64,000 nt of DNA. Origin: a virus. Lineage: Duplodnaviria > Caudoviricetes. This document shows, in pieces, positions 1 through 64,000 of the stretch. Location of the stretch: positions 20,362 through 84,361 of the IMG/VR virus record IMGVR_UViG_3300025519_000052. One strand, written 5' to 3'. The notes beneath the pieces were generated by a model. It was not told where the DNA came from and ran no database searches. It saw nothing but the letters and a program-made list of their open reading frames with translations. The first letter of the stretch is position 1. Every line of letters begins with the position of its first letter. A program made the translations under genes and the position numbers.

Positions 1-1276
1 GTTGAGGTGTATTTTGATTTTGAGCAGAAGTTAGATTTTTAGGGTCAATAGTTGTGCCCATATTAGGAATTGTCATTAGACCTGTTTTAGGATCAAAGAA
101 GATTGCTCCTAAGTTCCAAGTAAAATAATCATTATCAAGAGCTGGCATATCAATTCGGCGTCTTGCTTCACTAATAGACAATAAACCTTTTTCCATAGCT
201 GTTACTGTTGCTTCGATTTTTTCTTTCTCAGTTGTTCTCAATAATTCAGAAACATCAAACCTAAAATAATATCCATCTTGTTTTTCAGACTCTAATAAAA
301 GTGATTTATTAAGAGCTGCTTCAATAGATGTAATAATTGGCGAAATACAATATTGAAGGAAGTGAATATTATTTTGCTCGTTCGAAGCATATTTATTTGC
401 TGAGCTATTAATCATTGATTCTGGAACATTAAAGATTCTAGCAATCTCTGCAACCGTATTTTTTCGGACATTGGTTAAGTCCAATTCATTTGGTTTCATA
501 GAGATTGGCGAATAATCAAGTCCTTCTTCAAGGATGATTGTTTTGCCAGCTTTCTTTGCTCCACCATACAAATTTTCCCAGCTAGCTCTTAATCGATTGA
601 TTGCTTTTTCTGTTAATCTTGAACTTGCTTTTAAAATACCAATTGGCAAAGCACCGTTTTTCAAAATCCCTGTTGTATAATCTTGTTCATCAAGAGCAAG
701 TCGAAGTACATCAGAATTTTGTTTTAAAATACCTTCTGAAGTAATCCCATCTTTACTATCTTTCAGAACAATGATTAAATCTTCAGGCTGGTATTGTTCT
801 TTTGTATTTCCATAAAGTAAATTAACAACTGCGGTAAACTTATAACCGTTTTGACGGTATTTTGTAATTGATATTTCTTCAATTGGAAGATTGTATAATG
901 CAATAGCATCATTTCTTACTCTCTCAACTTTTGTATATGAAGCTCCGTGGAATAAATAATCTTTTACAATTTGCTTCTTAAAATTGTATCCATTGATTAA
1001 TTCATTTGGCTCATCATTAAGCAAAAAGGTTCTTCGGTCAGGAATAGGTGTTACTTCACCTTTTTCATTTTCTTTGTAAAGATAAATTGGCAATTGAGCA
1101 ACTGATGAGGCTATTAATTCAACAGAAGTAGCTACGGCTGGGATTTTCATGGCTTGATCTTCAGTAATTTTTGCTCCATCGCCAAAAAAGGAGGTGATTG
1201 AAAAACTCCCATATGAATATTCTTGCTGATTTCGCTCTTCATCTGGGCCATTTTTCTTTTTATTAAAGATTCCCAT
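1..1276 (-). CDS. HK97-family phage portal protein (runs off the window start)
   Basis: Manual translation from ATG at 1276: MGIFNKRK...AMKIPAVATSVELIASSVAQLPIYLY...NGALPIGIL...IILEEGLDY...IARIFNVP, typical of HK97 portals; follows TerL on the same strand. Confidence 0.92.
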   Translation of the reverse strand, partial: MGIFNKKKNGPDEERNQQEYSYGSFSITSFFGDGAKITEDQAMKIPAVATSVELIASSVAQLPIYLYKENEKGEVTPIPDRRTFLLNDEPNELINGYNFKKQIVKDYLFHGASYTKVERVRNDAIALYNLPIEEISITKYRQNGYKFTAVVNLLYGNTKEQYQPEDLIIVLKDSKDGITSEGILKQNSDVLRLALDEQDYTTGILKNGALPIGILKASSRLTEKAINRLRASWENLYGGAKKAGKTIILEEGLDYSPISMKPNELDLTNVRKNTVAEIARIFNVPESMINSSANKYASNEQNNIHFLQYCISPIITSIEAALNKSLLLESEKQDGYYFRFDVSELLRTTEKEKIEATVTAMEKGLLSISEARRRIDMPALDNDYFTWNLGAIFFDPKTGLMTIPNMGTTIDPKNLTSAQNQNTPQ

Positions 1277-1466
1277 ACCCTAAAAAATGACCCTCCTTTC
1301 TTGTAAAATGAAAGCAAATTGCTACATTTTTGGCTAAATTTAAGTAATTTTTTTGACTTAAACTTAGATTTTATCTACGAAAATTAGTTTTTTTCCATAA
1401 AAAATCTCCCAAATTTAGATCAAAATGGGATAAAATGGGACTAAAATGGAAGAATTTTAACTAATT

Positions 1467-3164
1467 TTATAGGACAATTATGTCTCTTTCTTCATAAACA
1501 CTTACTAATCCTTCTTCAACATCCTTATTCCAAAGGACCATTGCATTCAGAGTGGCAGCAACCATATCAATTTTGCCGGTTGATTTCTTTTTATTTACGT
1601 AAGTATTCAAGTTATTGTCTTTAACTTCGCGAGCATTTGAGAAGTTAATTTCTAATAATTTGTTCTTTATATATTTGAAACTTCCTTTTAACACTCGTTC
1701 TTTTAAAAGTTTAGTTGCAGGATGCAAAACACTTGAATGTTGCTTTATTTCAATTGTATTATATCCAGCTTCATACCATCTGTTAGCAGAAGAAATAGCA
1801 TTATAACGGTCATAACCAATACCGCGAATTTTTACACCATATTTTTCTTCAAGCGAAAGAACAAAATCTTCTACAAATCTATAACTTATAACTTTATCTC
1901 CACAAAAGAAGCAATATCCATTGTCCCTCATTATAAAGTAATCAATTTTTTCAACTCTACTTTTTTCATGGGCTCTTTCCTCTGGGATAAATGCCCATGC
2001 CTGTGCAACATATTCATCTTTTTCAACGTCATAAGTTACCATTGAAACTGCTGTATTGTCTGTTGTTTGAGATAAGTCAACACCAACATAGACTTCTCTT
2101 CCTGTCCAATCATATTCATCAATTCGTCCTTTTTTAAGTTCTTCAGTTGGAATATAAACTTCTGAATCATCACCATCAACGAATATATTCATATGCTTAG
2201 TCAAGAAGTTTTTCTTAGTGCTTGGAAGTTCAATTGCTGTTTTTCTTTTTTTCTTCAAATATTCTAGGTTCTCTGGAAGATCATTACAAAGAGGATTTGC
2301 TTCCAATAATGATTTATCAGATAACCAATCTTTCGGATCATCTGGTGCATAAATTAAAGCAAATAAAGTTTCATCTTGAATTAATCCATCAAGAACTTTC
2401 TTAGCAAATTCAACTTCTTCAGCCATCGGATTATTCAATGATTCATATGCTGTTGAGATTAATATTCCTGTACGGTTGACCATGTTCATCTGTGAAGATT
2501 GCATGGCATCAATTGGATAACGATTTCTTAAAGCACCAACTTCATCAGCAACAAATACATTTGCTTTACGGCCATCCATCCTGTTTTCAGAGTAAGCAAG
2601 TGGAACAAATTTAGATTTTGTAAGAGTACATCTAATTTCGCTCCTTGTAATCTGGAAATATTTTTGGATTAATGGGGAAGCTAATATTGCTTGCTCAACT
2701 TCCTTCTTAACGATAGAAGAAAGTTCTCTATCTGGCGCGACTGAATAGAACTCTGAAAATTCAGGTTCAATCAATAACAGAATTATAAAGATCAACGCAA
2801 CTAAGAATGATTTACCTGATTTACGAGCAATAAGTAGAACTGATTTTTCATATCTTCTTTTTATTGGATTATCTTTGTGCTTCCAACATAAAGCATTAAC
2901 TAAAAAGAACCATTGAAATGGAGCCAATGCGTCATGTGTTGGAGTACCAGCTTTTAATCCAGAAGCCATGTTAATCAATTTTGTAAGATCAGTAATCTTC
3001 TTTAGTTCATTTTCATCAATAAAATATTTTGAATCCTCATTATTTAATTCATCTAAGAATTGTTGACATGCTTTTATAACATACTTACCAGCAATGATAT
3101 GTTTCTCAGTTACTTGGAGAGCATACTGATAAGCAGCATGATCCTTAATGTATGAGGAAACCAT
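1467..3164 (-). CDS. terL: Terminase large subunit
   Basis: Walker A IARKSGKS, Walker B VADEVG, nuclease GVDLSQTTD and KIDMVAA motifs. Confidence 0.96.
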   Translation of the reverse strand: MVSSYIKDHAAYQYALQVTEKHIIAGKYVIKACQQFLDELNNEDSKYFIDENELKKITDLTKLINMASGLKAGTPTHDALAPFQWFFLVNALCWKHKDNPIKRRYEKSVLLIARKSGKSFLVALIFIILLLIEPEFSEFYSVAPDRELSSIVKKEVEQAILASPLIQKYFQITRSEIRCTLTKSKFVPLAYSENRMDGRKANVFVADEVGALRNRYPIDAMQSSQMNMVNRTGILISTAYESLNNPMAEEVEFAKKVLDGLIQDETLFALIYAPDDPKDWLSDKSLLEANPLCNDLPENLEYLKKKRKTAIELPSTKKNFLTKHMNIFVDGDDSEVYIPTEELKKGRIDEYDWTGREVYVGVDLSQTTDNTAVSMVTYDVEKDEYVAQAWAFIPEERAHEKSRVEKIDYFIMRDNGYCFFCGDKVISYRFVEDFVLSLEEKYGVKIRGIGYDRYNAISSANRWYEAGYNTIEIKQHSSVLHPATKLLKERVLKGSFKYIKNKLLEINFSNAREVKDNNLNTYVNKKKSTGKIDMVAATLNAMVLWNKDVEEGLVSVYEERDIIVL

Positions 3165-3188
3165 ATCATCACCTTCAGCATTATTGAT

Positions 3189-3255
3189 TCAGCGAGATGG
3201 GAATCGAATCCACATTTTTGCTACTGGCTACCATTTGCCATTAAATTACTCGCTG
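3189..3255 (-). pseudogene. Degenerate tRNA-like element
   Basis: 7-bp acceptor CAGCGAG/CTCGCTG, D-arm ATTT-AATGGC-AAAT, T-arm GTGGA-TTCGATT-CCCAT; the anticodon arm is short and poorly paired; no encoded CCA. Confidence 0.55.
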
Positions 3256-3306
3256 GTAATATTAAAAAGATCCTTGCGCCAATCGGAGTAAGCGCAGGGA
3301 CCTTAA

Positions 3307-3801
3307 TTATGAGCTTCTTAATATTTTTAATAATGGATCAGCTTCTTCTTTTTTCTTCTCAATCTTCATTCCAGCTAATTGAGCACGAGATGATGGACTT
3401 AATCCAAGTTGAGTTGCCAAAAATCTAAATTGATTAAGATATTTTTGTTTAGTCCCAACAGCTGGATTTTCTTTCTCTATTTCATGACCATAACGGTCAA
3501 TTTGCTTAATTATAATACCTTCTTCATTAATTATTTTATCAGCTTGTCTCATTTTACTTAGACAATCAGCAGTTTGTTCGAGTAATGGCTTGTCTAAGTT
3601 TGACAAAATATCATTAATCTCTAATTCATTAACTAAAAATGTATAATATTCTTTGGCAAGCTCATCAAGATGTTCAGGAACTTTATAAATTAAATCCTTG
3701 TTTCCTATAAGCTTTTGCTCTTCTGCTGCGCGTTTTTTTAATTGGGCTTTAGACTCTGAATGTCCTTGTTTAAGAGATGCGGGCTTTTTAGGCCTTGCCA
3801 T
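3307..3801 (-). CDS. terS: P27-family terminase small subunit
   Basis: MARPKKP start, ENPAVGTKQKY, LGLSPSSRAQL motif; lies upstream of TerL. Confidence 0.93.
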   Translation of the reverse strand: MARPKKPASLKQGHSESKAQLKKRAAEEQKLIGNKDLIYKVPEHLDELAKEYYTFLVNELEINDILSNLDKPLLEQTADCLSKMRQADKIINEEGIIIKQIDRYGHEIEKENPAVGTKQKYLNQFRFLATQLGLSPSSRAQLAGMKIEKKKEEADPLLKILRSS

Positions 3802-3819
3802 ATTATTGCCCTCCTCTCT

Positions 3820-4236
3820 TTAAAGCTTGAAATCAAAATCTGTATTTTTTAAATCAATATTCGGCTTGAAATCTAACTCTTTATTTGTACCAAGTTGTAA
3901 GTTACAAGTTTTACAAAGTGTAATCAGATTTGATTCATCATAGATTAAATCAGGGTACTCAATACGAGGTTTTATATGATGAATTTGTAAATTCTCACTG
4001 TTAATAATGCCATACTTAATAAGACATCTTTGACAAATTCCCTTATCTCTTTTAATTATTAGAGAACGAAGTTTTCTCCATCTAGCTGTTTTTAACGGTG
4101 CTAAAATCTCTTTGTGCTCTTTATAATAATTTCGTTGATATTTATTTTTGTTATTTCCCTTTTTGCAAGAACAAGTTTCATTAAACGGTATTCGCTTACC
4201 ACAATTTGAGCAAATCTTCATTTTCTTGTTGCTCAT
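3820..4236 (-). CDS. HNH endonuclease (packaging-associated, HK97 gp74-like)
   Basis: CQRC...IHHIKP...NLITLCKTCN; adjacent to TerS; likely start is the ATG at 4236 (MSNKK). Confidence 0.88.
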   Translation of the reverse strand: MSNKKMKICSNCGKRIPFNETCSCKKGNNKNKYQRNYYKEHKEILAPLKTARWRKLRSLIIKRDKGICQRCLIKYGIINSENLQIHHIKPRIEYPDLIYDESNLITLCKTCNLQLGTNKELDFKPNIDLKNTDFDFKL

Positions 4237-4429
4237 CTTCATCATCCAACTCAAATTCATCTAATTCTTCTTGTTCTGCACCGCAATAAGAACACTCATA
4301 TACTATTTTTCCTTGTTCATTTTTATATTTAATAATATGAGAACCACAATATTCACAAATTTTCCCTGTGCGATTATCCTTCATTTTTCTCACTACTTTT
4401 AAACTCATTTTGAAGTTAATCTCAAACAA
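4196..4429 (-). CDS. Small zinc-ribbon protein
   Basis: CEYC...CSYC with an acidic tail. Confidence 0.55.
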   Translation of the reverse strand: MFEINFKMSLKVVRKMKDNRTGKICEYCGSHIIKYKNEQGKIVYECSYCGAEQEELDEFELDDEDEQQENEDLLKLW

Positions 4430-4894
4430 ATTGCTTTTTCATACACTTAAAATGTCTCTATTTAAAAATATCTCTATAATATAATGTGCACAACTAGAAG
4501 TTTTCAGACACATTTTACATAAAAAATTAAAAAATTTTTTCAATAAAGCACGTACAATAAGTCAAAAAATAGTGCAAAAAAATAAGCAGCCAATAAGCTG
4601 CTTTATTGAATTGGCTTCATAATATGTTCTTAAGAATCCAATATCTTTTTCCATAGGTGTCTGAACTTAACCTCCACATGTTTGTTTTCATCTTCCGTAT
4701 ATCATGTAGATTGAAAATCTGAACAAAAACAAAAAATTATTGCTGCGAATTTGACTCATACGGCTTGCATTTTGTTTCAGAGGGTTATTGCAAAGGGGTA
4801 AGGGTTAAAATGCGATACAGTGAGAATATGGAGTCCTGTGGGCAAAATAAAAAGCCTATTGATTTCACGCAAAAATCTCGTTTTGGGATGTTCG

Positions 4895-4960
4895 TTGTGA
4901 ACGAACCCCCGCGGTCTATCCCGTTGTCTGAATATTTTTTTTTTAAAAAGTAGGGGGGAT
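4895..4960. other. Candidate cos region
   Basis: GC-rich CCCCCGCGG core (about 4906-4914) and a GGGGGG run (about 4953-4958) in AT-rich DNA upstream of HNH-TerS; P27 TerS plus HNH implies cos packaging (inference). Confidence 0.35.
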
Positions 4961-5431
4961 ACTTTTTTCAGAAATTTTTTAGCTTCCAAATTTTATAATC
5001 AAAAAATATATCCACTATGCCCTGCAATTTCATCAAATTAAACGAATTTGAGAGAATTTTTGATATATAAAATATCTCCAAACAATATTAAATTATGATC
5101 AACGGTGCGATTTCTTAAAGATAATTAAAAAACAAACGAAGCATGCAAAAACAATAGACAAATAATATCAAACCATTTTGCTGAGATTAACAAAATAGTA
5201 ATTCAAAAGCAAAAAGAATAAGTAATCATAAACCCTCACACTATGCCTGCTACCCCATTAAAGAACCCCATTAAAAGAGCCCATTAAATAAGAACATAAA
5301 GGATTAAGAAAGATACTGCTAACCAGAACTCTTAGCTTTACAAAAATAATTAACTCGATATAAAAGTATAGGTATTTAATTTTTTATTTATAAATCCTTT
5401 ACAAATACAATCTTCAAGATATAAATATACA

Positions 5432-5755
5432 AGAATAACTTAATACATTTGCAGACATATTAGAAGCTGAGAGTTAAACTGCATTATCAAATATAACTCC
5501 AAGGTTAGCTGAAGCCGATGCTATAAAGTTCAGCCGTTGGATATACCAATTGATCGATAGTAACCGACCTTATTACTAATCTTGCAATCAGTTGGTAAGT
5601 TATCCATCGTAAGGGCTTTTGATGTTTGAGCCTTGATGAATTAACATCTTAATCAACATCGGGAGGAGAACTCAATTAGAGGTTGATAACGCTGGCCACA
5701 AGTAAGGTTATCATTTGTCTCTACTGGAAGCTTGTGGAGTATATACTGGCTTATT
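5432..5755 (+). ncRNA. Candidate structured non-coding RNA
   Basis: ORF-free island with higher GC behind two phage-type promoters (5337, 5398); several complementary segments, including two H-type pseudoknot arrangements. Confidence 0.5.
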
Positions 5756-6267
5756 ATATATAAATTAAATAAAAAATTAAACATAATAAATAAAATAATT
5801 ATATAAATAAATAAATAAAAATAAAACAAATAACTAAATAAAAAATAAAATAAAAATAAAAATAAATAATTAATTAATCTAGAATTGCTTTAGCAATTCG
5901 AGAAGGCGAAGCCGTAAGGCGAGCCTAATAGATAACTATATTACATATCAATTAACTTAAATATAAAAATCAAATACAAATAACAATAATAATTATTAAT
6001 TATAAATTAATCAGAGAAGTTATCTATGGTTATTAAGTATAAATAAGTATTTGAATAAAAAGAAATATACACTACCATAAAAACTCTAAAGAATATTTAT
6101 ATTATTCATCTAATACAAATCTTAAGGCTCATCATTTAGCTTGCCTTAGGATTGGCAAACGGACTTGAAACAAAAATTTGTAATCTTTAAGCTTACGTTT
6201 TAATTTCTTTCGATATAAGGAATTGCGTAATAACTCAATTGCCTTATAGAATTGGAGGAAATTAACG

Positions 6268-6558
6268 ATGTTTGAAGATTACATTATCACAAAGCATGCT
6301 ATTGAAAGATATGCAGAAAGGATTAAATGCAATAAGAAAGATATTATTAAAAGAATCAAAAATGATTTATATTTTACTAAAGTAAAAAAAATTATTAACA
6401 ATGGTGATACTCGTTATGTATTTACACGTAACTCTAAAGAATTCATCTTTAAGAATGATAACGGTAAATGGATTTTAAAAACAGTTATTAAAAGAAGCAG
6501 AAATACAAATGCATATGCAATGCAAAAGAGAGCCAGATTATCTAATTCTGCAGTTTAA
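6268..6558 (+). CDS. Hypothetical protein, possible RelE/DUF4258-like fold
   Basis: ITKHAIERYAER N-terminal motif; good RBS; phage-type promoter at 6192. Confidence 0.55.
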   Translation: MFEDYIITKHAIERYAERIKCNKKDIIKRIKNDLYFTKVKKIINNGDTRYVFTRNSKEFIFKNDNGKWILKTVIKRSRNTNAYAMQKRARLSNSAV

Positions 6559-6599
6559 TAATTAATAAAGATATAAGAATAATTGAGGAAGTGCAATTC

Positions 6600-6959
6600 A
6601 TGAATAAAGCCAATGAAGTGGCAATCAAAAAAGTAAAAGATTGGCTTGACGCAGAAGGAAAATCCATTCAAGATCTTGCTGAGGAAGTAGGAATCAATAA
6701 ATCTTTAATGAAATATATTTTAACAGGAAAATGTCAATTTCTTCCAAACAGAATGGCTCAAGTCGCAAAAGTTATGGGAATTACCGTTGAAGAATTGCTA
6801 GCTGAAGATCATTCAGAAAAATCTTATGTACTTTCTTTACATGGGAAAGCCAATTCGAGGATTGCCAAACGACAGTTGGAAAATATGTTATTTGCAATTG
6901 AAGATTGCTTACGGATTGAAGAAATCAATCGTGCTATTGGGAATAAACTATATGAATAA
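6600..6959 (+). CDS. XRE-family HTH regulator
   Basis: SIQDLAEEVGINKSLMKYILTG...VAKVMGITVEELL. Confidence 0.85.
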   Translation: MNKANEVAIKKVKDWLDAEGKSIQDLAEEVGINKSLMKYILTGKCQFLPNRMAQVAKVMGITVEELLAEDHSEKSYVLSLHGKANSRIAKRQLENMLFAIEDCLRIEEINRAIGNKLYE

Positions 6960-7136
6960 GTTGAAATTACAGTTGAATATGGAAGAAACTTATCATAGGC
7001 AGCCAAAAGGCTGTCTTTTTATTATAATCAAACCGTAATAGTTATGTAAAGTCAATTAAATTTACTCTCTTAATTTAAACGATACAATAATAAAGATTCG
7101 TAGATAGAGAGAAGAATCAAATAAATTATTAGGAGC

Positions 7137-7685
7137 GTGCAAAACCCAATGAAAAAACTAATTGCACCAATTGCATTAGGACTATCAACGCTAATTGCCA
7201 CTCCCTCAGATACTTTTGCTTATACGGTTAAAAGTGGGGATACAATGAGTAAAATTGCAAAAGAAAATAATATTTCTTTGCAAGATTTATCAAAGGCTAA
7301 CCCACAAATCAAAAACATTGATTTGATTTATGTTGGCCAAAATATCAATCTTTCTGCCAAAGAAAAAACACCATCACAACCTTCTTCAGTGAACAATGAA
7401 GGATTTAAAAATTTTATTTCAACTGCCTATTCTACTGGTTCAGTAACTGCAACAGGAACTTCAGTTAGTCAAGGTAGAACAATTGCAGTTGATCCAAATG
7501 TAATTCCATTAGGCTCAAAAGTTGAAATTATTTTTCCGTCCGAATATTCATATTTGAATGGAATTTATGTTGCTGAAGATACAGGTGGTGCAATCAAAGG
7601 CAATAAGATTGATTTGTATCTAAATTCCAAATCTGCTTGTATCAATTTTGGAGTTAGAAACGTACAATTAAAAATTATTGAATAA
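7137..7685 (+). CDS. Secreted LysM + 3D-domain muralytic protein (YocH/Sps-like)
   Basis: Signal peptide, LysM ([13 protein letters not shown]), 3D domain (STAY...TATG...IAVDPNVIPLGS...AEDTGGAIKGNKIDLY). Confidence 0.92.
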   Translation: MQNPMKKLIAPIALGLSTLIATPSDTFAYTVKSGDTMSKIAKENNISLQDLSKANPQIKNIDLIYVGQNINLSAKEKTPSQPSSVNNEGFKNFISTAYSTGSVTATGTSVSQGRTIAVDPNVIPLGSKVEIIFPSEYSYLNGIYVAEDTGGAIKGNKIDLYLNSKSACINFGVRNVQLKIIE

Positions 7686-8041
7686 GGAACTTAAGTTCCT
7701 TCTTTTTTTATCAAAATAGATAAGAATATTCTTACTTATAAATAAAAACAAAAAATGGGAGTAATTCAATAATGAACTATATAAATACATCCATCTTCAA
7801 AATTTGAATTGGTTGTGTCGCAAACATAAAGTCCTTTCCACTTGCAAATCCATTCTTAATTCTTTTAACCCTTTCCTATGCTGCTCTATGATGTATATTG
7901 TGTATTATGTTTCATTCATGCTTACTTTAGGTTAAATAAAATTTTAAATAAATTTTTAAATAGGGGCGTACAAAACAGCAGAAACGCGTTAATATATTTA
8001 TAGAGAAAAAAACTCAACTACTAAATGAAGGAGCGATTTAA

Positions 8042-8515
8042 ATGCTGGATATTTGTGTCGAGAAATTAAATACTGGAAGTTGGAAATGGTTTAACCTAGA
8101 TAAAGTTGGAGCCGACGAAATTCAAGAATGGTTGAATGGCCAAGAATGGGAAATTGTTGATATTGAAGGTGGAAACACCTTGTATCGTGAATTAAGATAT
8201 ATGCCATTTGAAAAAATTAAAGAATTAAATGAAATGATTGAAGATGAACAACATTTGCAAATTGCAATTGAGATTTTAAAAAGAGGCATTGTAAATAATC
8301 TTGAAGAAGCATTGGAATATGAAAATTACAGATTATATAATAATTGTAGTAGTATGGAAGATGTTGCTTATGAAGTTGTTGAAGAAAGTGGAATGTTGAG
8401 TGATGTTCCGGATCATTTAAGTAGATATTTCGATTATTCCTCTTATGGTCGTGATTTAGAAAGTAATGGTACATTCGTTCAATTAGATAATAATACGTAC
8501 TTAGAAATTTGGTAA
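8042..8515 (+). CDS. ardA: ArdA-family antirestriction protein
   Basis: Acidic protein; N-terminal GSWKWF; C-terminal YFDYSSYGRDL motif. Confidence 0.85.
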   Translation: MLDICVEKLNTGSWKWFNLDKVGADEIQEWLNGQEWEIVDIEGGNTLYRELRYMPFEKIKELNEMIEDEQHLQIAIEILKRGIVNNLEEALEYENYRLYNNCSSMEDVAYEVVEESGMLSDVPDHLSRYFDYSSYGRDLESNGTFVQLDNNTYLEIW

Positions 8516-8636
8516 AAATATAAAGCGAAGGCGCCCTAGTGGCGTCTTTTTTTATTTGGCCATTTCCCTTACGTTTCCATCTGACAAGATATAAAAATAT
8601 TAGGAAACATAACAAATAACCGGAGGAGAAATTATT

Positions 8637-9707
8637 ATGGCCAAATTTAACGCACAAGCAAATTTTACAGCTGAACTTGATGGAACAACTGTGAATGAAA
8701 TAAATAAAAAACTTGACTACTCAAAAAATAAGTTAGATGATCGTAAAAAAATCGTTGAAGATATTTTAAACGAAACAGACTTCTTTGTTGAATATTTCTC
8801 TGAATATTTTAATCCAAATATTAATAATGTAGATTATCTTTCATCTAATATTAACGTCTGCAAATCTCTTGAAAGAATGGCAAATTACCTTCTTAACTCA
8901 AAAGAAATTAAGCAGCAAGAAGATGCTGAAAAAACTCAATATGTCTTTTATACTGATGAAAAATATTTTCAAAGGAAATTAAATAAAGAAAAGTCTATCG
9001 AGTCAATTACACAAGATAATAAAGATAATGTAATTCACTTTTTGAAACGCAACGAACCAAACTACAAAAAAGAGAAAAAACAAACTATCAATTTGACCAG
9101 AAACGATAAAGTGAGATTTAAAAATAAAGCTGTTAAGAAAAATGAACAAGAATTAAAACGAATTCTCAATGATTATCAGCAGTTTCATGATTTTCTTACT
9201 GAAAAATTAGTTGATAAAAATAAATTAGCTAACCGATACCTTTTATCGAAAACAAAAAGCCAGGTTGAACAAGATATGATTTATACCAAAGACTCTTTCT
9301 TAAGGATTTTTGGTTATAATCTTCAAAACTTCCATGAGTCAACTGTTCCAACCTTAGATGTTTTTGATTTTACGAATCCTCTACATGTTAAAGGTGGAAA
9401 AGTAACTTTTGTTGATAATGCAGGAAATGAGCATGAAGTTTATGCTAAAGGCTTATTGTATTTCAAAAATGATTTTGATCCAAATAATGAATTTAGTTTT
9501 GTTATTGCCGATTTCAATAAAACTGTGGATCAAGCCGGGTTAACTAATGATGAAAAATTTGTATTGAATTCAATTCGTAACGGTTTAACTCAAGAAGAAA
9601 TTGCTGCTGAGCTTGGAACTTATCAGAAAAAAATTTCAAGGATGATAGATATAATTGCTAACAAAGTAATGAGAGTTGGAAATAAATATGACTTAGCAGA
9701 GGAATAA
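8637..9707 (+). CDS. Putative transcription regulator with C-terminal sigma-region-4/LuxR-like HTH
   Basis: LTNDEKFVLNSIRNGLTQEEIAAELGTYQKKISRM at the C-terminus. Confidence 0.6.
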   Translation: MAKFNAQANFTAELDGTTVNEINKKLDYSKNKLDDRKKIVEDILNETDFFVEYFSEYFNPNINNVDYLSSNINVCKSLERMANYLLNSKEIKQQEDAEKTQYVFYTDEKYFQRKLNKEKSIESITQDNKDNVIHFLKRNEPNYKKEKKQTINLTRNDKVRFKNKAVKKNEQELKRILNDYQQFHDFLTEKLVDKNKLANRYLLSKTKSQVEQDMIYTKDSFLRIFGYNLQNFHESTVPTLDVFDFTNPLHVKGGKVTFVDNAGNEHEVYAKGLLYFKNDFDPNNEFSFVIADFNKTVDQAGLTNDEKFVLNSIRNGLTQEEIAAELGTYQKKISRMIDIIANKVMRVGNKYDLAEE

Positions 9708-9804
9708 TTTTCCTCTCTTTTTTTATTTTTAGCTTACGAATCAAATCATCGAGATAAAAAAATTAAGAATCGCGACTCCATATTTTGGAAATGGAGGAAC
9801 TCTT

Positions 9805-10458
9805 ATGGAAAAATTGCAAGGCTATGAATTAAACAATAAAAATTTAATGAGATTTAAAGAAATTACTCATAAAATGATGGAGAAAAAATTTGTATATGAT
9901 GAAATTAAAGGACATCCAACAAAATATGAATTAATAAAGCACATTCCTGGCTGGGAAACTCTTGATATTAACCATTCTTCAATTAAACCCTTATTTGATA
10001 AATTTGTAATGAAAAGGTCTTATGAACCTGGTTCTGCAGAATTTTTATTGCCAGAAACCATTAATATGTTACCAGGATGGAATGTAGCTAACTCAACAAA
10101 GTCCGAAGATATGAAAGGTCACTACGATATACTAGTAACCAGTTTTAAATATAATATTATTGGAACTATCCAGGTATATTCTGGAAATGATTTTGATTAT
10201 CTAATGCAAAAGATGAAAAATGAAATGTTATCTCAAATTAAAAAAACAGGCAAGCGAAGTGTCTATATTCAATCTGTTTTTGATGGTGATTTTGCTCATA
10301 AGGATGAAAGGGCTTACAAATGGATTGATTATGATGGAAGTGTCAAAGCAACAGTTTTCTTTCAAACTCCTTATGGACTCGATATTAATACAGCCAAACA
10401 AATAGAAAAGAAGATTCTCTTACCATCTATGGTCAATAAGTTTACGTTTGATTTTTGA
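9805..10458 (+). CDS. Hypothetical protein, possible PD-(D/E)xK-like nuclease fold
   Basis: AEF...SEDMKGHYDILV...IGTIQVY pattern; the expected Lys is replaced by Tyr. Confidence 0.4.
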   Translation: MEKLQGYELNNKNLMRFKEITHKMMEKKFVYDEIKGHPTKYELIKHIPGWETLDINHSSIKPLFDKFVMKRSYEPGSAEFLLPETINMLPGWNVANSTKSEDMKGHYDILVTSFKYNIIGTIQVYSGNDFDYLMQKMKNEMLSQIKKTGKRSVYIQSVFDGDFAHKDERAYKWIDYDGSVKATVFFQTPYGLDINTAKQIEKKILLPSMVNKFTFDF

Positions 10459-10499
10459 TAGATATAAATATTTTAGAAAATATACGGAGGTTCTAAAAT

Positions 10500-11309
10500 A
10501 TGAATTATGCCGATCAAATATTTAAACAAAATTTAAAAGAAATTCTTAATGAAGAATTTGAAATAGATAACAGAGCAAAATGGAAAGATGGCACTCAAGT
10601 TTACACTAAAAGAATCATTTCTGTTGTAAACAAATATGATCTTTCAAAAGAATTTCCAGCTATTACTTTAAGACCTATTGGAATTAAATCAGTATTTAAA
10701 GAATTAGATTGGATTTATCGAAAACAGTCCAATAATATTAATGATTTAGGATTAAAAATTTGGGATTCATGGGCTGATGAAAATGGATCAGTTGGTAAGA
10801 CTTATGGCTATCAAATTTCAAAGCCTGTATTTGGTTATGATAATCAAATTGATTATATCCTGGGAGAAATTCAAAAGAATCCTACTTCTCGAAGACTGGT
10901 TGTGGAAATGTGGAATGTCAATGAATTATCTGAAATGAATCTACCACCATGTTATCATAATTTGCAATTTTTAATCAAGAACGGAAAGCTTCATTTAATT
11001 TTGAAACAACGTTCTTTAGATATGATAACTGCAGGAAATTGGGATGTTGTCCTTCATGCCCTGTTAGTTCATATGATTGCCAGACATTGCAATTTAGAAG
11101 TTGGTACATTAACTCATATCATTGGTGATATGCACATTTATAATAAACATATTGACCAAGCTTATGAAATGTTGAATAGAAAAAGTTTAGAAGCTCCGAA
11201 ATTTTGGTTAAATCCAGAAGTTAAAAATTTCTATGACTTTACTGAATCAGATGTGAAATTAACATATAAAGAAAAACATCCACAATTAAAATTTGAAGTA
11301 GCAATTTAA
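10500..11309 (+). CDS. thyA: Thymidylate synthase-family enzyme with Asp at the Asn177 position (possible dCMP methylase/hydroxymethylase)
   Basis: KELDW, SRR, LPPC (Cys151), QRSLDMITAGNWD (Asp182), GDMHIY, EVAI C-terminus. Confidence 0.92.
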   Translation: MNYADQIFKQNLKEILNEEFEIDNRAKWKDGTQVYTKRIISVVNKYDLSKEFPAITLRPIGIKSVFKELDWIYRKQSNNINDLGLKIWDSWADENGSVGKTYGYQISKPVFGYDNQIDYILGEIQKNPTSRRLVVEMWNVNELSEMNLPPCYHNLQFLIKNGKLHLILKQRSLDMITAGNWDVVLHALLVHMIARHCNLEVGTLTHIIGDMHIYNKHIDQAYEMLNRKSLEAPKFWLNPEVKNFYDFTESDVKLTYKEKHPQLKFEVAI

Positions 11310-11381
11310 ACTTAAGAAAGATGCAGACTATCTAAAGTTTTTTATTTACACTATCTGATCGCTCGATATAAATATATCGAG

Positions 11382-11591
11382 GTGATTTTATTGAGCAGAT
11401 TAAATACTATGGCCCGTTTTGATGGACCAGATGAAAAAGAACCAAAAGTTATTGATTATTGTTATTCATGCAATGCTGAACTCTATGAAGGTGAAGAAGT
11501 TGTAGCTCTTGAGGATTTTTTATTTTGTGATATTGATTGTCTTTTCGACGCAATAAAATATAAGACTCTGGAGGAAAATAAATATGTTTGA
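11382..11591 (+). CDS. Small Cys-rich hypothetical protein
   Basis: CYSC...CDIDC; probable start is the ATG at about 11408. Confidence 0.6.
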   Translation: MILLSRLNTMARFDGPDEKEPKVIDYCYSCNAELYEGEEVVALEDFLFCDIDCLFDAIKYKTLEENKYV

Positions 11592-12027
11592 AAAACCTTG
11601 TGATGAAAAAGTATGTCCTGTTTGCTTGGCTTGTTGTAGCAGAATCTCTGAATTAGAAAATGACCTTCATTCCCTAGTTGTTGAAAATGAAAAGCTTAAA
11701 GCAGACTTTAAAATGTTTGATTTTTATAAGGAACAATACAACAATTATTTAAGTGAAGATTATCATTGGTTAATGGAACAAGCTGAATATATTGAGAAAT
11801 TAGAGCTAGAGATAAACGATTTGCGATCAGAAGTCCAAGAATGGCAACAATTTTATAATGAATCCGAAGAAAGCCATTTAGAAACGATGGAATTGCTGAA
11901 AGACATTGTGAATCAAAATAAACGCTTACGCAAGTCTATAATCAAAGCTATTTCCGACATTGAGGTGATTAATCTGCATGAAGCGAAAAAGACATTAAGA
12001 GAGGCACTAAATGATGATGAAAATTGA
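11584..12027 (+). CDS. Coiled-coil hypothetical protein
   Basis: CPVCLAC followed by heptad-rich sequence; overlaps the upstream stop. Confidence 0.65.
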   Translation: MFEKPCDEKVCPVCLACCSRISELENDLHSLVVENEKLKADFKMFDFYKEQYNNYLSEDYHWLMEQAEYIEKLELEINDLRSEVQEWQQFYNESEESHLETMELLKDIVNQNKRLRKSIIKAISDIEVINLHEAKKTLREALNDDEN

Positions 12028-12126
12028 CAGTAAATGAAACGGAAGGGGAACAATAGAAATAAAATTCTGAACACTTTCGAGGTGCAAAATCCTTGCTTGC
12101 CTTAAGAAGAACAAGAAAGTGAATTT

Positions 12127-12210
12127 ATGATTTTAACCTTTATTAGTTGGATTGTTTCTATTCTTTCTCTGATTGTTTCAATTGTCGTAATGATTCAGTA
12201 CAAGAACTAA
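12127..12210 (+). CDS. Possible 27-aa membrane peptide
   Basis: MILTFISWIVSILSLIVSIVVMIQYKN by manual translation; weak RBS. Confidence 0.3.
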   Translation: MILTFISWIVSILSLIVSIVVMIQYKN

Positions 12211-12346
12211 TATCATATGCCACTCCATAATGAATAATAAATAAAATAAGTATATGACTTTGAAGGTAAAAACCTATGAAACGAACAAATAAATTAACTA
12301 ACAGCATCTTGAAACTTCAATGTGAAAATGAGGAGTAGTATAATAA

Positions 12347-13156
12347 ATGAGTAAAGAATTACTTGGAAGTTTAGAATTAAATCGTGTGTATCAAATGGAC
12401 TGCTTGGAAGGTATGAAGTTATTGCCTGATAAGAGCATTGATATGATTCTGTGTGATTTACCATATGGAACAACTGCATGTAAATGGGATACAATAATTC
12501 CTTTAGATAAACTTTGGGAGCAATATAAAAGGCTAATCAAAGACAATGGCGCAATTGTTTTGACATCTTCACAACCTTTTACAACTAAGCTGATAAGTTC
12601 AAATATGGAAATGTTTAAATATTGTTGGTATTGGATTAAAAGTAAACCTAATGGTTGGCAACACGCTAAAAATAAACCAATGACTAAAGTTGAAGAGGTG
12701 TGCGTGTTTTCAAAAGCACCTATGGGGCATAAAAGCCAACTAGGAGATAGAAGAATGATATACAACCCACAAGGGGTCAAGTCGGCTGGAAAGAAAAAGG
12801 TGACAGAGGTTGCTCACGGAAGAATGATGGGCGCAAGACCAAATCAAGTAGGTAAAGAATACGAAGCGTTTACAGGTTTTCCACATAATGTATTGGAATA
12901 TCCTAATATTATTGGAAAACAAGCATTGCATCCAACACAAAAGCCTGTTAAATTGTTTGAATATCTTATTAAAACTTACACAAACGAAAATGAAATTGTT
13001 TTAGATAATTGTTTAGGTTCTGGAACTACCGCAGTCGCTTGTGAACTAACCAACCGTAAATGGATTGGGTTTGAAACAGAAAAAGAATATATTGAAATTA
13101 TCAATAAAAGATTAGACCAAATACAACTTGATAATGACTTAAAAGATTATGAATAA
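12347..13156 (+). CDS. DNA amino-methyltransferase (N6-A/N4-C, beta class)
   Basis: ILCDLPYG, HPTQKP, VLDNCLGSGTT. Confidence 0.92.
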   Translation: MSKELLGSLELNRVYQMDCLEGMKLLPDKSIDMILCDLPYGTTACKWDTIIPLDKLWEQYKRLIKDNGAIVLTSSQPFTTKLISSNMEMFKYCWYWIKSKPNGWQHAKNKPMTKVEEVCVFSKAPMGHKSQLGDRRMIYNPQGVKSAGKKKVTEVAHGRMMGARPNQVGKEYEAFTGFPHNVLEYPNIIGKQALHPTQKPVKLFEYLIKTYTNENEIVLDNCLGSGTTAVACELTNRKWIGFETEKEYIEIINKRLDQIQLDNDLKDYE

Positions 13157-13329
13157 CCGCACATTTTAAATTTTAATAGATAAGCTGTGTGGAATGAGTG
13201 CTTATATTACTATAGTCTAATTAGTTTTCCCTTATTCCTCACCTAATTTAGCCCAAAATATGCTGATGAAGTCATAAAAGAATATAATGAAAAAATTAAA
13301 GAGAGCAAATAATGCTCTCTTTTTATTTG

Positions 13330-13385
13330 GTTAACTAAGGTTGACACAGTTAACCGTTGGCATTATTATAAAGAAAAGTTAACCA
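13330..13385 (+). promoter_or_regulatory. sigmaA-like promoter overlapped by three GTTAAC sites
   Basis: GGTTAACT, TTGACA, CAGTTAACC, TATTAT, AGTTAACC directly upstream of ORF 13394. Confidence 0.5.
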
Positions 13386-13393
13386 GAAAAGGA

Positions 13394-14281
13394 ATGATTA
13401 AAATGAGCACATATAGTGAGTTACTTGGAATTAAAGTTAAACCAGAAACAAAAGAAAATATCATGAAGTTAACTGAAAAATTAACTCAGGCTGGTCGAAT
13501 TGATTATAAAGGTGATGTTATTGATTATTTAATTCAACGTGCCGATTTGAGAGATTTATCTGAAGAAATTTCTTATGGCGGCTATCTTAGAGACTTGCAA
13601 CAACAAACCAAAAGAATTGAAGAAATATTTGTTTCCTTGGCTAAACAGAATGAGGGAAATTTGGAATTTACCAAAAAAGAAATGCAAGGAAAGATAATTG
13701 AACTTCAAGAAGTTGTTAATCAATTGGAGCGAGAGAAAAACGAACTTGAAATGCAGTTAGCTGAAGAAAAGTCTAAAATAGAAGAGTTAACTGGGTTAAT
13801 CGAAGTTAATCAAAAAGCAGTAAATGATTATTCTGATCGTATTGAAGAACAGAAAAATACAATTAGCATTATGAGTGCTAATATGAAAGCGCTTGAAGAT
13901 AAAGTAAAAACTCTAAAGCAATTAGAAGATACTAATAGAAAATTGAATCAAGATTTAACCAATAAAGAATTTTATCTGAAAGAGCTAACTGATAAAGTAT
14001 CTAGCCTAGAAAAATCGATTCAAGAACAAAAAGATTATTATGAGAAGAAAATAGAAATGCAAAATTTTGAATGGGAAAAAGCATTATTTGAAAAAGAAAG
14101 AGAATTTCAAAATCACTTCCAGAGTATGGCAGATGAACTTTATAAGCAGCGTGATGATTACATTTCTAAATATGATGAAAAACTCTCTTCCCTTCAGGAT
14201 AAATATAATACTCTTTTAGAAGAAAAGCAAAAATTGGAAGCTCAATTAAATAAAGAAGGAAATAAAAACCGGAATGATTAG
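13394..14281 (+). CDS. Long coiled-coil protein with probable N-terminal DNA-binding domain (KfrA-like architecture)
   Basis: LLGIKVKPETKENI N-terminus, then about 230 aa of heptads. Confidence 0.6.
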   Translation: MIKMSTYSELLGIKVKPETKENIMKLTEKLTQAGRIDYKGDVIDYLIQRADLRDLSEEISYGGYLRDLQQQTKRIEEIFVSLAKQNEGNLEFTKKEMQGKIIELQEVVNQLEREKNELEMQLAEEKSKIEELTGLIEVNQKAVNDYSDRIEEQKNTISIMSANMKALEDKVKTLKQLEDTNRKLNQDLTNKEFYLKELTDKVSSLEKSIQEQKDYYEKKIEMQNFEWEKALFEKEREFQNHFQSMADELYKQRDDYISKYDEKLSSLQDKYNTLLEEKQKLEAQLNKEGNKNRND

Positions 14282-14518
14282 AGTTAAAACTTCATGGATT
14301 GTCTGAAGTAGAAATAAAAATTTAATACCATTCCACCATTAAATATGGTGGATTTTTTTATTCCTCAGTTTACATCTTAAAACCTGCAGATATAAAGATT
14401 ATGTAATTTTTATTGATGATGATTTTTAAAAAATATCTAAGATGCAGCTTACAAACGAAAATCATCAGATATAAAAAAATTGAAATTAAACAAATCTTTA
14501 AATCGGAGGAATTTTATT

Positions 14519-15508
14519 ATGGAAAATACTCAACTTCGCCAGCTACAAAATACTGTTGAAATTATTGGTACTTTGAAATCTAAAGATTTAGAAGTTCGTA
14601 CTTCCAAAAAAGGCAATCAATATATGTCTGGCAATTTAGTAGTTCAATCGGTTGTTGATAATAAAATTAATGAAACAAGGGTAAGAGTTTTCACTATGCA
14701 ATCTTCCAAATTGTTTAAAGGAATTGAAACTGTTAAAAACGAGTACAAATCAATTGATGAATATGGTGAAGAAAATGCAGATCGAATTCGAGTAATTGGT
14801 GAATTGGGATTAAATGAGTATTATAATCAACAAGGCAACTTAGTTCAATTTAATGAAGTTAGAGGCGTTTTCTTCAATCGTTTAGACAAAGAAAATAAGC
14901 AACCAGATAAAGCTATTGCTTCAATTGAAACTGTTGTTGAAAATTTTGTTGAAAAAACTGATAAAGATGGTCTTCCAACCGGTGAATATGCTGTCAATGG
15001 TTTTACTGTTGGATGGGGAAATGAAGTTATTGAATTGAAAAATGTAGTAATTGGTAAAGAACTTGCTCAATCATTTATGGACTTATATCAACCTGGCTCA
15101 ACTGGTCTATTAACATATAAACTTAATAACTATGTTGAGGTTGAAGAAAGACAAGAAGAACAAAATACTACACATGGATTTGGATCTAGTGAAAAAGTTT
15201 CCAGTTCAAATATTATCAAAAACTATGTAAATAACATTGAAATTATCGGTGGCGATATGCCATTCTTCGGTTCTAAGGAATACACACCAGATGAAATTGC
15301 GGCTGCAAAGAAAATTCGTGCTTTAAAATTGCAAGAATTACAACAACCGGCACCTGAAATTCCACAAACCAATACTGGATTTGGACAAAAACCTTTGACA
15401 ATGAAAGACATTGATAGTCAAATGCCAACAAATATGATGGACGGTAACCAAAATCCATTTGATGCAATGAATAATCTAAATGATGATGACGAAATGCCAG
15501 ATTTTTAA
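14519..15508 (+). CDS. Single-stranded DNA-binding protein (SPbeta YorF-like)
   Basis: OB-like N-terminus (EIIGTLKSKDL), acidic DDDEMPDF tail; RBS AATCGGAGG before the ATG at 14519. Confidence 0.75.
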   Translation: MENTQLRQLQNTVEIIGTLKSKDLEVRTSKKGNQYMSGNLVVQSVVDNKINETRVRVFTMQSSKLFKGIETVKNEYKSIDEYGEENADRIRVIGELGLNEYYNQQGNLVQFNEVRGVFFNRLDKENKQPDKAIASIETVVENFVEKTDKDGLPTGEYAVNGFTVGWGNEVIELKNVVIGKELAQSFMDLYQPGSTGLLTYKLNNYVEVEERQEEQNTTHGFGSSEKVSSSNIIKNYVNNIEIIGGDMPFFGSKEYTPDEIAAAKKIRALKLQELQQPAPEIPQTNTGFGQKPLTMKDIDSQMPTNMMDGNQNPFDAMNNLNDDDEMPDF

Positions 15509-15591
15509 TAAATTGGTAACTTATCAAATTTGAAGGGATTAAATATATCCCTTCTCCCCTATTTTAAATTAAAACCAGGAGGAAATTTTGA

Positions 15592-16332
15592 ATGGGCAAT
15601 AAATATGACGATATTCGTTGGAAATGGTTGGCTGAACGAGGATTTAATGTCTTAGCTGATAAACACCAATATGCTTATGCTCAAAGTTTATTTGCGAGCC
15701 CTGACGTTGTAACTGGAGTTTTTTGTGATGCAAAAGCTGGAACTGGTAAAACAACAATTGCCACTTTAATTGGTGCATATGAAGTGGAACGAGGAAATTA
15801 TGACAGAATTATTTATGTGAGAAACGCTGTTCCAGTTCGTGATATTGGCTTTCTTCCTGGTGGAATTGGTGAAAAAGAATTGCCTTATATGTTGCCATTT
15901 ATTGAAGCTCTTGACCATGTTCAACCTGGATTATTTGAAAAATGGTCATGTCAACAAGAAGATGGAAAGAACAAAGATAAAGAAACTCCAAAGGTTCAAG
16001 TTACTACTTCTGCTTATTCAAGAGGTATTACTTGGAATAATGCTTTTATTATCATTGATGAATTTCAATCTTTCGACCTTAATGAAGCACAAACTGTTTT
16101 AACAAGACCAACTGATAACTGTAAAGTTGTTGTTATTGGATCAACAAGACAAAATGATAATCCAAAAAATAAAATTAATGGAATGACTCCGTTCGAAATA
16201 TATATGAGACATTTTCAAGGTTATCCGGTAGCTTTCCATAAACTTGAAACTAACTATCGTGGATGGTTATCAACTAGAGCTGATGAAATACATGAGACTA
16301 TTGAGAAGTTAAAATCGGAGGAAATATCATGA
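15592..16332 (+). CDS. phoH: PhoH-family ATPase
   Basis: AKAGTGKTT, GFLPG...EK, RGITWNNAFIIIDEFQ, VVVIGSTRQND. Confidence 0.92.
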   Translation: MGNKYDDIRWKWLAERGFNVLADKHQYAYAQSLFASPDVVTGVFCDAKAGTGKTTIATLIGAYEVERGNYDRIIYVRNAVPVRDIGFLPGGIGEKELPYMLPFIEALDHVQPGLFEKWSCQQEDGKNKDKETPKVQVTTSAYSRGITWNNAFIIIDEFQSFDLNEAQTVLTRPTDNCKVVVIGSTRQNDNPKNKINGMTPFEIYMRHFQGYPVAFHKLETNYRGWLSTRADEIHETIEKLKSEEIS

Positions 16333-16814
16333 AAGGTTATTTAGCAAACGGATTATTTTCAATAGGAGATAGGCTTGTAAATGAGATGATTGCAAAAGAA
16401 GTAAGAAAAGAAATTCCAAACATTGAGTTATATGTTCCTCAAGAAAATGATGATATTAATGATAAACAATCATATGCTGATAGTTTATTAATTGCTCAAG
16501 CTGATTCTCAAAAACTTTTAGAAAGTGATTTTTTGATTGCAGTCATTGATGGTGTAGAGATTGACTCGGGTGTAGCAGCAGAGATTGGTTTATTTTCTTC
16601 GTTAAAAAAGCCAATTTATGGTTTATATACTGATGTTAGACAACTTGGTAGAGACAATAATTTAAAAATTGAAGCACTTATAAAAGATGGGACGGAAAAT
16701 CAATTTATGTATAGAAATTTATTTGTTGTAGGATTAATAAAACAAAATGGTTTGATATTTTCTGATATTAAAAGTCTAATTTCACAACTTAAAGAAGATA
16801 TTTATAATATCTAA
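16329..16814 (+). CDS. Nucleoside 2-deoxyribosyltransferase-family protein
   Basis: YLANGLFS, YVPQE, DGVEIDSGVAAEIG, NLFVVG. Confidence 0.88.
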   Translation: MKGYLANGLFSIGDRLVNEMIAKEVRKEIPNIELYVPQENDDINDKQSYADSLLIAQADSQKLLESDFLIAVIDGVEIDSGVAAEIGLFSSLKKPIYGLYTDVRQLGRDNNLKIEALIKDGTENQFMYRNLFVVGLIKQNGLIFSDIKSLISQLKEDIYNI

Positions 16815-16906
16815 TATTATCAGAGGAATAGTCCCCTCCTCTTATTTTTTTTAATTCCATTTACGTTTGAAAATTATCAGATATAAATAATTAGGAGGTT
16901 AAATAA

Positions 16907-17140
16907 ATGAAATATAAATACAAAGTTGGTGATAAAGCAATTGTTTACCAACAAATTTGTGGTCATCAATTTGAACTTGGCTCCATTGTTACAATTGTGA
17001 AGTTTTCTTCAAATAGTGATTATTTTCAAGCAAATGATGGAAAGAACACTTGGTATGTCTCTAGGGATGAAATTTTTCCTTATGAACTTCTAAAAAATAA
17101 AATTTTAGAGAAATTACAAAATGGAGAATATACTTATTAA
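16907..17140 (+). CDS. Small SH3/KOW-like hypothetical protein
   Basis: YKYKVGDKAIV start; phage-type promoter at 16860. Confidence 0.6.
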   Translation: MKYKYKVGDKAIVYQQICGHQFELGSIVTIVKFSSNSDYFQANDGKNTWYVSRDEIFPYELLKNKILEKLQNGEYTY

Positions 17141-17156
17141 TGATGAGGTGGATTTA

Positions 17157-17297
17157 ATGAGATTATTAAGTTATTCAATTGGCGTTACTGCGGGAGGTTA
17201 CCTCATGTATAATATACTTCACCCTTATCCTTTAGGTATTTTAGTAGATGCAATAACAATTGTATTATGTGCAATTTCAAATAATAATTCAAAGTGA
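17157..17297 (+). CDS. 46-aa membrane protein
   Basis: GAGGTG RBS; MRLLSYSIGVTAGGYLMYNILHPYPLGILVDAITIVLCAISNNNSK. Confidence 0.45.
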   Translation: MRLLSYSIGVTAGGYLMYNILHPYPLGILVDAITIVLCAISNNNSK

Positions 17298-17400
17298 TTA
17301 TGGTTGGTTGATTTGTAAAAGTGGAAAATGGTGAGTTGTTGGCACGAAAGCGAAAATTATTAATCATCTATTAAACAAAATTCAAAAAGAGGTTGATAAA

Positions 17401-17919
17401 ATGAGTATAATTGACGAACAAAAAGAAGTCGTAGATCGTTTAGTTAAAGCATTAGGATATATCGATCTTGCAAAATCATCTTTTATGGTTGGCGGATTTG
17501 TGTCGGAATATAATGCGAAAGATAGTTTAGAAGAAGTCGCTAAGCAAATTCGTGAGGAAATTGAGATCCATAAGAGTCATATTCGTAGATTGTCAAAAAA
17601 ATATCGTAAGTTGACTCGTAACGAGATCATCGAAAAAGCGAAACGAGAAGTAGAAGAGACACGGAATGATCCAATTAAAATGGAAGGATTACTTGCGACA
17701 TTTGTAGTAGATAAAGAAAAACGAACTGTAACTACTTTATTAGCATCTGTTTCAACTGGAATGGTTGAAAGAAAAGGTGTTGCTAAATGTCACCCAGATG
17801 ATTATTTCAATGTTCATATTGGTAAGATTATATCTCTCCGACGTGCTCTAAGACTTGAAGTACCTTCTGAGTATTTGAATGTGCCACATCCGACAGAATT
17901 TTGTGAAGGAGGATTGTGA
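17401..17919 (+). CDS. Hypothetical Bacillus-phage protein
   Basis: KGVAKCHPDDYFNVHIGKIISLRRAL motif recognisable from Bacillus phage proteins. Confidence 0.65.
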   Translation: MSIIDEQKEVVDRLVKALGYIDLAKSSFMVGGFVSEYNAKDSLEEVAKQIREEIEIHKSHIRRLSKKYRKLTRNEIIEKAKREVEETRNDPIKMEGLLATFVVDKEKRTVTTLLASVSTGMVERKGVAKCHPDDYFNVHIGKIISLRRALRLEVPSEYLNVPHPTEFCEGGL

Positions 17920-17921
17920 TA

Positions 17922-18077
17922 ATGGAGAGAGTAAAAGCAAAAGTATCTGCAACTGCATCAGTGGAATTGGTTGCAATTATCAAAAAATATAATAATGGAC
18001 AAATCGAACTCGATGAAATTTTAGATATTTTAGACTTAGATGACATTGATGATATAGAAGTCAAATCAGAATTTTAA
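17922..18077 (+). CDS. 51-aa acidic hypothetical protein
   Basis: GGAGG RBS; MERVKAKVSATASVELVAIIKK... Confidence 0.5.
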   Translation: MERVKAKVSATASVELVAIIKKYNNGQIELDEILDILDLDDIDDIEVKSEF

Positions 18078-18148
18078 TGTAGATTTATTGATCACCGTCA
18101 TAATTTCGAAGTTAACACATATTACGAACTAAAAAGAGGTTTAAAAAA

Positions 18149-18340
18149 ATGGAAAAAGTATCATTGGAAAAATGTAAATGGTGTAACGGAACGGGTAATG
18201 GAGCATCCCACATTATGGATACTTCATATCCATGTCCCGATTGCGAAGGAACAGGTTATAAAGAAGGAAAAAGAGCTGAACTGTATCTTGATTATTTGAT
18301 GGAAGAAAGACATAAAGAAGAAATGAACAAAATCAAATAA
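18149..18340 (+). CDS. DnaJ-type zinc-finger protein
   Basis: CKWCNGTG and CPDCEGTG. Confidence 0.75.
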   Translation: MEKVSLEKCKWCNGTGNGASHIMDTSYPCPDCEGTGYKEGKRAELYLDYLMEERHKEEMNKIK

Positions 18341-18386
18341 TTGGTAATATTTTCGAAAATCCGGAGTTGTTGGAGGCGAACGATGA

Positions 18387-18923
18387 ATGAACTTACAAAA
18401 ATTATTTGAAGCACAATTTGAATTAGATGAACGAATTATTGAAAAGAAAGGATTACAGGGAGTTGATTTGCTTCCGAACTTAATCATAGCATTGCAAGTT
18501 GAACTTGGCAAATGTGCACAAGAATGGAGAGGGTTTAAACTTTGGAGTAGTAGACAAGAACCAGTGACTGAAGATTTAAGGGTAGTGGATTTCAAAGGAA
18601 ATGGAGAAGCAATTATTGAAACATACAACCCACTTCTTGAACAATATGTCGACTGCTTGAATTTTACTCTATCAATTGGCCTTCATCTCTATAATGAGGT
18701 CGTTTCAGCAGACTTGTATGGTTTTAGAAGAACTAACATTCTAGATCAATTTAAAACTCTTTTTCATTATTCAACCATGTTATCTGGTGATTATTGTTAT
18801 TGGCGTTTTTTTGAGTATTTAATTGGTCTCGGTGAGATGTTTGGTTTTACCTGGGATCAGATTGAACAAGTCTATTTTGAAAAGAATGAGAAAAATCATA
18901 GCCTTCTGGAAGATGGATATTGA
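18387..18923 (+). CDS. Dimeric (all-alpha) dUTPase homolog with altered catalytic motifs
   Basis: ALQVELGKCAQEWRGFK, LLEQYVDCLNF, KNEKNHSLL; several usually acidic, His or Arg positions differ. Confidence 0.8.
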   Translation: MNLQKLFEAQFELDERIIEKKGLQGVDLLPNLIIALQVELGKCAQEWRGFKLWSSRQEPVTEDLRVVDFKGNGEAIIETYNPLLEQYVDCLNFTLSIGLHLYNEVVSADLYGFRRTNILDQFKTLFHYSTMLSGDYCYWRFFEYLIGLGEMFGFTWDQIEQVYFEKNEKNHSLLEDGY

Positions 18924-18934
18924 GGTGAAAAAAG

Positions 18935-19066
18935 ATGATTGTAAAAAAAGAATGGCGCAGTAAAAAGACAGTTGGAAGCAAATTCACATCTCCATTATAC
19001 ATTTATACCGGATACTTTCTTTTTGGAGTTATTCCAGTTTATATCCATAGAGAATTAAACGTGTAA
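18935..19066 (+). CDS. 43-aa hypothetical protein
   Basis: GAGGTG RBS; ...YTGYFLFGVIPVYIH... Confidence 0.5.
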   Translation: MIVKKEWRSKKTVGSKFTSPLYIYTGYFLFGVIPVYIHRELNV

Positions 19067-19087
19067 AATAAAAAAGATCATGCTTTA

Positions 19088-19300
19088 CCTAGTCTGTAAA
19101 ATATTTGTTCATCTACCTATATTTTACACTGGGAGGGCTTGAAGCTGCAGCCTTAGAAGCAACTCTTCATTTCATTGATAATATTTAAAAAATTGTTTAA
19201 AATTTATTAAAAAAATTATTAAAAACGATTTACACTTTTATTTAATCTGATATAAATAATATGTAATTTGATTAAATAAATTTTTAAATCAATTAGATAA
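19088..19300 (+). repeat. Direct repeat copy 1 of a ~200-bp promoter module
   Basis: CCTAGTCTGTAAAATATTTGTT...ATTTAAAAAATTGTTTAAAA...TTTACA-N14-GATATAAA...GTAATTTGATTAAAT recurs at 19882-20040. Confidence 0.8.
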
Positions 19301-19354
19301 TAGTGTGAACATAACATGTAGGAGTGGATAAGTACAGGGAAGGGGAATGAAGGA

Positions 19355-19861
19355 ATGAGTATCAAAATTAAACGATTGCATTCGGATGCAGTGATTCCGA
19401 AATATATACATGCTGGCGATTCAGGGTTTGACCTTGTCGCTGTGGAAGATATCACTATCGAGCCTGGCGAAACGGTCAAAGTGCCGACAGGGCTTGCGTT
19501 CGAGTTGCCGGAAGGCTACGAGTTGCAAATACGACCACTGTCGGGCATTACGCTAAAAACGAAATTGCGTGTGCAACTCGGCACCGTCGATGCAGGATAT
19601 AGAGGCGAAATCGGCGTGATTGTTGATAATATTGCCGAGGATCTGTTCGGAAATGTTGTGCCATATCTCTCGCATATTGACGGTAACGATTATCGGACGG
19701 ACGGCGAAATCTATCCGAATGAAACGTACATCATCCGAAAAGGCGACAGAATTGCGCAAGGTGTAATTGCTCCGGTCGCTAAAATGGAGTTTGAAGAAGT
19801 AGACAAATTAAGTGATACAGAGTGAAGTAATAAAGGATTTGGAAGTACAGGTGTAGATTGA
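19355..19861 (+). pseudogene. dut: Trimeric dUTPase interrupted by in-frame TGA at the motif-V Arg
   Basis: Motifs I-IV are present (RPRSG reads RPLSG); TGA at 19823-19825 is followed in frame by SNKGFGSTGVD and a stop at 19859-19861. Confidence 0.85.
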
Positions 19862-19881
19862 AACAAAAAGGCCAAGCTCTT

Positions 19882-20040
19882 CCTAGTCTGTAAAATATTT
19901 GTTTAGCTACCTATATAATATTTAAAAAAATTGTTTAAAAAATTGTTTAAAACTTATTAAAAAATTATTAAAAATGATTTACATTTTTATTTAACTAGAT
20001 ATAAAGAATACGTAATTTGATTAAATGAATTTTTAAATCG
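19882..20040 (+). repeat. Direct repeat copy 2 of the promoter module
   Basis: See 19088-19300. Confidence 0.8.
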
Positions 20041-20053
20041 GAGGAATGTATTT

Positions 20054-21088
20054 ATGATTGATCTTTTACATTTAGAACCAGTGAAAGCTTCTACTGACTT
20101 ATCTTCTTACACTTCTTTTATTTATGGTATTCCTAAAATCGGTAAAACAACTTTTGTTTATAACCTTTATAAAGACCGAGTTCTTTTTATTGCAACTGAA
20201 AAACGTCATAAAGTTTTAGTTGGTGCAAAAGTTCAATATGTTTCATCTTGGGCTGAATATTTACAAGTTTTATCTCAACTACGCAATCCAAAAGTAAAAG
20301 AATTATTTGATGTTATTGCAATTGATACAGTTGAAAACTTATATCAAATGCTTGAGCAATATATTCTCGCAAAATATAACAAAACTGAATTTGGTCAAGT
20401 TGAATGGGGAAAAGATTGGGTTGACCTTAAAAATGACTGGAAAAATGGCTTGCAAATGATTGAAAGACTTGGTTATTCTCCATGTTTTATTTCTCACGCA
20501 ACTCAAGTTACAACTAAGATTCCTGCGGCTGGAATTCTTCAAGAACAAGTCAATGATACTATGACTTTAAAAAGTGATAAGAAAACTGGAGAACAATACT
20601 ACGAATTTGTTAAGTATGTCCCGGATTTGAAGGACAAAGTTATGGCACCAATTAACAAAATGGTTGATAACATACTGTTTATGACAGTTACAACTGATGA
20701 ATCTGGACAAGAACACCGAGTTATTCATCTTCGTGAAACATTGCAATGGCAAGCTGGTTCAACATTTGAAGGTATTGATCCAGTAATTCCATTGGATGCA
20801 GAAGCTTATAAGAAAGCTGTTGAAGATGCAATCGGCAAACTTGATCCTTCAATGTTGAAATCTGAAAAAGAATCAATTGGTATTGAAGAACAAGAAAAAC
20901 TTAACTTTGATGAATTAATGCAAGAAGCTAAAGAAATTGCTTATAAATTTCATCAAGCCGGCCGTATGGAAGAAGTCCAACGAATTGTTGATGAAGTTTT
21001 TGGCGCCGGCAATAAATTGACTGATGCAAAACCAACTCAAGTACAACCATTATTTGTTGCAGTTCAAAGAATGAAAGAATCTTTATAA
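20054..21088 (+). CDS. AAA_24/Sak4-like ATPase (SPbeta YorG-like recombination protein)
   Basis: YGIPKIGKTT, IAIDT, FISHAT. Confidence 0.85.
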   Translation: MIDLLHLEPVKASTDLSSYTSFIYGIPKIGKTTFVYNLYKDRVLFIATEKRHKVLVGAKVQYVSSWAEYLQVLSQLRNPKVKELFDVIAIDTVENLYQMLEQYILAKYNKTEFGQVEWGKDWVDLKNDWKNGLQMIERLGYSPCFISHATQVTTKIPAAGILQEQVNDTMTLKSDKKTGEQYYEFVKYVPDLKDKVMAPINKMVDNILFMTVTTDESGQEHRVIHLRETLQWQAGSTFEGIDPVIPLDAEAYKKAVEDAIGKLDPSMLKSEKESIGIEEQEKLNFDELMQEAKEIAYKFHQAGRMEEVQRIVDEVFGAGNKLTDAKPTQVQPLFVAVQRMKESL

Positions 21089-21328
21089 CCAGAGAAATAT
21101 TTTACTATGGTAAATAAAATCCAAAAATCGAAAAAATTGTTACCAAGGCCGCCTACGGTCTTTGGTAACACATTAATTTAAGTACAAAAAGTAAATGAAC
21201 TTCTTCGTTAAGGCATTTCTGAAGATGATGGAAAAGATTGAACATGTTAAAAAACAAACTCTCTGCGAGAAAAATAACAGAAAACAGAACCATTGTCAAC
21301 GAAAATATAACGAAAAGGTGACATTTTA

Positions 21329-22876
21329 TTGTTTACGGAGAATAAAGATTTTTATCCAACACCTCGTGATCTGTTTTATAAATTGATTGATGGTAATCGG
21401 TACATCGATGGACGTATTCTCGAACCATCTGCTGGTAAAGGCGATTTAATTAAATACATTAAAGAGCTAAACCGGAGAGATAGTGTTAGAATAGACGCCA
21501 TTGAAAAAGATGAACAGTTAGCCAACATATTAATGAGTGAAGGGTTTCACGTTGTATGGGATGATTTTCTAACATATAAAACATTTAAAGAATACAATTA
21601 TATCATTATGAATCCACCGTTTTCCAATGGAGTCGATCATGTACTAAAAGCCCTTGAACTTGCAGAAAAACAGATAAGCCGTTGTGAAATATATGCAATA
21701 ATTAATAAAGAAACGCTTGCCAATGCTTACTCGAACAAACGCAAGGAACTATTGCGGAAATTGGATGAGTATAAAGCTGAGATTCGATATGTACAAGGAG
21801 CATTCACCAATGCAGAACGGCGGACAGATGTTGAAGTAGCACTCATTCATGTTAAAGTCGAAAAAGCTGATGTAGGTAAGAATATTTACGATAAAATACC
21901 GTTCGTAAATGTGACAAATGCAAGTAAGGATGAACTAAGTACTGCGTTGTCTACCTATGTAAAGCAAAGTGAAATACAAGCGAAAATAGATGACATTGAA
22001 CGTCTTGTGCTTGAATATGAAACAGCATGTGACCTAGCAAAAAAGGCATACAAAGCCATTCACGATAAAGAAGTATTTATTCAATATATTAACAAGGTTA
22101 ATAGTGGAAAAAGTGTATATGACAGAAAGTTGTCATATGTTGTGTCGAAGCCATTTACAGCAAATGACTTAAATGAGGAACTAGACCGATTGCGACATGG
22201 TTATTGGCAGCTAATACTTGATACGGACGATTTTAAGACGATGTTAACTAATGACGCCTTGCAGGAGTTAAATAAACGATTGAGTTTGGCAGAAGAAATG
22301 GAGATTAATTTGCCAAATATTAAAATGCTCCTTATGGCACTGAACTACAACAAGCGTGACATCCTTATTGAAAGTATCGTATCGATTTTTAAAAAGATTA
22401 CGAAGTATCATATGAACCGGTACAGCACGAATATCCATTATTACAATGGCTGGAAAACAAATAATGCATACAAAATCAATAAGAAAATTATTATACCAAT
22501 TAAGCATTCGTTTGACAGCTGGGACTTTAAAACAGATTATGCACTGATTAATTACAATGTCCGCAACTTTATAAATGACATAATCAAAGCGTTTCAGTTG
22601 CTTGATCCTACTGTCAAAGGTGAGTTTACGGCGTTAAGCAACCAAGAATTCGAGTGCGATATACTGCGTTTTAAAATGTTTTTAAATGGCAATGTTCATA
22701 TTTGGTTTAAAAACGAGCGCTTGCTAAACAAATTGAACTACCTTTGTGGAAGTCATTTCAACTGGATTCCGAGCGAGGATGAAATTAAAACGGACAACAG
22801 GGCACGTGAGTTTGTTGTTAAGGAATTTGGAACTGAGGCAGTTACAGATGGATTTATCGAAATGAAGACAAAATAG
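21329..22876 (+). CDS. DUF4942-type SAM-dependent DNA methyltransferase
   Basis: DFYPTP, LEPSAGKG, IMNPPF, GWKTNNAYKINKKIIIP, FKMFLNGNVH. Confidence 0.85.
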   Translation: MFTENKDFYPTPRDLFYKLIDGNRYIDGRILEPSAGKGDLIKYIKELNRRDSVRIDAIEKDEQLANILMSEGFHVVWDDFLTYKTFKEYNYIIMNPPFSNGVDHVLKALELAEKQISRCEIYAIINKETLANAYSNKRKELLRKLDEYKAEIRYVQGAFTNAERRTDVEVALIHVKVEKADVGKNIYDKIPFVNVTNASKDELSTALSTYVKQSEIQAKIDDIERLVLEYETACDLAKKAYKAIHDKEVFIQYINKVNSGKSVYDRKLSYVVSKPFTANDLNEELDRLRHGYWQLILDTDDFKTMLTNDALQELNKRLSLAEEMEINLPNIKMLLMALNYNKRDILIESIVSIFKKITKYHMNRYSTNIHYYNGWKTNNAYKINKKIIIPIKHSFDSWDFKTDYALINYNVRNFINDIIKAFQLLDPTVKGEFTALSNQEFECDILRFKMFLNGNVHIWFKNERLLNKLNYLCGSHFNWIPSEDEIKTDNRAREFVVKEFGTEAVTDGFIEMKTK

Positions 22877-22925
22877 TAGTTCTCTTCTCTTTTAATTCAA
22901 ATATATAATTGGAGGAATAATTATT

Positions 22926-25295
22926 ATGACAATTGTAATTAAGGACAAAAATAAAAAGAATGAAAGAAGATTGGAATTTAATCGTGAAAGGCTGATCAAC
23001 TTTATTGAAACAGGATTGAAAAATTTATCTGTCAATCCAGAAACAAAAGAAAAATATATTTCTAAGATTATTAGATTAATTGAAAGACGACCAGAAATTG
23101 AAGCCAAAGATATTTCAAAAATTCTTATTCAAAATGCTTTAGTACTTACAAATGATATTAAAAATAATGAAGGTTATATTTCTCCAGAATCACTTTCGAA
23201 TATAAATTGGAATAAATTTGCTTCTTATGTTAAACTTCGAGAACTTTATAAACGAGCTTCTAAAAATCGAGCTTATGATGCAAGAGACAAATATGGTGAT
23301 TTTTATGGATTGATTGTTACACTTACAGAAAAAGGTCTTTACACTCCAGATTTATTAAAAAACTATTCTCATGAAGAATTGGTTATGGCTGGTGAAGCTA
23401 TTGTTCCAGAACGTGATGATTTATTTACTTTTGCTGGGATTCATCAACTAGAAAGTCGTTATTTGGTTAAGGATTATGATAATTCAATTTATGAACTTCC
23501 TCAAGAACGATTTATGATTGCTGCTTTACATTTAATGATGCCAGAAACTGAAAACAGAATTGAAAAAGTTAAAGAACTATATTGGGCAGTATCAAATTTA
23601 TATTTAACGCTTGCAACTCCAACATTAACTAATGCAGGTCGTGTCACTGGTGGCCTATCATCTTGCTTTGTTTTAACTACTGAAGATTCTCTTCGAGGAA
23701 TTTATGACGATAATACAGATGTTGCTACTTTCAGTAAAAATGGGGCTGGCATTGGAGTTTACTTTGGCAAGTTGAGGGCAACTGGTTCTGATATTCGTGG
23801 TTTTAAAGGTGCTTCATCTGGAATTATTGGATGGATTAAACAATTAGATAATACAGCTGTTTCGGTTGACCAATTAGGACAACGTAAAGGTGCAATTGCT
23901 GTTTATCTTGATATTTGGCACAAAGATATTGAAAACTTTATTGACTTAAGATTGAATACAGGTGACAAATCAAAACGTGCCTACAACATCTTTACTGGTG
24001 TTTGCATTCCAGACGAATTCATGAGGCAAGTTGACAAACGCGGTGATTTTTATCTGTTTGACCCTTATGAAATTGAACAAAAAATGGGATTCAGACTTGA
24101 AGATTTTTATGATAAGAAAAAACTTGGAGAAAAAGAAACCCCGAATGAAAAAGATCATGCATGGACTTATCATTACTATCAATGTGTAGATAATAATAAA
24201 CTCTCAAAAGTTCGGATTCCAGCAATTAACTTGATGAAAAAAATTATGCAAGCCCAATTGGAAACTGGAATTCCTTATATGTTCTATCGTGATACGGTTA
24301 ACCGGAATAATCCAAATGCTCATTGTGGAATTATTTATTCTTCAAATCTATGTTCTGAAATTGCTCAAAATATGAGTCCGTCTTCAGTAACTCAAGAAAA
24401 AATTAATTGGGAAACTGGTGAAGTAATTATTACAAAACAAATTGGCGATCTTGTAACATGCAATTTATCATCATTAGTTTTAAATAATATTGTTCATGAT
24501 GATGTTCTTGAACGAGTGATTAATATTCAAGTTCGTGCACTGGATAATGTTATTTCACTTCTTAGAGTTCCTGTTCCACAAGCTCAATTTACAAACCTTA
24601 AGTATCGTGCAATTGGTGCCGGTGAACAAGGTATAGCTGCAACATTAGCTCAAGGAAAAATTATGTGGGATAGTGAAAAATCTGTTGAATATATCAAAAA
24701 ACTTGAAGAGCAAATTATGCTTTATACAATTAAAGCTTCTGCTTTACTTGGTAAAGAAAAAGGCTCTTATCCTGCCTTTGAGGGTTCTAAATGGAATACT
24801 GGTGAATGGTTTGAAGAAAGAAACTTAAATTCGCCTGAATGGCTAGAAGTAAAAGAGTTGGCCATGAAACATATGAGGAATGGATACTTGAGGGCTGTTG
24901 CTCCAACTGGGTCAACGTCTATAATTTCAGGTAGCACTCCAGGTGTAGATCCGATTTTTGATGTTATTTATTTTGAACGGAAAAAAGATTATCAATTACC
25001 AATTGTTGTTCCAAATTTAAATCCATCAACCTGGTTTTTCTATAAGCCAACTATGAAGATGACCTATGAGGGCGAAAAAGATTTGGCTCATATGTGGGCA
25101 ATTCGTCAAGGTGAAGTTCGTCAAAAATTTGTAGACCAGGCTATCAGTCATAACTTTTATGTCCCTCAAAATATTAAAGCAAAACATTTTTTAAGACTTC
25201 ATATAGAAAATTGGAATCGTGGAGTTAAAACTTCTTACTATACTAGGAACTGGAATCAAAAACATGAAGATAATTGCTTAGCTTGTTCTTCATAA
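22926..25295 (+). CDS. nrdE: Class I ribonucleotide reductase alpha subunit
   Basis: ATPTLTNAG, SSCF, SSNLCSEI, CNLSS, APTGS, KTSYY, CLACSS; no intein or intron evident. Confidence 0.96.
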   Translation: MTIVIKDKNKKNERRLEFNRERLINFIETGLKNLSVNPETKEKYISKIIRLIERRPEIEAKDISKILIQNALVLTNDIKNNEGYISPESLSNINWNKFASYVKLRELYKRASKNRAYDARDKYGDFYGLIVTLTEKGLYTPDLLKNYSHEELVMAGEAIVPERDDLFTFAGIHQLESRYLVKDYDNSIYELPQERFMIAALHLMMPETENRIEKVKELYWAVSNLYLTLATPTLTNAGRVTGGLSSCFVLTTEDSLRGIYDDNTDVATFSKNGAGIGVYFGKLRATGSDIRGFKGASSGIIGWIKQLDNTAVSVDQLGQRKGAIAVYLDIWHKDIENFIDLRLNTGDKSKRAYNIFTGVCIPDEFMRQVDKRGDFYLFDPYEIEQKMGFRLEDFYDKKKLGEKETPNEKDHAWTYHYYQCVDNNKLSKVRIPAINLMKKIMQAQLETGIPYMFYRDTVNRNNPNAHCGIIYSSNLCSEIAQNMSPSSVTQEKINWETGEVIITKQIGDLVTCNLSSLVLNNIVHDDVLERVINIQVRALDNVISLLRVPVPQAQFTNLKYRAIGAGEQGIAATLAQGKIMWDSEKSVEYIKKLEEQIMLYTIKASALLGKEKGSYPAFEGSKWNTGEWFEERNLNSPEWLEVKELAMKHMRNGYLRAVAPTGSTSIISGSTPGVDPIFDVIYFERKKDYQLPIVVPNLNPSTWFFYKPTMKMTYEGEKDLAHMWAIRQGEVRQKFVDQAISHNFYVPQNIKAKHFLRLHIENWNRGVKTSYYTRNWNQKHEDNCLACSS

Positions 25296-25377
25296 TAGAG
25301 GGATTTTCCCCTCTATTTTTTTACTAAATTAGTTTACAATGCAAAAATTCCAGATATAAATATTTTGAATCAAATAA

Positions 25378-26439
25378 ATGGAGGCAGAACATATGAAAGA
25401 ATTAACTAAACAAGTACGTATTTTTGACGAAAGTCTCAATAATAGTTCACCAAAATTATTTGATGAAGTTAGTGGTATTCTTTATTGGGATGATATAGCT
25501 AATCAAACTTATTATGATTTATATAAAGAAATGCGTGAGCAATTCTGGATTCCTGATGAAGTAAGTATGAACCAGGATGCTCTCCAATGGAAGAACGGAA
25601 CAATGGATGATAACGAAAAAGAGCTGTTTAAAAATGGTATTGGTGTTTTAGCTGTTCTTGATTCAATCGCTACTTATTTTGATAAAATTGCTTCTGATTA
25701 TATTCGCGATTCAGCTGTTAAAGCAAATATGGCCTTTATCGCTTCAATGGAAACAATTCATAATGAATCTTACACTTATACTTTAGCCTCGTTAGTTCCT
25801 AAAAATGTTGCCATGGAAGTTTTTGAACGACCAAAAACAAATAAGTTTATGATCAGAAGAAACAAAATGATGATGGACCTATTTGATAATTTCTTAAAAG
25901 AAAGAACAATTGAAAACTTCGCTAAAGCCCTGGTTGCAATGTCTGGACTTGAAGGCCTATGTTTTGTAAATGGCTTCACTCCATTTTACCATTTTAATAG
26001 AAATAATAAAATGTTCGGTACCGGAACAATTATTCAATATATCCAGCGTGATGAAGTGAAACACTCATACTTTCAAACTGTTTTGGTCCGTGATATTATG
26101 ACCCAATATCAAGAATACAACACACCTGAATTTAGCGAATTTGTTTATGATTTTTTCAAAGAATTAGTCGAGCTTGAAAAAGAATTTTGTGAGGATCTTT
26201 ACAAAGACACTCCTGATATTGATATTGAAGAAATAAAAGAATATATCGGATTCAGGGCAAATCTTATCTTAGATAACCTTGGGCTTGATAAAATTTTCCA
26301 TGCTAAGAAAAATCCTATGCCTTGGATTACTGCTTTTGATCCAGATAATTTAAATAGGATGAAACGTGACTTCTTTGAAGATAAAGAGGTTAATTATAAG
26401 AAAACTACTGAAGAAACGAATGATTGGGATGAGCTATAA
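25378..26439 (+). CDS. nrdF: Ribonucleotide reductase beta subunit
   Basis: FWIPDE, LD, METIHNESY, EGLCF, RDEVKH, FFE. Confidence 0.95.
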   Translation: MEAEHMKELTKQVRIFDESLNNSSPKLFDEVSGILYWDDIANQTYYDLYKEMREQFWIPDEVSMNQDALQWKNGTMDDNEKELFKNGIGVLAVLDSIATYFDKIASDYIRDSAVKANMAFIASMETIHNESYTYTLASLVPKNVAMEVFERPKTNKFMIRRNKMMMDLFDNFLKERTIENFAKALVAMSGLEGLCFVNGFTPFYHFNRNNKMFGTGTIIQYIQRDEVKHSYFQTVLVRDIMTQYQEYNTPEFSEFVYDFFKELVELEKEFCEDLYKDTPDIDIEEIKEYIGFRANLILDNLGLDKIFHAKKNPMPWITAFDPDNLNRMKRDFFEDKEVNYKKTTEETNDWDEL

Positions 26440-26870
26440 TGAATTCTCCTATTCTTCTAGTTCTCACTTCGAAGACAGGGAACACTAAAACTTTTTTGAA
26501 CTTTTTACAAAACCACTTAAATAAAGAAATTCAAGTTTGTGAAAAGTTCGATGTTCCCGTTAAAGATTATAATTATATCATTTTTGGAACATACACATGG
26601 GGAAACGGCAAAATTCCTAAGAAAATGAAAGATTATTTGATTGCAAATCACAAAGATCTTAAAGGTAAAGAAGTTTTTATTTTTGGTAGTGGAAATTCTA
26701 TTTATCCGCACTTTTGTAGGGCAGTTGATAATGTTGAAAAAATTTGTTTAGACAGTGGAGCTATAGTAAGGGGAAAATTCAAGTTTGAACAAAGATTTAA
26801 TGAAAAAGAAGTACCTCAAGCTGAGCTCGAAGAACTTTCTAACATATTAAGCAATTTTGGAAGAGATTAG
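26439..26870 (+). CDS. Flavodoxin (NrdI-like role) in the RNR operon
   Basis: SKTGNTK, GTYTWGNG, FGSGNSIYPHFCRAV. Confidence 0.88.
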   Translation: MNSPILLVLTSKTGNTKTFLNFLQNHLNKEIQVCEKFDVPVKDYNYIIFGTYTWGNGKIPKKMKDYLIANHKDLKGKEVFIFGSGNSIYPHFCRAVDNVEKICLDSGAIVRGKFKFEQRFNEKEVPQAELEELSNILSNFGRD

Positions 26871-26963
26871 TCTCTTCCATTATATGACTTTTTATTTTGT
26901 CTAATTTGCATTTTTCATAGACTGGATATAATAACAATAATTTAAGGAAAGGAATGTCATCTT

Positions 26964-27140
26964 ATGAAATTTCTATTTTCACTTGTAATTTTTAGTATAG
27001 CTATCATCACTACTAGCTTCATGTTTAGGTGGGGTTTTGAACGATTATTTAATATTAATCTTGATCTGTTTGGACTCTCTGCCATCTTGTTATCTATTTT
27101 TATGATTAAACTCATTTTCTTCTTCGATAACAACGAATAA
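26964..27140 (+). CDS. 58-aa two-TM membrane protein
   Basis: GGAAAGGA RBS, variant phage promoter at 26905; MKFLFSLVIFSIAIITTSFMFRWG... Confidence 0.6.
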   Translation: MKFLFSLVIFSIAIITTSFMFRWGFERLFNINLDLFGLSAILLSIFMIKLIFFFDNNE

Positions 27141-27270
27141 AAAATTTGGAATCTTAAGTGAATTATGAATTGATAGAGATTATAGAAGAATAGATTTAAT
27201 CACAGATGAGTTTATGATTTAATTAAATATGTTGGAAAGTCCCCACAAAATTTTGTGGGATTTTTTTATA

Positions 27271-27307
27271 CGAACATATGTACAATTTTTGATAGACGTG
27301 ATATAAT
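27271..27307 (+). promoter_or_regulatory. LexA (SOS) box-like site overlapping a sigmaA -35
   Basis: CGAACATATGTACA; TGTACA-N17-TATAAT. Confidence 0.6.
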
Positions 27308-27357
27308 AATTTATGTAAGTTGTTAAATAAAAAATTATTTAAGGGAGAGGAAAAAAT

Positions 27358-27732
27358 ATGAAACTCAACTACGCTACCATTAAACCTTTCGAAGAGCTTA
27401 AATTAAAATCTTCATTAGACAGTTCTTACAGTACCATAAAGAAAGAACTTGATGATGCTATAATGGATGTTGTCACTGTCGATGAATTGGATTTTTGGTT
27501 TAATGATGAATTTTTGTTTAATGAAAAACCAATTCCAACAGTAATTATTAAAAATAACCGAGTTCCTAATATCACTAATTACGATATTGTTCTTTGTGGA
27601 AATGTTGTTATTGCTTCTCACGATGAAGAAGGAAATACAGTTAGTTTAACCGAAGAAGCTATCAATAAGCTAAAACAATTCAAGCTTGCTTTCTTGGGGG
27701 TTAATCCAGTTTATATCTATGAAAATTATTAA
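27358..27732 (+). CDS. DUF3846-like protein
   Basis: WFNDEFL...IVLCGNVVIASHDEEGNTVSL. Confidence 0.65.
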   Translation: MKLNYATIKPFEELKLKSSLDSSYSTIKKELDDAIMDVVTVDELDFWFNDEFLFNEKPIPTVIIKNNRVPNITNYDIVLCGNVVIASHDEEGNTVSLTEEAINKLKQFKLAFLGVNPVYIYENY

Positions 27733-28074
27733 TTTTGCATTTCTCGACAAAAAAATGATGAATCTCTTGCTACAATTCCACCGACCTCATTATAAAGAAT
27801 TGTAGCATTGTATGTAGAACCTATTCCTATTAATATTTTATACAAAAATATCGACAAATATGCTTTGTTTGTCGATATTTTTTTGTATTTTTATTTTGCA
27901 AACATTTGTTCTATTGGTATCATATCACTTGATTTAATTGAATTTTTTAAATAAAAGAGTATTTAATAAGTTATTTATTAAGCTATTTAATAAGTTATTT
28001 AAAAATGATGAGATTCTTTCCTGTCTTTTTACGTTTTCATTTGTTTAGATATAATAACACAAAACGAGAGGTGA

Positions 28075-28593
28075 ATGAAATTGAGTAGCAGACTTTATAA
28101 GTGCTACGGATATTGTGGCAAAAGTTATCCAAAGTCAGAAATGATCGTATATAGCCCTACCGGTAAAGGTGAAGGAAAAAGATATTGCCTTTCTTGTTAT
28201 CAAAGAAAAATAAAAGAAGTTAAAGATCGTGAAGAATTATATAACTACATTAAAAAAACTTACAACATTAATTTTCCAACTGGAAACATGCTTCGTCAAA
28301 TCAAATCTTTTGTTAGAGAACGAGGTTATACTTATAAAAATATTCGCTTAACTCTTGATTACATCTTCAGAATTAAGAAAGCTGCAAAGCCTGAAGCAAA
28401 ATATGGAATTGCGTTAGTCCCCTACTATTATGATGAAATGCTTACTTATTATAAAAACCTTCAAGAAAAACGAAAACATACAGTAATTAAGAAACCAAAT
28501 ATTGTCCATGTAAAGATGAAACCATTTACTCAAGAAAATATCTATCGCAATAATAAATTAATCAATATGGAAAGGTTGCTTGATACAAAATGA
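28075..28593 (+). CDS. SPbeta YorH-like zinc-binding protein (probable helicase loader)
   Basis: CYGYC...YCLSC, GIALVPYYYD; directly upstream of the helicase. Confidence 0.7.
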   Translation: MKLSSRLYKCYGYCGKSYPKSEMIVYSPTGKGEGKRYCLSCYQRKIKEVKDREELYNYIKKTYNINFPTGNMLRQIKSFVRERGYTYKNIRLTLDYIFRIKKAAKPEAKYGIALVPYYYDEMLTYYKNLQEKRKHTVIKKPNIVHVKMKPFTQENIYRNNKLINMERLLDTK

Positions 28594-30164
28594 TGCAAAA
28601 TACAAATATTCTTAATCCACCTCGCGCTATATATTCAGTGATTGGAAACTTGTGCAAAAATCCACAAGTTCTTAGAGATCCTGAAATATTTCTTACGGAA
28701 AAGGATTTTGCTCAGGAATTTCATAAAATAATATTTTCAGCGATCTACAATCTTGCTTATGAAAATGCAGAGACTACTAGAATAAATGAAATTGATATTG
28801 ATAACTATTTATCTGCTTACCCTAAGTTATATAAAATTTGGGAAAAACATGATGGATTAACTTATATTCGAGATTCCATTGAACATGCAAATGCAGATAC
28901 TTTTAAACAAAATTACGAGAGATTAAAGAAATTTGCTTTACTTCGTCACTATGTTGAAAATGGGGTTGACATTTCAGACCTTTATAACTATCAATCTCTT
29001 GATTTAAAAGAGCAAGACAAAGGCATGAAAACAATTGACAAAATGACAGTGCAGCAAATTATCGAGCATTATACATTAAAAATAATAAAAATTCGCGATG
29101 AATTTAATGTTGGTCAAGAATCAAAAAACTTTAAGGCTGGTGATGATTTAGATACACTGCTTGAAGATTTGAATAAAGAACCAGAATTTGGTTATCCATT
29201 TCAAAATGGTTATTACAATGCTATTTTTCGTGGAATGAGAAAAGGAAAGTTTATGCTTCGTTCTGCTGGTACTGGTACTGGTAAAACAAGACAAGCATTG
29301 GCCGACATTTGCAATGTTGCTTGTGATACTATTTTCGATTATGAAAAAGGATGGAAACCAAATGGTCCTTCTCATCCTGCCCTATTCATATCAACAGAAT
29401 TAGAAAAACGTGAAGTTCAAACTATTATGTTAGCTTTTATTTCTGGTGTAAATGAACAAGTTATTAAAGATGGTAAATATGCAGAGCCTGTTAGAAAACG
29501 ATTAGAAAAAGCAATTCAAATTTTAAAAAGAGCACCAATTTATTGTGTATATGTTGATGATTTTTCAATTGCAGATATTGAAATGATTATTGAAAGACAT
29601 ATCATTGAGCACAATGTTCAATTTGTGGCATTTGACTATATTCAAATGACTCCAAAACTTTCTCGAACAATGCAAAGTGTTTTTGGAAGTAACCTTCGTG
29701 AAGATCAAATTTTAGTTCAATTTTCAGCAGCATTAAAGACTTTGTCAAATAAATATAATATTTTTATCGAATCGTCAACTCAATTGAACAGAAATGCAAA
29801 AGAAAATGAAAATCGTGATACAACGTCTCTTCGTGGTGGTAGTGCTACAGCTGATAAAGTTGATCATGGCTTAATGACATTCAAAGCAACTGGTAAAGAT
29901 CATCATAACTTGAAGCATATTTTGGAACAAGGATTCTTTGAAAAACCAAATTACTCTCATTGGATTTATAAAAACCGTTCAGGAAGAAACAATTGTATTA
30001 TTTGGACGTCAATGGATTTAGGAACAATGAGAGAGACACCTTTATTTGTTACTGATTATGACTTCAACCTTATTAATGATATAGATCAAATTGTAATTGA
30101 TTTTTCTTTGGAAAATGATATTCCGGGCCAAAATGGAGATGTGCCTTCTGATTTTATTTTTTAA
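28590..30164 (+). CDS. DnaB-like replicative helicase (YorI-like)
   Basis: SAGTGTGKTR, FISTEL, FDYIQ, STQLNR, LRGG...ADKVD, KNRSG. Confidence 0.93.
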   Translation: MMQNTNILNPPRAIYSVIGNLCKNPQVLRDPEIFLTEKDFAQEFHKIIFSAIYNLAYENAETTRINEIDIDNYLSAYPKLYKIWEKHDGLTYIRDSIEHANADTFKQNYERLKKFALLRHYVENGVDISDLYNYQSLDLKEQDKGMKTIDKMTVQQIIEHYTLKIIKIRDEFNVGQESKNFKAGDDLDTLLEDLNKEPEFGYPFQNGYYNAIFRGMRKGKFMLRSAGTGTGKTRQALADICNVACDTIFDYEKGWKPNGPSHPALFISTELEKREVQTIMLAFISGVNEQVIKDGKYAEPVRKRLEKAIQILKRAPIYCVYVDDFSIADIEMIIERHIIEHNVQFVAFDYIQMTPKLSRTMQSVFGSNLREDQILVQFSAALKTLSNKYNIFIESSTQLNRNAKENENRDTTSLRGGSATADKVDHGLMTFKATGKDHHNLKHILEQGFFEKPNYSHWIYKNRSGRNNCIIWTSMDLGTMRETPLFVTDYDFNLINDIDQIVIDFSLENDIPGQNGDVPSDFIF

Positions 30165-30236
30165 TGATGAGGATTTTCCTCGTCCTTTTTACATACCTGA
30201 TTGACCAGATATAATAATAAAAAATAAATTTAGAAG

Positions 30237-31286
30237 GTGAAAAGGTTGAGGGCTAACGATGTAAAGGAAATGCTTAGTGAAAATGACCTCATTAGTCTTT
30301 TGGAAGACCTTGGAGCCGAACCTCAAATTCGTGGGAATAATATTGTCTCAAAAACTATTTGTCACGGTGGACATAAACATAAATTAGTTTATTATTCAGA
30401 TTCTAAGGCTTTTAAATGCTTCACCGATTCATGTGGACTGATGGACATATTTGAATTAGTTGGAAAAGTATTAAACTTGGACTTTTTCAATTCTTTTAAA
30501 TATGTTTGTATGAAGTTTGGCATTTCATATCAGGGAGAAGTACAAGACAATGATCGAATTGATACTTTATTTTTTAAGAAATTCAAAAAACAAAAGAAAA
30601 TAATTTCTTTAAATAAACTTCCAAAGAATATCCTTAATACTTATTATGACCTCTATCATAGAGCTTGGATTAATGATGGAATAAGCATTAATTCTATGAA
30701 AAAATTTGGTATTAGGTTTTCTATTATGGATAATCAAATCATTATTCCCCATTTTGATATTGATGGAAATTTAATTGGAGTTCGTGCTAGGAATTTAAAT
30801 GAAAATCTTATTGAAGATGGTAAAAAATATATGCCTGTCTACTATAAAAATAAGGTTTTGAAACATCCAACAGGTGCGGCACTTTATGGACTTAATTTGA
30901 CAAAGAGACATGTTGAAAAATACAAAACAATTATTCTATTTGAATCTGAAAAATCAGTACTTCAGTTAGATACTATGTTTCCTGATATGTCGATTGGAGC
31001 TTCTATTTCTGGGAGCAGCTTAACAGCTTATCAATTAGAAATTCTAAAAGGATTAGATATTGATGAAGTCGTAATTGCCCTCGATAAAGAATTTGAAGAA
31101 ATTGGAAGCGATGAGGAAAGATTCTATAAGGATAAGATTAATCGAGTATTTTTAGATAAATTAATGCCCTATTTCCGTTGCAGTGTAATTTGGGATTTTG
31201 ATAATCTACTAAAATTTAAAGACAGCCCAACAGATAAAGGAAAAGAAACATTTGAAAAATTATTTGAGAGAAGAATCATAGTTTGA
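30237..31286 (+). CDS. DNA primase (YorJ-like)
   Basis: Zn-finger ICH...CFTDSCG, IIIPH, GVRAR, LFESEKSV, ALDKE. Confidence 0.9.
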   Translation: MKRLRANDVKEMLSENDLISLLEDLGAEPQIRGNNIVSKTICHGGHKHKLVYYSDSKAFKCFTDSCGLMDIFELVGKVLNLDFFNSFKYVCMKFGISYQGEVQDNDRIDTLFFKKFKKQKKIISLNKLPKNILNTYYDLYHRAWINDGISINSMKKFGIRFSIMDNQIIIPHFDIDGNLIGVRARNLNENLIEDGKKYMPVYYKNKVLKHPTGAALYGLNLTKRHVEKYKTIILFESEKSVLQLDTMFPDMSIGASISGSSLTAYQLEILKGLDIDEVVIALDKEFEEIGSDEERFYKDKINRVFLDKLMPYFRCSVIWDFDNLLKFKDSPTDKGKETFEKLFERRIIV

Positions 31287-31391
31287 TTCTTCTTTTTTAT
31301 TTGCTTTGGTTCCTTGGTTTTCTCTTTTACGTTTTGTTTTATCAAGATATAAATATTAAGAAGTTATAAATATTAGGAGGAAAACTCAACT

Positions 31392-33134
31392 ATGAAAATA
31401 AAACAAATTGGTAATTACAACGGAGATATAATAAAAACAATTCTTGAAAATAGAAATATAGAAGACGTTGAATTGTTTTTGCACCCTAAAAAACAAAATG
31501 AATTAAACAGCTTTAATTTATACAATATGCGGCAAGGGGCTGAAGTGTTGCTTGCTCATTTATTAGTCAATAACAATGGTGCCATACTCGTTGACCCAGA
31601 TGCTGATGGTTTTTCATCATCTTCAATAATCTATCAATATATTAAAAAAATCAAGCCTGATGCGAAACTTAATTATTTGCTTCATGATACTAAAGCTCAT
31701 GGATTAACTGATAAAATTATTGATAAGATAGTTAATTCTCCCGAGCCATTCGATTATATTATTATTCCTGATGCTGCTTCGAATGATGAAAAAGCAATTT
31801 CTAAGCTTTATTACATGGGAATAGATGTTATTGTTATTGATCACCACGAAGTTGAAAATATTCCAAAACAAGGAATTATTATTAATAACCAATTAGATTC
31901 TAATATAGAAACAAATAAAAATCTTGTTGGTGCAGGAATGGCTTATAAATTTTGTCAAGCTCTTGATCATATTTTGAATACCAATTTTGCTGATGATTTT
32001 CTTGAATTGGTTGCAATTGGTCAGGTTGGAGATTCATCAGACATTAGTGAAAATGAAGTTCGTTACCTTGTTTTTCAAGGAATTAAAAATATAAATAATC
32101 CATTTATTCAAGTTGTTCTTGCAGATAAATTAAAGAATCAAGAAAATGTTGCACCAAAAGATTTATCTTTCTCTATTATTCCACTAATTAATGCTGTTGT
32201 TCGTGTTGGGACCGATGAAGAGAAAGATTACTTATTTAGGGCACTAAACTCAATTAATGCTGATGATACTTTTGTTGTCACTAAAAAGAAAAAGAATAAA
32301 CAAACAGGAAAATTTGATTCTTTTGAAGTAGAACAAAGCTTTTATGAATATGTATATGATATTTGTAAAAGAGTTAAATCAAGACAAGATAATCTGGTAA
32401 AAAAAACAATGGCTGAATTGTTGACCAACATCGATAATTCAGGTGGTATTGTTATTGGTGTGCTTCAAAATTCAGATCAAGGTTCAATTACTGGATTGGT
32501 TGCAAATAAATTAGTTTCTAAGTTCCAAAAACCAGTTATTCTTGTTCACCATGTTCCAGGAAAATATGTTGGTTCTGGCCGTGGTTATGTAAAAGTTCTT
32601 CCCTCTTTAAAAGATTGGTGCAATGAAACTAAATTAGTTGAATTTGCCCAAGGACATGCTAATGCTTTTGGAATTTCTATCTTTGAAGAAAATTTTGAAG
32701 CCTTCAAAGAGAAAGCTAAAAAAGTTGAAAAACAAGAATTTGTTTATGAAGTTGATTTACTCCTTGAAGGCAAGGTTGATAAAAAACCAATTCTTGATGT
32801 TGAGGAGCATAAATATTTATTTGGCGGACGGGTTCATGATCCACTCTTTGCCTTTACTGGAATTAAAGTTCGTAAAGAATGGATTAAACAAAGAGGACAA
32901 ACACTTACATTCTTCGACTCTGGAGTAGAATTTGTTTTCTATCATGCACCAGAGGGATTATTTGAAAGTCTCACTCACAACTTTGACCAATTCATAACAA
33001 TGGATTTTGTAGGAAAACCATCAGTGAATAGATATGGAAACAAAATAACGCCACAAATAATTCTTGAAGATTGTGAAAGAAATGAACAAAAAACAGAAGA
33101 AAAAGAAATAACAATTGCTGATTTGGTATTCTAA
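31392..33134 (+). CDS. recJ: RecJ-like ssDNA exonuclease (YorK-like)
   Basis: DPDADG, IPDA, IDHH, GSGRG, GHANAFG. Confidence 0.93.
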   Translation: MKIKQIGNYNGDIIKTILENRNIEDVELFLHPKKQNELNSFNLYNMRQGAEVLLAHLLVNNNGAILVDPDADGFSSSSIIYQYIKKIKPDAKLNYLLHDTKAHGLTDKIIDKIVNSPEPFDYIIIPDAASNDEKAISKLYYMGIDVIVIDHHEVENIPKQGIIINNQLDSNIETNKNLVGAGMAYKFCQALDHILNTNFADDFLELVAIGQVGDSSDISENEVRYLVFQGIKNINNPFIQVVLADKLKNQENVAPKDLSFSIIPLINAVVRVGTDEEKDYLFRALNSINADDTFVVTKKKKNKQTGKFDSFEVEQSFYEYVYDICKRVKSRQDNLVKKTMAELLTNIDNSGGIVIGVLQNSDQGSITGLVANKLVSKFQKPVILVHHVPGKYVGSGRGYVKVLPSLKDWCNETKLVEFAQGHANAFGISIFEENFEAFKEKAKKVEKQEFVYEVDLLLEGKVDKKPILDVEEHKYLFGGRVHDPLFAFTGIKVRKEWIKQRGQTLTFFDSGVEFVFYHAPEGLFESLTHNFDQFITMDFVGKPSVNRYGNKITPQIILEDCERNEQKTEEKEITIADLVF

Positions 33135-33180
33135 TTATAACTTTTATACTGGTTATAACAGCTTATAACTGTTATAACCT

Positions 33181-33774
33181 TTATTTTTTCCAAAACTTCC
33201 ACCGGCGTTTTTTCTGAGTTACTGTCATCATTTGTTTAACTTCTTGTATTGTTCTTAGAGATTCCATTAGCATTTTGTCTCTTTCAGAAATCTTATTTTC
33301 TATTAATCTTTGTGAATTTTTATTTTCTTCTTTTAATTCAATTAATTCTTTTTGCTGATTTTTTAAAATGTTATGCTGCAGAATCATCATTTTTTTCATT
33401 TCTTCTATTTGCTTTGCCATAGCCGTTATAACTTCTATATTTGGCATAGAAGTTGTATCTTGCTTAAATTCCGGCTCTTGATACACGGTTATAGTAGTTG
33501 TGGAAGCGATCACTTGCTTAATTGCATCTTCAACTTTTATGCCTGGCTGATTCTTCAATTGAATTATTTTTCTAAACATTTCTATATCCATCTGGCTGAA
33601 AGAAAGTCTTCCTTGGTTAGTTCTTTTAAAACGATAACCCTTTTCTTCAATTGCTAAATAGTACTTTTTAATTGTTGCAGGTCTAACGCCCAAAATAGAA
33701 GCAACTTCATCTACTCCAACAAATATATCCATTTTTTTCCTCCATAGTTGAGTTATATCTTTTATAACTATCAT
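33181..33774 (-). CDS. MerR-like HTH + coiled coil (DUF3967-type plasmid protein)
   Basis: EVASILGVRPATIKKY...GYRFKR, KISERDKMLMESLR, RRWKFWKK tail. Confidence 0.75.
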   Translation of the reverse strand: MIVIKDITQLWRKKMDIFVGVDEVASILGVRPATIKKYYLAIEEKGYRFKRTNQGRLSFSQMDIEMFRKIIQLKNQPGIKVEDAIKQVIASTTTITVYQEPEFKQDTTSMPNIEVITAMAKQIEEMKKMMILQHNILKNQQKELIELKEENKNSQRLIENKISERDKMLMESLRTIQEVKQMMTVTQKKRRWKFWKK

Positions 33775-33918
33775 AACTATTATATCTTAGTTTTTTCATA
33801 CTTTCTATTATTTTCTTTAGACAAAAGTCGTCATCTTTTTTATTTTTATTCAATTTACGTTTCCTTTCATCAAGATATAAAAAATATGTAAATTAAATGA
33901 TTCGGAGGAAAAAACAAA

Positions 33919-34356
33919 ATGACTAGAGAATGCTCAACTACTGAACCAAAAATCATTATTTTAGAAGGTGTTGATCGTGTTGGTAAAAGTACTTTGAAAG
34001 ACACAATTCATAAGTTAACCAATTTCAAACATTTCTTAATTGATCGAGGACCAATTTCATACATGGCGTACTGTGAAATTTTTAATAGGCCTATAGATTT
34101 GTATTTAAAATATTCAGACATGGAAAAAAGGCTTGCTAAAATGCCAAATGTTTTGGTGTTTTATTTAACTGCAAATAATGAAACTCTTGTTGATCGTTGT
34201 ATTGCAGATAATCATGAAATTATTGACTTTGATTTTCATAAGCAAGTTTTTGAAAGAATTATAAAAACTTCTCCACTAAAATCGATTACTATCGATACTT
34301 CAAATAATTCTTCTGAAAGCATTGTTACAGATTTAATTAAAGAAGGTGTTTTGTAA
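33919..34356 (+). CDS. Deoxynucleoside monophosphate kinase (thymidylate-kinase fold, YorR-like)
   Basis: ILEGVDRVGKST, IDRGPIS. Confidence 0.85.
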   Translation: MTRECSTTEPKIIILEGVDRVGKSTLKDTIHKLTNFKHFLIDRGPISYMAYCEIFNRPIDLYLKYSDMEKRLAKMPNVLVFYLTANNETLVDRCIADNHEIIDFDFHKQVFERIIKTSPLKSITIDTSNNSSESIVTDLIKEGVL

Positions 34357-34357
34357 T

Positions 34358-34810
34358 ATGAATAAAATTATAATTTATACCGATGGAGGCACTCGTGGGA
34401 ACGGTAAAGAGTGCAATGTCGGTGGTTTTGGAGCCGTTCTTCAATATGGTAACCATACTAAAGAAATCTATCAAGGCTTTAGAAATACAACAAACAATCA
34501 AATGGAATTAAAAGCTGCAATTGAAGCCTTAAAACAAATAAAGAAGTTTAATATTCCTGTTTATGTTTATTCAGACTCTGCTTATCTTGTTAATTGCATG
34601 AATCAGAAATGGTATAAAAAATGGATGAACAATGGCTGGATAACCTCTAGTAAGAAGACTGTAGAAAATCGTGAGCTCTGGATTGAATTAATTGAATTGG
34701 TTCAAAAATTTACGTTTATAACTTTTATAAAGGTTAAAGGCCATAATGGTAATCCATTAAATGAACGCGCTGATCAATTAGCAAATCTTGCTATGGATTC
34801 AGTATCTTAA
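34358..34810 (+). CDS. rnhA: Ribonuclease HI
   Basis: YTDGG, TNNQMEL, SDSAY, VKGH, NERADQLA. Confidence 0.95.
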   Translation: MNKIIIYTDGGTRGNGKECNVGGFGAVLQYGNHTKEIYQGFRNTTNNQMELKAAIEALKQIKKFNIPVYVYSDSAYLVNCMNQKWYKKWMNNGWITSSKKTVENRELWIELIELVQKFTFITFIKVKGHNGNPLNERADQLANLAMDSVS

Positions 34811-34824
34811 TGGAGGAAATTAGT

Positions 34825-35244
34825 ATGAAAAAAATACTTTCATGGGATGAATACTTTATGGAGCTTGCTCGTGTATCTGCCATGAGAAGTAAAGATCCTC
34901 ATACACAAGTTGGAGCTTGTATTATTGATTCTGAAAAGCATGTTGTTGGTTTAGGATATAACGGCCAGCCCAAAGGGCTTGACAATAAGTTTTCCTGGGA
35001 TAAAAATGAAAAACATTATTATGTTGTCCATGCCGAATTAAATGCCATTTTAAACAGTATTAAAAATTTAGATGGTTGCACTATTTATTGTACTCTCTTT
35101 CCATGTGCAGAATGTGCTAAAGCAATTGCTCAATCTGGAATTATTAAAGTAATTTATCTTTCTGATAAAGATAAAGACAAGGAATACAATAAAGCAGCTA
35201 AAAAAATATTTACAGAATGCGGAATTGAATATGAGCAAATGTAA
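34825..35244 (+). CDS. dCMP deaminase
   Basis: SKDPHTQVGACI, GYNG, HAELNAI, PCAECAK. Confidence 0.93.
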   Translation: MKKILSWDEYFMELARVSAMRSKDPHTQVGACIIDSEKHVVGLGYNGQPKGLDNKFSWDKNEKHYYVVHAELNAILNSIKNLDGCTIYCTLFPCAECAKAIAQSGIIKVIYLSDKDKDKEYNKAAKKIFTECGIEYEQM

Positions 35245-35339
35245 TAGTCAAACCAATAAAAATTGATTTGATTTTTTATTTATGCTTCTAAATGAAGAGA
35301 TATAAATAATTTGTAATAAATAAGGAGGTTATAACAATT

Positions 35340-35888
35340 ATGATTGATATAGCTGAGAAAATCAAAGCCCTTGGTGATGAACAAATTTTATGTCTTGGTG
35401 AAATTGTTCGTTACAATAATCATCCAAAAGTCCATCGTGAAACTGTTGCGGAGCATTCTTTCTATGTAGTTACAACGGTTATAAAAATATGTAAGATGTT
35501 CGATCTTCCAGATGAAGTTGAATATAAAGCCCTGAAATTTGCAACTGTTCATGATATTCCTGAAATGCTTACAGGTGATGTTCCTTTCGATACGAAAGTT
35601 GCAAATCCATTATTGGAAGATGTACTGGAACAATATGAATTGTGTCAACTAAAAGAAAATATACCGGAGTTTTTGGATTTATATAAAGAATTTTGTGATG
35701 CAGCAAAAGAAGAAACAATTCCCTTCCTAGTAACAGATTTAGCTGATAAAGCTTCTGTGTTGCAATACTCCAATTATGAAATTAAATTAGGAAACCGTAC
35801 CAAACAAATGCTTGATATTAATGAAAAATCGCAAAAGCGTGTTGCTGCTTTAATTGAAAAATTGGAATCAAAAATTAAAAGAAATTAA
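35340..35888 (+). CDS. HD-domain 5'-deoxynucleotidase (YfbR-like)
   Basis: ETVAEHSF, HDIPEMLTGD, DLADK. Confidence 0.88.
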   Translation: MIDIAEKIKALGDEQILCLGEIVRYNNHPKVHRETVAEHSFYVVTTVIKICKMFDLPDEVEYKALKFATVHDIPEMLTGDVPFDTKVANPLLEDVLEQYELCQLKENIPEFLDLYKEFCDAAKEETIPFLVTDLADKASVLQYSNYEIKLGNRTKQMLDINEKSQKRVAALIEKLESKIKRN

Positions 35889-36090
35889 TGGTGCTTTCGG
35901 CAATTTGTTTTTGTCTAAGATTAATTTCAATATAACCGTTATAACTGAAAATCTTTAATTAATTTTTTACATCATTTTTTAAATGTATTCAATTATTTTT
36001 TAAATATTTTTTTTGCATAATAACTTACATTTTCAGTTTACCAGATATAAAGGTTATGTGAAATGAATAAAAAGAGAGGTTATAAAAGTT

Positions 36091-39000
36091 ATGACAAAGC
36101 TTGGCTATTATGGGAATCATAACCACACAGATGCGAGCAATTTTCGTTTGCGCGACGCAATCAATAAGCCTGAAGAACTTCTTGAATATGCTTTAAAGAT
36201 TGGATTATCTGGAATTTCAATTACAGATCATGAAACATTAGCTTCACATGTAAAAGCTTATAAATATCTTCAAGCAAATAAAGAGAGATTTGGAGATTTT
36301 AAGCTCGGTTTTGGTGATGAAATTTATCTAGTAGATAAAGAAGACATTTTAAATAAGAAAAAACAAAATGAAAAGATTAATTTCTATCACTTTATTTTGG
36401 TCGCTAAGAATCAACATGGATATGAAGGACTTAAAAAGATTTCCTCAAAAGCTTGGCATAATTCATTTTTCTACCGTGGAATGGAAAGAGTACCAACCTA
36501 TAAAGATGAATTGATGACAATCATGGAAGAATATCGTGGAGATATTCTTGCTACAACTGCTTGTATTGGTGGAGAATTACCACAATTATTAATCAAATAT
36601 CATGATGAACCAACCCGGGAAAACAAGTTGAAAGTTCATAATTTTATTGTTTGGCTTAAGGGTGTTTTTGGTGATGATATTTATTTTGAGTTGCAGCCAT
36701 CTCATAATAGAGACCAAGTTGTTGCCAATGAAATGTTATATAAAGTAGGTAAGGCATACGGAGTTAAGTGTATTGTTGCAACCGATGCTCATTATTTAAA
36801 TCCTTCATTTGCAAAAACTCATGAAATTTATTTAAAAGCTTCAGAAGGAGAGCGCGAAGTCGCTGAATTCTATGCTACTACTTATTTAATGTCTCATGAT
36901 GAATTACTTGAATTTTTTAATCCAACTCTTTTAGAAGAACTTGAACAAAATACTCTTGAGATTCGCGAGAAAATCGGTGAGATTACTTTTGAGCAGGAAA
37001 TTAAAGTTCCAAGAGCGCATATTCCTAAATTTGAATTAAATCCATTATTCCAACCATTTTATGATAAATATGAATACATTAAGAAATATTCTGAAAGCAG
37101 TTATGATGTTGATCGTTACTATCTTCATTTGATTGCTGAAGGCATGATTGCAAAGAATCAGGAATTGAATGATACAAACTTAAGTCGCATTAATCTTGAA
37201 TTAAATGAATTATATCATATCAGCGAAAATCTCGGACAACCAATGTCATCTTATTTTGTTCTTACAAAAGATATTGTTGATTTAATGTGGGAAGTTTCAT
37301 TAGTTGGAGTTTCTCGTGGCTCTGCAAGCTGTTTTTATTTAAATTATTTATTGGACATTGTTCAAATTAATCCATTGAAATATAACTTACCTCACTGGCG
37401 ATTTATTTCAAAGGAACGCCCGACTTTACCAGATATTGATATTGATACAGAAGGTTCAAAACGGCATGAAATTATTCATATTGCAAAAGAGCATTACGGA
37501 GAAGAAAATGTTTTAAACATGGGAACTTTCACAACTGAAGGTACTCGTTCAGCCGTTTTAACTGCTTGCCGCGGATTAGGAATTGATAATGATATTTCTC
37601 AAAATATCGCTAATCTTGTTCCAACTGAAAAAGGTAATAAACTTTGGTCATTAAGTGAATGTTTCTATGGTGATGAAGCAAAAGGTAAAAAACCAGCAAG
37701 AGAATTTGTTAACGAAGTTGCTAAATTTAAAGGATTAAAAGAAGCAATGCTATCAATTGAAGGATTGATTTCTGGACGCAGTCAACATGCTTCTGGAGTT
37801 ATTATCTTCCCAGATGGCTATATCAAGCAAAATGCAATGATGAAAACTACATCTGGCTTGCCAGTAACTCAATTTGATGCTGTAGATACTGAATATATGG
37901 GCGGTTTAAAATTAGACTTCTTATCAATTAACGCTTTGGACAGAATCAGAGCTTGTATGGAACTTCTTCTTGAGCATGGAAAAATTGAATGGCAAGGTTC
38001 ATTAAGAAAAACTTACAATAAATATTTTCATCCTGATGTACTTGAAATGGAAGCACCGGAAATGTGGGATATGTTGTTTGAAGGTCATGTTTTAAATGCT
38101 TTCCAATTTGAAACTGATGTTGGACAACAAGCATTAAGAAAAATTAATCCCCGTTCATTTGATGAATTATGTGCTAGTAACTCATTAATGAGATTAAGTG
38201 CTTCAGATGGTGAGCAACCAATTGATAAATATGTTCGATTTAAGAATGATATTAGCTTGTGGTACAAAGAAATGGATGAAGCTGGTTTAACTAAAGAAGA
38301 ACAAAAAGTATTAGAAGATTTACTTCTTGATCGATATGGAATCTGTGATACACAAGAATTTCTTATGCAGATTGCCATGAGTCCAAAAATTTCAGGTTTT
38401 ACCTTAACACAAGCAAATAAATTTCGTAAGGCTGTTGCTAAGCAAAACGAACAATTAATTGAAGAACAAAAACAAATATTCTATTCTCAAGGTGAAAAAA
38501 TCGGTACTCGAAAAGAATTTCTTGATTATGTTTGGAATAAAGAATTAAAACCTCAATTTGGGTGAACATGCACGCCCAAGTAAAACTCGGTGAACCAAGG
38601 CCATGGGTGTCATATGTAAATATATCCCAGTTCTCTATATAATATTTACATATGGCTAACGGGGAAACCTGTAAGATGGCAATCCCGTGCCAAGCCAATG
38701 AATTTTTCATTGGAAGGTGTAGAGACTATTATGTAGGACAACTATTGGCACGTTGTTCGAAGCGCCGAGCAATAATGTGTTATTATTTCTTTAAGAAAGA
38801 TAAATTAAAATGAGTCAACACATTATTGAAGATATAGTCCACTCCGTATGGAAACATACGGGATAAGTGATGCATTTTCACTTCCGCACATCTCGGGGTA
38901 TTCATTAATCTTGATGATTGAGATGAATATTTGTTATCGATTTGGTCCAGTTTGGTGGAAGACAGCTTGTTTATCTGTTAATGCAGGATTAATTGGTGAA

Positions 39001-40203
39001 ACTGAGAAAAATACAAAATATGGTGCGGTTGCTAAAGCTGTTGGAGATATGCATGGTGATGTTTTGAATCCTGATATTAACCTTTCTAATGTAGGATTTA
39101 CTCCATTGGAAAAGGAAAACAAGATTCTATTTGGTTTAAAACCTATTGTTGGCTTAGGATCCAATGACATTGCAGCAATTATTGAAAATCGACCATTTAA
39201 AGACTTCAAAGACTTTTTTGTTAGAATGATTAAAACCAAAATTCTTTCTGAAGCAAAAGGCATAACATTAATTAAAGCTGGATGCTTTGACAAAATGAAT
39301 CCAAACAGAAGAGAACTGATGATTGCTTATGTTCGAGCAATTACACCTAAAAAAGAAAAACTTACAATGACACAACTACCTTCTATTATTCAGTTTATAG
39401 ATAAAAATAAATATTCAAAAGAGCTTGCAGCTTATAAACTTAGGAACAAATTATTTGGAAGAAATAAAGTTCCAATGACTAAAGAACTTGAACATGAATT
39501 TATGTTATTCTTGAAAGCTTACCCTTTTGAAGTTGAATACGATTTTCAAGATGGACAATTGGTTGTTGATCAAAAATCATTCGATAAAGCCTATAAACAA
39601 ATTATTAAACCATTGAAAGAATGGGTTACTTCTCCAGAAGCAGCTCAACTGTATAACAAAATTAAAATGCAAGAATTCTGGAAAAAGAATTGTATGGGCA
39701 CAATTGAAGCATGGGAAATGGACACTCTATTGTTCTATTCTGACAAACATGAGATTGATTATATGCCTTTAAGCAAGTATTTCAATATATCAAGCTTTAA
39801 CAAGCTTCCTCGAGAGCCAGTTATAACTGGTTATAAAAGTTATAGAGGTAGACAAATTCCTCAATATAAGATTGATATAATTGCTGGTACGGTTGTTGAT
39901 AAGAATAAAAACAAATCTCTTGTTTATGTATTAACGCAGGACAGTGGCGTTGTTACTGTTCGGTATTCTAAGAGCCAATTCGCCCATTATGATAAAAAAG
40001 TGGTTCGTGTAAATGGGAAAAATAAAGAAATACTGGACCCAAGTTGGTTTGATCGTGGCACCAAACTTATTCTTATAGGATTTAGAAGGCAAGATGAGTT
40101 CGTATTAAGAACAACAGGCAGTATATTCAACCATACAACTATTAAAATATTGGGGTATAACAGTCATAATGTATACTTTCAACAAGAAAAAGCCGAGGCT
40201 TAA
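36091..40203 (+). CDS. dnaE: DNA polymerase III alpha (DnaE/YorL-like), spliced: join(36091..38563,38870..40203), 1268 aa
   Basis: PHP motifs HNH/TDH/TDAHY, SRGS, PDIDID; removing 38564-38869 restores the conserved PQFGYAFSLPH. Confidence 0.95.
38564..38869 (+). mobile_element. Group I intron, 306 nt, no homing endonuclease ORF
   Basis: The 5' exon ends in U paired to G in P1 (TTGGGT/GCCCAA); core motifs GCTAACGGGGAA, AATCCCGTGCCAAG, GTAGAGACT, GATATAGTCC; P9 CCGTATG-GAAA-CATACGG; terminal G at 38869. Confidence 0.93.
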
Positions 40204-40442
40204 TTGCTTCGGTTTCTTTTTTTACCTTTTTCAATTTACATATTCATTATAAAAGATATAACAATTATGAAGCTACTAGTTACGGAGATTATAACAAAAT
40301 CCATCAATAATATATTCAATAAAAATATCAATAATTATTTATTGCAAATAAAAATTTATTGAAAATCTTATTTACGTTTTTATTTAATCAGATATAAATA
40401 ATATGCAAGAAACAAAACTTAAAAGAAAGGAACTTAATTACT

Positions 40443-40817
40443 ATGGACAAATTACAATTTTTATTAGATTCACAAGAAAAATTTCAAAAACGCCTTGGAC
40501 AAGATTTTCCACTTATGAATGAAAAAGAAAAATCGGAATTTCTTCATGTTCATGGTTATTTCTTAATTGAGGAAGTTGCTGAAATGCTGCGTGAAACTCC
40601 ATTTCATAAACCATGGAAACAATATAACTGGGATGAAGAAAAAACTTTAAGCCAGGAAGAACTTCAAAAAGATGAAGCAATTGATGCTTTACATTTTTTA
40701 ATTAATATCTTTTTAGCACTCGGCATGGATTCTGAAGAAGTTATTGAACGATACAAAGAAAAAAACAAACTCAATTATCGTCGTCAAGAAGATTCAAGTC
40801 TAGGTTATATAAAATGA
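40443..40817 (+). CDS. All-alpha NTP pyrophosphatase (dimeric dUTPase/dCTPase/MazG-like), motifs intact
   Basis: IEEVAEM, KPWK, DEAIDALHF, KNKLNYRRQ. Confidence 0.85.
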   Translation: MDKLQFLLDSQEKFQKRLGQDFPLMNEKEKSEFLHVHGYFLIEEVAEMLRETPFHKPWKQYNWDEEKTLSQEELQKDEAIDALHFLINIFLALGMDSEEVIERYKEKNKLNYRRQEDSSLGYIK

Positions 40818-40893
40818 TTTTTTGAAATGATTTTTGAATTTATCTTTCACTATTTTTAAGACCAAAAAACAATAATCGGAGGTTATAACAATT

Positions 40894-41112
40894 ATGACTA
40901 CTTTAATGACAACTACTAAAAAATTTTTTGCAACTACTGAACTTGAAGCTCAATCACTTATTAATCAAATTAAGAAAGAACACGGTTCGCACATTAAAAA
41001 TTCTTCAATCACTAAGAAAACCAAGAAAACCAAGAAAGAAGTTGAGTACTATATTGTTTCTGTAACTATTGAATTCTACCGTGATAAGGATTTAGTTACT
41101 GTGGCTAATTAA
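40894..41112 (+). CDS. Hypothetical protein
   Basis: Good RBS; 72-aa ORF with phage-like codon usage. Confidence 0.65.
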   Translation: MTTLMTTTKKFFATTELEAQSLINQIKKEHGSHIKNSSITKKTKKTKKEVEYYIVSVTIEFYRDKDLVTVAN

Positions 41113-41147
41113 ACTTAATACTGCTAAAAATTGGGAGGAACTTATTT

Positions 41148-41759
41148 ATGGGAAAAATGGATGAAATGATTATTGTCGCACCACGTTCTGAAGTTTTTGA
41201 AAATGAAAAGCTTTCATTCCAAGGAACTCTTCAAGATAAGACAGTAAATAAAATTATTAAAAATATTTCAAATACTTACGAAGTAATGAGGCGTGGAGAC
41301 GCTGAAAAAAATGAAAAATTTAAGCAACCTATCCCTTATGCTGTTATAAAACGTGGGAATGAAGTATTTGTCTATGAAAGATTAAAAGGAGCAGGAGAAG
41401 TAAGATTGCATAACAAACTTTCAATTGGTGTTGGCGGTCATATGAATGAGGTTCCAGGAGAAAAAGATTTTAATAAAATTTTAAATGAAAATCTTCTACG
41501 AGAAATTGAAGAAGAATTGATTATTGATAATAAAAAATTCAAAGTAACTCCAATTGGACTTATTAATGATGATGAAGACGAAGTTGGACGAGTTCATATT
41601 GGAATATTGGTTGCAATTGAAGTTCCAGAAGGCACTGATGTTCAAGTTCGTGAAACTGAAGAGCTTCAAGGACAATTTCTTCAAATTGAAAAATTAAAAC
41701 TGAGACAGTTCTATGAAAGATTAGAAAATTGGTCAAAGATTGCCATTGATATTTTGTAA
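41148..41759 (+). CDS. NUDIX-family hydrolase (MutT-like phosphoesterase)
   Basis: KQPIPY, SIGVGGHMN, LREIEEEL, GRVHIG. Confidence 0.88.
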   Translation: MGKMDEMIIVAPRSEVFENEKLSFQGTLQDKTVNKIIKNISNTYEVMRRGDAEKNEKFKQPIPYAVIKRGNEVFVYERLKGAGEVRLHNKLSIGVGGHMNEVPGEKDFNKILNENLLREIEEELIIDNKKFKVTPIGLINDDEDEVGRVHIGILVAIEVPEGTDVQVRETEELQGQFLQIEKLKLRQFYERLENWSKIAIDIL

Positions 41760-41811
41760 TCAGGAAGAAAATCTTCCTGATTAATTAATTACTAATATCG
41801 GAGGACCGATT

Positions 41812-42090
41812 ATGATTAAAATTACTTACATTTATAAAGAAAACAGCTTGATTACTCCGTTCTTAGATCGACAAATTGATGAAGCTAATTTAAAAGGTTA
41901 TGAAATTGAAAGAATAAAACTTGATGATGAAGTTGCTGAAAAATATCAGCTTGTAAGATGGCATACTATTATTTTTTCAGATAAAAGAGGAAATGAGCTT
42001 TTAAGATACAATAAAGCATTTGATTCTAGGACTCTTGAAAAATTGTTATATGAAACAAAATGCATATTATCAAACAGATTAAAAGGGTGA
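41812..42090 (+). CDS. Hypothetical protein, thioredoxin-like layout without CxxC
   Basis: Beta-alpha-beta pattern, EVAEKYQL..HTIIF; no redox cysteines. Confidence 0.45.
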   Translation: MIKITYIYKENSLITPFLDRQIDEANLKGYEIERIKLDDEVAEKYQLVRWHTIIFSDKRGNELLRYNKAFDSRTLEKLLYETKCILSNRLKG

Positions 42091-42096
42091 TTTCTT

Positions 42097-42648
42097 ATGA
42101 TTTATGTCTTATTAGGTCCAACTTGTTCTGGTAAGACTACAACTCTAAAGCAACTTGTTGATTTTGGTTATGAGCCTATCATAACTTATACAACTCGGCC
42201 AAAAAGAAAAAATGAAGTAGATGGAAAAGATTATTATTTTATTTCAGAAAGACAATTTAATCACTTAGACGAATTCAATTTATTGATAGCAAAAAATACA
42301 TTTAAAAATGCTTTTGGAACAGAATGGCATTATGCTATCAATCGGCAAGATATTGATTTAACTAAAGATTTGGTAGTAATTACTGATCCTAAAGGTTATC
42401 GAGATTTAGTTAAAACTTTTGGAAAAGAAAACGTAACAAGTATTTACTTGAATACAAACTATGAAATTAGACTTATTCGTGGATTGAACAGACAAGACCA
42501 AGTAAATGAGCTATATAGAAGATTGCTTTCTGATGAAGAAGTTTTTAGAGGGTTTGAGAAAGAAGCTGATTATATAATTACTGAGACTACAAAAGTTGGT
42601 GTTCTGAATAAAGTTCTAAAAATAATTTATGGAGGTAAGCAATCTTGA
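42097..42648 (+). CDS. gmk: Guanylate kinase-like protein
   Basis: GPTCSGKTT, YTTRPKRKNEVDGKDYYF. Confidence 0.9.
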   Translation: MIYVLLGPTCSGKTTTLKQLVDFGYEPIITYTTRPKRKNEVDGKDYYFISERQFNHLDEFNLLIAKNTFKNAFGTEWHYAINRQDIDLTKDLVVITDPKGYRDLVKTFGKENVTSIYLNTNYEIRLIRGLNRQDQVNELYRRLLSDEEVFRGFEKEADYIITETTKVGVLNKVLKIIYGGKQS

Positions 42649-43202
42649 AAAAATTAGTATTAACTTCTCCATTACCTCCTTCAGTAAACAATTACCTAAA
42701 CTATAGAGTTGCTAGAAGAGGTAAAAAAAGATTTGTTCAAACTTATCCATCAGAAGAAACAAAAGTCTATAAAAACTTTTTTGTTGATTATGTTAAAGAT
42801 CAAATAAGAGAACAAAATTGGTCAAAACCAGAGAATGGAAAACTCGTTTATATTAAAATGACTTTCTTTCTGGATAGAAAAAGAAAAGATCCAAATAATT
42901 TTTTGAAAGTTCTATTTGACTCCTTAACTGAAGCCGGAGTTTATGCTGATGATGATATTGCTTTACCGTTAGTTCCAAGACTTTATATTGACAAGCAAAA
43001 TCCTCGAATTGAAATTGAAATTTATAAATCCAACGCTATTGGAATTTTTGATGATAAAGAAGATTATCAATTGTTTATACAAAATAATTGCAATATGTGT
43101 AAAAAGAAAACCGAATCATGCAGCATCTTAAAAAATTTACTTGATAACCGTTTAGTGGAAGATGTTGAATATCGGACCTGTTTAAGAAGAAAACCAATCT
43201 AA
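42645..43202 (+). CDS. RusA-like Holliday junction resolvase
   Basis: PPSVNNY, KDPNNFLKVLFDSL, DDD, NPRIEIEI; C-terminal Cys cluster. Confidence 0.88.
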   Translation: MKKLVLTSPLPPSVNNYLNYRVARRGKKRFVQTYPSEETKVYKNFFVDYVKDQIREQNWSKPENGKLVYIKMTFFLDRKRKDPNNFLKVLFDSLTEAGVYADDDIALPLVPRLYIDKQNPRIEIEIYKSNAIGIFDDKEDYQLFIQNNCNMCKKKTESCSILKNLLDNRLVEDVEYRTCLRRKPI

Positions 43203-43559
43203 AGGCAGCATGGAATAGAAAAGAAGGTGCAAAGCCTTCTTTTCTATTGTAAAAAATTCAAATTTTATTTACTGTGATAGGTTCTAATGTACTTATTCTT
43301 CCATTCATTAACACAGTATTGGAAATTTTTTGAATTATCTTTTAGTCAATCTATACAGTCTTCTCATTATTGGACTTAACTGGACTTATTTGAATAGTGA
43401 AAAACAATAAACCTTCATCCCCTGATTTCATTAAGGAAGTATTGATATATTTTCATTGCCTTTCTTTTTACAATATTTGTTTTTTTTCCAATTGACTTGC
43501 TTTTCTTAATTATATTAAAAAGAGACATGATGAATTTTTTTGTGTACTTTTTTTCAAGT

Positions 43560-43598
43560 ACTGCGTATAATAAATAATGTAAATCGAACATATGTTCG
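43560..43598 (+). promoter_or_regulatory. sigmaA-like promoter with a perfect LexA/DinR box just downstream
   Basis: TATAAT at 43566-43571; CGAACATATGTTCG at 43585-43598. Confidence 0.75.
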
Positions 43599-43844
43599 AA
43601 TCTACTTCCTGAAGAATTGCGATGGTTGATTAGGTCAGTCTGAAAGGCTATCTCCATTCTTCTGCATAATATTGTAAAATATATGGGCCTATCATTTAGC
43701 TGGGCACAATTCATATAAAGGGGGCCAAATATTTTTTACCATTTTTTGTGATTTTTGCTTTACGTTTTAAATCAACCAGATATAAATAACATGAAAGAAT
43801 TTAAAACTATTAAATTATTAATTATGATTGGGAGGAAAGCAACT

Positions 43845-44438
43845 ATGAAAAAAACAATCTTATTGTCAAATGGTGAAACTGTATTAATGACTTTTGAAGA
43901 AGTACTTGAAAAATTTAAACCAATGTTGGTTAAAGAAATGAATAGAATAAACAGTCGTTTTGTCTTTAACGCAATTGACCCCGAAGACTTTATGCAAATT
44001 CTAAGACTTGAATGTTGGAAAGCTTTTCGTGATTATGACTATACAACAGGTAATTGCTTTTCTACATATCTTTATCCAAAACTTCAAAAAGGCTCCAGGG
44101 ATGCTACATATTATAAGTACTCTAAAAAGAATCAAGGAGTTACAGTTTCAGCTTCTGCTCCGATAGGAGACGGCGATCTCAAGTTAGAAGATATGCTCTC
44201 AATTGATGATACTTCAATGGATAGAATCGAAGCAGAAGAGTTGACCGCCATCATCCGTTCTGCTATTTCAAAAGAAGAGCAAGAACTTCTAATGATTATT
44301 CTTGATAGACAACAATTTTCAGTTGCTGATTATGCTAAACGTCATGGAATCACTCGCCAGGCTGCCAATCAACGTGTAGTGAAACTTCGTAAAAAATTGC
44401 AAGATGTTATCAAAAAACAATATCTTGAGATCGCCTAA
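43845..44438 (+). CDS. Phage-encoded sigma-70-family sigma factor
   Basis: Region 2 (EDFMQILRLECWKAFRDYD...FSTYL), SASAPIG, region-4 HTH (VADYAKRHGITRQAANQR); RBS GGGAGG before the ATG at 43845. Confidence 0.9.
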   Translation: MKKTILLSNGETVLMTFEEVLEKFKPMLVKEMNRINSRFVFNAIDPEDFMQILRLECWKAFRDYDYTTGNCFSTYLYPKLQKGSRDATYYKYSKKNQGVTVSASAPIGDGDLKLEDMLSIDDTSMDRIEAEELTAIIRSAISKEEQELLMIILDRQQFSVADYAKRHGITRQAANQRVVKLRKKLQDVIKKQYLEIA

Positions 44439-44710
44439 TCAAAAAATAATTTAAATCTGCTACCAACAGATTAATTTAAAAAACCTTTACTTTGGCAAAG
44501 TAAAGGTTTTTTATTTACATTAATATTAACATTGTTTTTTTGTTAGTCAATGCTTTAGGATTAAATGTAATGAAAAAGGTAGAAATGTAATAAAATTGTA
44601 GTATTAAATAATTTTTTGTTTAATGATATGCATTTTTTTAAAAAAATATTTAAAAATTTATTTACAGTGGTTTGATTTTCTTGTATACTTAAATAGTAGA
44701 AAACAAACAA

Positions 44711-45553
44711 TTGGAGGGAAATAACTTGACATTAACTACTGTAATTGATGTAGGAAACTTTAGCACAAAGTATGTTTATCAAGAAAAGGAAGAGATTAAG
44801 TGTGGAGCATTCACTTCTGTTCTAGCCGAATATGTTCCTATGGAAGAATATGAAGGTTATCAACGAGTAGAATACAATGGGTTTGATTTTTATGCTGGCG
44901 AAAAAACTTATGCATTCTATCATGGACATCCAGAAAAAATGTACTTTGGGAATGTAAGAAAAGGCCATCATGAAGCTCAAATACGATTGGTCTATGCTCT
45001 CTATAATATTTTCAAAGAAACTGGTCAAAAATCTTTTAACTTAATCCTAACTTGTCCATATGAAAGTATGGAAAAGGACAAGAAATATTTCGTTAAAAAT
45101 TTCGAAGGAACAAGGGTAGCACGAATTGATGGTAAAGATTTTGAATTTAATGTCAATAAGATTATCATGGCAGCTGAAGGATTAGGAGCAATGAATTTTA
45201 CAAAATCCTTAAACTGTGTTGTTATTGATGCTGGTTCAAAAACCTTAAATATTCTTCATTTCATTAATGGGAATATCAACAAAAAAGATTCACATACTAT
45301 TAATGGCGGAACAATTGATAATACTACTCAACAATTAGCTACAACATTTGCAAAAATTTGCAATACTGTTGATTATGAATATCCGATTGTTACTACTGGA
45401 GGAAAAGCTAATGAAATGAAAGAAGCTCTTGAAAAGATCGGATATAGTGACGTAATGGCTGCTGAATTAAAGGATTATCCTTCCTATTTCATTAATTCAG
45501 TAGGGTTACTTTTAAAATACGGTAAAAAATTCGAGGCGATGTTTGTATCATGA
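44711..45553 (+). CDS. parM: ParM/StbA-family actin-like partition ATPase
   Basis: IDVGNFSTK, AEGLGA, IDAGSKTLN, TGGKA. Confidence 0.9.
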   Translation: MEGNNLTLTTVIDVGNFSTKYVYQEKEEIKCGAFTSVLAEYVPMEEYEGYQRVEYNGFDFYAGEKTYAFYHGHPEKMYFGNVRKGHHEAQIRLVYALYNIFKETGQKSFNLILTCPYESMEKDKKYFVKNFEGTRVARIDGKDFEFNVNKIIMAAEGLGAMNFTKSLNCVVIDAGSKTLNILHFINGNINKKDSHTINGGTIDNTTQQLATTFAKICNTVDYEYPIVTTGGKANEMKEALEKIGYSDVMAAELKDYPSYFINSVGLLLKYGKKFEAMFVS

Positions 45554-45819
45554 GCAAAAACTTTTTATACCAAATAAACTTTAATCGTGAAAAGTATCCA
45601 GAAATCTGTGCCGAGCTCGAAGCTGCTAAAAAAAGAACTGGAGGAATTGCCTGGTATTTAAGGAAGCTTATTGAAAAAGATATTCAAATGAAAAAAGGAT
45701 TAGGATGTACAGAATCAGTTACTCCGGTACAAAAAGAACCAAAGGAAAAACCTAAAACACCAATAACAGAGGAAGAAGAAGAAGAATTTCTTCCAGATAA
45801 TAATGGTGGATTTTTGTGA
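45550..45819 (+). CDS. ParR-like adaptor/DNA-binding protein
   Basis: Small, overlaps the ParM stop, RHH-like IAWYLRKLIEKDI, acidic tail. Confidence 0.7.
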   Translation: MSKNFLYQINFNREKYPEICAELEAAKKRTGGIAWYLRKLIEKDIQMKKGLGCTESVTPVQKEPKEKPKTPITEEEEEEFLPDNNGGFL

Positions 45820-46078
45820 GGAAGGAGGAGATATTGAAAATCCTGAAATATTATTTAAACTTAGTAAAAACTCCAATTCAGATAAAAACATAATAATTCA
45901 ATAATTGGGCTATATGAATATATAGTCGGCTGGAAAACTGATTATATAAAAAGAAGAGAAAAGTATTCAACTAATTTTTTTATCAACAAAGACAACCAAT
46001 TTGGTTGTCTTTTTTATTTTACGTTTGCCATTGATTAGATATAAATAATATGAATCTATAACTAATGGAGGTTATTAT

Positions 46079-46651
46079 ATGCATGTTACTTTTACAACTG
46101 GTTTAATGGGAGCTGGCAAATCAAAACATCTTATTGAACAATATAATGCAGATTATTCAAATAAAATTGCTTTTGTTTGTAGGTTCAATGAAGAAACTGG
46201 AACTAAAGGAACTATTTCAAGTCGCAATGGAAATGTTATTGATGCTATAAACTTGAATCGAGATCAAGAAGACAAAATTATTGCTTTGGTAAAATGGTAT
46301 ATTTTGGGAGAACAAATAGAATCAATTTATATTGATGAAGTTCAATTTTTGAAAAAATCAACTGTTAAGAAGATAATTAATCTATCAAAATTTGGGACTA
46401 ATATATATATTTTCGGTTTAACAACTACATTTACTGATGATTATTTTGAAGCTTCTGAATATCTATTAAATACTCTAGCAGAGTTTGATATTTTTTATAT
46501 TAAAACAAATTGCGAAGTTGCAGGCTGTCACAATGAAGCTAAACATAATGCCAGAATTATAAATGGAAAAGTTGCCAGGCAGGGAGAAACTTTTGTGGAA
46601 GAAAAACAAACTTATATGGCATTGTGCACAAAGCATTATTTTGGAAAATAA
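46079..46651 (+). CDS. tdk: Thymidine kinase
   Basis: GLMGAGKSK, IDEVQF, FGL, C..C, YMALCTKHY. Confidence 0.92.
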   Translation: MHVTFTTGLMGAGKSKHLIEQYNADYSNKIAFVCRFNEETGTKGTISSRNGNVIDAINLNRDQEDKIIALVKWYILGEQIESIYIDEVQFLKKSTVKKIINLSKFGTNIYIFGLTTTFTDDYFEASEYLLNTLAEFDIFYIKTNCEVAGCHNEAKHNARIINGKVARQGETFVEEKQTYMALCTKHYFGK

Positions 46652-46721
46652 GTCCATTCTGGGCTTATTTTTTTATTTTCATTATTAATTAATTATCATA
46701 TAATAAAGTTATGGGGGTGTA

Positions 46722-47084
46722 GTGGTGAAAATAAGAATCAGGAAAGATGCTGTTGAGTTGTATGTTCAGGAGCATACAGATTGGAATGGAGTATATCGAG
46801 GGAGTGATAAATGGGAAAGAGCTCTTTCCAAAATTGCTGGAAAAGAAATTGAAGTTGATACTGAGACCTTATTCAAGCATGAGTTCAATACTAAGCCAAT
46901 CCCTGGTGTTTCTAAAGAAGGAATTAGAATTATGGAAGAATATGTTGAAGAAGTAATCGACGATGAAAGGAAGGGTAAAGCTTACTGTGAACTATGTGAG
47001 AAAACTTCCGAATCGGACAAGGTATGTCTTTACTGTGGTAGATCGGATTATCTGGAACCATTTTTTGATGAGTACTATGACTAA
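46722..47084 (+). CDS. Hypothetical protein with C-terminal zinc ribbon
   Basis: CELC...CLYC. Confidence 0.65.
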   Translation: MVKIRIRKDAVELYVQEHTDWNGVYRGSDKWERALSKIAGKEIEVDTETLFKHEFNTKPIPGVSKEGIRIMEEYVEEVIDDERKGKAYCELCEKTSESDKVCLYCGRSDYLEPFFDEYYD

Positions 47085-47193
47085 AAAAAATCCTGTACCA
47101 ATCGGAGGAAAAAGTACAGGACCATATGAGTTATTAAAATAACTCGACTCAACTACTGAAAATAATTTTACCGCATATAAATTCTAAAGTCAA
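47083..47193 (-). ncRNA. Small RNA gene (about 75 nt, 47157->47083) with its own sigmaA promoter and terminator
   Basis: TTGACT (47193-47188)-N17-TAAAAT (47170-47165); hairpin GAGTTATT/AATAACTC; terminator TCCTGTAC/GTACAGGA followed by T8. Confidence 0.75.
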
Positions 47194-47227
47194 TTGTTGT
47201 TTATGTAATTATGAAAACAAAATATAA

Positions 47228-47383
47228 TAAAAAAATAGCCTAGTTTGCGCTAGGCTATTTGGAGAAGTAGCACCTGCTACTATTTGGTGGAACAACACCT
47301 GCTCACCGACCAAAGTTTACAGGAGTGTTTCCTACATGCTTTTTGGTTATGTTTATTATAGCAGGTGTTGCTCCTTAATTCAA
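47228..47383 (-). ncRNA. Countertranscript (antisense) RNA in the rep leader, about 120 nt
   Basis: TTGAAT (47383-47378)-N17-TATAAT (47360-47355); terminator AATAGCCTAG/CTAGGCTATT with a T-run on the minus strand. Confidence 0.72.
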
Positions 47384-47402
47384 GAAGGAGGAACATAAAA
47401 AT

Positions 47403-48416
47403 ATGGGAAAATTTTTTACAGATAACGACAGAGATAGCTTAATTCATTTTCAAGTACCTAAAGTTTTAATTTTAGGAGAACGATACAAATCAATGAAGCC
47501 AAATGCTTTGAAACTTTATATTGTTCTTTTAGACAGGATGAAACTTAGTTTACAAAATGGTTGGAAAGATTCAGATGGAAATTATTATGTTCGTATGTCT
47601 CAAGATAGAGCTGCAGAACTTTTTGGATGGTCGCCAACTACATTTCGAGCTATGAAAAAAGAATTAGAAAAATTTGATTTGTTAAGCCAAAATAGAGAAG
47701 GTCAAGGAAAATCAAACCGTCTTTATATTAAACAATGTGATTATGATGAAAATGATATTTATAAGATCAATAAAGTAATGGATTTAGAATTTGAAATAGA
47801 AGAAGAAAACGCAAAAGTTATCAACGAAAAACAAAAGAATAATTTCAAATCAAATATTGAAGCCGAAGATGAAATGGATTTTCTGAAGGACAAAAGTTGT
47901 TCTTCTGCTGATAATACTGAGAAGGACAAAAGTTGTTCTTCTAGAAGGACAAAAGTTGACCTTCTAGAAGGACAAAAGTTGACCCCTAATAATAATAAGA
48001 TTAATAATAATAAATTTAGTAATAATGACATTGTTAATTTACAAATTGTTAATTTACAAGAAAAAGAAATTAACAAATTTCTAAATAAAAATGATTTTAA
48101 AATTTCTTTAATAAATGCATGTAATAGTTTCTATACAGAATTTTCTCCAGGACGATGGAATAAACAAGCATGGAATACCATCATTAATAAATTTGTTGAG
48201 GAAACAATTAAAAATAATAGAAATGAAACTGTTCCAGCAGATAAAATTCTTGGCTATGCTTATCAATCTATTAAAGGAATTGCACATAAGCACGATATAA
48301 AGTATGGTAAAAAGAAATTTGAATATCCAAAATTTAACGGTGACAGCAAAATTCCTTATTATAATTGGTTAGTAGAAGAAACAGAATTTGACGACGATGA
48401 TGATGTGCCATATTAA
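47403..48416 (+). CDS. repA: RepA_N-type plasmid replication initiator
   Basis: FQVPKVL...AKLYIVLLDRMKLSLQNGWKDSDGNYYV...KKELEKFDLL...GKSNRLYI. Confidence 0.9.
   Translation: MGKFFTDNDRDSLIHFQVPKVLILGERYKSMKPNALKLYIVLLDRMKLSLQNGWKDSDGNYYVRMSQDRAAELFGWSPTTFRAMKKELEKFDLLSQNREGQGKSNRLYIKQCDYDENDIYKINKVMDLEFEIEEENAKVINEKQKNNFKSNIEAEDEMDFLKDKSCSSADNTEKDKSCSSRRTKVDLLEGQKLTPNNNKINNNKFSNNDIVNLQIVNLQEKEINKFLNKNDFKISLINACNSFYTEFSPGRWNKQAWNTIINKFVEETIKNNRNETVPADKILGYAYQSIKGIAHKHDIKYGKKKFEYPKFNGDSKIPYYNWLVEETEFDDDDDVPY
47885..48025 (+). repeat. Replication origin: four GAAGGACAAAAGTTG iterons plus an AT-rich tract inside repA
   Basis: Copies at 47885, 47921, 47944 and 47967, followed by AATAATAA-rich DNA; RepA_N origins lie within repA. 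Confidence 0.88.
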
Positions 48417-48518
48417 TTGATATATTTATTCATCATATAATGGTTTACGTCTTTTTCAAAACACGATATAATCATATAGAAATAAATAAATTACATATAA
48501 TAGGAGGAACTCGACTAT

Positions 48519-50435
48519 ATGACAACTACTAATAACGATAAAATTAGGGTACTTGATGATAGAGAGAAATCAAGAGAAAAAATTTCTATCTTTTTTGGTT
48601 CAAAAGATAATTTTGTTCATGGTCTAAAAGAAGTAATAGCAAATAGTACTGATGAAATTATTTCAAATTTTGACAGTGGAGAAGTAACAGTCCACTTACA
48701 TGATGATTTGCAAACAATTACTGTAAAAGACACTGGCCGTGGTATTCCGATTCATGGCGAAACTGATGGAATTAAAAATTACGAATTATTATTTAGAACT
48801 TTATTTGCTGGAACCAAATACGATACAACAGAAGCGACTACAACTGGAACAAATGGTGTAGGAAATACAGTTTTGAATTACACATCTTCACTTTTTTATG
48901 TTGAATCATATTATGATGGATATAAATATTCTTTAAAGTTTGAAAATGGTGGAGAACTGGTTCAAGATTTAAAAAAAGAAAAATGTGATAAATCACTTCA
49001 TGGAACTACTATTACTTTTAGATTGGATCCTGAAGTTTATCCTGTTATTACTTATAATGCTGAAGAAGTTAAGGAAATTGTTAAACGGTTTGCTGTTGGA
49101 TCGCCAAAAGTAAAATTAATTTTTATTTATAATGGAAAAGAAGAAACATTTCACTATGAAACAATTGAAGATTATTATAATGAGTTAATTGGCAACTCTT
49201 CAACTTCTCCAGTTGTAACAGCACCGGAAGCAACTTATAATGATGAAAATGAAATTACAAAAATTAAATTAGTACTTTCAACAACTCCTGAAACAATCCA
49301 AGAATCATATTTGAATCTTACTTATTTATCAGAAGGCGGAGCTTTCAATGATGGAGTAATTGCTGGTATTCGATTATTCGCAAATAAGTACTGTAGGAAT
49401 AATAAACTATTTCCTAAAGGTGTAAAATCATTTACAAGTGATGATATTGAATCAAGCGTTAGTTTTGTTCTGGTCGCACTTTCAAATAAGGTTGAATTTA
49501 AAAACCAAACTAAGCTATCAACAGATAAAAAGCTTTATAAAAAACTGGCTCAAAAGCATGTTACTCAATTATTAGAAGCATTTGAAATTGAGAATGAAAA
49601 AGGGTTTAAGAAATTTATTAATCACTTATTAGAAGTTCAAAAACATAATGCAGCTAATCAAAGAGCTAAACAACAATTAAAAAAGAAATTAACTGAAAAA
49701 ACTAATGGAATCGGAAATAAAGTTGAAAAATTGGTTGATTGTAAGAAACATGGTCCAAAATCTGAAATTTTCATTGCTGAAGGAAATTCTGCTCTCGGAT
49801 CAATCGTTTTAGCCAGAGATGCAACATATCAAGCAGCCTATCCTTTGCGAGGGAAGATTTTAAATTGCTTAAAGGCTGATTATCCAACTATTTTTCGTAA
49901 TCAGGTTATCACTGACTTAATTAAGGTTTTAGGTTGTGGTATTTCAGCTGATAAAAAGAATAAGGATTTAGATACATTTGATATTAACAATCTTCGATTT
50001 GGAAAAATAATAATTGCAACTGATGCAGATGCTGACGGTGCTCAAATTGCATGCTTAATTATAACTATGTTTTATCGCCTAATGCCAGAACTACTTAAAC
50101 AAGGATTTGTCTATATTGCCAAAACTCCATTATATGAGGTTAAACTTGAAGACGATACAATGATTTATTATTTTTCTGAAAGTGAAAAAGATGAAAAACT
50201 TCCAAAGCTAAAAGGAAAATACACAATTGCACGTTGTAAAGGATTGGGCGAACTTGACGCCGAAACAATGGCAAAAACAGCCATGAATCCAGAAACACGT
50301 AATCTAATCCAGGTTACAGTTGAAAGTGCTAAAAAAATGGCAGAATCATTGGAAGTTTGGATGGGAAATTTTGTTGATGGAAGAAAAACATTCATTGAAA
50401 ACAATTTAGCAAAATATGTTGAAGCAGCCATTTAA
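48519..50435 (+). CDS. Type II topoisomerase subunit B (GyrB/ParE-like)
   Basis: EVIANSTDE, DTGRGIP, GTNGVG, AEGNSA, PLRGKILN, TDADADG, KGLGE. Confidence 0.95.
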   Translation: MTTTNNDKIRVLDDREKSREKISIFFGSKDNFVHGLKEVIANSTDEIISNFDSGEVTVHLHDDLQTITVKDTGRGIPIHGETDGIKNYELLFRTLFAGTKYDTTEATTTGTNGVGNTVLNYTSSLFYVESYYDGYKYSLKFENGGELVQDLKKEKCDKSLHGTTITFRLDPEVYPVITYNAEEVKEIVKRFAVGSPKVKLIFIYNGKEETFHYETIEDYYNELIGNSSTSPVVTAPEATYNDENEITKIKLVLSTTPETIQESYLNLTYLSEGGAFNDGVIAGIRLFANKYCRNNKLFPKGVKSFTSDDIESSVSFVLVALSNKVEFKNQTKLSTDKKLYKKLAQKHVTQLLEAFEIENEKGFKKFINHLLEVQKHNAANQRAKQQLKKKLTEKTNGIGNKVEKLVDCKKHGPKSEIFIAEGNSALGSIVLARDATYQAAYPLRGKILNCLKADYPTIFRNQVITDLIKVLGCGISADKKNKDLDTFDINNLRFGKIIIATDADADGAQIACLIITMFYRLMPELLKQGFVYIAKTPLYEVKLEDDTMIYYFSESEKDEKLPKLKGKYTIARCKGLGELDAETMAKTAMNPETRNLIQVTVESAKKMAESLEVWMGNFVDGRKTFIENNLAKYVEAAI

Positions 50436-50630
50436 GGCTTGCTTCTTTTTTTGTTTTTATTAAATTATCAGAATACTTTTACTGGAAAAAAATTGGGAAA
50501 AAAATCCAATTGGGGGTTCGCAAAATCCCAATTCCACTATATAATAATAAATGTAAGCGATATTAAATAAAAAATTAAACAAAAATATAAATCAACTACT
50601 CAACTACTACTAAATCGGAGGTAATTCGGA

Positions 50631-51302
50631 ATGGCAACAAATTTGACTGCTTCTCAAGCAAAGAAATGGGAGAACTTGTTTTTAGATTTTGCTAAAGCTT
50701 TTTGTAAAGAGAATTATGGAGTTGAATTTAATATTCCTTTAAGATTGAACGGAAGGATGAAAAAAGCACTTGGATGGTTTAGACACTATAGTGGCTGGGG
50801 CCATCCTGAAGACATAGAAATTGCTAAAGACTTAATTAAAAATTTCAATGAAGAAATAATTATTAAAGTCTTAAAACATGAATTGATTCATTATTGCTTA
50901 TATACATTAAAGCTAGATTATAGAGATGGTCAATTTCGATTTGAGAATGAATTAATTAAGCATGATAGTATTTCATCTGGTTCTATTGAAATAGAAAAAG
51001 GGAGAGTAATTAAAAACTCTTTTGAACCTTCTCAAGCATTCATTGACCTTGTGAAAAAAACTAAAGCTAAAAAAGAAACTCCAAAAGCCATTAAACAAGT
51101 AATTAATGCAAATAAACAAATCATTGTAAATGTTAATGGGGAAGAATATTATTTTGAATCTCAAACACAAGCAGCTAAATGGTTTGCTGATAAATTTGCT
51201 ACCACATTGAATTCAGCTAAATGGTATATAAATAAAATGTTAAAAGGTCTGTATAGTGCAAAACGGGGAAAATTAGTTGGAGTTAGGGTGTATGCAAAAT
51301 AA
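50631..51302 (+). CDS. SprT-like zinc metalloprotease with probable C-terminal DNA-binding domain
   Basis: NGRMKKALGWF, LKHELIH; C-terminal YFESQTQAAKW. Confidence 0.8.
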   Translation: MATNLTASQAKKWENLFLDFAKAFCKENYGVEFNIPLRLNGRMKKALGWFRHYSGWGHPEDIEIAKDLIKNFNEEIIIKVLKHELIHYCLYTLKLDYRDGQFRFENELIKHDSISSGSIEIEKGRVIKNSFEPSQAFIDLVKKTKAKKETPKAIKQVINANKQIIVNVNGEEYYFESQTQAAKWFADKFATTLNSAKWYINKMLKGLYSAKRGKLVGVRVYAK

Positions 51303-51393
51303 GAGATAAGGCCAAAGTGGTCTTATCTTAATTTACATTTTTAAATATCATGATATAAATAAAAAGAGACTTAATTTTAGGAGGTAATTCAAC

Positions 51394-53391
51394 TTGACTT
51401 CTATAGTAAATAAAAATATTGAAAACATTATTCAAAACAATATGATGGAATTTTCAGCCTATGTTCTCCTTGATAGAGCATTGCCGGATCTTCGCGATGG
51501 AATGAAGCCAGTTCACCGAAGAATATTATATTCTATGTTTTTGATGAAAGCTTTTAAATTTGTTAAAAGTGCCAACGTTGTTGGAAGTGTGATGAAATTA
51601 CATCCGCATGGTTCAAGCTATTCTACAATGGTTGGAATGGTTCAAAAGGATAATCAATTGATTCCACTATTAGAAGGTAAGGGCAATTTTGCTAATCATA
51701 CTTCCCGGGATTTAGAGCCAGCTGCTGATCGCTATAGTGAAGTTAAGCTTTCCGATATATCAATAGATATGATGAAAGATTTTGATAAAAACCTTGTTGA
51801 ATTTATTAGTAATTATGATGGTACTATGAAAATGCCTTCTGTACTTCCAGTCAAATTTCCATCAATTCTAGCTTACGTAAATTCAGGCATTGGTGTTGGA
51901 TTTTCATCATCGATTCCATCCTTTAATTTAAACGAATTGTGTAATGCTATTATTAAATATATCAAGACAAATAAAAAAACAATTTTGGTTCCTGATTTTG
52001 CAACTGGCGGATTAATTATAAAAAATGAAAAATCATTTAAAGATATAAATGAAACTGGCCTCGGTTCTATCCAAATTCGTGGTAAAGCTGAAATTGATGG
52101 AAATGAAATTTTAATTCATGAAATACCTTATTCAACAACTCGCGAAGCTATTATTGAAAAAATTATTGAATTAAACAAGGCCGGAAAATTAAAAGAAGTA
52201 ACTGATGTTAAAGATTTAACTGGATTAAAAGGTTTGTTAATTGCAGTAACAGCTCGTCGCGGTACTGATATGGACCTTCTTCTTGAAAAGCTTTATAAAT
52301 TTACTCCGTTGCAATCTTCGTTTTCAGTCAATATGAATATGCTAGTTGATGACCTTCTAAAAGTCATGGGCGTTTGGCAGACCATTGATAAATGGCTTAT
52401 TTGGAGAACTGAATGCATTAAACGAGGATTGAATTATGACATCAAGAAAATGTCTGAGAAACTTCATATACTAAAAGGCTTAGAAAAAGTTTTGCTTGAT
52501 ATTGACGCTGCTATTGATATTATTCGTAATTCTCCAGAAGAAATGATTGAGTTTAATTTACAAACTCGGTTTGATATTGATCTTGAACAAGCCAAAGAAG
52601 TGGCTAATATGAAGCTAAGAAATATTAATCAAGATTATATCATCAAAAAAATTAAAGACATTAAAAAATTGGAAGAAACAATTGAAGAATACAAATCAAT
52701 TATTAATGACCACTCAAAATTGAATAATATCATTATTAAAGATTTGAAAGAAATTAAGAAAAAATACGGTCAAGATAGAAGAAGTCAAATCATTGAGCTT
52801 ACAAATGTTAAACCGATTAAATTAGTTGAGGAAGTTCCAGATTATCCGGTAACAATTTTCTTAACTAAAGAAGGATATTGCTTTAAATTTAAAGGAAATC
52901 AAAAGCCAGTATTAAAGCCAGGAGATTCAGTAATAAAAACATTTGAAACAAATAATAAAGGCCAAATTCTTGCATTTTGTTCAGATGCTGTTTGTTATAA
53001 AATAGCATTGAATGATATTGAAGAAACAAGAGCTAATAATTTGGGCACTTATCTGCCAAATTTAACTAAAGATAAAAATATCAATATCATTAATTATTCT
53101 GTTCTTGATGATAAGCACAAATTTATTATTTATCTCTATACCAATAACCGAATTGCCAAAATTAAACTTGAAGCATTTGATGGAACAAAATCTGTATTGC
53201 GAAATTCATTTTGTTCAAAACAAGAATTATTTGACTTAATTACTCTTGAAGATGATATAACATTAAACGTTACAACTGACAAAAAGAAAATTAAAGTTAA
53301 TACTAAAGATTATGGATTTGTTGGCCAAAGAAATGCAACAGGTCAATATATGTCAAGTGCTAGAAAATTGAAAAAAGTTGAAGTAATCTAA
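51394..53391 (+). CDS. Type II topoisomerase subunit A (GyrA/ParC-like)
   Basis: RALPDLRDGMKPVHRRILY, KSANVVG, HPHG, AADRY, GIGVGF. Confidence 0.95.
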   Translation: MTSIVNKNIENIIQNNMMEFSAYVLLDRALPDLRDGMKPVHRRILYSMFLMKAFKFVKSANVVGSVMKLHPHGSSYSTMVGMVQKDNQLIPLLEGKGNFANHTSRDLEPAADRYSEVKLSDISIDMMKDFDKNLVEFISNYDGTMKMPSVLPVKFPSILAYVNSGIGVGFSSSIPSFNLNELCNAIIKYIKTNKKTILVPDFATGGLIIKNEKSFKDINETGLGSIQIRGKAEIDGNEILIHEIPYSTTREAIIEKIIELNKAGKLKEVTDVKDLTGLKGLLIAVTARRGTDMDLLLEKLYKFTPLQSSFSVNMNMLVDDLLKVMGVWQTIDKWLIWRTECIKRGLNYDIKKMSEKLHILKGLEKVLLDIDAAIDIIRNSPEEMIEFNLQTRFDIDLEQAKEVANMKLRNINQDYIIKKIKDIKKLEETIEEYKSIINDHSKLNNIIIKDLKEIKKKYGQDRRSQIIELTNVKPIKLVEEVPDYPVTIFLTKEGYCFKFKGNQKPVLKPGDSVIKTFETNNKGQILAFCSDAVCYKIALNDIEETRANNLGTYLPNLTKDKNINIINYSVLDDKHKFIIYLYTNNRIAKIKLEAFDGTKSVLRNSFCSKQELFDLITLEDDITLNVTTDKKKIKVNTKDYGFVGQRNATGQYMSSARKLKKVEVI

Positions 53392-53431
53392 ACTACTTCA
53401 ACTTTTATTAAACATAAAGGAGATAAAGTCT

Positions 53432-53908
53432 ATGACAATATCAATTATTGCAGCAATGGATAAGAATAGAGTAATCGGAAAAAATAATTCCATACCATGG
53501 TATTTACCAGATGATTTAAAATTTTTTAAGAAAATGACATTAAATTCACCAGTTGTTATGGGCAGAAAATGCTTTGAATCAATTGGAAAACCTCTGACTA
53601 ATAGAAAAAATATTGTTTTATCCAAAAATTCATTTAAACATAAAAATATTGAATCATATTCTAGCATTGAAGAAGTCATTGAAAAATATGAAGATTTTTA
53701 TGTTATTGGTGGAAGTCAAATATATAGTGCTTTTCTTCCATATGCTGATAAGCTTATTATCACAAAGATTGAATATGAATTTGAAGGAAATATATTTTTC
53801 CCTGAAATAAATTGGAATGAATGGACTTTAGAAAGCAGTGTTGAAGGAAAAATTAATGAAAAAAATAAATATAAGCATTCTTTTAATATATATAGAAGAA
53901 AACGATAA
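53432..53908 (+). CDS. Dihydrofolate reductase
   Basis: IIAAMDKNRVIG...IPWYLPDDL, MGRK, RKNIVLS, IGGSQIY. Confidence 0.95.
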   Translation: MTISIIAAMDKNRVIGKNNSIPWYLPDDLKFFKKMTLNSPVVMGRKCFESIGKPLTNRKNIVLSKNSFKHKNIESYSSIEEVIEKYEDFYVIGGSQIYSAFLPYADKLIITKIEYEFEGNIFFPEINWNEWTLESSVEGKINEKNKYKHSFNIYRRKR

Positions 53909-54102
53909 GAGGATAAATTCCTCTTATTTTTTATTTATATGCAATTATCAGAAAACTTAAACTTTATCCAAACTGGATTTTTTTTCAAAAAAAAGGGTTC
54001 GCGAATGGCCAAAAAAGGCCTATAATTAATAATGTAATTGAGATTAAATAAAAAAATACATAAGAAGTTAAATAAAAAATCAACTACTATGGAGGTATTA
54101 AA

Positions 54103-55089
54103 ATGGCAAGTAGAAAATATGCTGTTGGAACAAGACACATAACTGCTAAAGGCATTATTGAGATTACTAGAAATGAAAATGGAATGGTTACTTACTTCTA
54201 TGTAAACAATCCTTCCCACGTTGTTACAAATAAGCTTGTAAATTTAATGAGTAACATTAATAAATTTAAACATCGTCAACTTGCTAAAGGCATTAATGTC
54301 ACTCAATTATTTCAAAATACAAATTGTTTAAGGAAATTAAAATTTGGTATTGAATTAGAAGTTGCAACAACAACTGTAACACGTGCAAAAGCAGCCCGTG
54401 TTCTTAATGAACATGGAATCAATGCAATTACAAGTCGATATGGTTCACCTGTTTCAAGATCCTGGAAAATCCAACCCGATGGAAGTATTAATGGATTTGA
54501 AGTTGTAAGTCCAATCTTAACAGATTTTGAAGAACTTAAAAAAGTTGTTTATATTCTTAAAAATGAATTGCATGTACGTACTTCAGTAAAATGTGGGCTA
54601 CACGTCCACCATGATATAAAAGACTTGTTTTTAGGTCAAATCAAAATCTTATATCAACTTTATTCAAAATATGAAAGCAATGCAATTGCTTCAATAATCG
54701 ACCCTCGTCGCAAACATAATAGATATTGTCTTCGAATTGCACCAGTTGTTCACAATGTATTAAATGCAAATTCAATTCAAGAATTCAAACAATGTATCAA
54801 TTCAAGATATTATGCAATAAACAATAGATGCTATGTAAAATATGGCACAATTGAATTTCGTGGACATGGTACTTCATTAAATATTGATACAATCATTTCT
54901 TGGATTAAATTAACTCACAAAATGGTTGAAGCTTCAACAGTGCTTACAGAAGTTGGTCCATTGCAAGCAACTAATGATAAAGAAGCACTTGAAGAACTCT
55001 ATAGAGAAATTGGACTTACAGATATAGATGTCATCACGAAACAAAAACGATTGCAAAAATATTGGAGCCAAAGACAGTACCTTGCTTAA
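54103..55089 (+). CDS. Putative amidoligase (COOH-NH2 ligase) with extra N-terminal domain
   Basis: FGIELE, PDGS, FEVVSP, CGLHVH, RYYAIN, TIEFR. Confidence 0.88.
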   Translation: MASRKYAVGTRHITAKGIIEITRNENGMVTYFYVNNPSHVVTNKLVNLMSNINKFKHRQLAKGINVTQLFQNTNCLRKLKFGIELEVATTTVTRAKAARVLNEHGINAITSRYGSPVSRSWKIQPDGSINGFEVVSPILTDFEELKKVVYILKNELHVRTSVKCGLHVHHDIKDLFLGQIKILYQLYSKYESNAIASIIDPRRKHNRYCLRIAPVVHNVLNANSIQEFKQCINSRYYAINNRCYVKYGTIEFRGHGTSLNIDTIISWIKLTHKMVEASTVLTEVGPLQATNDKEALEELYREIGLTDIDVITKQKRLQKYWSQRQYLA

Positions 55090-55131
55090 TGCAAGGTCTG
55101 TCATTATATAAAAAATTGGAGGGACATAAAA

Positions 55132-55551
55132 ATGAATAAATTTTTTGTGTACGGAACTCTTATGACAGATTGCTCTAATCATAAAATAATACCCCAGGAT
55201 TCTATTGAAAATATTGAGCGAGCAACAATTGACAATGTTGAACTTTATTCATATATTAGTGGTAAATTCCCTTGCTTAATTGAAGGAAAATCAAAAGTGT
55301 TTGGTGAACTAATCACAATAAAAAAGAGTCATTTAAGCAATGCTAAAAAATTAATGGATAGACTTGAAGGTTACAATGAAAAAGCACCTGAAAGTTATAA
55401 TCTTTATAATCGCAAAATCAAAGAAGTAAAATTGGAAGATGACTCTATTGTTAACGCTTATGTATATATGTTTAATCCCGAACGTAACGGCTTAGGAAGT
55501 CTAATAACTGAGGGGGATTGGAAAATATGGACACGAAGGATAAACAAATAA
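55132..55551 (+). CDS. Gamma-glutamylcyclotransferase (AIG2-like)
   Basis: FFVYGTLM, FPCL, GEL, DRLEG, AYVY. Confidence 0.9.
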   Translation: MNKFFVYGTLMTDCSNHKIIPQDSIENIERATIDNVELYSYISGKFPCLIEGKSKVFGELITIKKSHLSNAKKLMDRLEGYNEKAPESYNLYNRKIKEVKLEDDSIVNAYVYMFNPERNGLGSLITEGDWKIWTRRINK

Positions 55552-55727
55552 TTGCAAAGAATATATTAATGAAAATTAAAAATGAAAATATGTTTACTGA
55601 ATGTCAAACTTTTGAAGAATTTATTGATGGATTGTGCGCCAGATTTGCCAGAATATATGGAGAATTCTTGCCAAGAAATGATTATGTCTATATTGTCAAA
55701 AGACTTAAAGAAACAGAAATATTGTGA
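55518..55727 (+). CDS. Hypothetical protein
   Basis: Small ORF overlapping the GGCT stop; GAGGGG RBS. Confidence 0.55.
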   Translation: MENMDTKDKQIIAKNILMKIKNENMFTECQTFEEFIDGLCARFARIYGEFLPRNDYVYIVKRLKETEIL

Positions 55728-55890
55728 GAAGGTTAAACACCTTCTTTTTTTTATTTGCCCAAAATTATCAGAATACTAAAAGTAAACTTTTTTCCATAAA
55801 ATGGGAATTTAAGGGCTCGCAAAACAGTGGCGGCGCTATATAATAATAAATGTAAGGTAATTAAAAAACTACTTGAAAGGATGATTTTAA

Positions 55891-56367
55891 ATGACTAAAA
55901 GATTTGCAGTAGGAACTATTCATGAAACACCTAAAGGAATGATTCAAATCGCTGGCCTTGAAAATGGAATCGTTAAATACTTCTATTTAGACCGACCAAA
56001 TGAAATTATTTCGAACAAGCTGGTAAATTTAAGAAGCAACATTGATAAATATAAAGAACGTCAAATTATAAAAGCTATTAAAGAAAACGGAGCTAAAGAG
56101 GTTATCGAATCTCTTAAAAATGAAAACATTAAGCTTAAAGCTGAAATTAAAAAATTAAAAACACAACTTGCTGAATTGCAATCTCAATCCCAGCAACCAG
56201 CTCAAGCTGATGAAGCTATGTATGAAGTTAAAGATTTCGATGGAAATACTGTTGGAATTTTTCCGAGTGTTGCTCAAGCAACTAGAGCAATTGCTCAAGA
56301 AGCCGAAACAATTGGTTGCAATCCTTCGGACCTTAGCAAAGCATTTCGCATCGAAAAAGCTCATTAA
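55891..56367 (+). CDS. Hypothetical protein sharing its N-terminal domain with the amidoligase
   Basis: RFAVGTIHETPKGMIQI...ISNKLVNL versus KYAVGTRHITAKGIIEI...VTNKLVNL. Confidence 0.75.
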   Translation: MTKRFAVGTIHETPKGMIQIAGLENGIVKYFYLDRPNEIISNKLVNLRSNIDKYKERQIIKAIKENGAKEVIESLKNENIKLKAEIKKLKTQLAELQSQSQQPAQADEAMYEVKDFDGNTVGIFPSVAQATRAIAQEAETIGCNPSDLSKAFRIEKAH

Positions 56368-56857
56368 AGGGTGAATAAAAATCACCCTTTAATGGGTGAT
56401 TTTATTCCATATATTAGAAAAAAAGCGTGTACTTTTATTAAATACCACGATATAATTATTTATGTAAAGCAGTTAAGCTCAATTATAAAGGGGGTGAGAA
56501 TAATAAAAAAATAAATCTTATTATGTGTGAACTTATTGAAGATTTTTTCTTTGATGAATCAACACTTGCAAAAATGAAAAGGGGTGATGAAAAACAGCCT
56601 ATAAAGCTAATATTTTATTCTATGAGAGTATTTCAATGAAGTTTAAAATTGATAAAGCAAAAGAAAAACGGGAAAGAAAAAATTTTAATAATATCTTAAA
56701 ATTTAAAAAGATGAGAAATGAAACTCGAAAAAAATAAAAGCCTATGATTATAGGCATGATAAAAGGTCATAGGCTTCAATTAAAGGCAAATTAAAGGTGG
56801 TTGCTGGAATAATTGCCTTTACATAAAACTTATCTACTATAAGGAGATTATAGCACA

Positions 56858-57073
56858 ATGGAATATCTTAGTCAATTATCTAAAAGAAAAAATTTATCAA
56901 TTCACCAAAAATTTGAGATAGTGATTTTGCTACTTATAGAATTTCCACACTTTGTTTTTAAAAAAATCAATAATTATTTTGGAATCGAATCCATTAGTGA
57001 CAAAATTTGGTTCTATGGATTTTATTCATTCTGTGGTTTAGCAACATTATTTTGCTGGTTGATAGCTCATTAA
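56858..57073 (+). CDS. Small membrane protein
   Basis: AAGGAG RBS; hydrophobic C-terminus. Confidence 0.5.
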   Translation: MEYLSQLSKRKNLSIHQKFEIVILLLIEFPHFVFKKINNYFGIESISDKIWFYGFYSFCGLATLFCWLIAH

Positions 57074-57149
57074 AAATAAATAATGACCAATGATGACTAT
57101 ATCATTAAATCATTTATCATATAAAATTAAAATTCGGAGGTATATTATA

Positions 57150-58010
57150 ATGACTGTATTTTTTGGGATTGTTTGGTTTATATGTGGCATTGTATATCTT
57201 GTGAAGTCTATTATTTCAGCATATAAAAAAGATGGAAAAGGGAAGAAAAATCTGAAAACTGCTATTGGACTTTTTGTTTTGTTTATTATGGCGGCTGTTG
57301 TTTATCAAGATGACAAAGAAGAAGCAAAACAGGCTTCTTCTGATAAACCTGCTATAAGTCAAGAACAACATAAGACTGAGAAAAAAGAAGTTAAAGAAGT
57401 TAAAAAACCAGCCAAAAAGCAGCTTTCAACAACTGCTGAAGCTATGTCTAAAATTAAAGTTGGAATGACTGTAGAAGACTTTCAAGATGTGTTATCAAAA
57501 GATATAAATATCAAACCTGACTTTATTCCTAATGATCTTCGACTTAAAGGACAATTTTATAAAACGAGAGATGGATATATTTTTGTAAGTTATGATGGGA
57601 AAAATGTTACAGAAGTAAAACCTTTCAAAACTTTAGATGAAGGCAAAGAATATACTGACAGTAAATCGGCCGAACTTAATGCTAAAGAGCAAGCTAAAAA
57701 AGAAGCTTCTAAACCAAAATTAACTTTGTCTCAAGAAAATGCAATTGCAAAAGCAAAAGCTTATCTTGACTATACAGCATTTTCTCGGAAAGGTCTTATT
57801 GACCAATTAAAGTTTGATAATTTTAGCACCGAAGATGCAACATATGCAGTTGATCATATTAAAGTTGATTGGAACGAGCAAGCATTAAAAAAAGGTAAAG
57901 CTTACATGAATTATACTTCATTTTCAAGAAATGGACTGATTGAACAACTTGAATTTGATGGATTTACCTCAGAACAAGCAACATATGCCGTAAATAAAAT
58001 TGGATTATAA
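57150..58010 (+). CDS. Ltp-family surface protein (superinfection exclusion candidate)
   Basis: N-terminal TM segments; two C-terminal repeats (AKAYLDYTAFSRKGLIDQL...FSTEDATYAV and GKAYMNYTSFSRNGLIEQL...FTSEQATYAV). Confidence 0.85.
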   Translation: MTVFFGIVWFICGIVYLVKSIISAYKKDGKGKKNLKTAIGLFVLFIMAAVVYQDDKEEAKQASSDKPAISQEQHKTEKKEVKEVKKPAKKQLSTTAEAMSKIKVGMTVEDFQDVLSKDINIKPDFIPNDLRLKGQFYKTRDGYIFVSYDGKNVTEVKPFKTLDEGKEYTDSKSAELNAKEQAKKEASKPKLTLSQENAIAKAKAYLDYTAFSRKGLIDQLKFDNFSTEDATYAVDHIKVDWNEQALKKGKAYMNYTSFSRNGLIEQLEFDGFTSEQATYAVNKIGL

Positions 58011-58033
58011 TTAAATGAAGGGACGATCAAAAA

Positions 58034-58411
58034 ATGAGAAAAATTAAGTTTCGTGGAAAAAGAGTTGAAAATAATGAATGGATATTCGGATATTATGTTA
58101 CAACATATGATAGTAATAGAATAATTTATGAAGACTATGAAGGATTTTATTGTGAAGAAGAAGTTATTCCAGAATCAGTTGGACAATATACAGGACTAAA
58201 GGATAAGAACAATCGGGAGATTTATGAAGGGGATATTATTAAAGTAACATGGCGTTATGATTCTGATATTGGCACAGTTAAATATATTAGAAACGGATTT
58301 TTTGTGAGTAACATGAAACGAAATACATTTATTCCTTTAGGCAATTTTTCAGCAACTTATGAAATAATCAGTAATATTTATGAAAATCCAGAGTTATTGG
58401 AGAAAAAATAA
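58034..58411 (+). CDS. YopX-family protein
   Basis: MRKIKFRG, VGQYTGLKDKNNREIYEGDI, NIYENPELL. Confidence 0.92.
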   Translation: MRKIKFRGKRVENNEWIFGYYVTTYDSNRIIYEDYEGFYCEEEVIPESVGQYTGLKDKNNREIYEGDIIKVTWRYDSDIGTVKYIRNGFFVSNMKRNTFIPLGNFSATYEIISNIYENPELLEKK

Positions 58412-58561
58412 ATATTTAAAAAGATTGATTTGATGAAAAATGTGAAAAGTAAGGAAATTAGGTGACTGATTAAAGTCACAACACCGAGGATTGGATATGG
58501 AAATTGACAGACTAGAAGCCATTAAGCAATGTGAATAAAACCATAAAAAATTTTTAAAAAA

Positions 58562-58594
58562 TGTATTTACATGTAAATACAAACATGGTATAAT
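58562..58594 (+). promoter_or_regulatory. sigmaA promoter with a 20-bp palindromic operator over the -35
   Basis: TGTATTTACATGTAAATACA; TTTACA-N17-TATAAT; the 16-bp core is repeated at 58998-59013. Confidence 0.75.
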
Positions 58595-58624
58595 AAAAAT
58601 GTAAGGAAAAAAGAAATAAAAAAT

Positions 58625-58897
58625 ATGAAGGAGTGCAAAAAAATGGTTGAAACAAAAACTTTATATTGTGATGAAAATTTCAGATATGCATTTTTAAGCC
58701 GTTTAAAATTAGATTGTGATTATTTTTTAGCACACGGTAACAAAAATGAAAAACACTTATGGGCTGGAAATGTAACGGAGCAAATTAAAGAAATGGAAGA
58801 ACTATGGAAAAGTTTTCCAGAGGGTGAAAAGCCAGAATGGCTTACATGGGAAGATATACAAAATTATAAAATAAAAATGAAAGGGGGAATTTTTTAA
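58625..58897 (+). CDS. LPD11-domain protein
   Basis: LSRLKLDCDYFL...KHLWAG...QIKEM...EKPEWLTWEDI. Confidence 0.75.
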   Translation: MKECKKMVETKTLYCDENFRYAFLSRLKLDCDYFLAHGNKNEKHLWAGNVTEQIKEMEELWKSFPEGEKPEWLTWEDIQNYKIKMKGGIF

Positions 58898-58997
58898 AAA
58901 GCAAGAATAATTTCAATCCATGCCCCCCTTACATGGGGGGATAATATTGCATTAAAATTTTAGGTCTGAAAATATTAAAGAAAAAATTAAAAAAACA

Positions 58998-59028
58998 TAT
59001 TTACATGTAAATACACTCGCGTTATAAT
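58998..59028 (+). promoter_or_regulatory. Second sigmaA promoter with the same palindromic operator
   Basis: TATTTACATGTAAATA; TTTACA-N17-TATAAT. Confidence 0.75.
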
Positions 59029-59051
59029 TAAATCATAAGGAAAAAGGAGAA

Positions 59052-59288
59052 ATGAATATGAACGTGAAGGTTATGAAATCAAGGAATAGAGAAGAAATCA
59101 GAAAAAACTTTTTAGAATTTAAACGTGCATGAGTTGATCCCATGGCAATGTTTTATCCGACTTCGCTTACGCTAATCGATGACGGGGCTGTGCAAATTAA
59201 TGACGATGCGAATATTTACAGGGTAACGTTAGATCAAGCTATTCACATCATGGCATCGTCATCCAGCCTGTCATTTGAATGCAATTAA
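59052..59288 (+). pseudogene. 78-codon ORF interrupted by an in-frame TGA
   Basis: AAGGAGA RBS, ATG at 59052, TGA at 59130-59132, then 51 more sense codons to TAA at 59286-59288. Confidence 0.45.
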
Positions 59289-59317
59289 ATTGTAAGGAAT
59301 TAAGAGGGAGAATGAAA

Positions 59318-59650
59318 ATGACTAAAATTGTAAACTTAACACCTTACACAATCGTTGTGCGAATTGGAGAAACCGAAAAATCTTTCCCGACATCTGGAAC
59401 GATCGCAAGAGTTACAAGTGAAATAAAAGAAGTCGGCACAATTGCCGGCATTCCGGTAAAGTCTCAAATTTTTAGTGAAGTGGAAGGACTGCCAAAACCG
59501 GAAGAAAGAACAGTATATATTGTCTTCTCCGAATTAATTTTATCCCGTGCAAAAGAAGCCGGGCGGACGGACGTTGTGACTATTAACACGACCGAAGCAT
59601 ACTGGAATGAAAGGAACAAAATTGTTGTTGTTCCGGGATTTATAAAATAA
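59318..59650 (+). CDS. Hypothetical phage protein
   Basis: MTKIVNLTPYTI...SGTIARV...GLPKPEE motif. Confidence 0.7.
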   Translation: MTKIVNLTPYTIVVRIGETEKSFPTSGTIARVTSEIKEVGTIAGIPVKSQIFSEVEGLPKPEERTVYIVFSELILSRAKEAGRTDVVTINTTEAYWNERNKIVVVPGFIK

Positions 59651-59672
59651 GTCCGAAAAGGAGAATGAAAAA

Positions 59673-60056
59673 ATGAAAACAACTCGGACATTTCGAATCG
59701 ATGTAGATCTAGCTGAACGGTTTAGCCGTGTCACTGATGTACTTATGGTGAATGGTAGTGAAGTCATTCGTAAGTTAATGGAAAAATATGTAGAGGAAAA
59801 AGAGAAAGAATTAAAAGTAAAAGTTGAAAAAACTATCGAAATGCGGGATAACTTTCCAAATGATGGTGAATCATATACTGTCGGAAAGGCAGAAAATGGA
59901 AAATATTTCTTTGCATGGGGATCAGAATATCCGTATGCGGTCGAATTGCCGAGTTATGACATTCCAGATGAAGAGAATGGGATAAGCTGGTATGATACTG
60001 AAAAGCAAGCCATGTCTGAAATGAAATCAGCTATAGAAGCTTGGAATACAAAATAA
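59673..60056 (+). CDS. Ribbon-helix-helix-like protein with C-terminal extension
   Basis: TRTFRIDVDLAERF...SEVIRKLMEKYV. Confidence 0.65.
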   Translation: MKTTRTFRIDVDLAERFSRVTDVLMVNGSEVIRKLMEKYVEEKEKELKVKVEKTIEMRDNFPNDGESYTVGKAENGKYFFAWGSEYPYAVELPSYDIPDEENGISWYDTEKQAMSEMKSAIEAWNTK

Positions 60057-60150
60057 ATAGTATGTAATATAAAATAAAAACGGTTCAAATAACGGCATTT
60101 ATTATGCCATTATAATACCATAAATTACTATACATAGGAGGAAAATTAGA

Positions 60151-60738
60151 ATGAGTAAAGAAGCAAAAACTAAAAAACCGTTTTATAAAAAATGGTGGTT
60201 CTGGGTTATTGCTGTATTTATTGTTGCTGGAGCAATAGCCTCAAATGGAGAAAATGATGATTCTAAGGATAGCAAGAGTACTGCTGCTTCATCGACTAAA
60301 GCCGAATCTAAAAAAGAATATAAAATTGGTGATACTGTTAAAGTTGGTGACATGCAATACAAAGTTGAAAAAACATCAACTACTAAAAAGGTTGGCCCAA
60401 CAGACTTACAGGATACAGCGAACGGTATATTTTTTGTCATAGACTTAAAAATAAAGAATAACGGAAATGAATCCGTAACAGTTGACTCCAGCTTTTTTAA
60501 TTTAAAGCTCGGATCTAAGACTTACAAAGCTGATGCTGATGCAAGTATGGATGCTAACCAAAAAGAAGATGGATCCATTGATAACAGCTTTTTCCTACAG
60601 GATTTAAATCCAGGATCAGAAATGAGCGGAAAAGTTGTTTTTGATATTCCTGAAGATGTCGCTAATTCTTCTGATCTAAAAGTACAAGTCCAAACAGGTG
60701 CTTTTGGTACAGAAACAGAAAACATCAATTTGAAATAA
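60151..60738 (+). CDS. DUF4352-type membrane-anchored protein
   Basis: KPFYKKWWFW TM segment, YKIGDTVKVG, IKNNGNES, LNPG...GKVVFDIP. Confidence 0.85.
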   Translation: MSKEAKTKKPFYKKWWFWVIAVFIVAGAIASNGENDDSKDSKSTAASSTKAESKKEYKIGDTVKVGDMQYKVEKTSTTKKVGPTDLQDTANGIFFVIDLKIKNNGNESVTVDSSFFNLKLGSKTYKADADASMDANQKEDGSIDNSFFLQDLNPGSEMSGKVVFDIPEDVANSSDLKVQVQTGAFGTETENINLK

Positions 60739-60831
60739 TCATTTTCCTCCTCAATTATGAGGAGGACTCTTTTATAAATAAAATAAATCAGGTTTTTACC
60801 TACTATATTTTTGTACATGGAGTGACTAAAT

Positions 60832-61266
60832 ATGAAATATAAAAATGTTGCTACTTATCTTAAAAAATTCCATAATGCCAAGGCTGTTATGGAATATACT
60901 GAGTTAGTAGACGGGATGACAATGGTGTGGGTAGAATTCACGGCATTATTAAATAACCTAGAATTAGTTAAGTATGAAACAACGGCAACAGAAATAGAGG
61001 CTACTTTATATGGACCAGATAGAAATATAATTGATGACGCCGAAAGAAATTTTGCCATAATGAAATACCAGCGCGAACATCCTTATGCAATGCATAACCT
61101 GATAAAAAACATGGAATTTGAAAAAATAACCGATAAAGTAAAAATGATGTCGGCATACCGTGAATTTGCCGAACGGTTTGAAAATAAAGAACCAGATACT
61201 GCAAAAGCAATTAAAAAGAAAATTGAAGAACTGGAATATGCTTTATCTAAAAAATCAGGACACTAA
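60832..61266 (+). CDS. Hypothetical protein
   Basis: GGAG RBS; 144-aa ORF. Confidence 0.6.
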   Translation: MKYKNVATYLKKFHNAKAVMEYTELVDGMTMVWVEFTALLNNLELVKYETTATEIEATLYGPDRNIIDDAERNFAIMKYQREHPYAMHNLIKNMEFEKITDKVKMMSAYREFAERFENKEPDTAKAIKKKIEELEYALSKKSGH

Positions 61267-61562
61267 TCAGAATAAAATAATTAAAAACTGTTATGCTTTT
61301 ATTTTCTCGACAGTTTTTACAAATACATGGACAATTGGGAACACCTAATAGCAAAAATTGGCTCATTTTGTCTATATCCCTGAAAAAATTTTTTGCTTTT
61401 TTGCTTAAAACCATTTACACCTCTATGTTGTCTATGGTATAATAGAAATATAAGAGAGAGATAAAAAATAAATATTAATATTAAAAGCAATGTAAAGAAA
61501 CACTTAAAAAATGGGAAGATGAATACTAGTTTTTCAAAAATGCAAAAATAAAGGGGAAAGAT

Positions 61563-62225
61563 ATGGATTTAACCGGATGCATATTTTATGACCTTAAGGT
61601 AAAAGGCCGACACAATAAAAAGTTATATAATGAGACCGCCTGGGTGTGTGAGTGTGTTTGTGGAAATATTACTCATGCAACAACAAGTCAATTGCTCTAT
61701 GGTAAAAAGAAATCCTGCGGATGTCGCCGCAAAAAGACACCTTCTAATGCACTGGACTTAACCGGAAAAAAGATTGGCAAATTAACTGTTATCAAAAGAA
61801 ATGGTACTAACAAAAATGGAAATGCACTTTGGTTTTGTCAATGTGAGTGCGGAAGTACAATAGAAACAAGTGCAACAAAATTACGACGTGGTGAGACAAT
61901 ATCTTGTGGCAAATGCACAAAAAATGACCAAATTAAACATGCTCGTGAGGATCTCATGACAAATAAAACGATTGATGGTGTGCAAGTCCCTTTATTGACA
62001 AAAAAAGTTCGCAGTGACAGCATATCCGGATATAAAGGCGTCCATAGACGACTACGCAATGGCAAAGAAAAATTTGAAGTGACCATTACTATAAAAGGAA
62101 AAAGAAAATATATTGGTACATATAGAAAACTTGATGATGCCATCAAAGCTCGAAAAGCAGCTGAAAAAGAATACTTTGAACCCTATATTAAGGCATTAAA
62201 AGAAAGAGAAAGGAAACAAGAATAA
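61563..62225 (+). CDS. AP2-domain protein (homing-endonuclease-derived, no HNH core seen)
   Basis: Two DLTG...W.C.C.CG repeats and AP2 (SGYKGV...YIGTY...AIKARKAAE). Confidence 0.82.
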   Translation: MDLTGCIFYDLKVKGRHNKKLYNETAWVCECVCGNITHATTSQLLYGKKKSCGCRRKKTPSNALDLTGKKIGKLTVIKRNGTNKNGNALWFCQCECGSTIETSATKLRRGETISCGKCTKNDQIKHAREDLMTNKTIDGVQVPLLTKKVRSDSISGYKGVHRRLRNGKEKFEVTITIKGKRKYIGTYRKLDDAIKARKAAEKEYFEPYIKALKERERKQE

Positions 62226-62644
62226 TGGAGAAACAACGTGTGAACATGGACATAGACAAAGAATTGTGGAAAAAAGTTGGAATAAGAGCAATCGAACTAA
62301 ATTTACAAAAGAGGGAAGTTGTTGAATTGGCACTTGAAAAATTTTTGCAAGAGGGGGATTTTAAGAAAATGAAAACCAATTATGGAAAAACAATGATAAA
62401 TGGAAAAATTTACAAATTGACAGAAGAAGCTTTTCCAACAAATCGCATCCTTGGTGCTCCCTATAAAGATTATAATGATGCAGAATGTGGTGAAGAATAC
62501 AATTTTGAAATGGGTGCAAAAGCTGTCGATCCAGATGGAAAAGAATGCATGGTATATTGGATTTTTCAAGATATTAAATGTGATGAACAAAAGGATTTAG
62601 ATGACTACGATTACAGCGAGGCAGATAATATTAAATATTTATAA
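62225..62644 (+). CDS. RHH-like N-terminus fused to a hypothetical domain (internal RBS/ATG near 62368)
   Basis: RVNMDIDKELWKKV...REVVELAL; second RBS GAGGGG before MKTNYG. Confidence 0.55.
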   Translation: MEKQRVNMDIDKELWKKVGIRAIELNLQKREVVELALEKFLQEGDFKKMKTNYGKTMINGKIYKLTEEAFPTNRILGAPYKDYNDAECGEEYNFEMGAKAVDPDGKECMVYWIFQDIKCDEQKDLDDYDYSEADNIKYL

Positions 62645-62728
62645 TAATTTATAAAAAAATAGAGAGCCCCCGCAAATGCAAGGGCTTTTTGTTATTCCTT
62701 GTGGATTCTTATTATTGCCATCTTCGGC

Positions 62729-64000
62729 TTATTTTACGCGCAGCTTTTGGCCAACTCTGATAAGATTAGGGTTTTTGATACCGTTTAGACTTACCAGACG
62801 GTTGACAGATGTCTTATATTTAGCTGCAATGCCGGACAATGTGTCTCCAGATTTAACTGTGTAATACTGCTTTGTAGAGACACTGCCGGAGATTTTTAGC
62901 TTTTGCCCCGCATAAATTTTATTGGGATTACTGATGCCGTTTAATTTTTGCAGGGTTGCGACGCTTGTGCCGTATTTTGCCGCAATGCCGGACAGTGTAT
63001 CTCCACGCTTAACCGTGTATGTTTTAACCGTTGTACTGGTTGACTTGGCCGCCGAACTGGATGTTGTCAGCTTACTGCTTGTGGTGTTCACTTTTGCCGG
63101 CTTGACACCGGATTTTAATTTGCTGAGAAGCGCCAAGTTTTGGGCGGCTGTTCCGGTGTAGTTTGTTATGCCATACTGCTTAGCCAACTTAGCACGAGCA
63201 CTGAATGTTGCACTCTTGCCCTTGGATTTTAGATAATCAACCAGGCTCAAGGATCCGATCTTTTTAACTACGCCTGTGTTGGTTGCGTTGTCGACTTTAG
63301 CAACGTTTGTGTACTTACCGGCATAGTCCTGGCTCACGTCAAAGTAGCCGGGAATCCCAGCAAACTTGTATGTGCTGGACCATTGCCAAGCCCCTTTCTG
63401 TCCATTGTACCAGACTGGTGTCGGCTGGCCTGTTTCCGGATAAAGTGGGTACCTGGCAAGCCAAGGTTTATCTACTGCTAATTGACCTGGTTTTAAGTAC
63501 GTATTATAAAATGAGCTACCGGTATACAAATCTACCTTTGAATAGCCTAAAGATTTCATCGTACTGATAAACGTATTTGTATATTTTGTGAGATTGCTAG
63601 AACCTACACTTTCAAGCGAGCCATCCTCTACATCCACAACTACATAACCATCCTTTTGCTTATCAAATCCTACTAACTTAAGCTTTTTATCAAACCATTT
63701 GGCTTCTGATTTAGCTTGAGAATTACTTGTAAAATGTGCATAATGATAAGCGTTAACGATCATTCCTGCTTGCTTAGCATTAGCCACGTTGACAGATGCA
63801 GCAGGATCTACATATGTTTGTCCCTCACTGACTTTAACTACAACTGAGTTAATGCCGCCAGCTTTCATAGTTTGGTAGAAAGATAATGGCAAGCCCTGTT
63901 CAGCATTATGGTGGCTTACGTCAATAAAATCAATATTTGGCGTTGCTGCAAATGATGTGCCGGCAAAAGAAAACGCCAACCCTGCAGATAGGGCCAGCGC
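62729..64000 (-). CDS. GH25 muramidase endolysin with cell-wall-binding and two LysM domains; signal peptide; start lies beyond the window
   Basis: IDVSHH, VKVSEG, VDVE, YTG, WLARY, WQWS; [13 protein letters not shown] twice; [18 protein letters not shown] hydrophobic leader. Confidence 0.92.

Follow-up and report, generated by a model that had tools for sequence, protein, structure and literature searches.

We found that a gene at positions 10500..11309 on the plus strand of a metagenomic phage encodes a 269-aa protein of the ThyA fold and predict it to be a 5-methyl-dCMP synthase (dCMP C5-methyltransferase). The enzyme would have arisen from a dUMP-specific phage thymidylate synthase (TS) resembling ThyA of B. 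subtilis, and its product would serve both as a source of 5-methylcytosine (5mC) in DNA and, via a deaminase, as a source of dT, a reading that we hold with somewhat more belief than doubt. To judge from its genes, the phage probably makes 5mC nucleotides for its own DNA and for thymidine. The reading draws on the fold of the protein, its catalytic and diagnostic residues, their conservation in natural populations, the partner genes, and a convergence with phage Xp12. What is new here is an independent switch within the Bacillota-phage ThyA clade and a bacterial chromosomal thyA operon with the same Asp/His combination; the kind of enzyme and pathway was already known, because 5mC in DNA and dT formation from 5-methyl-dC nucleotides are united in one published model (NEB preprint 2024; eLife 2021). 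The analysis followed an earlier reading made from the sequence alone of a window of 64,000 nt of the record IMGVR_UViG_3300025519_000052; the whole phage genome is 84,361 bp and 100% complete by CheckV.

The gene is preceded on the same strand by a ribosome-binding site GGAGG (10486..10490), 9 nt ahead of the ATG, and, just 5′ of the gene, by a putative phage-type promoter motif, TTAC-N15-GATATAA (10442..10467), both read directly from the sequence. The protein matched PF00303 over the whole length of the open reading frame (E = 6.8e-74, residues 7-269 on profile positions 2-266), scoring 248.8 bits against a curated cut-off of 24.3 bits. The closest solved structure in a PDB sequence search was B. 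subtilis ThyA (1B02/1BKO, E = 2e-60), and in ungapped alignments the query segment RSLDMITAGNWD faces the template segments RSNDMALGNPFN and RSADVFLGVPFN. Among the catalytic and phosphate positions, C151, R131, R171, S172, E68, Y102, H212, and Y214 fall in invariant columns, and R130 stands directly before R131 within a conserved SRR motif. A profile search of the full genome gave one PF00303 match in 84,361 bp, and no ThyX was found in the complete genome, so that the description of this gene as the only one with a TS fold, made earlier for the window, holds for the whole phage.

A sequencing or assembly error, against which the sequence-only reading had proposed to check the key residue, and a pseudogene were both ruled out. 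Three allelic proteins from other assemblies, with 2 to 4 residue differences, kept the whole loop including the Asp and PPCYHN, and 14 of the 16 nucleotide differences listed within the gene from four other metagenome runs were synonymous, among them changes in the codons of Leu148 (CTA>CTG) and Leu173. Asp182 is therefore not an assembly error, and judging by these variants the gene is under purifying selection in the natural population. Metagenomes of nine studies, sampled from compost, bioreactors, and animal guts, contain this lineage. A megablast search of the region against cultured phages gave zero matches, and the gene content is that of a Bacillota phage (an SPbeta-like YorF and Bacillaceae-like TS relatives).

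The departure from an ordinary TS lies in the pyrimidine pocket. The invariant catalytic Cys151 (encoded with Tyr152 at 10950..10955, plus strand; Ec146 and Ec147 in E. coli numbering) corresponds to E. coli Cys146, and the ungapped alignments with 1B02/1BKO place Asp182 (GAT, 11043..11045, plus strand), 31 residues downstream, on the pyrimidine-specificity residue Asn177 of E. coli, just as had been claimed from the sequence. The canonical dUMP-dependent TS (EC 2.1.1.45) has Asn at Ec177, where it reads O4 and N3-H of uracil, and the query has Asp in its place. Since Asn prevails in 114 of the 120 closest database proteins, and by 250 to 18 Asp in a wider set, Asp182 is a real departure and no family norm.

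A published residue code assigns Asp at Ec177 to dCMP, a non-acidic or bulky hydrophobic residue such as Leu at Ec143 to a methyl product, and Asp at Ec169 to enzymes other than 5-hydroxylases; hydroxymethylases carry an acidic, water-admitting residue at Ec143, and 5-hydroxy-dCMP synthases carry D169N (PMC13326640). In our alignment the query fits the signature of a methyl-dCMP maker at all three positions, with Asp182 joined by Leu148 (10941..10943, plus strand; Ec Leu143), which occupies the position separating methyl from hydroxymethyl products, and by Asp174 (Ec169; encoded with Leu173, Ec168, at 11016..11021, plus strand). The D169N signature is absent, as Asp is kept at Ec169. The earlier suggestion of a dCMP methylase thereby gains in precision, the diagnostic positions speaking for methylation and against hydroxymethylation or hydroxylation.

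We think it very improbable that the product is instead a different C5-substituted dCMP (5-hydroxymethyl or 5-hydroxy) from which a hypermodification starts. Asp at Ec177 is common to T4 gp42, MilA, and the RB69/DLP3 enzymes, and the rule for Ec143 is correlative and no law, Xp12 having Asn there in the alignment; an amidoligase/GGACT gene pair beside the dihydrofolate reductase (DHFR) gene could also speak for further modification. However, Ec143 is Leu and not Asp or Glu, Ec169 is Asp and not Asn, and the protein keeps the complete TS-like C-terminus, which is shorter in T4 gp42. An Asn-type relative (G003) has the amidoligase/GGACT pair as well, and the linkage of DHFR to other Asp-type lineages fits reductive methylation. 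Moreover, Pfam and PHROG comparisons of the window gave no C5 DNA methyltransferase and no glycosyltransferase, carbamoyltransferase, other DNA-transferase, or TET-like gene; the Pfam scan covered the window, the first 20 kb of the record, tail-like by comparison with G003, lying outside it.

Asp182 is not the only change. Compared with its Asn-type relatives, the query shows six active-site substitutions, Asn to Asp at Ec177, Tyr to His at Ec181, Ala to Thr at Ec93, Asn to Leu at Ec168, Val to Tyr at Ec147, and His to Asn at Ec149, which would imply a changed substrate. His186 (CAT, 11055..11057, plus strand; Ec Tyr181) lies one helix turn past Asp182, and His is found at this position in 8 of the 18 Asp-type proteins, the Xp12 enzyme having it too, and in none of the 250 Asn-type ones. 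Thr101 (10800..10802, plus strand; Ec93) lies beside the catalytic-base Tyr102 (Ec Tyr94), and Ser or Thr is found here in all nine Asp-type proteins compared with 11 of 98 Asn-type proteins. At Ec168, 7/9 Asp-type and 0/98 Asn-type proteins have a non-polar residue, and Tyr at Ec147, a second position associated with modification (PMC8670742), is rare (0/98 Asn-type proteins). These raw counts are striking but statistically non-independent; when Asp was compared with His, with Ser/Thr, and with non-polar residues in an independent-pairs (sign) test, the independent contrasts (2 well supported, 5 in all) were too few for significance (p ≥ 0.5).

A tree places at least 4 to 5 independent Asn-to-Asp changes in the family, with the query as sister to 11 Asn/Tyr proteins. 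By this phylogeny, the switch in the query is an independent one within the Bacillota-phage ThyA clade, accompanied by convergent second-shell changes. In a search of ~5.8 billion proteins, the closest one of the Asn type had 72% identity, and with several co-adapted active-site positions changed as well, the sequence-only reading overstated the case in calling the switch recent. When another protein of the Asp type (P0225) was used to look for Xp12-type enzymes, the matches were all ordinary TS, from Bacteroides and Arthrobacter phages.

It may also be that the enzyme still converts dUMP to dTMP, or accepts both substrates, the Asp being tolerated and perhaps kept protonated by His186 so that it mimics Asn. 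We regard this as distinctly unlikely. The remaining catalytic and folate-side residues are identical to those of Asn-type relatives, this is the only TS of the phage while related phages use theirs for dTMP, and two of seven natural Asp177 homologs tested gave no 5-methyl-dC (5mdC) in vivo (bioRxiv 10.1101/2024.12.05.627091). On the other hand, convergent extra changes accompany the Asp forms, and Asn is kept in 250/250 proteins of the Asn type, which is unexpected for a neutral, tolerated variant. Mutagenesis work, as cited in PMC8670742 and PMC13326640, describes a reversal of preference by Asn-to-Asp substitution, N177D in E. coli and N229D in L. casei turning TS into a dCMP methylase, and in metaviromes Asp177 associates with C-modified contigs (PMC8670742). 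The Xp12 TS homolog and the other five of the seven metagenomic Asp177 homologs did make 5mdC in vivo, in a study that screened IMG/VR for an Asp177 TS paired with a PF00383 deaminase (bioRxiv 10.1101/2024.12.05.627091).

The partner genes fit a methylase, too. The DHFR, dCMP deaminase, dNMP kinase, and all-alpha pyrophosphatase genes noticed in the sequence were all recovered by Pfam, and all those described here lie on the plus strand. An all-alpha NTP pyrophosphatase of the dUTPase_2 family (18387..18923, 178 aa; PF08761, E = 1.4e-26; phrog_173) is a candidate dCTPase; it is 51% identical to the syntenic gene product of a relative (G002), compared with 93-99% for the flanking genes. A second, short all-alpha NTP pyrophosphatase (40443..40817; PF08761, E = 2.4e-10) is also conserved in Asn-type relatives and thus not specific to the switch. 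T4 gp56 matches PF08761 as well, which bears out the gp56-type fold proposed earlier. With zero matches for the 178-aa protein in a PDB sequence search and E = 0.012 against gp56 in BLASTP, only the Pfam family is common to the two, and this similarity does not argue for dCTP over dUTP as the substrate.

Two kinases may supply triphosphates: a thymidylate-kinase-like P-loop kinase of 145 aa (33919..34356; PF02223, E = 6e-6, just under the curated cut-off; phrog_761, thymidylate kinase), homologous to the C-terminal part of 343- to 350-aa proteins in related phages and a candidate dNMP kinase, and a guanylate-kinase-like dNMP kinase (42097..42648; PF00625, E = 1.2e-15), also found in Asn-type relatives. 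Because the kinases and the short pyrophosphatase also occur in Asn-type relatives, their presence is no argument that they handle 5-methyl-dC nucleotides. DHFR (53432..53908; PF00186, E = 6.6e-58) adjoins or overlaps the Asp-type TS gene in Xp12 and in two further lineages (P0096 and P0139), and this linkage in three other Asp-type lineages fits a dihydrofolate-producing reaction. The earlier appeal to DHFR as evidence of methylation holds insofar as the gene is present, but is weaker than supposed, since one Asn-type relative in the phage group of the query also encodes it. Finally, a dCMP-deaminase-family enzyme (34810..35244; PF00383, E = 3.9e-27), whose best PDB matches are human DCTD (2W4L) and the PBCV-1 dCMP/dCTP deaminase (7FH4), is a candidate for the conversion of 5-methyl-dC nucleotides to dT nucleotides and is 33% identical to the Xp12 deaminase. 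Four related Asn-type phage records, of which one is 98% complete, were searched for this gene and lack it.

In the mechanism that we propose, the all-alpha NTP pyrophosphatase would convert dCTP to dCMP, and Cys151 would attack C6 of dCMP. Taking the place of the uracil-reading Asn, Asp182 would read and protonate cytosine at its N3/N4 face, with His186 one helix turn away probably tuning it. Methylene-tetrahydrofolate would donate both the carbon and the hydride, yielding 5-methyl-dCMP and dihydrofolate, the latter being recycled by the phage DHFR. The phage dNMP kinases and the NDP kinase of the host would then raise 5-methyl-dCMP to the triphosphate for the DnaE-type polymerase of the phage, so that some or all of the C in virion DNA would be replaced by 5mC. 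The deaminase-family enzyme would turn part of the 5-methyl-dC nucleotide pool into dT nucleotides, offsetting the lost dUMP-dependent TS. The two fates had been offered earlier as alternatives, but they are not rivals, as both stand together in the published Xp12 model; nor is the route to dTMP new, having been described and tested for Xp12-type and metagenomic phages (bioRxiv 10.1101/2024.12.05.627091).

Alternatively, 5-methyl-dCMP may serve solely as a dUMP-independent route to thymidylate, nearly all of it being deaminated to dTMP by the phage enzyme or a ComEB-type enzyme of the host, with ordinary C in the virion; this is unlikely in our estimate, although several observations fit it. 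The query phage has the deaminase gene that those four Asn-type records lack. A bacterial chromosome carries an Asp/His thyA in an overlapping operon, deaminase-thyA-dfrA-mazG, while 77 of 80 Asn-type chromosomal relatives have thyA-dfrA alone, and full 5mC is unlikely in a cell. The phage also carries ArdA and two DNA methyltransferases, and their retention, with palindrome avoidance unrelaxed, would suit ordinary C. Full 5mC might be expected to relax the avoidance of C/G-containing palindromes relative to Asn-type relatives; the observed/expected ratio for 6-mers was about the same, 0.91 compared with 0.85 and 0.83 in these relatives, the 4-mers gave a mixed picture, and GATATC was still avoided, figures that say little about 5mC in the virion. 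The G+C content carries no signal, being 32.3% compared with 32.5% and 30.3% in the relatives.

Against this route as the sole outcome, the only TS of a complete related phage of 92 kb (G006) is of the Asp type, yet that genome lacks a PF00383 deaminase gene, which also rules out co-occurrence with the deaminase as an obligatory rule. In tested systems, 5mdC enters DNA given a kinase, and Xp12-type phages are fully 5mC (bioRxiv 10.1101/2024.12.05.627091); the query phage encodes two dNMP kinases, and the route offers no evident gain over the ordinary order of deamination followed by TS. A wider conjecture, which we think unlikely, is that an Asp/His ThyA and a dCMP-family deaminase form a self-standing dUMP-free route (dCTP to dCMP to 5-methyl-dCMP to dTMP), evolved repeatedly by the same few substitutions (Asp at Ec177, His at Ec181, Ser/Thr at Ec93, and a non-polar residue at Ec168) in this Bacillota phage and at least one bacterial chromosome, as a cellular source of dTMP and not just a by-product of Xp12-like 5mC DNA. 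The bacterial operon, if functional, would then represent a thymidylate route not described for cells.

If our preferred reading, synthesis of 5-methyl-dCMP for both DNA and dT, is true, pre-replicative 5mC substitution extends beyond the Proteobacteria-infecting Xp12/PaMx74 group to a Bacillota-phage-like lineage, and the dUMP-to-dCMP switch of ThyA has occurred several times within a single subfamily, accompanied by the same changes in the second shell. The replacement of Tyr by His at Ec181, common with Xp12, would be an inexpensive additional marker by which 5mdCMP synthases could be predicted, and it may explain the poor performance of point mutants such as N177D. Enzymes that deaminate 5mC selectively are now used in methylome sequencing, and the phage deaminase is a candidate member of this class.

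Among known systems, the T4 dCMP hydroxymethylase gp42 and the CMP hydroxymethylase MilA have the common ThyA fold, the catalytic Cys, and Asp at Ec177, but gp42 is only 24% identical to the query, with Asp at Ec143, Gln at Ec181, a shorter C-terminus, and glucosyltransferase partners. The 5-hydroxy-dCMP synthases RB69 gp48 and DLP3 gp80 also descend from the ThyA family, use dCMP as their substrate, and have Asp at Ec177 (PMC13326640); they are defined by D169N (and L143E), whereas the query keeps Asp174 and Leu148. The engineered N177D and N229D enzymes, as described in the citing literature, carry the same specificity substitution on a normal TS scaffold as laboratory point mutants, to which the query adds convergent changes round the pyrimidine pocket. 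The Asn-type ThyA proteins of phages and Bacillaceae (B. subtilis and the Geobacillus virus E3 TS) are of the same subfamily, length, and C-terminus, with a syntenic genomic position, and share their phosphate-binding, catalytic, and folate-side residues with the query; identity is 65-72% to the Asn-type IMG/VR relatives and 57% to the Geobacillus virus E3 TS. The Xp12 TS homolog (QNN97214.1, accession taken from PMC7653180) and its PaMx74-type Bradleyvirinae relatives share the ThyA fold, Asp at Ec177, His at Ec181, and Asp at Ec169 with the query. The Xp12 enzyme is only 27% identical and belongs to another ThyA subfamily, with Asn at Ec143 where the query has Leu, and the two switches thus have independent origins; the hosts of the Xp12 group are Proteobacteria, in contrast to the Bacillota-phage gene content of the query. 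The Xp12 genome likewise encodes a dCMP-deaminase-family enzyme, DHFR, and an all-alpha NTP pyrophosphatase, but its PRA-PH pyrophosphatase, TS, deaminase, and DHFR stand in one row, whereas the same partner set in the query is dispersed over 43 kb. In vivo the Xp12 enzyme produces 5mdC, and all cytosine in the DNA of Xp12 is 5mC (bioRxiv 10.1101/2024.12.05.627091; PMC7653180).

The ThyA-fold gene (10500..11309, plus strand; 269 residues) matched PF00303 from end to end (E 6.8e-74), and the C terminus of its product (FEVAI) has the full thymidylate synthase (TS) length. On the same strand, the sequence shows a GGAGG site 9 nt upstream of the gene and, at 10442-10467, a putative promoter of its own with the phage-type motif TTAC-N15-GATATAA. 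The best solved relative of the protein was B. subtilis ThyA, 1B02/1BKO (E about 2e-60), with which the alignments were ungapped from the catalytic Cys to helix J and GNWD of the phage protein lay opposite NPFN and VPFN of the templates. Asp182 (GAT, 11043-11045) therefore corresponds to Asn177 of E. coli ThyA (Ec177, with other positions numbered likewise) and Cys151 to Cys146, confirming the central observation of the sequence-only reading, a ThyA-fold protein with Asp at the specificity position. That this is the only TS-fold gene also held for the whole source record (an IMG/VR virus of 84,361 bp; CheckV completeness, 100%), of which the window covers bases 20362-84361 and in which PF00303 matched once and searches for ThyX and a C5 DNA methyltransferase found neither.

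Nine studies, on compost, a bioreactor, bear gut, and other sources, have runs with contigs that carry the phage at 88 to 99% identity. The 90% cluster of the protein held three further alleles from Logan and ENA assemblies, each with 2 to 4 residue differences, all keeping the entire loop and the PPCYHN motif. Among the differences listed from a comparison with four other runs, 16 nucleotide differences fell in the gene and none in codon 11043-11045; 14 were synonymous, including one each in the Leu148 and Leu173 codons, and the other two encoded V65I and I159V. Conservation of the loop by the alleles and the predominance of synonymous differences rule out Asp182 as a sequencing error or drift.

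The residue at Ec177 sets the substrate of these enzymes, Asn specifying dUMP and Asp specifying dCMP, and Ec143 correlates with the product, bulky hydrophobic residues going with methyl and Asp/Glu with hydroxymethyl (T4-like enzymes, MilA); D169N marks flavin-dependent 5-hydroxy-dCMP synthases (PMC13326640). By alignment, the phage protein has Asp182, Leu148, and Asp174 at Ec177, Ec143, and Ec169, and its predicted product is therefore 5-methyl-dCMP. A TS that is still specific for dUMP, or that acts on both substrates, is quite unlikely. Palindrome avoidance and G+C content showed no difference from Asn-type relatives. The Ec143 rule is only a correlation, since the enzyme of Xp12, a Xanthomonas phage with fully 5mC DNA, aligns with Asn there as opposed to Leu148, and some other C5 chemistry is conceivable but very unlikely. 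A DHFR gene overlaps or adjoins the Asp-type TS genes of Xp12 and of P0139 and P0096, two Asp-type proteins from other lineages, a linkage that fits a dihydrofolate-releasing reaction. We favor, with moderate confidence, a 5-methyl-dCMP synthase functionally like that of Xp12, most likely feeding 5mC into DNA as well as dT via deamination.

The 120 nearest proteins in a set of 5.8 billion were 47 to 72% identical to the phage protein, and 114 had Asn at Ec177; with 50%-cluster representatives added, Asn outnumbered Asp by 250 to 18. The closest relatives (63 to 72%) were all Asn/Tyr types at Ec177/Ec181 from phages of similar size, with a common local gene order (sigma-like gene, TS, small ORFs, YorF, PhoH, nucleoside deoxyribosyltransferase, AAA_24, RNR). 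As the Asn-type relatives reach only 72% identity, the specificity switch, which had been proposed to be recent, cannot be called so. A ThyA tree computed without the loop columns joined the protein as sister to 11 Asn/Tyr proteins (local support, 95) and required about five Asn/Asp changes, at least four on well-supported branches; the switch therefore took place separately from those in the other Asp lineages. The best reading of these sequence comparisons is that a 5-methyl-dCMP synthase arose independently within a Bacillota-phage ThyA clade.

A screen for positions where the protein departs from residues conserved in Asn-type proteins returned, besides the type-defining change from Asn to Asp182 at Ec177, Ala to Thr101 at Ec93 (Ser/Thr in 9/9 Asp-type versus 11/98 Asn-type proteins), Val/Ala to Tyr152 at Ec147 (Tyr in 0/98 Asn-type proteins), His to Asn154 at Ec149, Asn/Gln to Leu173 at Ec168 (non-polar in 7/9 versus 0/98), and Tyr to His186 at Ec181 (His in 8/18 versus 0/250). 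The pattern is suggestive of co-adaptation around the Asp; an independent-contrast test of covariation, underpowered with 2 to 5 contrasts, gave p >= 0.5. Ec181 lies one helix turn past Ec177, and we infer that the imidazole of His186 tunes the carboxylate of Asp182. Among TS positions, the association with cytosine modification of metavirome contigs is strongest at Ec177 and Ec147 (eLife 2021, PMC8670742).

The partner genes named by the sequence-only reading were each matched by Pfam in the window: DHFR (53432-53908), a dCMP deaminase (34810-35244), Tmk-like (33919-34356) and guanylate-kinase-like (42097-42648) kinases, and a dUTPase_2 all-alpha pyrophosphatase (18387-18923) with a short second copy (40443-40817). 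The dUTPase_2 proteins belong to PF08761, the family of T4 gp56, and sequence comparisons of them gave no base specificity. The Tmk-like protein (145 aa) corresponds to the C-terminal part of 343- to 350-aa proteins in the related phages G002 and G003, and the closest solved relatives of the deaminase were human DCTD and the PBCV-1 dCMP/dCTP deaminase. Also encoded in the window are RNR, NrdI, thymidine kinase, a YfbR-like nucleotidase, and a deoxyribosyltransferase. Pfam also matched a trimeric dUTPase (19355-19825), which is absent from G002 and G003. Its TGA (19823-19825) sits exactly at the expected start of motif V (R-x-x-GFGSTG), with SNKGFGSTG in frame after it. The four other metagenome runs all have, at full depth, C at position 19823 (CGA, Arg), indicating a C-to-T nonsense change in this assembly's otherwise intact gene (19355-19858).

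G003 (82.5 kb, 98% complete) has an Asn-type TS (65% identical) and the short dUTPase_2 only; no deaminase or trimeric dUTPase was found in it. G002 (IMGVR_UViG_3300025541_000013; 43 kb, partial) also has an Asn-type TS (71% identical), and its positions 9251-16335 show mosaic similarity to window positions 14480-21088: the flanking PhoH (98% identical), deoxyribosyltransferase (99%), and two small ORFs (93 to 96%) are conserved, but the syntenic dUTPase_2 is only 51% identical. The diverged or exchanged genes are thus TS and dUTPase_2, both pyrimidine-handling, which is weakly compatible with a coordinated specificity change of the two. Asn-type relatives also have the kinases and the short pyrophosphatase, which are thus not switch-specific. 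The same holds for a gene pair directly after DHFR (54103-55551), Amidoligase_2 (PF12224) with a gamma-glutamyl cyclotransferase-like (GGACT) gene, which is present in G003 too. A related complete phage of 92 kb with terminal repeats (G006, IMGVR_UViG_3300010002_000010) is a second, independent Asp-type lineage of this group: its only TS is of the Asp/Phe type (loop AWNFDVVMF; contig L131:3001-3831). No PF00383 (dCMP-deaminase-family) gene was found in this complete genome, so the deaminase is not an obligatory partner of an Asp-type TS.

Besides the predicted cytosine-replacement pathway, the phage encodes ArdA (8042-8515) and two DNA methyltransferases, N6_N4 (12347-13156) and DUF4942/MTS-type (21329-22876), all three without a match in G002 or G003. 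The N6_N4 gene lies in a 1263-bp segment (12028-13290) that is missing from contigs of two other studies, where 14 different letters separate 12027 from 13291; the segment is therefore a cassette that varies across the population of this phage. The ORFs 36091-38565 and 38848-40203, both DnaE (Pol III alpha), align to a single uninterrupted gene (about 1263 aa) in G002 and G003, indicating that this phage carries an intervening sequence some 280 nt long.

P0096, with Asp and His in its loop (AGNWDVVQHA), is encoded amid housekeeping genes on a 312-kb Clostridiales MAG contig (JGI 3300025011), in an overlapping operon of dCMP deaminase, thyA(Asp/His), dfrA, and a MazG-like pyrophosphatase (contig L039:9468-11691). 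Its 119 nearest database proteins and 80 GTDB relatives were all Asn/Tyr; thyA-dfrA alone, without deaminase or MazG, was present at 77 of the 80 GTDB loci. Judged from gene content, this operon may be a cellular dTMP route via 5-methyl-dCMP.

The pathway itself, earlier proposed as a new route to dTMP, is already published: the Xp12 TS homolog and 5/7 metagenomic Asp177 homologs made 5mdC in vivo, dCMP-deaminase-family genes co-localize with TS in 70% of modified versus 6% of unmodified contigs, and IMG/VR was screened for contigs with PF00383 and an Asp177 TS (10.1101/2024.12.05.627091), a screen within which the contig type of this phage falls. 5mC in DNA and dT via deamination had been offered as alternatives; each stands as part of the Xp12-type model, and they are there two halves of one known pathway. 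A bypass to dTMP alone, without 5mC in DNA, is unlikely. New here are the convergent residue signature, a host range new for this kind of enzyme, and the bacterial operon, the functional kind being known from Xp12. The Xp12 enzyme, whose activity has been verified by experiment, has Asp177 and His181 in common with the phage protein at 27% identity. In Xp12, the genes of the PRA-PH pyrophosphatase, TS, the deaminase, and DHFR form one row, and the two phages' deaminases are 33% identical. T4 gp42, in contrast, has Gln at Ec181 instead of His186 and ends earlier than the full-length phage protein.

Follow-up and report, generated by a model that had tools for sequence, protein, structure and literature searches.

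The question raised by this locus is whether a short gap next to a plasmid replication gene encodes a small RNA (sRNA) that acts on many genes of the same element, and if so with what effect. The window that we analysed is a stretch of 64,000 nucleotides, positions 20,362-84,361 of an 84,361-bp IMG/VR metagenomic virus record. The complete genomes compared were the full record, Geobacillus phage GR1 and pBS32, the 84-kb plasmid prophage of B. subtilis NCIB 3610; the region around the sRNA is approximately 72% identical to GR1 and to pBS32 and its relatives. The window, GR1 and pBS32 have in common the gene order thymidine kinase, small ORF, gap, replication gene and GyrB-like gene, and in the window the gap measures 318 bp, from the end of a 120-aa ORF (47084) to the start of the gene for the RepA_N initiator, repN (47403). 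Every promoter found of the type described for SigN of pBS32 (TTTACGTTT, about 11 nt, CAGATATAA; PMC6751061) lies on the early-gene strand: the window has 14, GR1 has 24 and pBS32 about 20. The sequencing runs that contain the window are all DNA metagenomes. A RepN-guided search of genomes and viral contigs recovered few or no further relatives, as did a search guided by the sigma factor, and tblastn with RepN matched thousands of unrelated RepA_N plasmids.

Within this gap the minus strand carries a free-standing, noncoding gene with its own promoter and intrinsic terminator, a general feature of trans-acting sRNAs (Table 1). The earlier note had read there a near-consensus SigA promoter followed by a transcript of approximately 75 nt, consisting of a tail, a hairpin, a terminator hairpin with its loop, and eight U residues. 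The strand reads exactly so, and the computed fold agrees: the promoter matches the SigA consensus at 10 of 12 positions, seven bases lie between its -10 element and the predicted transcript start, and the minimum free energy of the RNA is -20.2 kcal/mol (z = -3.6), with none of 200 shuffled sequences folding equally well. The free 5' tail is 12 nt long in the fold of the window copy, and nucleotides 1-7 are unpaired in all homologues. We also considered whether the transcript might encode a small peptide and rejected this reading: the window copy contains a single ATG, which lacks an SD and has no counterpart in GR1, and no ORF is conserved.

Table 1. Positions of the sRNA gene, its neighbours, box sites, promoters and related features in the window.
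Feature	Position	Strand	Remarks
Predicted 75-nt sRNA	47083..47157	-	5' end 47157; ends in eight U
SigA-type promoter of the sRNA	47165..47193	-	-35 TTGACT 47193-47188, 17-nt spacer, -10 TAAAAT 47170-47165
5' seed, sRNA nt 1-11	47147..47157	-	AGUAGUUGAGU; unpaired in fold
Stem-loop 1, 7 bp	47128..47145	-	hairpin at the same place in 7 of 7 homologues
Stem-loop 2, intrinsic terminator	47089..47124	-	11-bp stem, 13-nt loop; loop 47100-47112 has CCUCCGAUU
Terminator U tract (U8)	47083..47090	-	
Convergent 120-aa ORF	46722-47084		stop codon abuts the sRNA U tract
Probable repN promoter	47200..47228	+	TTTATG-17-TATAAT; back-to-back with the sRNA promoter
Separate countertranscript to the repN leader, approximately 120 nt	47228..47383	-	promoter 47355-47383, terminator 47233-47260
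Tail box, 11 nt	8012..8022	+	30 nt before the ArdA start (8042); dG -15.9
Loop box AATCGGAGGAA at SD and 8-nt tail box, ORF 14519	14501..14535	+	tail box at codons 4-6
Loop box, 12 nt, at SD	16313..16324	+	nucleoside deoxyribosyltransferase gene
Loop box, 11 nt, at SD	20036..20046	+	AAA_24 (Sak4-like) gene, behind SigN-type promoter
SD GGAGGAAAA fused to ACTCAACTA	31376..31392	+	runs into the ATG of the DHH (RecJ-like) gene
Both boxes, in the sense of the MerR-HTH/DUF3967 gene	33734..33753	-	gene start 33732
Loop box, 12 nt, at SD and 10-nt tail box	33902..33942	+	dNMP-kinase-like gene; tail box at codons 5-8
AATCGGAGG at SD and two CAACTACT	40874..40938	+	ORF 40894; both CAACTACT in the first 15 codons
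GGAGGAA, complement of sRNA nt 9-17, then CAACTACT	48503..48530	+	GyrB-like start; CAACTACT at codons 2-4
Tandem tail boxes, then AATCGGAGG	50590..50621	+	SprT-like leader; dG -15.7 and -15.1
Tail box, 9 nt, directly before SD	54080..54088	+	amidoligase gene
SigN-type promoters, first seven of fourteen	10441, 14369, 16860, 19978, 28028, 30188, 31326	+	
SigN-type promoters, other seven of fourteen	33854, 40235, 40371, 43759, 46018, 48444, 51332	+	
Perfect Bacillus LexA box CGAAC-N4-GTTCG	43585-43598	+	upstream of the phage sigma gene; only one in the window
MerR-type HTH gene with DUF3967 tail	33181-33732	-	only opposite-strand gene in the early region
Second hairpin with the same loop ACUCCGAUUG, terminator-like	3264..3302	-	late operon, right after the small-terminase stop

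Seven distinct homologues of the sRNA were found, including those of the window, pBS32 and GR1, and all seven fold alike. These three were found by BLAST and not by pattern, and although their hairpin stems differ, they agree fully in the -35 (TTGAC), GGTAAAAT, transcript nucleotides 1-11 and the loop core CTCCGATT. In pBS32 the predicted RNA is about 67 nt long and runs on the minus strand from NZ_CP034485.1 position 39501 (5' end) to near 39435 (NC_021809.1, 83934 to 83868). The four further versions (L022/L072, L054, L070/L084 and L083) come from pattern scans of viral and metagenome contigs; the promoters of L022 and L054 read TTGACA-17-TATAAT/TAAAAT. Promoter, 5' tail and loop core are unchanged across all seven, the invariance of tail and loop core in the four extra members being there by design, since the scan pattern required both. 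A CM from the seven homologues scores 59.7-88.3 bits on each of them. In the model-fitted alignment, six of the 11 pairs in the terminator stem have changed on both sides (compensatory substitutions); the covariation score was reached by none of 500 shuffles, and sliding the partners abolishes the signal. The anatomy, conservation and covariation of the gene we regard as established.

The seeds are invariant among the homologues found, and variation that allows a comparison of seed and targets exists only at one position in the loop flank. A looser pattern that dropped the requirement on nucleotides 1-7 returned no new true member with a changed seed, and the CM gave no new match at loci around SigN-type promoters in 23 viral contigs and no match in 105 genomes of one Bacillus family. 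With the exact pattern, 401 sampled genomes of the class yielded a single match that, by eye, was judged spurious. Both the sRNA and the boxes described below are kept in the relatives GR1 and pBS32.

We called start regions (-50 to +35) by SD and ORF in the full record, GR1 and pBS32, and counted all 8-mers in them without reference to the sRNA. Besides the SigN -10 element and A-rich words, the top 8-mers in all three genomes fall into two groups. The words ATCGGAGG and AATCGGAG, which complement the loop, occur in the start regions of the three genomes at 100-330 times expectation, and CAACTACT, TCAACTAC and CTCAACTA, which complement nucleotides 1-8, at 75-108 times. We call AATCGGAGG, the complement of the sRNA loop, the loop box, and CAACTACT, the complement of the 5' tail, the tail box. 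Both boxes are almost restricted to the early-gene strand, and nearly all genomic copies of the box words lie within start regions (e.g., 20 of the 21 copies of ATCGGAGG in GR1). The window holds 11 copies of CAACTACT against 1.1 expected, ten of them on the plus strand, and ten copies of AATCGGAGGAA, one mismatch being allowed, where 1.25 are expected; neither number was equalled by any shuffle. The exact 11-mer ACTCAACTACT is present three times in the window, three times in GR1 and nine times in pBS32, and never on the other strand (always + in pBS32).

Complementarity to the sRNA was also compared with controls directly. Eight or more nucleotides of complementarity to the tail are present in 12 start regions of the full record, 12 of GR1 and 13 of pBS32, against 0.4-0.65 for permuted motifs. 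Strong pairing of tail and loop together is found at 6 of 66, 11 of 75 and 9 of 68 early start regions, respectively (controls 0.09-0.23, maximum 3). On the late strand, the start regions with strong tail pairing number 3, 0 and 3, and those with strong loop pairing 3, 3 and 1, in the same order of genomes. The earlier note's proposal that two single-stranded parts of the RNA are complementary to many phage start regions is thus borne out in three genomes, with pairing far above the shuffled and permuted controls in each. The targets that it listed all hold (ArdA, sprT, amidoligase, ORF 55891, recJ, gyrB, ssb, NDT, Sak4 and dNMP kinase), and the matches at ORF 40894 and in the start region of the sigma gene (43831 and 43840) are present as well; the gene for a DUF3846 protein is also among the window genes with boxes. 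In pBS32 the leaders with boxes include those of the dUTPase, ligase, RNR-alpha and thioredoxin genes. A conserved unpaired seed, with complementary sites enriched in start regions, is a further general feature of trans-acting sRNAs.

That matches to the SD were partly expected by chance, as the same note had allowed, is fair; however, the AATC extension is itself enriched, and pairing with 16S rRNA does not explain it. Loops with shuffled flanks that keep CTCC find 2.6-6.3 strong sites against 12-29 observed, which indicates that AATC and the A-rich flanks matter, and not the SD alone. The calculated duplex energies are -14.5 kcal/mol for the 11-bp tail duplex and -8.3 kcal/mol for the 8-bp seed. 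Loop boxes reach -13.3 to -21.5 kcal/mol, compared with -9.1 kcal/mol for a generic SD, and their flanks therefore fit the sRNA loop better than a generic SD does. Directly 5' of AATCGGAG, 7 of 22 sites in GR1 have C, and the GR1 sRNA loop ends in GAUUG; in pBS32, with a loop ending in GAUUA, none of 17 sites have C and 5 have T. This is one small co-variation with the end of the loop.

Tail boxes are found upstream of the SD, in the stretch from the SD to the ATG, or within codons 2-9. Within codons the tail box occurs in all three frames, reading Ser-Thr-Thr, Leu-Asn-Tyr or Thr-Gln-Leu. The varied positions and the use of all frames argue for a constraint at the nucleotide level that is tied to the start codon, and not for one on the protein. 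An RNA-level reading is also favoured by the single early gene on the opposite strand, for a MerR-HTH/DUF3967 protein, whose two boxes are oriented in its own sense. The presence of boxes turns over among orthologues, and there is no gene-by-gene conservation. As with the anatomy of the gene, the enrichment, placement and strand bias of the boxes are established.

Taken with the conserved anatomy, these boxes suggest that the gene probably encodes a trans-acting, base-pairing anti-RBS sRNA of pBS32/GR1-type phage-plasmids, which damps translation of the regulon of SigN-type and immediate-early genes during plasmid carriage. Expression of the RNA, its pairing in vivo, the direction of its effect and its physiological role are what we infer from the anatomy. 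Host SigA RNA polymerase would transcribe the sRNA from the plasmid-maintenance module, from a promoter back-to-back with that of repN. The RNA would then expose two recognition elements, its first 8-11 nt and the CCUCCGAUU core in the terminator loop, which would pair with the boxes (ACT)CAACTACT and AATCGGAGG, respectively; in each genome 10-25 early genes carry boxes, at about -45 to +30 of their start codons. By function, the putative targets fall under nucleotide metabolism, replication, anti-restriction and accessory roles, and in many cases they come first after a SigN-type or immediate-early promoter. With the loop on the SD and the tail within the ribosome footprint or beside it, initiation should be blocked: the loop would occlude the SD and the 5' end would clamp the nearby box, possibly followed by decay of the message. 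Leaky early messages would in this way be kept silent in the plasmid state, until LexA cleavage frees the sigma factor and mass SigN-driven transcription of the regulon out-titrates the sRNA.

The location of the gene invites another reading, in which the sRNA serves plasmid replication or copy-number control through repN, either at its start region or in cis on read-through from the tdk operon, and the other matches are secondary. The sRNA adjoins the RepA_N initiator gene in the window, in pBS32 and in L022, which keeps the order tdk, ORF, sRNA, RepA_N, and it adjoins the replication gene in GR1. The repN SD of L022 has a CAACTACT box directly before it, that of the window reads GGAGGAA (loop dG -12.5), and read-through from the SigN-type promoter at 46018 would yield a perfect complement of the sRNA. 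However, when the gaps of the window, GR1 and pBS32 are aligned, they contain two separate minus-strand promoter-terminator units, and the sRNA is the one farther from repN. The probable repN promoter lies between the two units, with its equivalent (TTTACG-17-TATAAT) at the same place in GR1 and pBS32. Because this conserved promoter (TTTAYG-17-TATAAT) is located beyond the sRNA gene, the ordinary repN message would not overlap with the sRNA, and the repN leader is already covered by the other unit, the separate countertranscript. In L070 and L083 the sRNA is found in other surroundings with no rep gene nearby, and in each genome more than ten other start regions match the sRNA better than repN does. 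RNAI-type countertranscripts of RepA_N plasmids are likewise small minus-strand RNAs upstream of the initiator gene, and they lie within, and are fully complementary to, the rep leader. This description fits the neighbouring unit (47228-47383) and not the predicted sRNA, which lies outside the repN transcript and is not antisense to repN. We consider a primary role in the control of repN to be very unlikely.

An alternative explanation is that the boxes are sites for a protein that binds DNA or RNA, enhancers that pair with rRNA, or recombination linkers, and that the unit upstream of repN is a bidirectional terminator with a fortuitous promoter, or the relic of an inverted leader, with no regulatory pairing at all. 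The sRNA hairpin does also end the convergent upstream ORF, and boxes are enriched behind certain promoter classes: the GR1 tail box is found in 10 of 22 SigN-type and 4 of 7 immediate-early leaders, versus 6 of 77 other start regions. The boxes favour promoter-proximal genes, a preference that fits the sRNA reading as well. Yet one element occupies precisely nucleotides +1 to +11 and the other the terminator loop, both being invariant while the surrounding stems change, and the promoter of the sRNA is conserved too. On the plus strand of the sRNA gene the two elements, 47 nt apart, have an order and spacing that reverse those of the leaders, and the gene is therefore not simply one more leader copy. 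The tail box stays within about -43 to +26 of the start codon, whereas anything between 0 and 75 nt separates it from the promoter -10, which is ill-suited to an operator. All this makes an origin without regulatory pairing improbable in our view. The pairing might also have another outcome: the sRNA could activate or time expression, through protection of leaders from RNases or through RNase III processing, or it could provide superinfection immunity against related phages. Sequence data fix the pairing and not its outcome, and an invariant seed in elements that are 72% identical would cross-react between relatives. Speaking against activation, the SD itself lies under 9-15 bp of pairing with the loop, and in known systems coverage of the SD by pairing blocks 30S binding. 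Immunity determinants usually diversify, but the seeds of the sRNA do not, and we attach little weight to either of these outcomes.

Repression of translation during plasmid carriage, the reading we prefer, is a narrower role than the one first proposed, in which the sRNA was a master repressor that stands in for a CI protein. The analysis does not support that claim. The sigma gene of the window is preceded by a perfect LexA box, where none would be expected by chance in the whole window, and in pBS32 the promoter PsigN1 is repressed by LexA (PMC6751061). In the sigN start region of pBS32 neither a tail box nor a loop box was found. The claim is further weakened by the control of pBS32 sigN through antisense transcripts in cis (PMC10601692) and by the turnover of boxes among orthologues. 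A SigN-type promoter is also situated just before the sigma gene of the window, which suggests that the sigma factor activates its own expression. The related statement that no CI-like switch is visible stands only in part, because a conserved helix-turn-helix gene is present and a protein regulator is thus possible. This lone MerR-type gene with its DUF3967 tail has a conserved counterpart at the equivalent position in GR1 and in pBS32, and in the window both boxes of the sRNA are found at its start; its product is a candidate regulator. A stronger version of our reading would make the sRNA the principal post-transcriptional immunity factor, which reads a two-box leader code across the early regulon and, together with LexA control of sigma, replaces a CI-type repressor, while a second anti-SD loop after terS shuts down early translation late in the cycle. 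We consider this version unlikely.

In its logic, the nearest analogue is the c4 RNA of P1 and P7 (immI), in which two exposed segments pair with two boxes at the RBS and block translation (PMC12197685). As in c4, a small RNA of a plasmid prophage has two exposed segments that match two boxes at ribosome-binding sites, but the likeness is functional only. The c4 RNA is cut out of the leader of its target operon, icd-ant being its only target, whereas the sRNA has its own promoter and terminator, uses a 5' seed and a terminator loop, and matches 10-25 start regions. Its conserved SigA-type promoter, its terminator and its orientation against the neighbouring genes are at odds with processing of the c4 kind, and the Rfam C4 model gives no match at the gathering threshold and none on the locus at E up to 10.

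The CI RNA of satellite P4 and the CA RNA of N15 cause premature transcription termination in a single leader. The sRNA resembles them as an RNA of a plasmid-type prophage that would restrain early or anti-repressor expression through short complementary boxes, and differs in that its boxes lie on the ribosome-binding sites of many genes. RsaE/RoxS and the hairpins of S. aureus RNAIII use unpaired CCUCC-type motifs to occlude several SDs without Hfq, and they share with the sRNA an independent promoter, an intrinsic terminator and a C-rich anti-SD loop. Unlike their targets, the putative targets of the sRNA carry an extended box (AATC plus GGAGG) and a second box for the 5' seed, and the regulon would consist of the element's own early genes; neither RsaE/RoxS nor RNAIII has sequence or CM similarity to the sRNA. 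In phage T4 the RegA protein recognises many early start regions and shuts off their translation; here, too, one phage factor would address many early messages, but as an RNA and not a protein. No Rfam family matches the sRNA; the only weak hit is to the atoC RNA motif (RF01733), which likewise consists of two hairpins and bears a CCCUCC loop on the second, a terminator. For this family the window reaches 34.7 bits against a gathering score of 50 and the other six homologues do not match it, and the likeness is architectural only. We would place the gene in the class of phage-encoded trans-acting anti-RBS sRNAs, within which it would stand out because a dedicated two-box leader code lets it address a whole regulon.

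pBS32 is a much-studied plasmid prophage. After DNA damage its SigN regulon brings about hyper-replication and kills the cell; LexA and the antisense transcripts at sigN are the known controls of this regulon. Full-text searches found, in the literature covered, no description of a pBS32 sRNA upstream of repN, and the published Rend-seq work on pBS32 makes no mention of such an RNA. If our reading is correct, the sRNA adds an undescribed, regulon-wide layer of control over at least 12 start regions of the SigN regulon, and this layer could account both for the harmlessness of leaky expression and for the position of the induction threshold. The sRNA would also offer a clear example from nature of a mobile element that tags its own messages with a shared RNA address. 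Since seed and loop are identical in pBS32, the idea is testable with standard B. subtilis genetics.

A loop like that of the sRNA recurs in the late operon, in the second hairpin listed in Table 1. Counterparts of this terS hairpin are found in pBS32 (NZ_CP034485.1, about 76185-76246, minus strand) and in GR1 (about 77088-77141, minus strand); the loop reads ACUCCGAUU(G), the stems differ in the three genomes, and a U run comes next, before one reaches the tRNA gene(s) and terL. To judge from this second occurrence, the anti-AATCGGAG loop seems to be a module that can be reused, and a 3' fragment of the late transcript that carries the terS loop might occlude early SDs. In the window the terS hairpin is followed by a tRNA-like stretch (3170-3262, minus strand), although ARAGORN calls no tRNA in the window, and by eye a tRNA-like sequence is seen at the same place in pBS32.

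Some further features of the window were observed on the way. The promoter of the countertranscript next to the sRNA gene is of the TGnTATAAT type and overlaps the repN SD region, and this unit is conserved. In the repN sense leader, CAGGTGTTGC is able to pair upstream or with the SD region, which is the usual alternative-pairing layout in the antisense copy-number control of RepA_N plasmids. At gathering thresholds, the only Rfam match in the whole window is a group I intron (RF00028, 71.9 bits) at 38601-38861 on the plus strand, between the ORFs 36091-38565 and 38848-40203. There is also a second class of leaders, in which a SigA-like -10 element is followed by text similar to ATGTAAG(A/C)GAGATAAATAA and then by a tail box. 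In the window such leaders occur at 50540-50600, 54030-54090 and 7990-8015, before the sprT-like, amidoligase and ardA genes, respectively, and they are also found before several genes of pBS32 and GR1.
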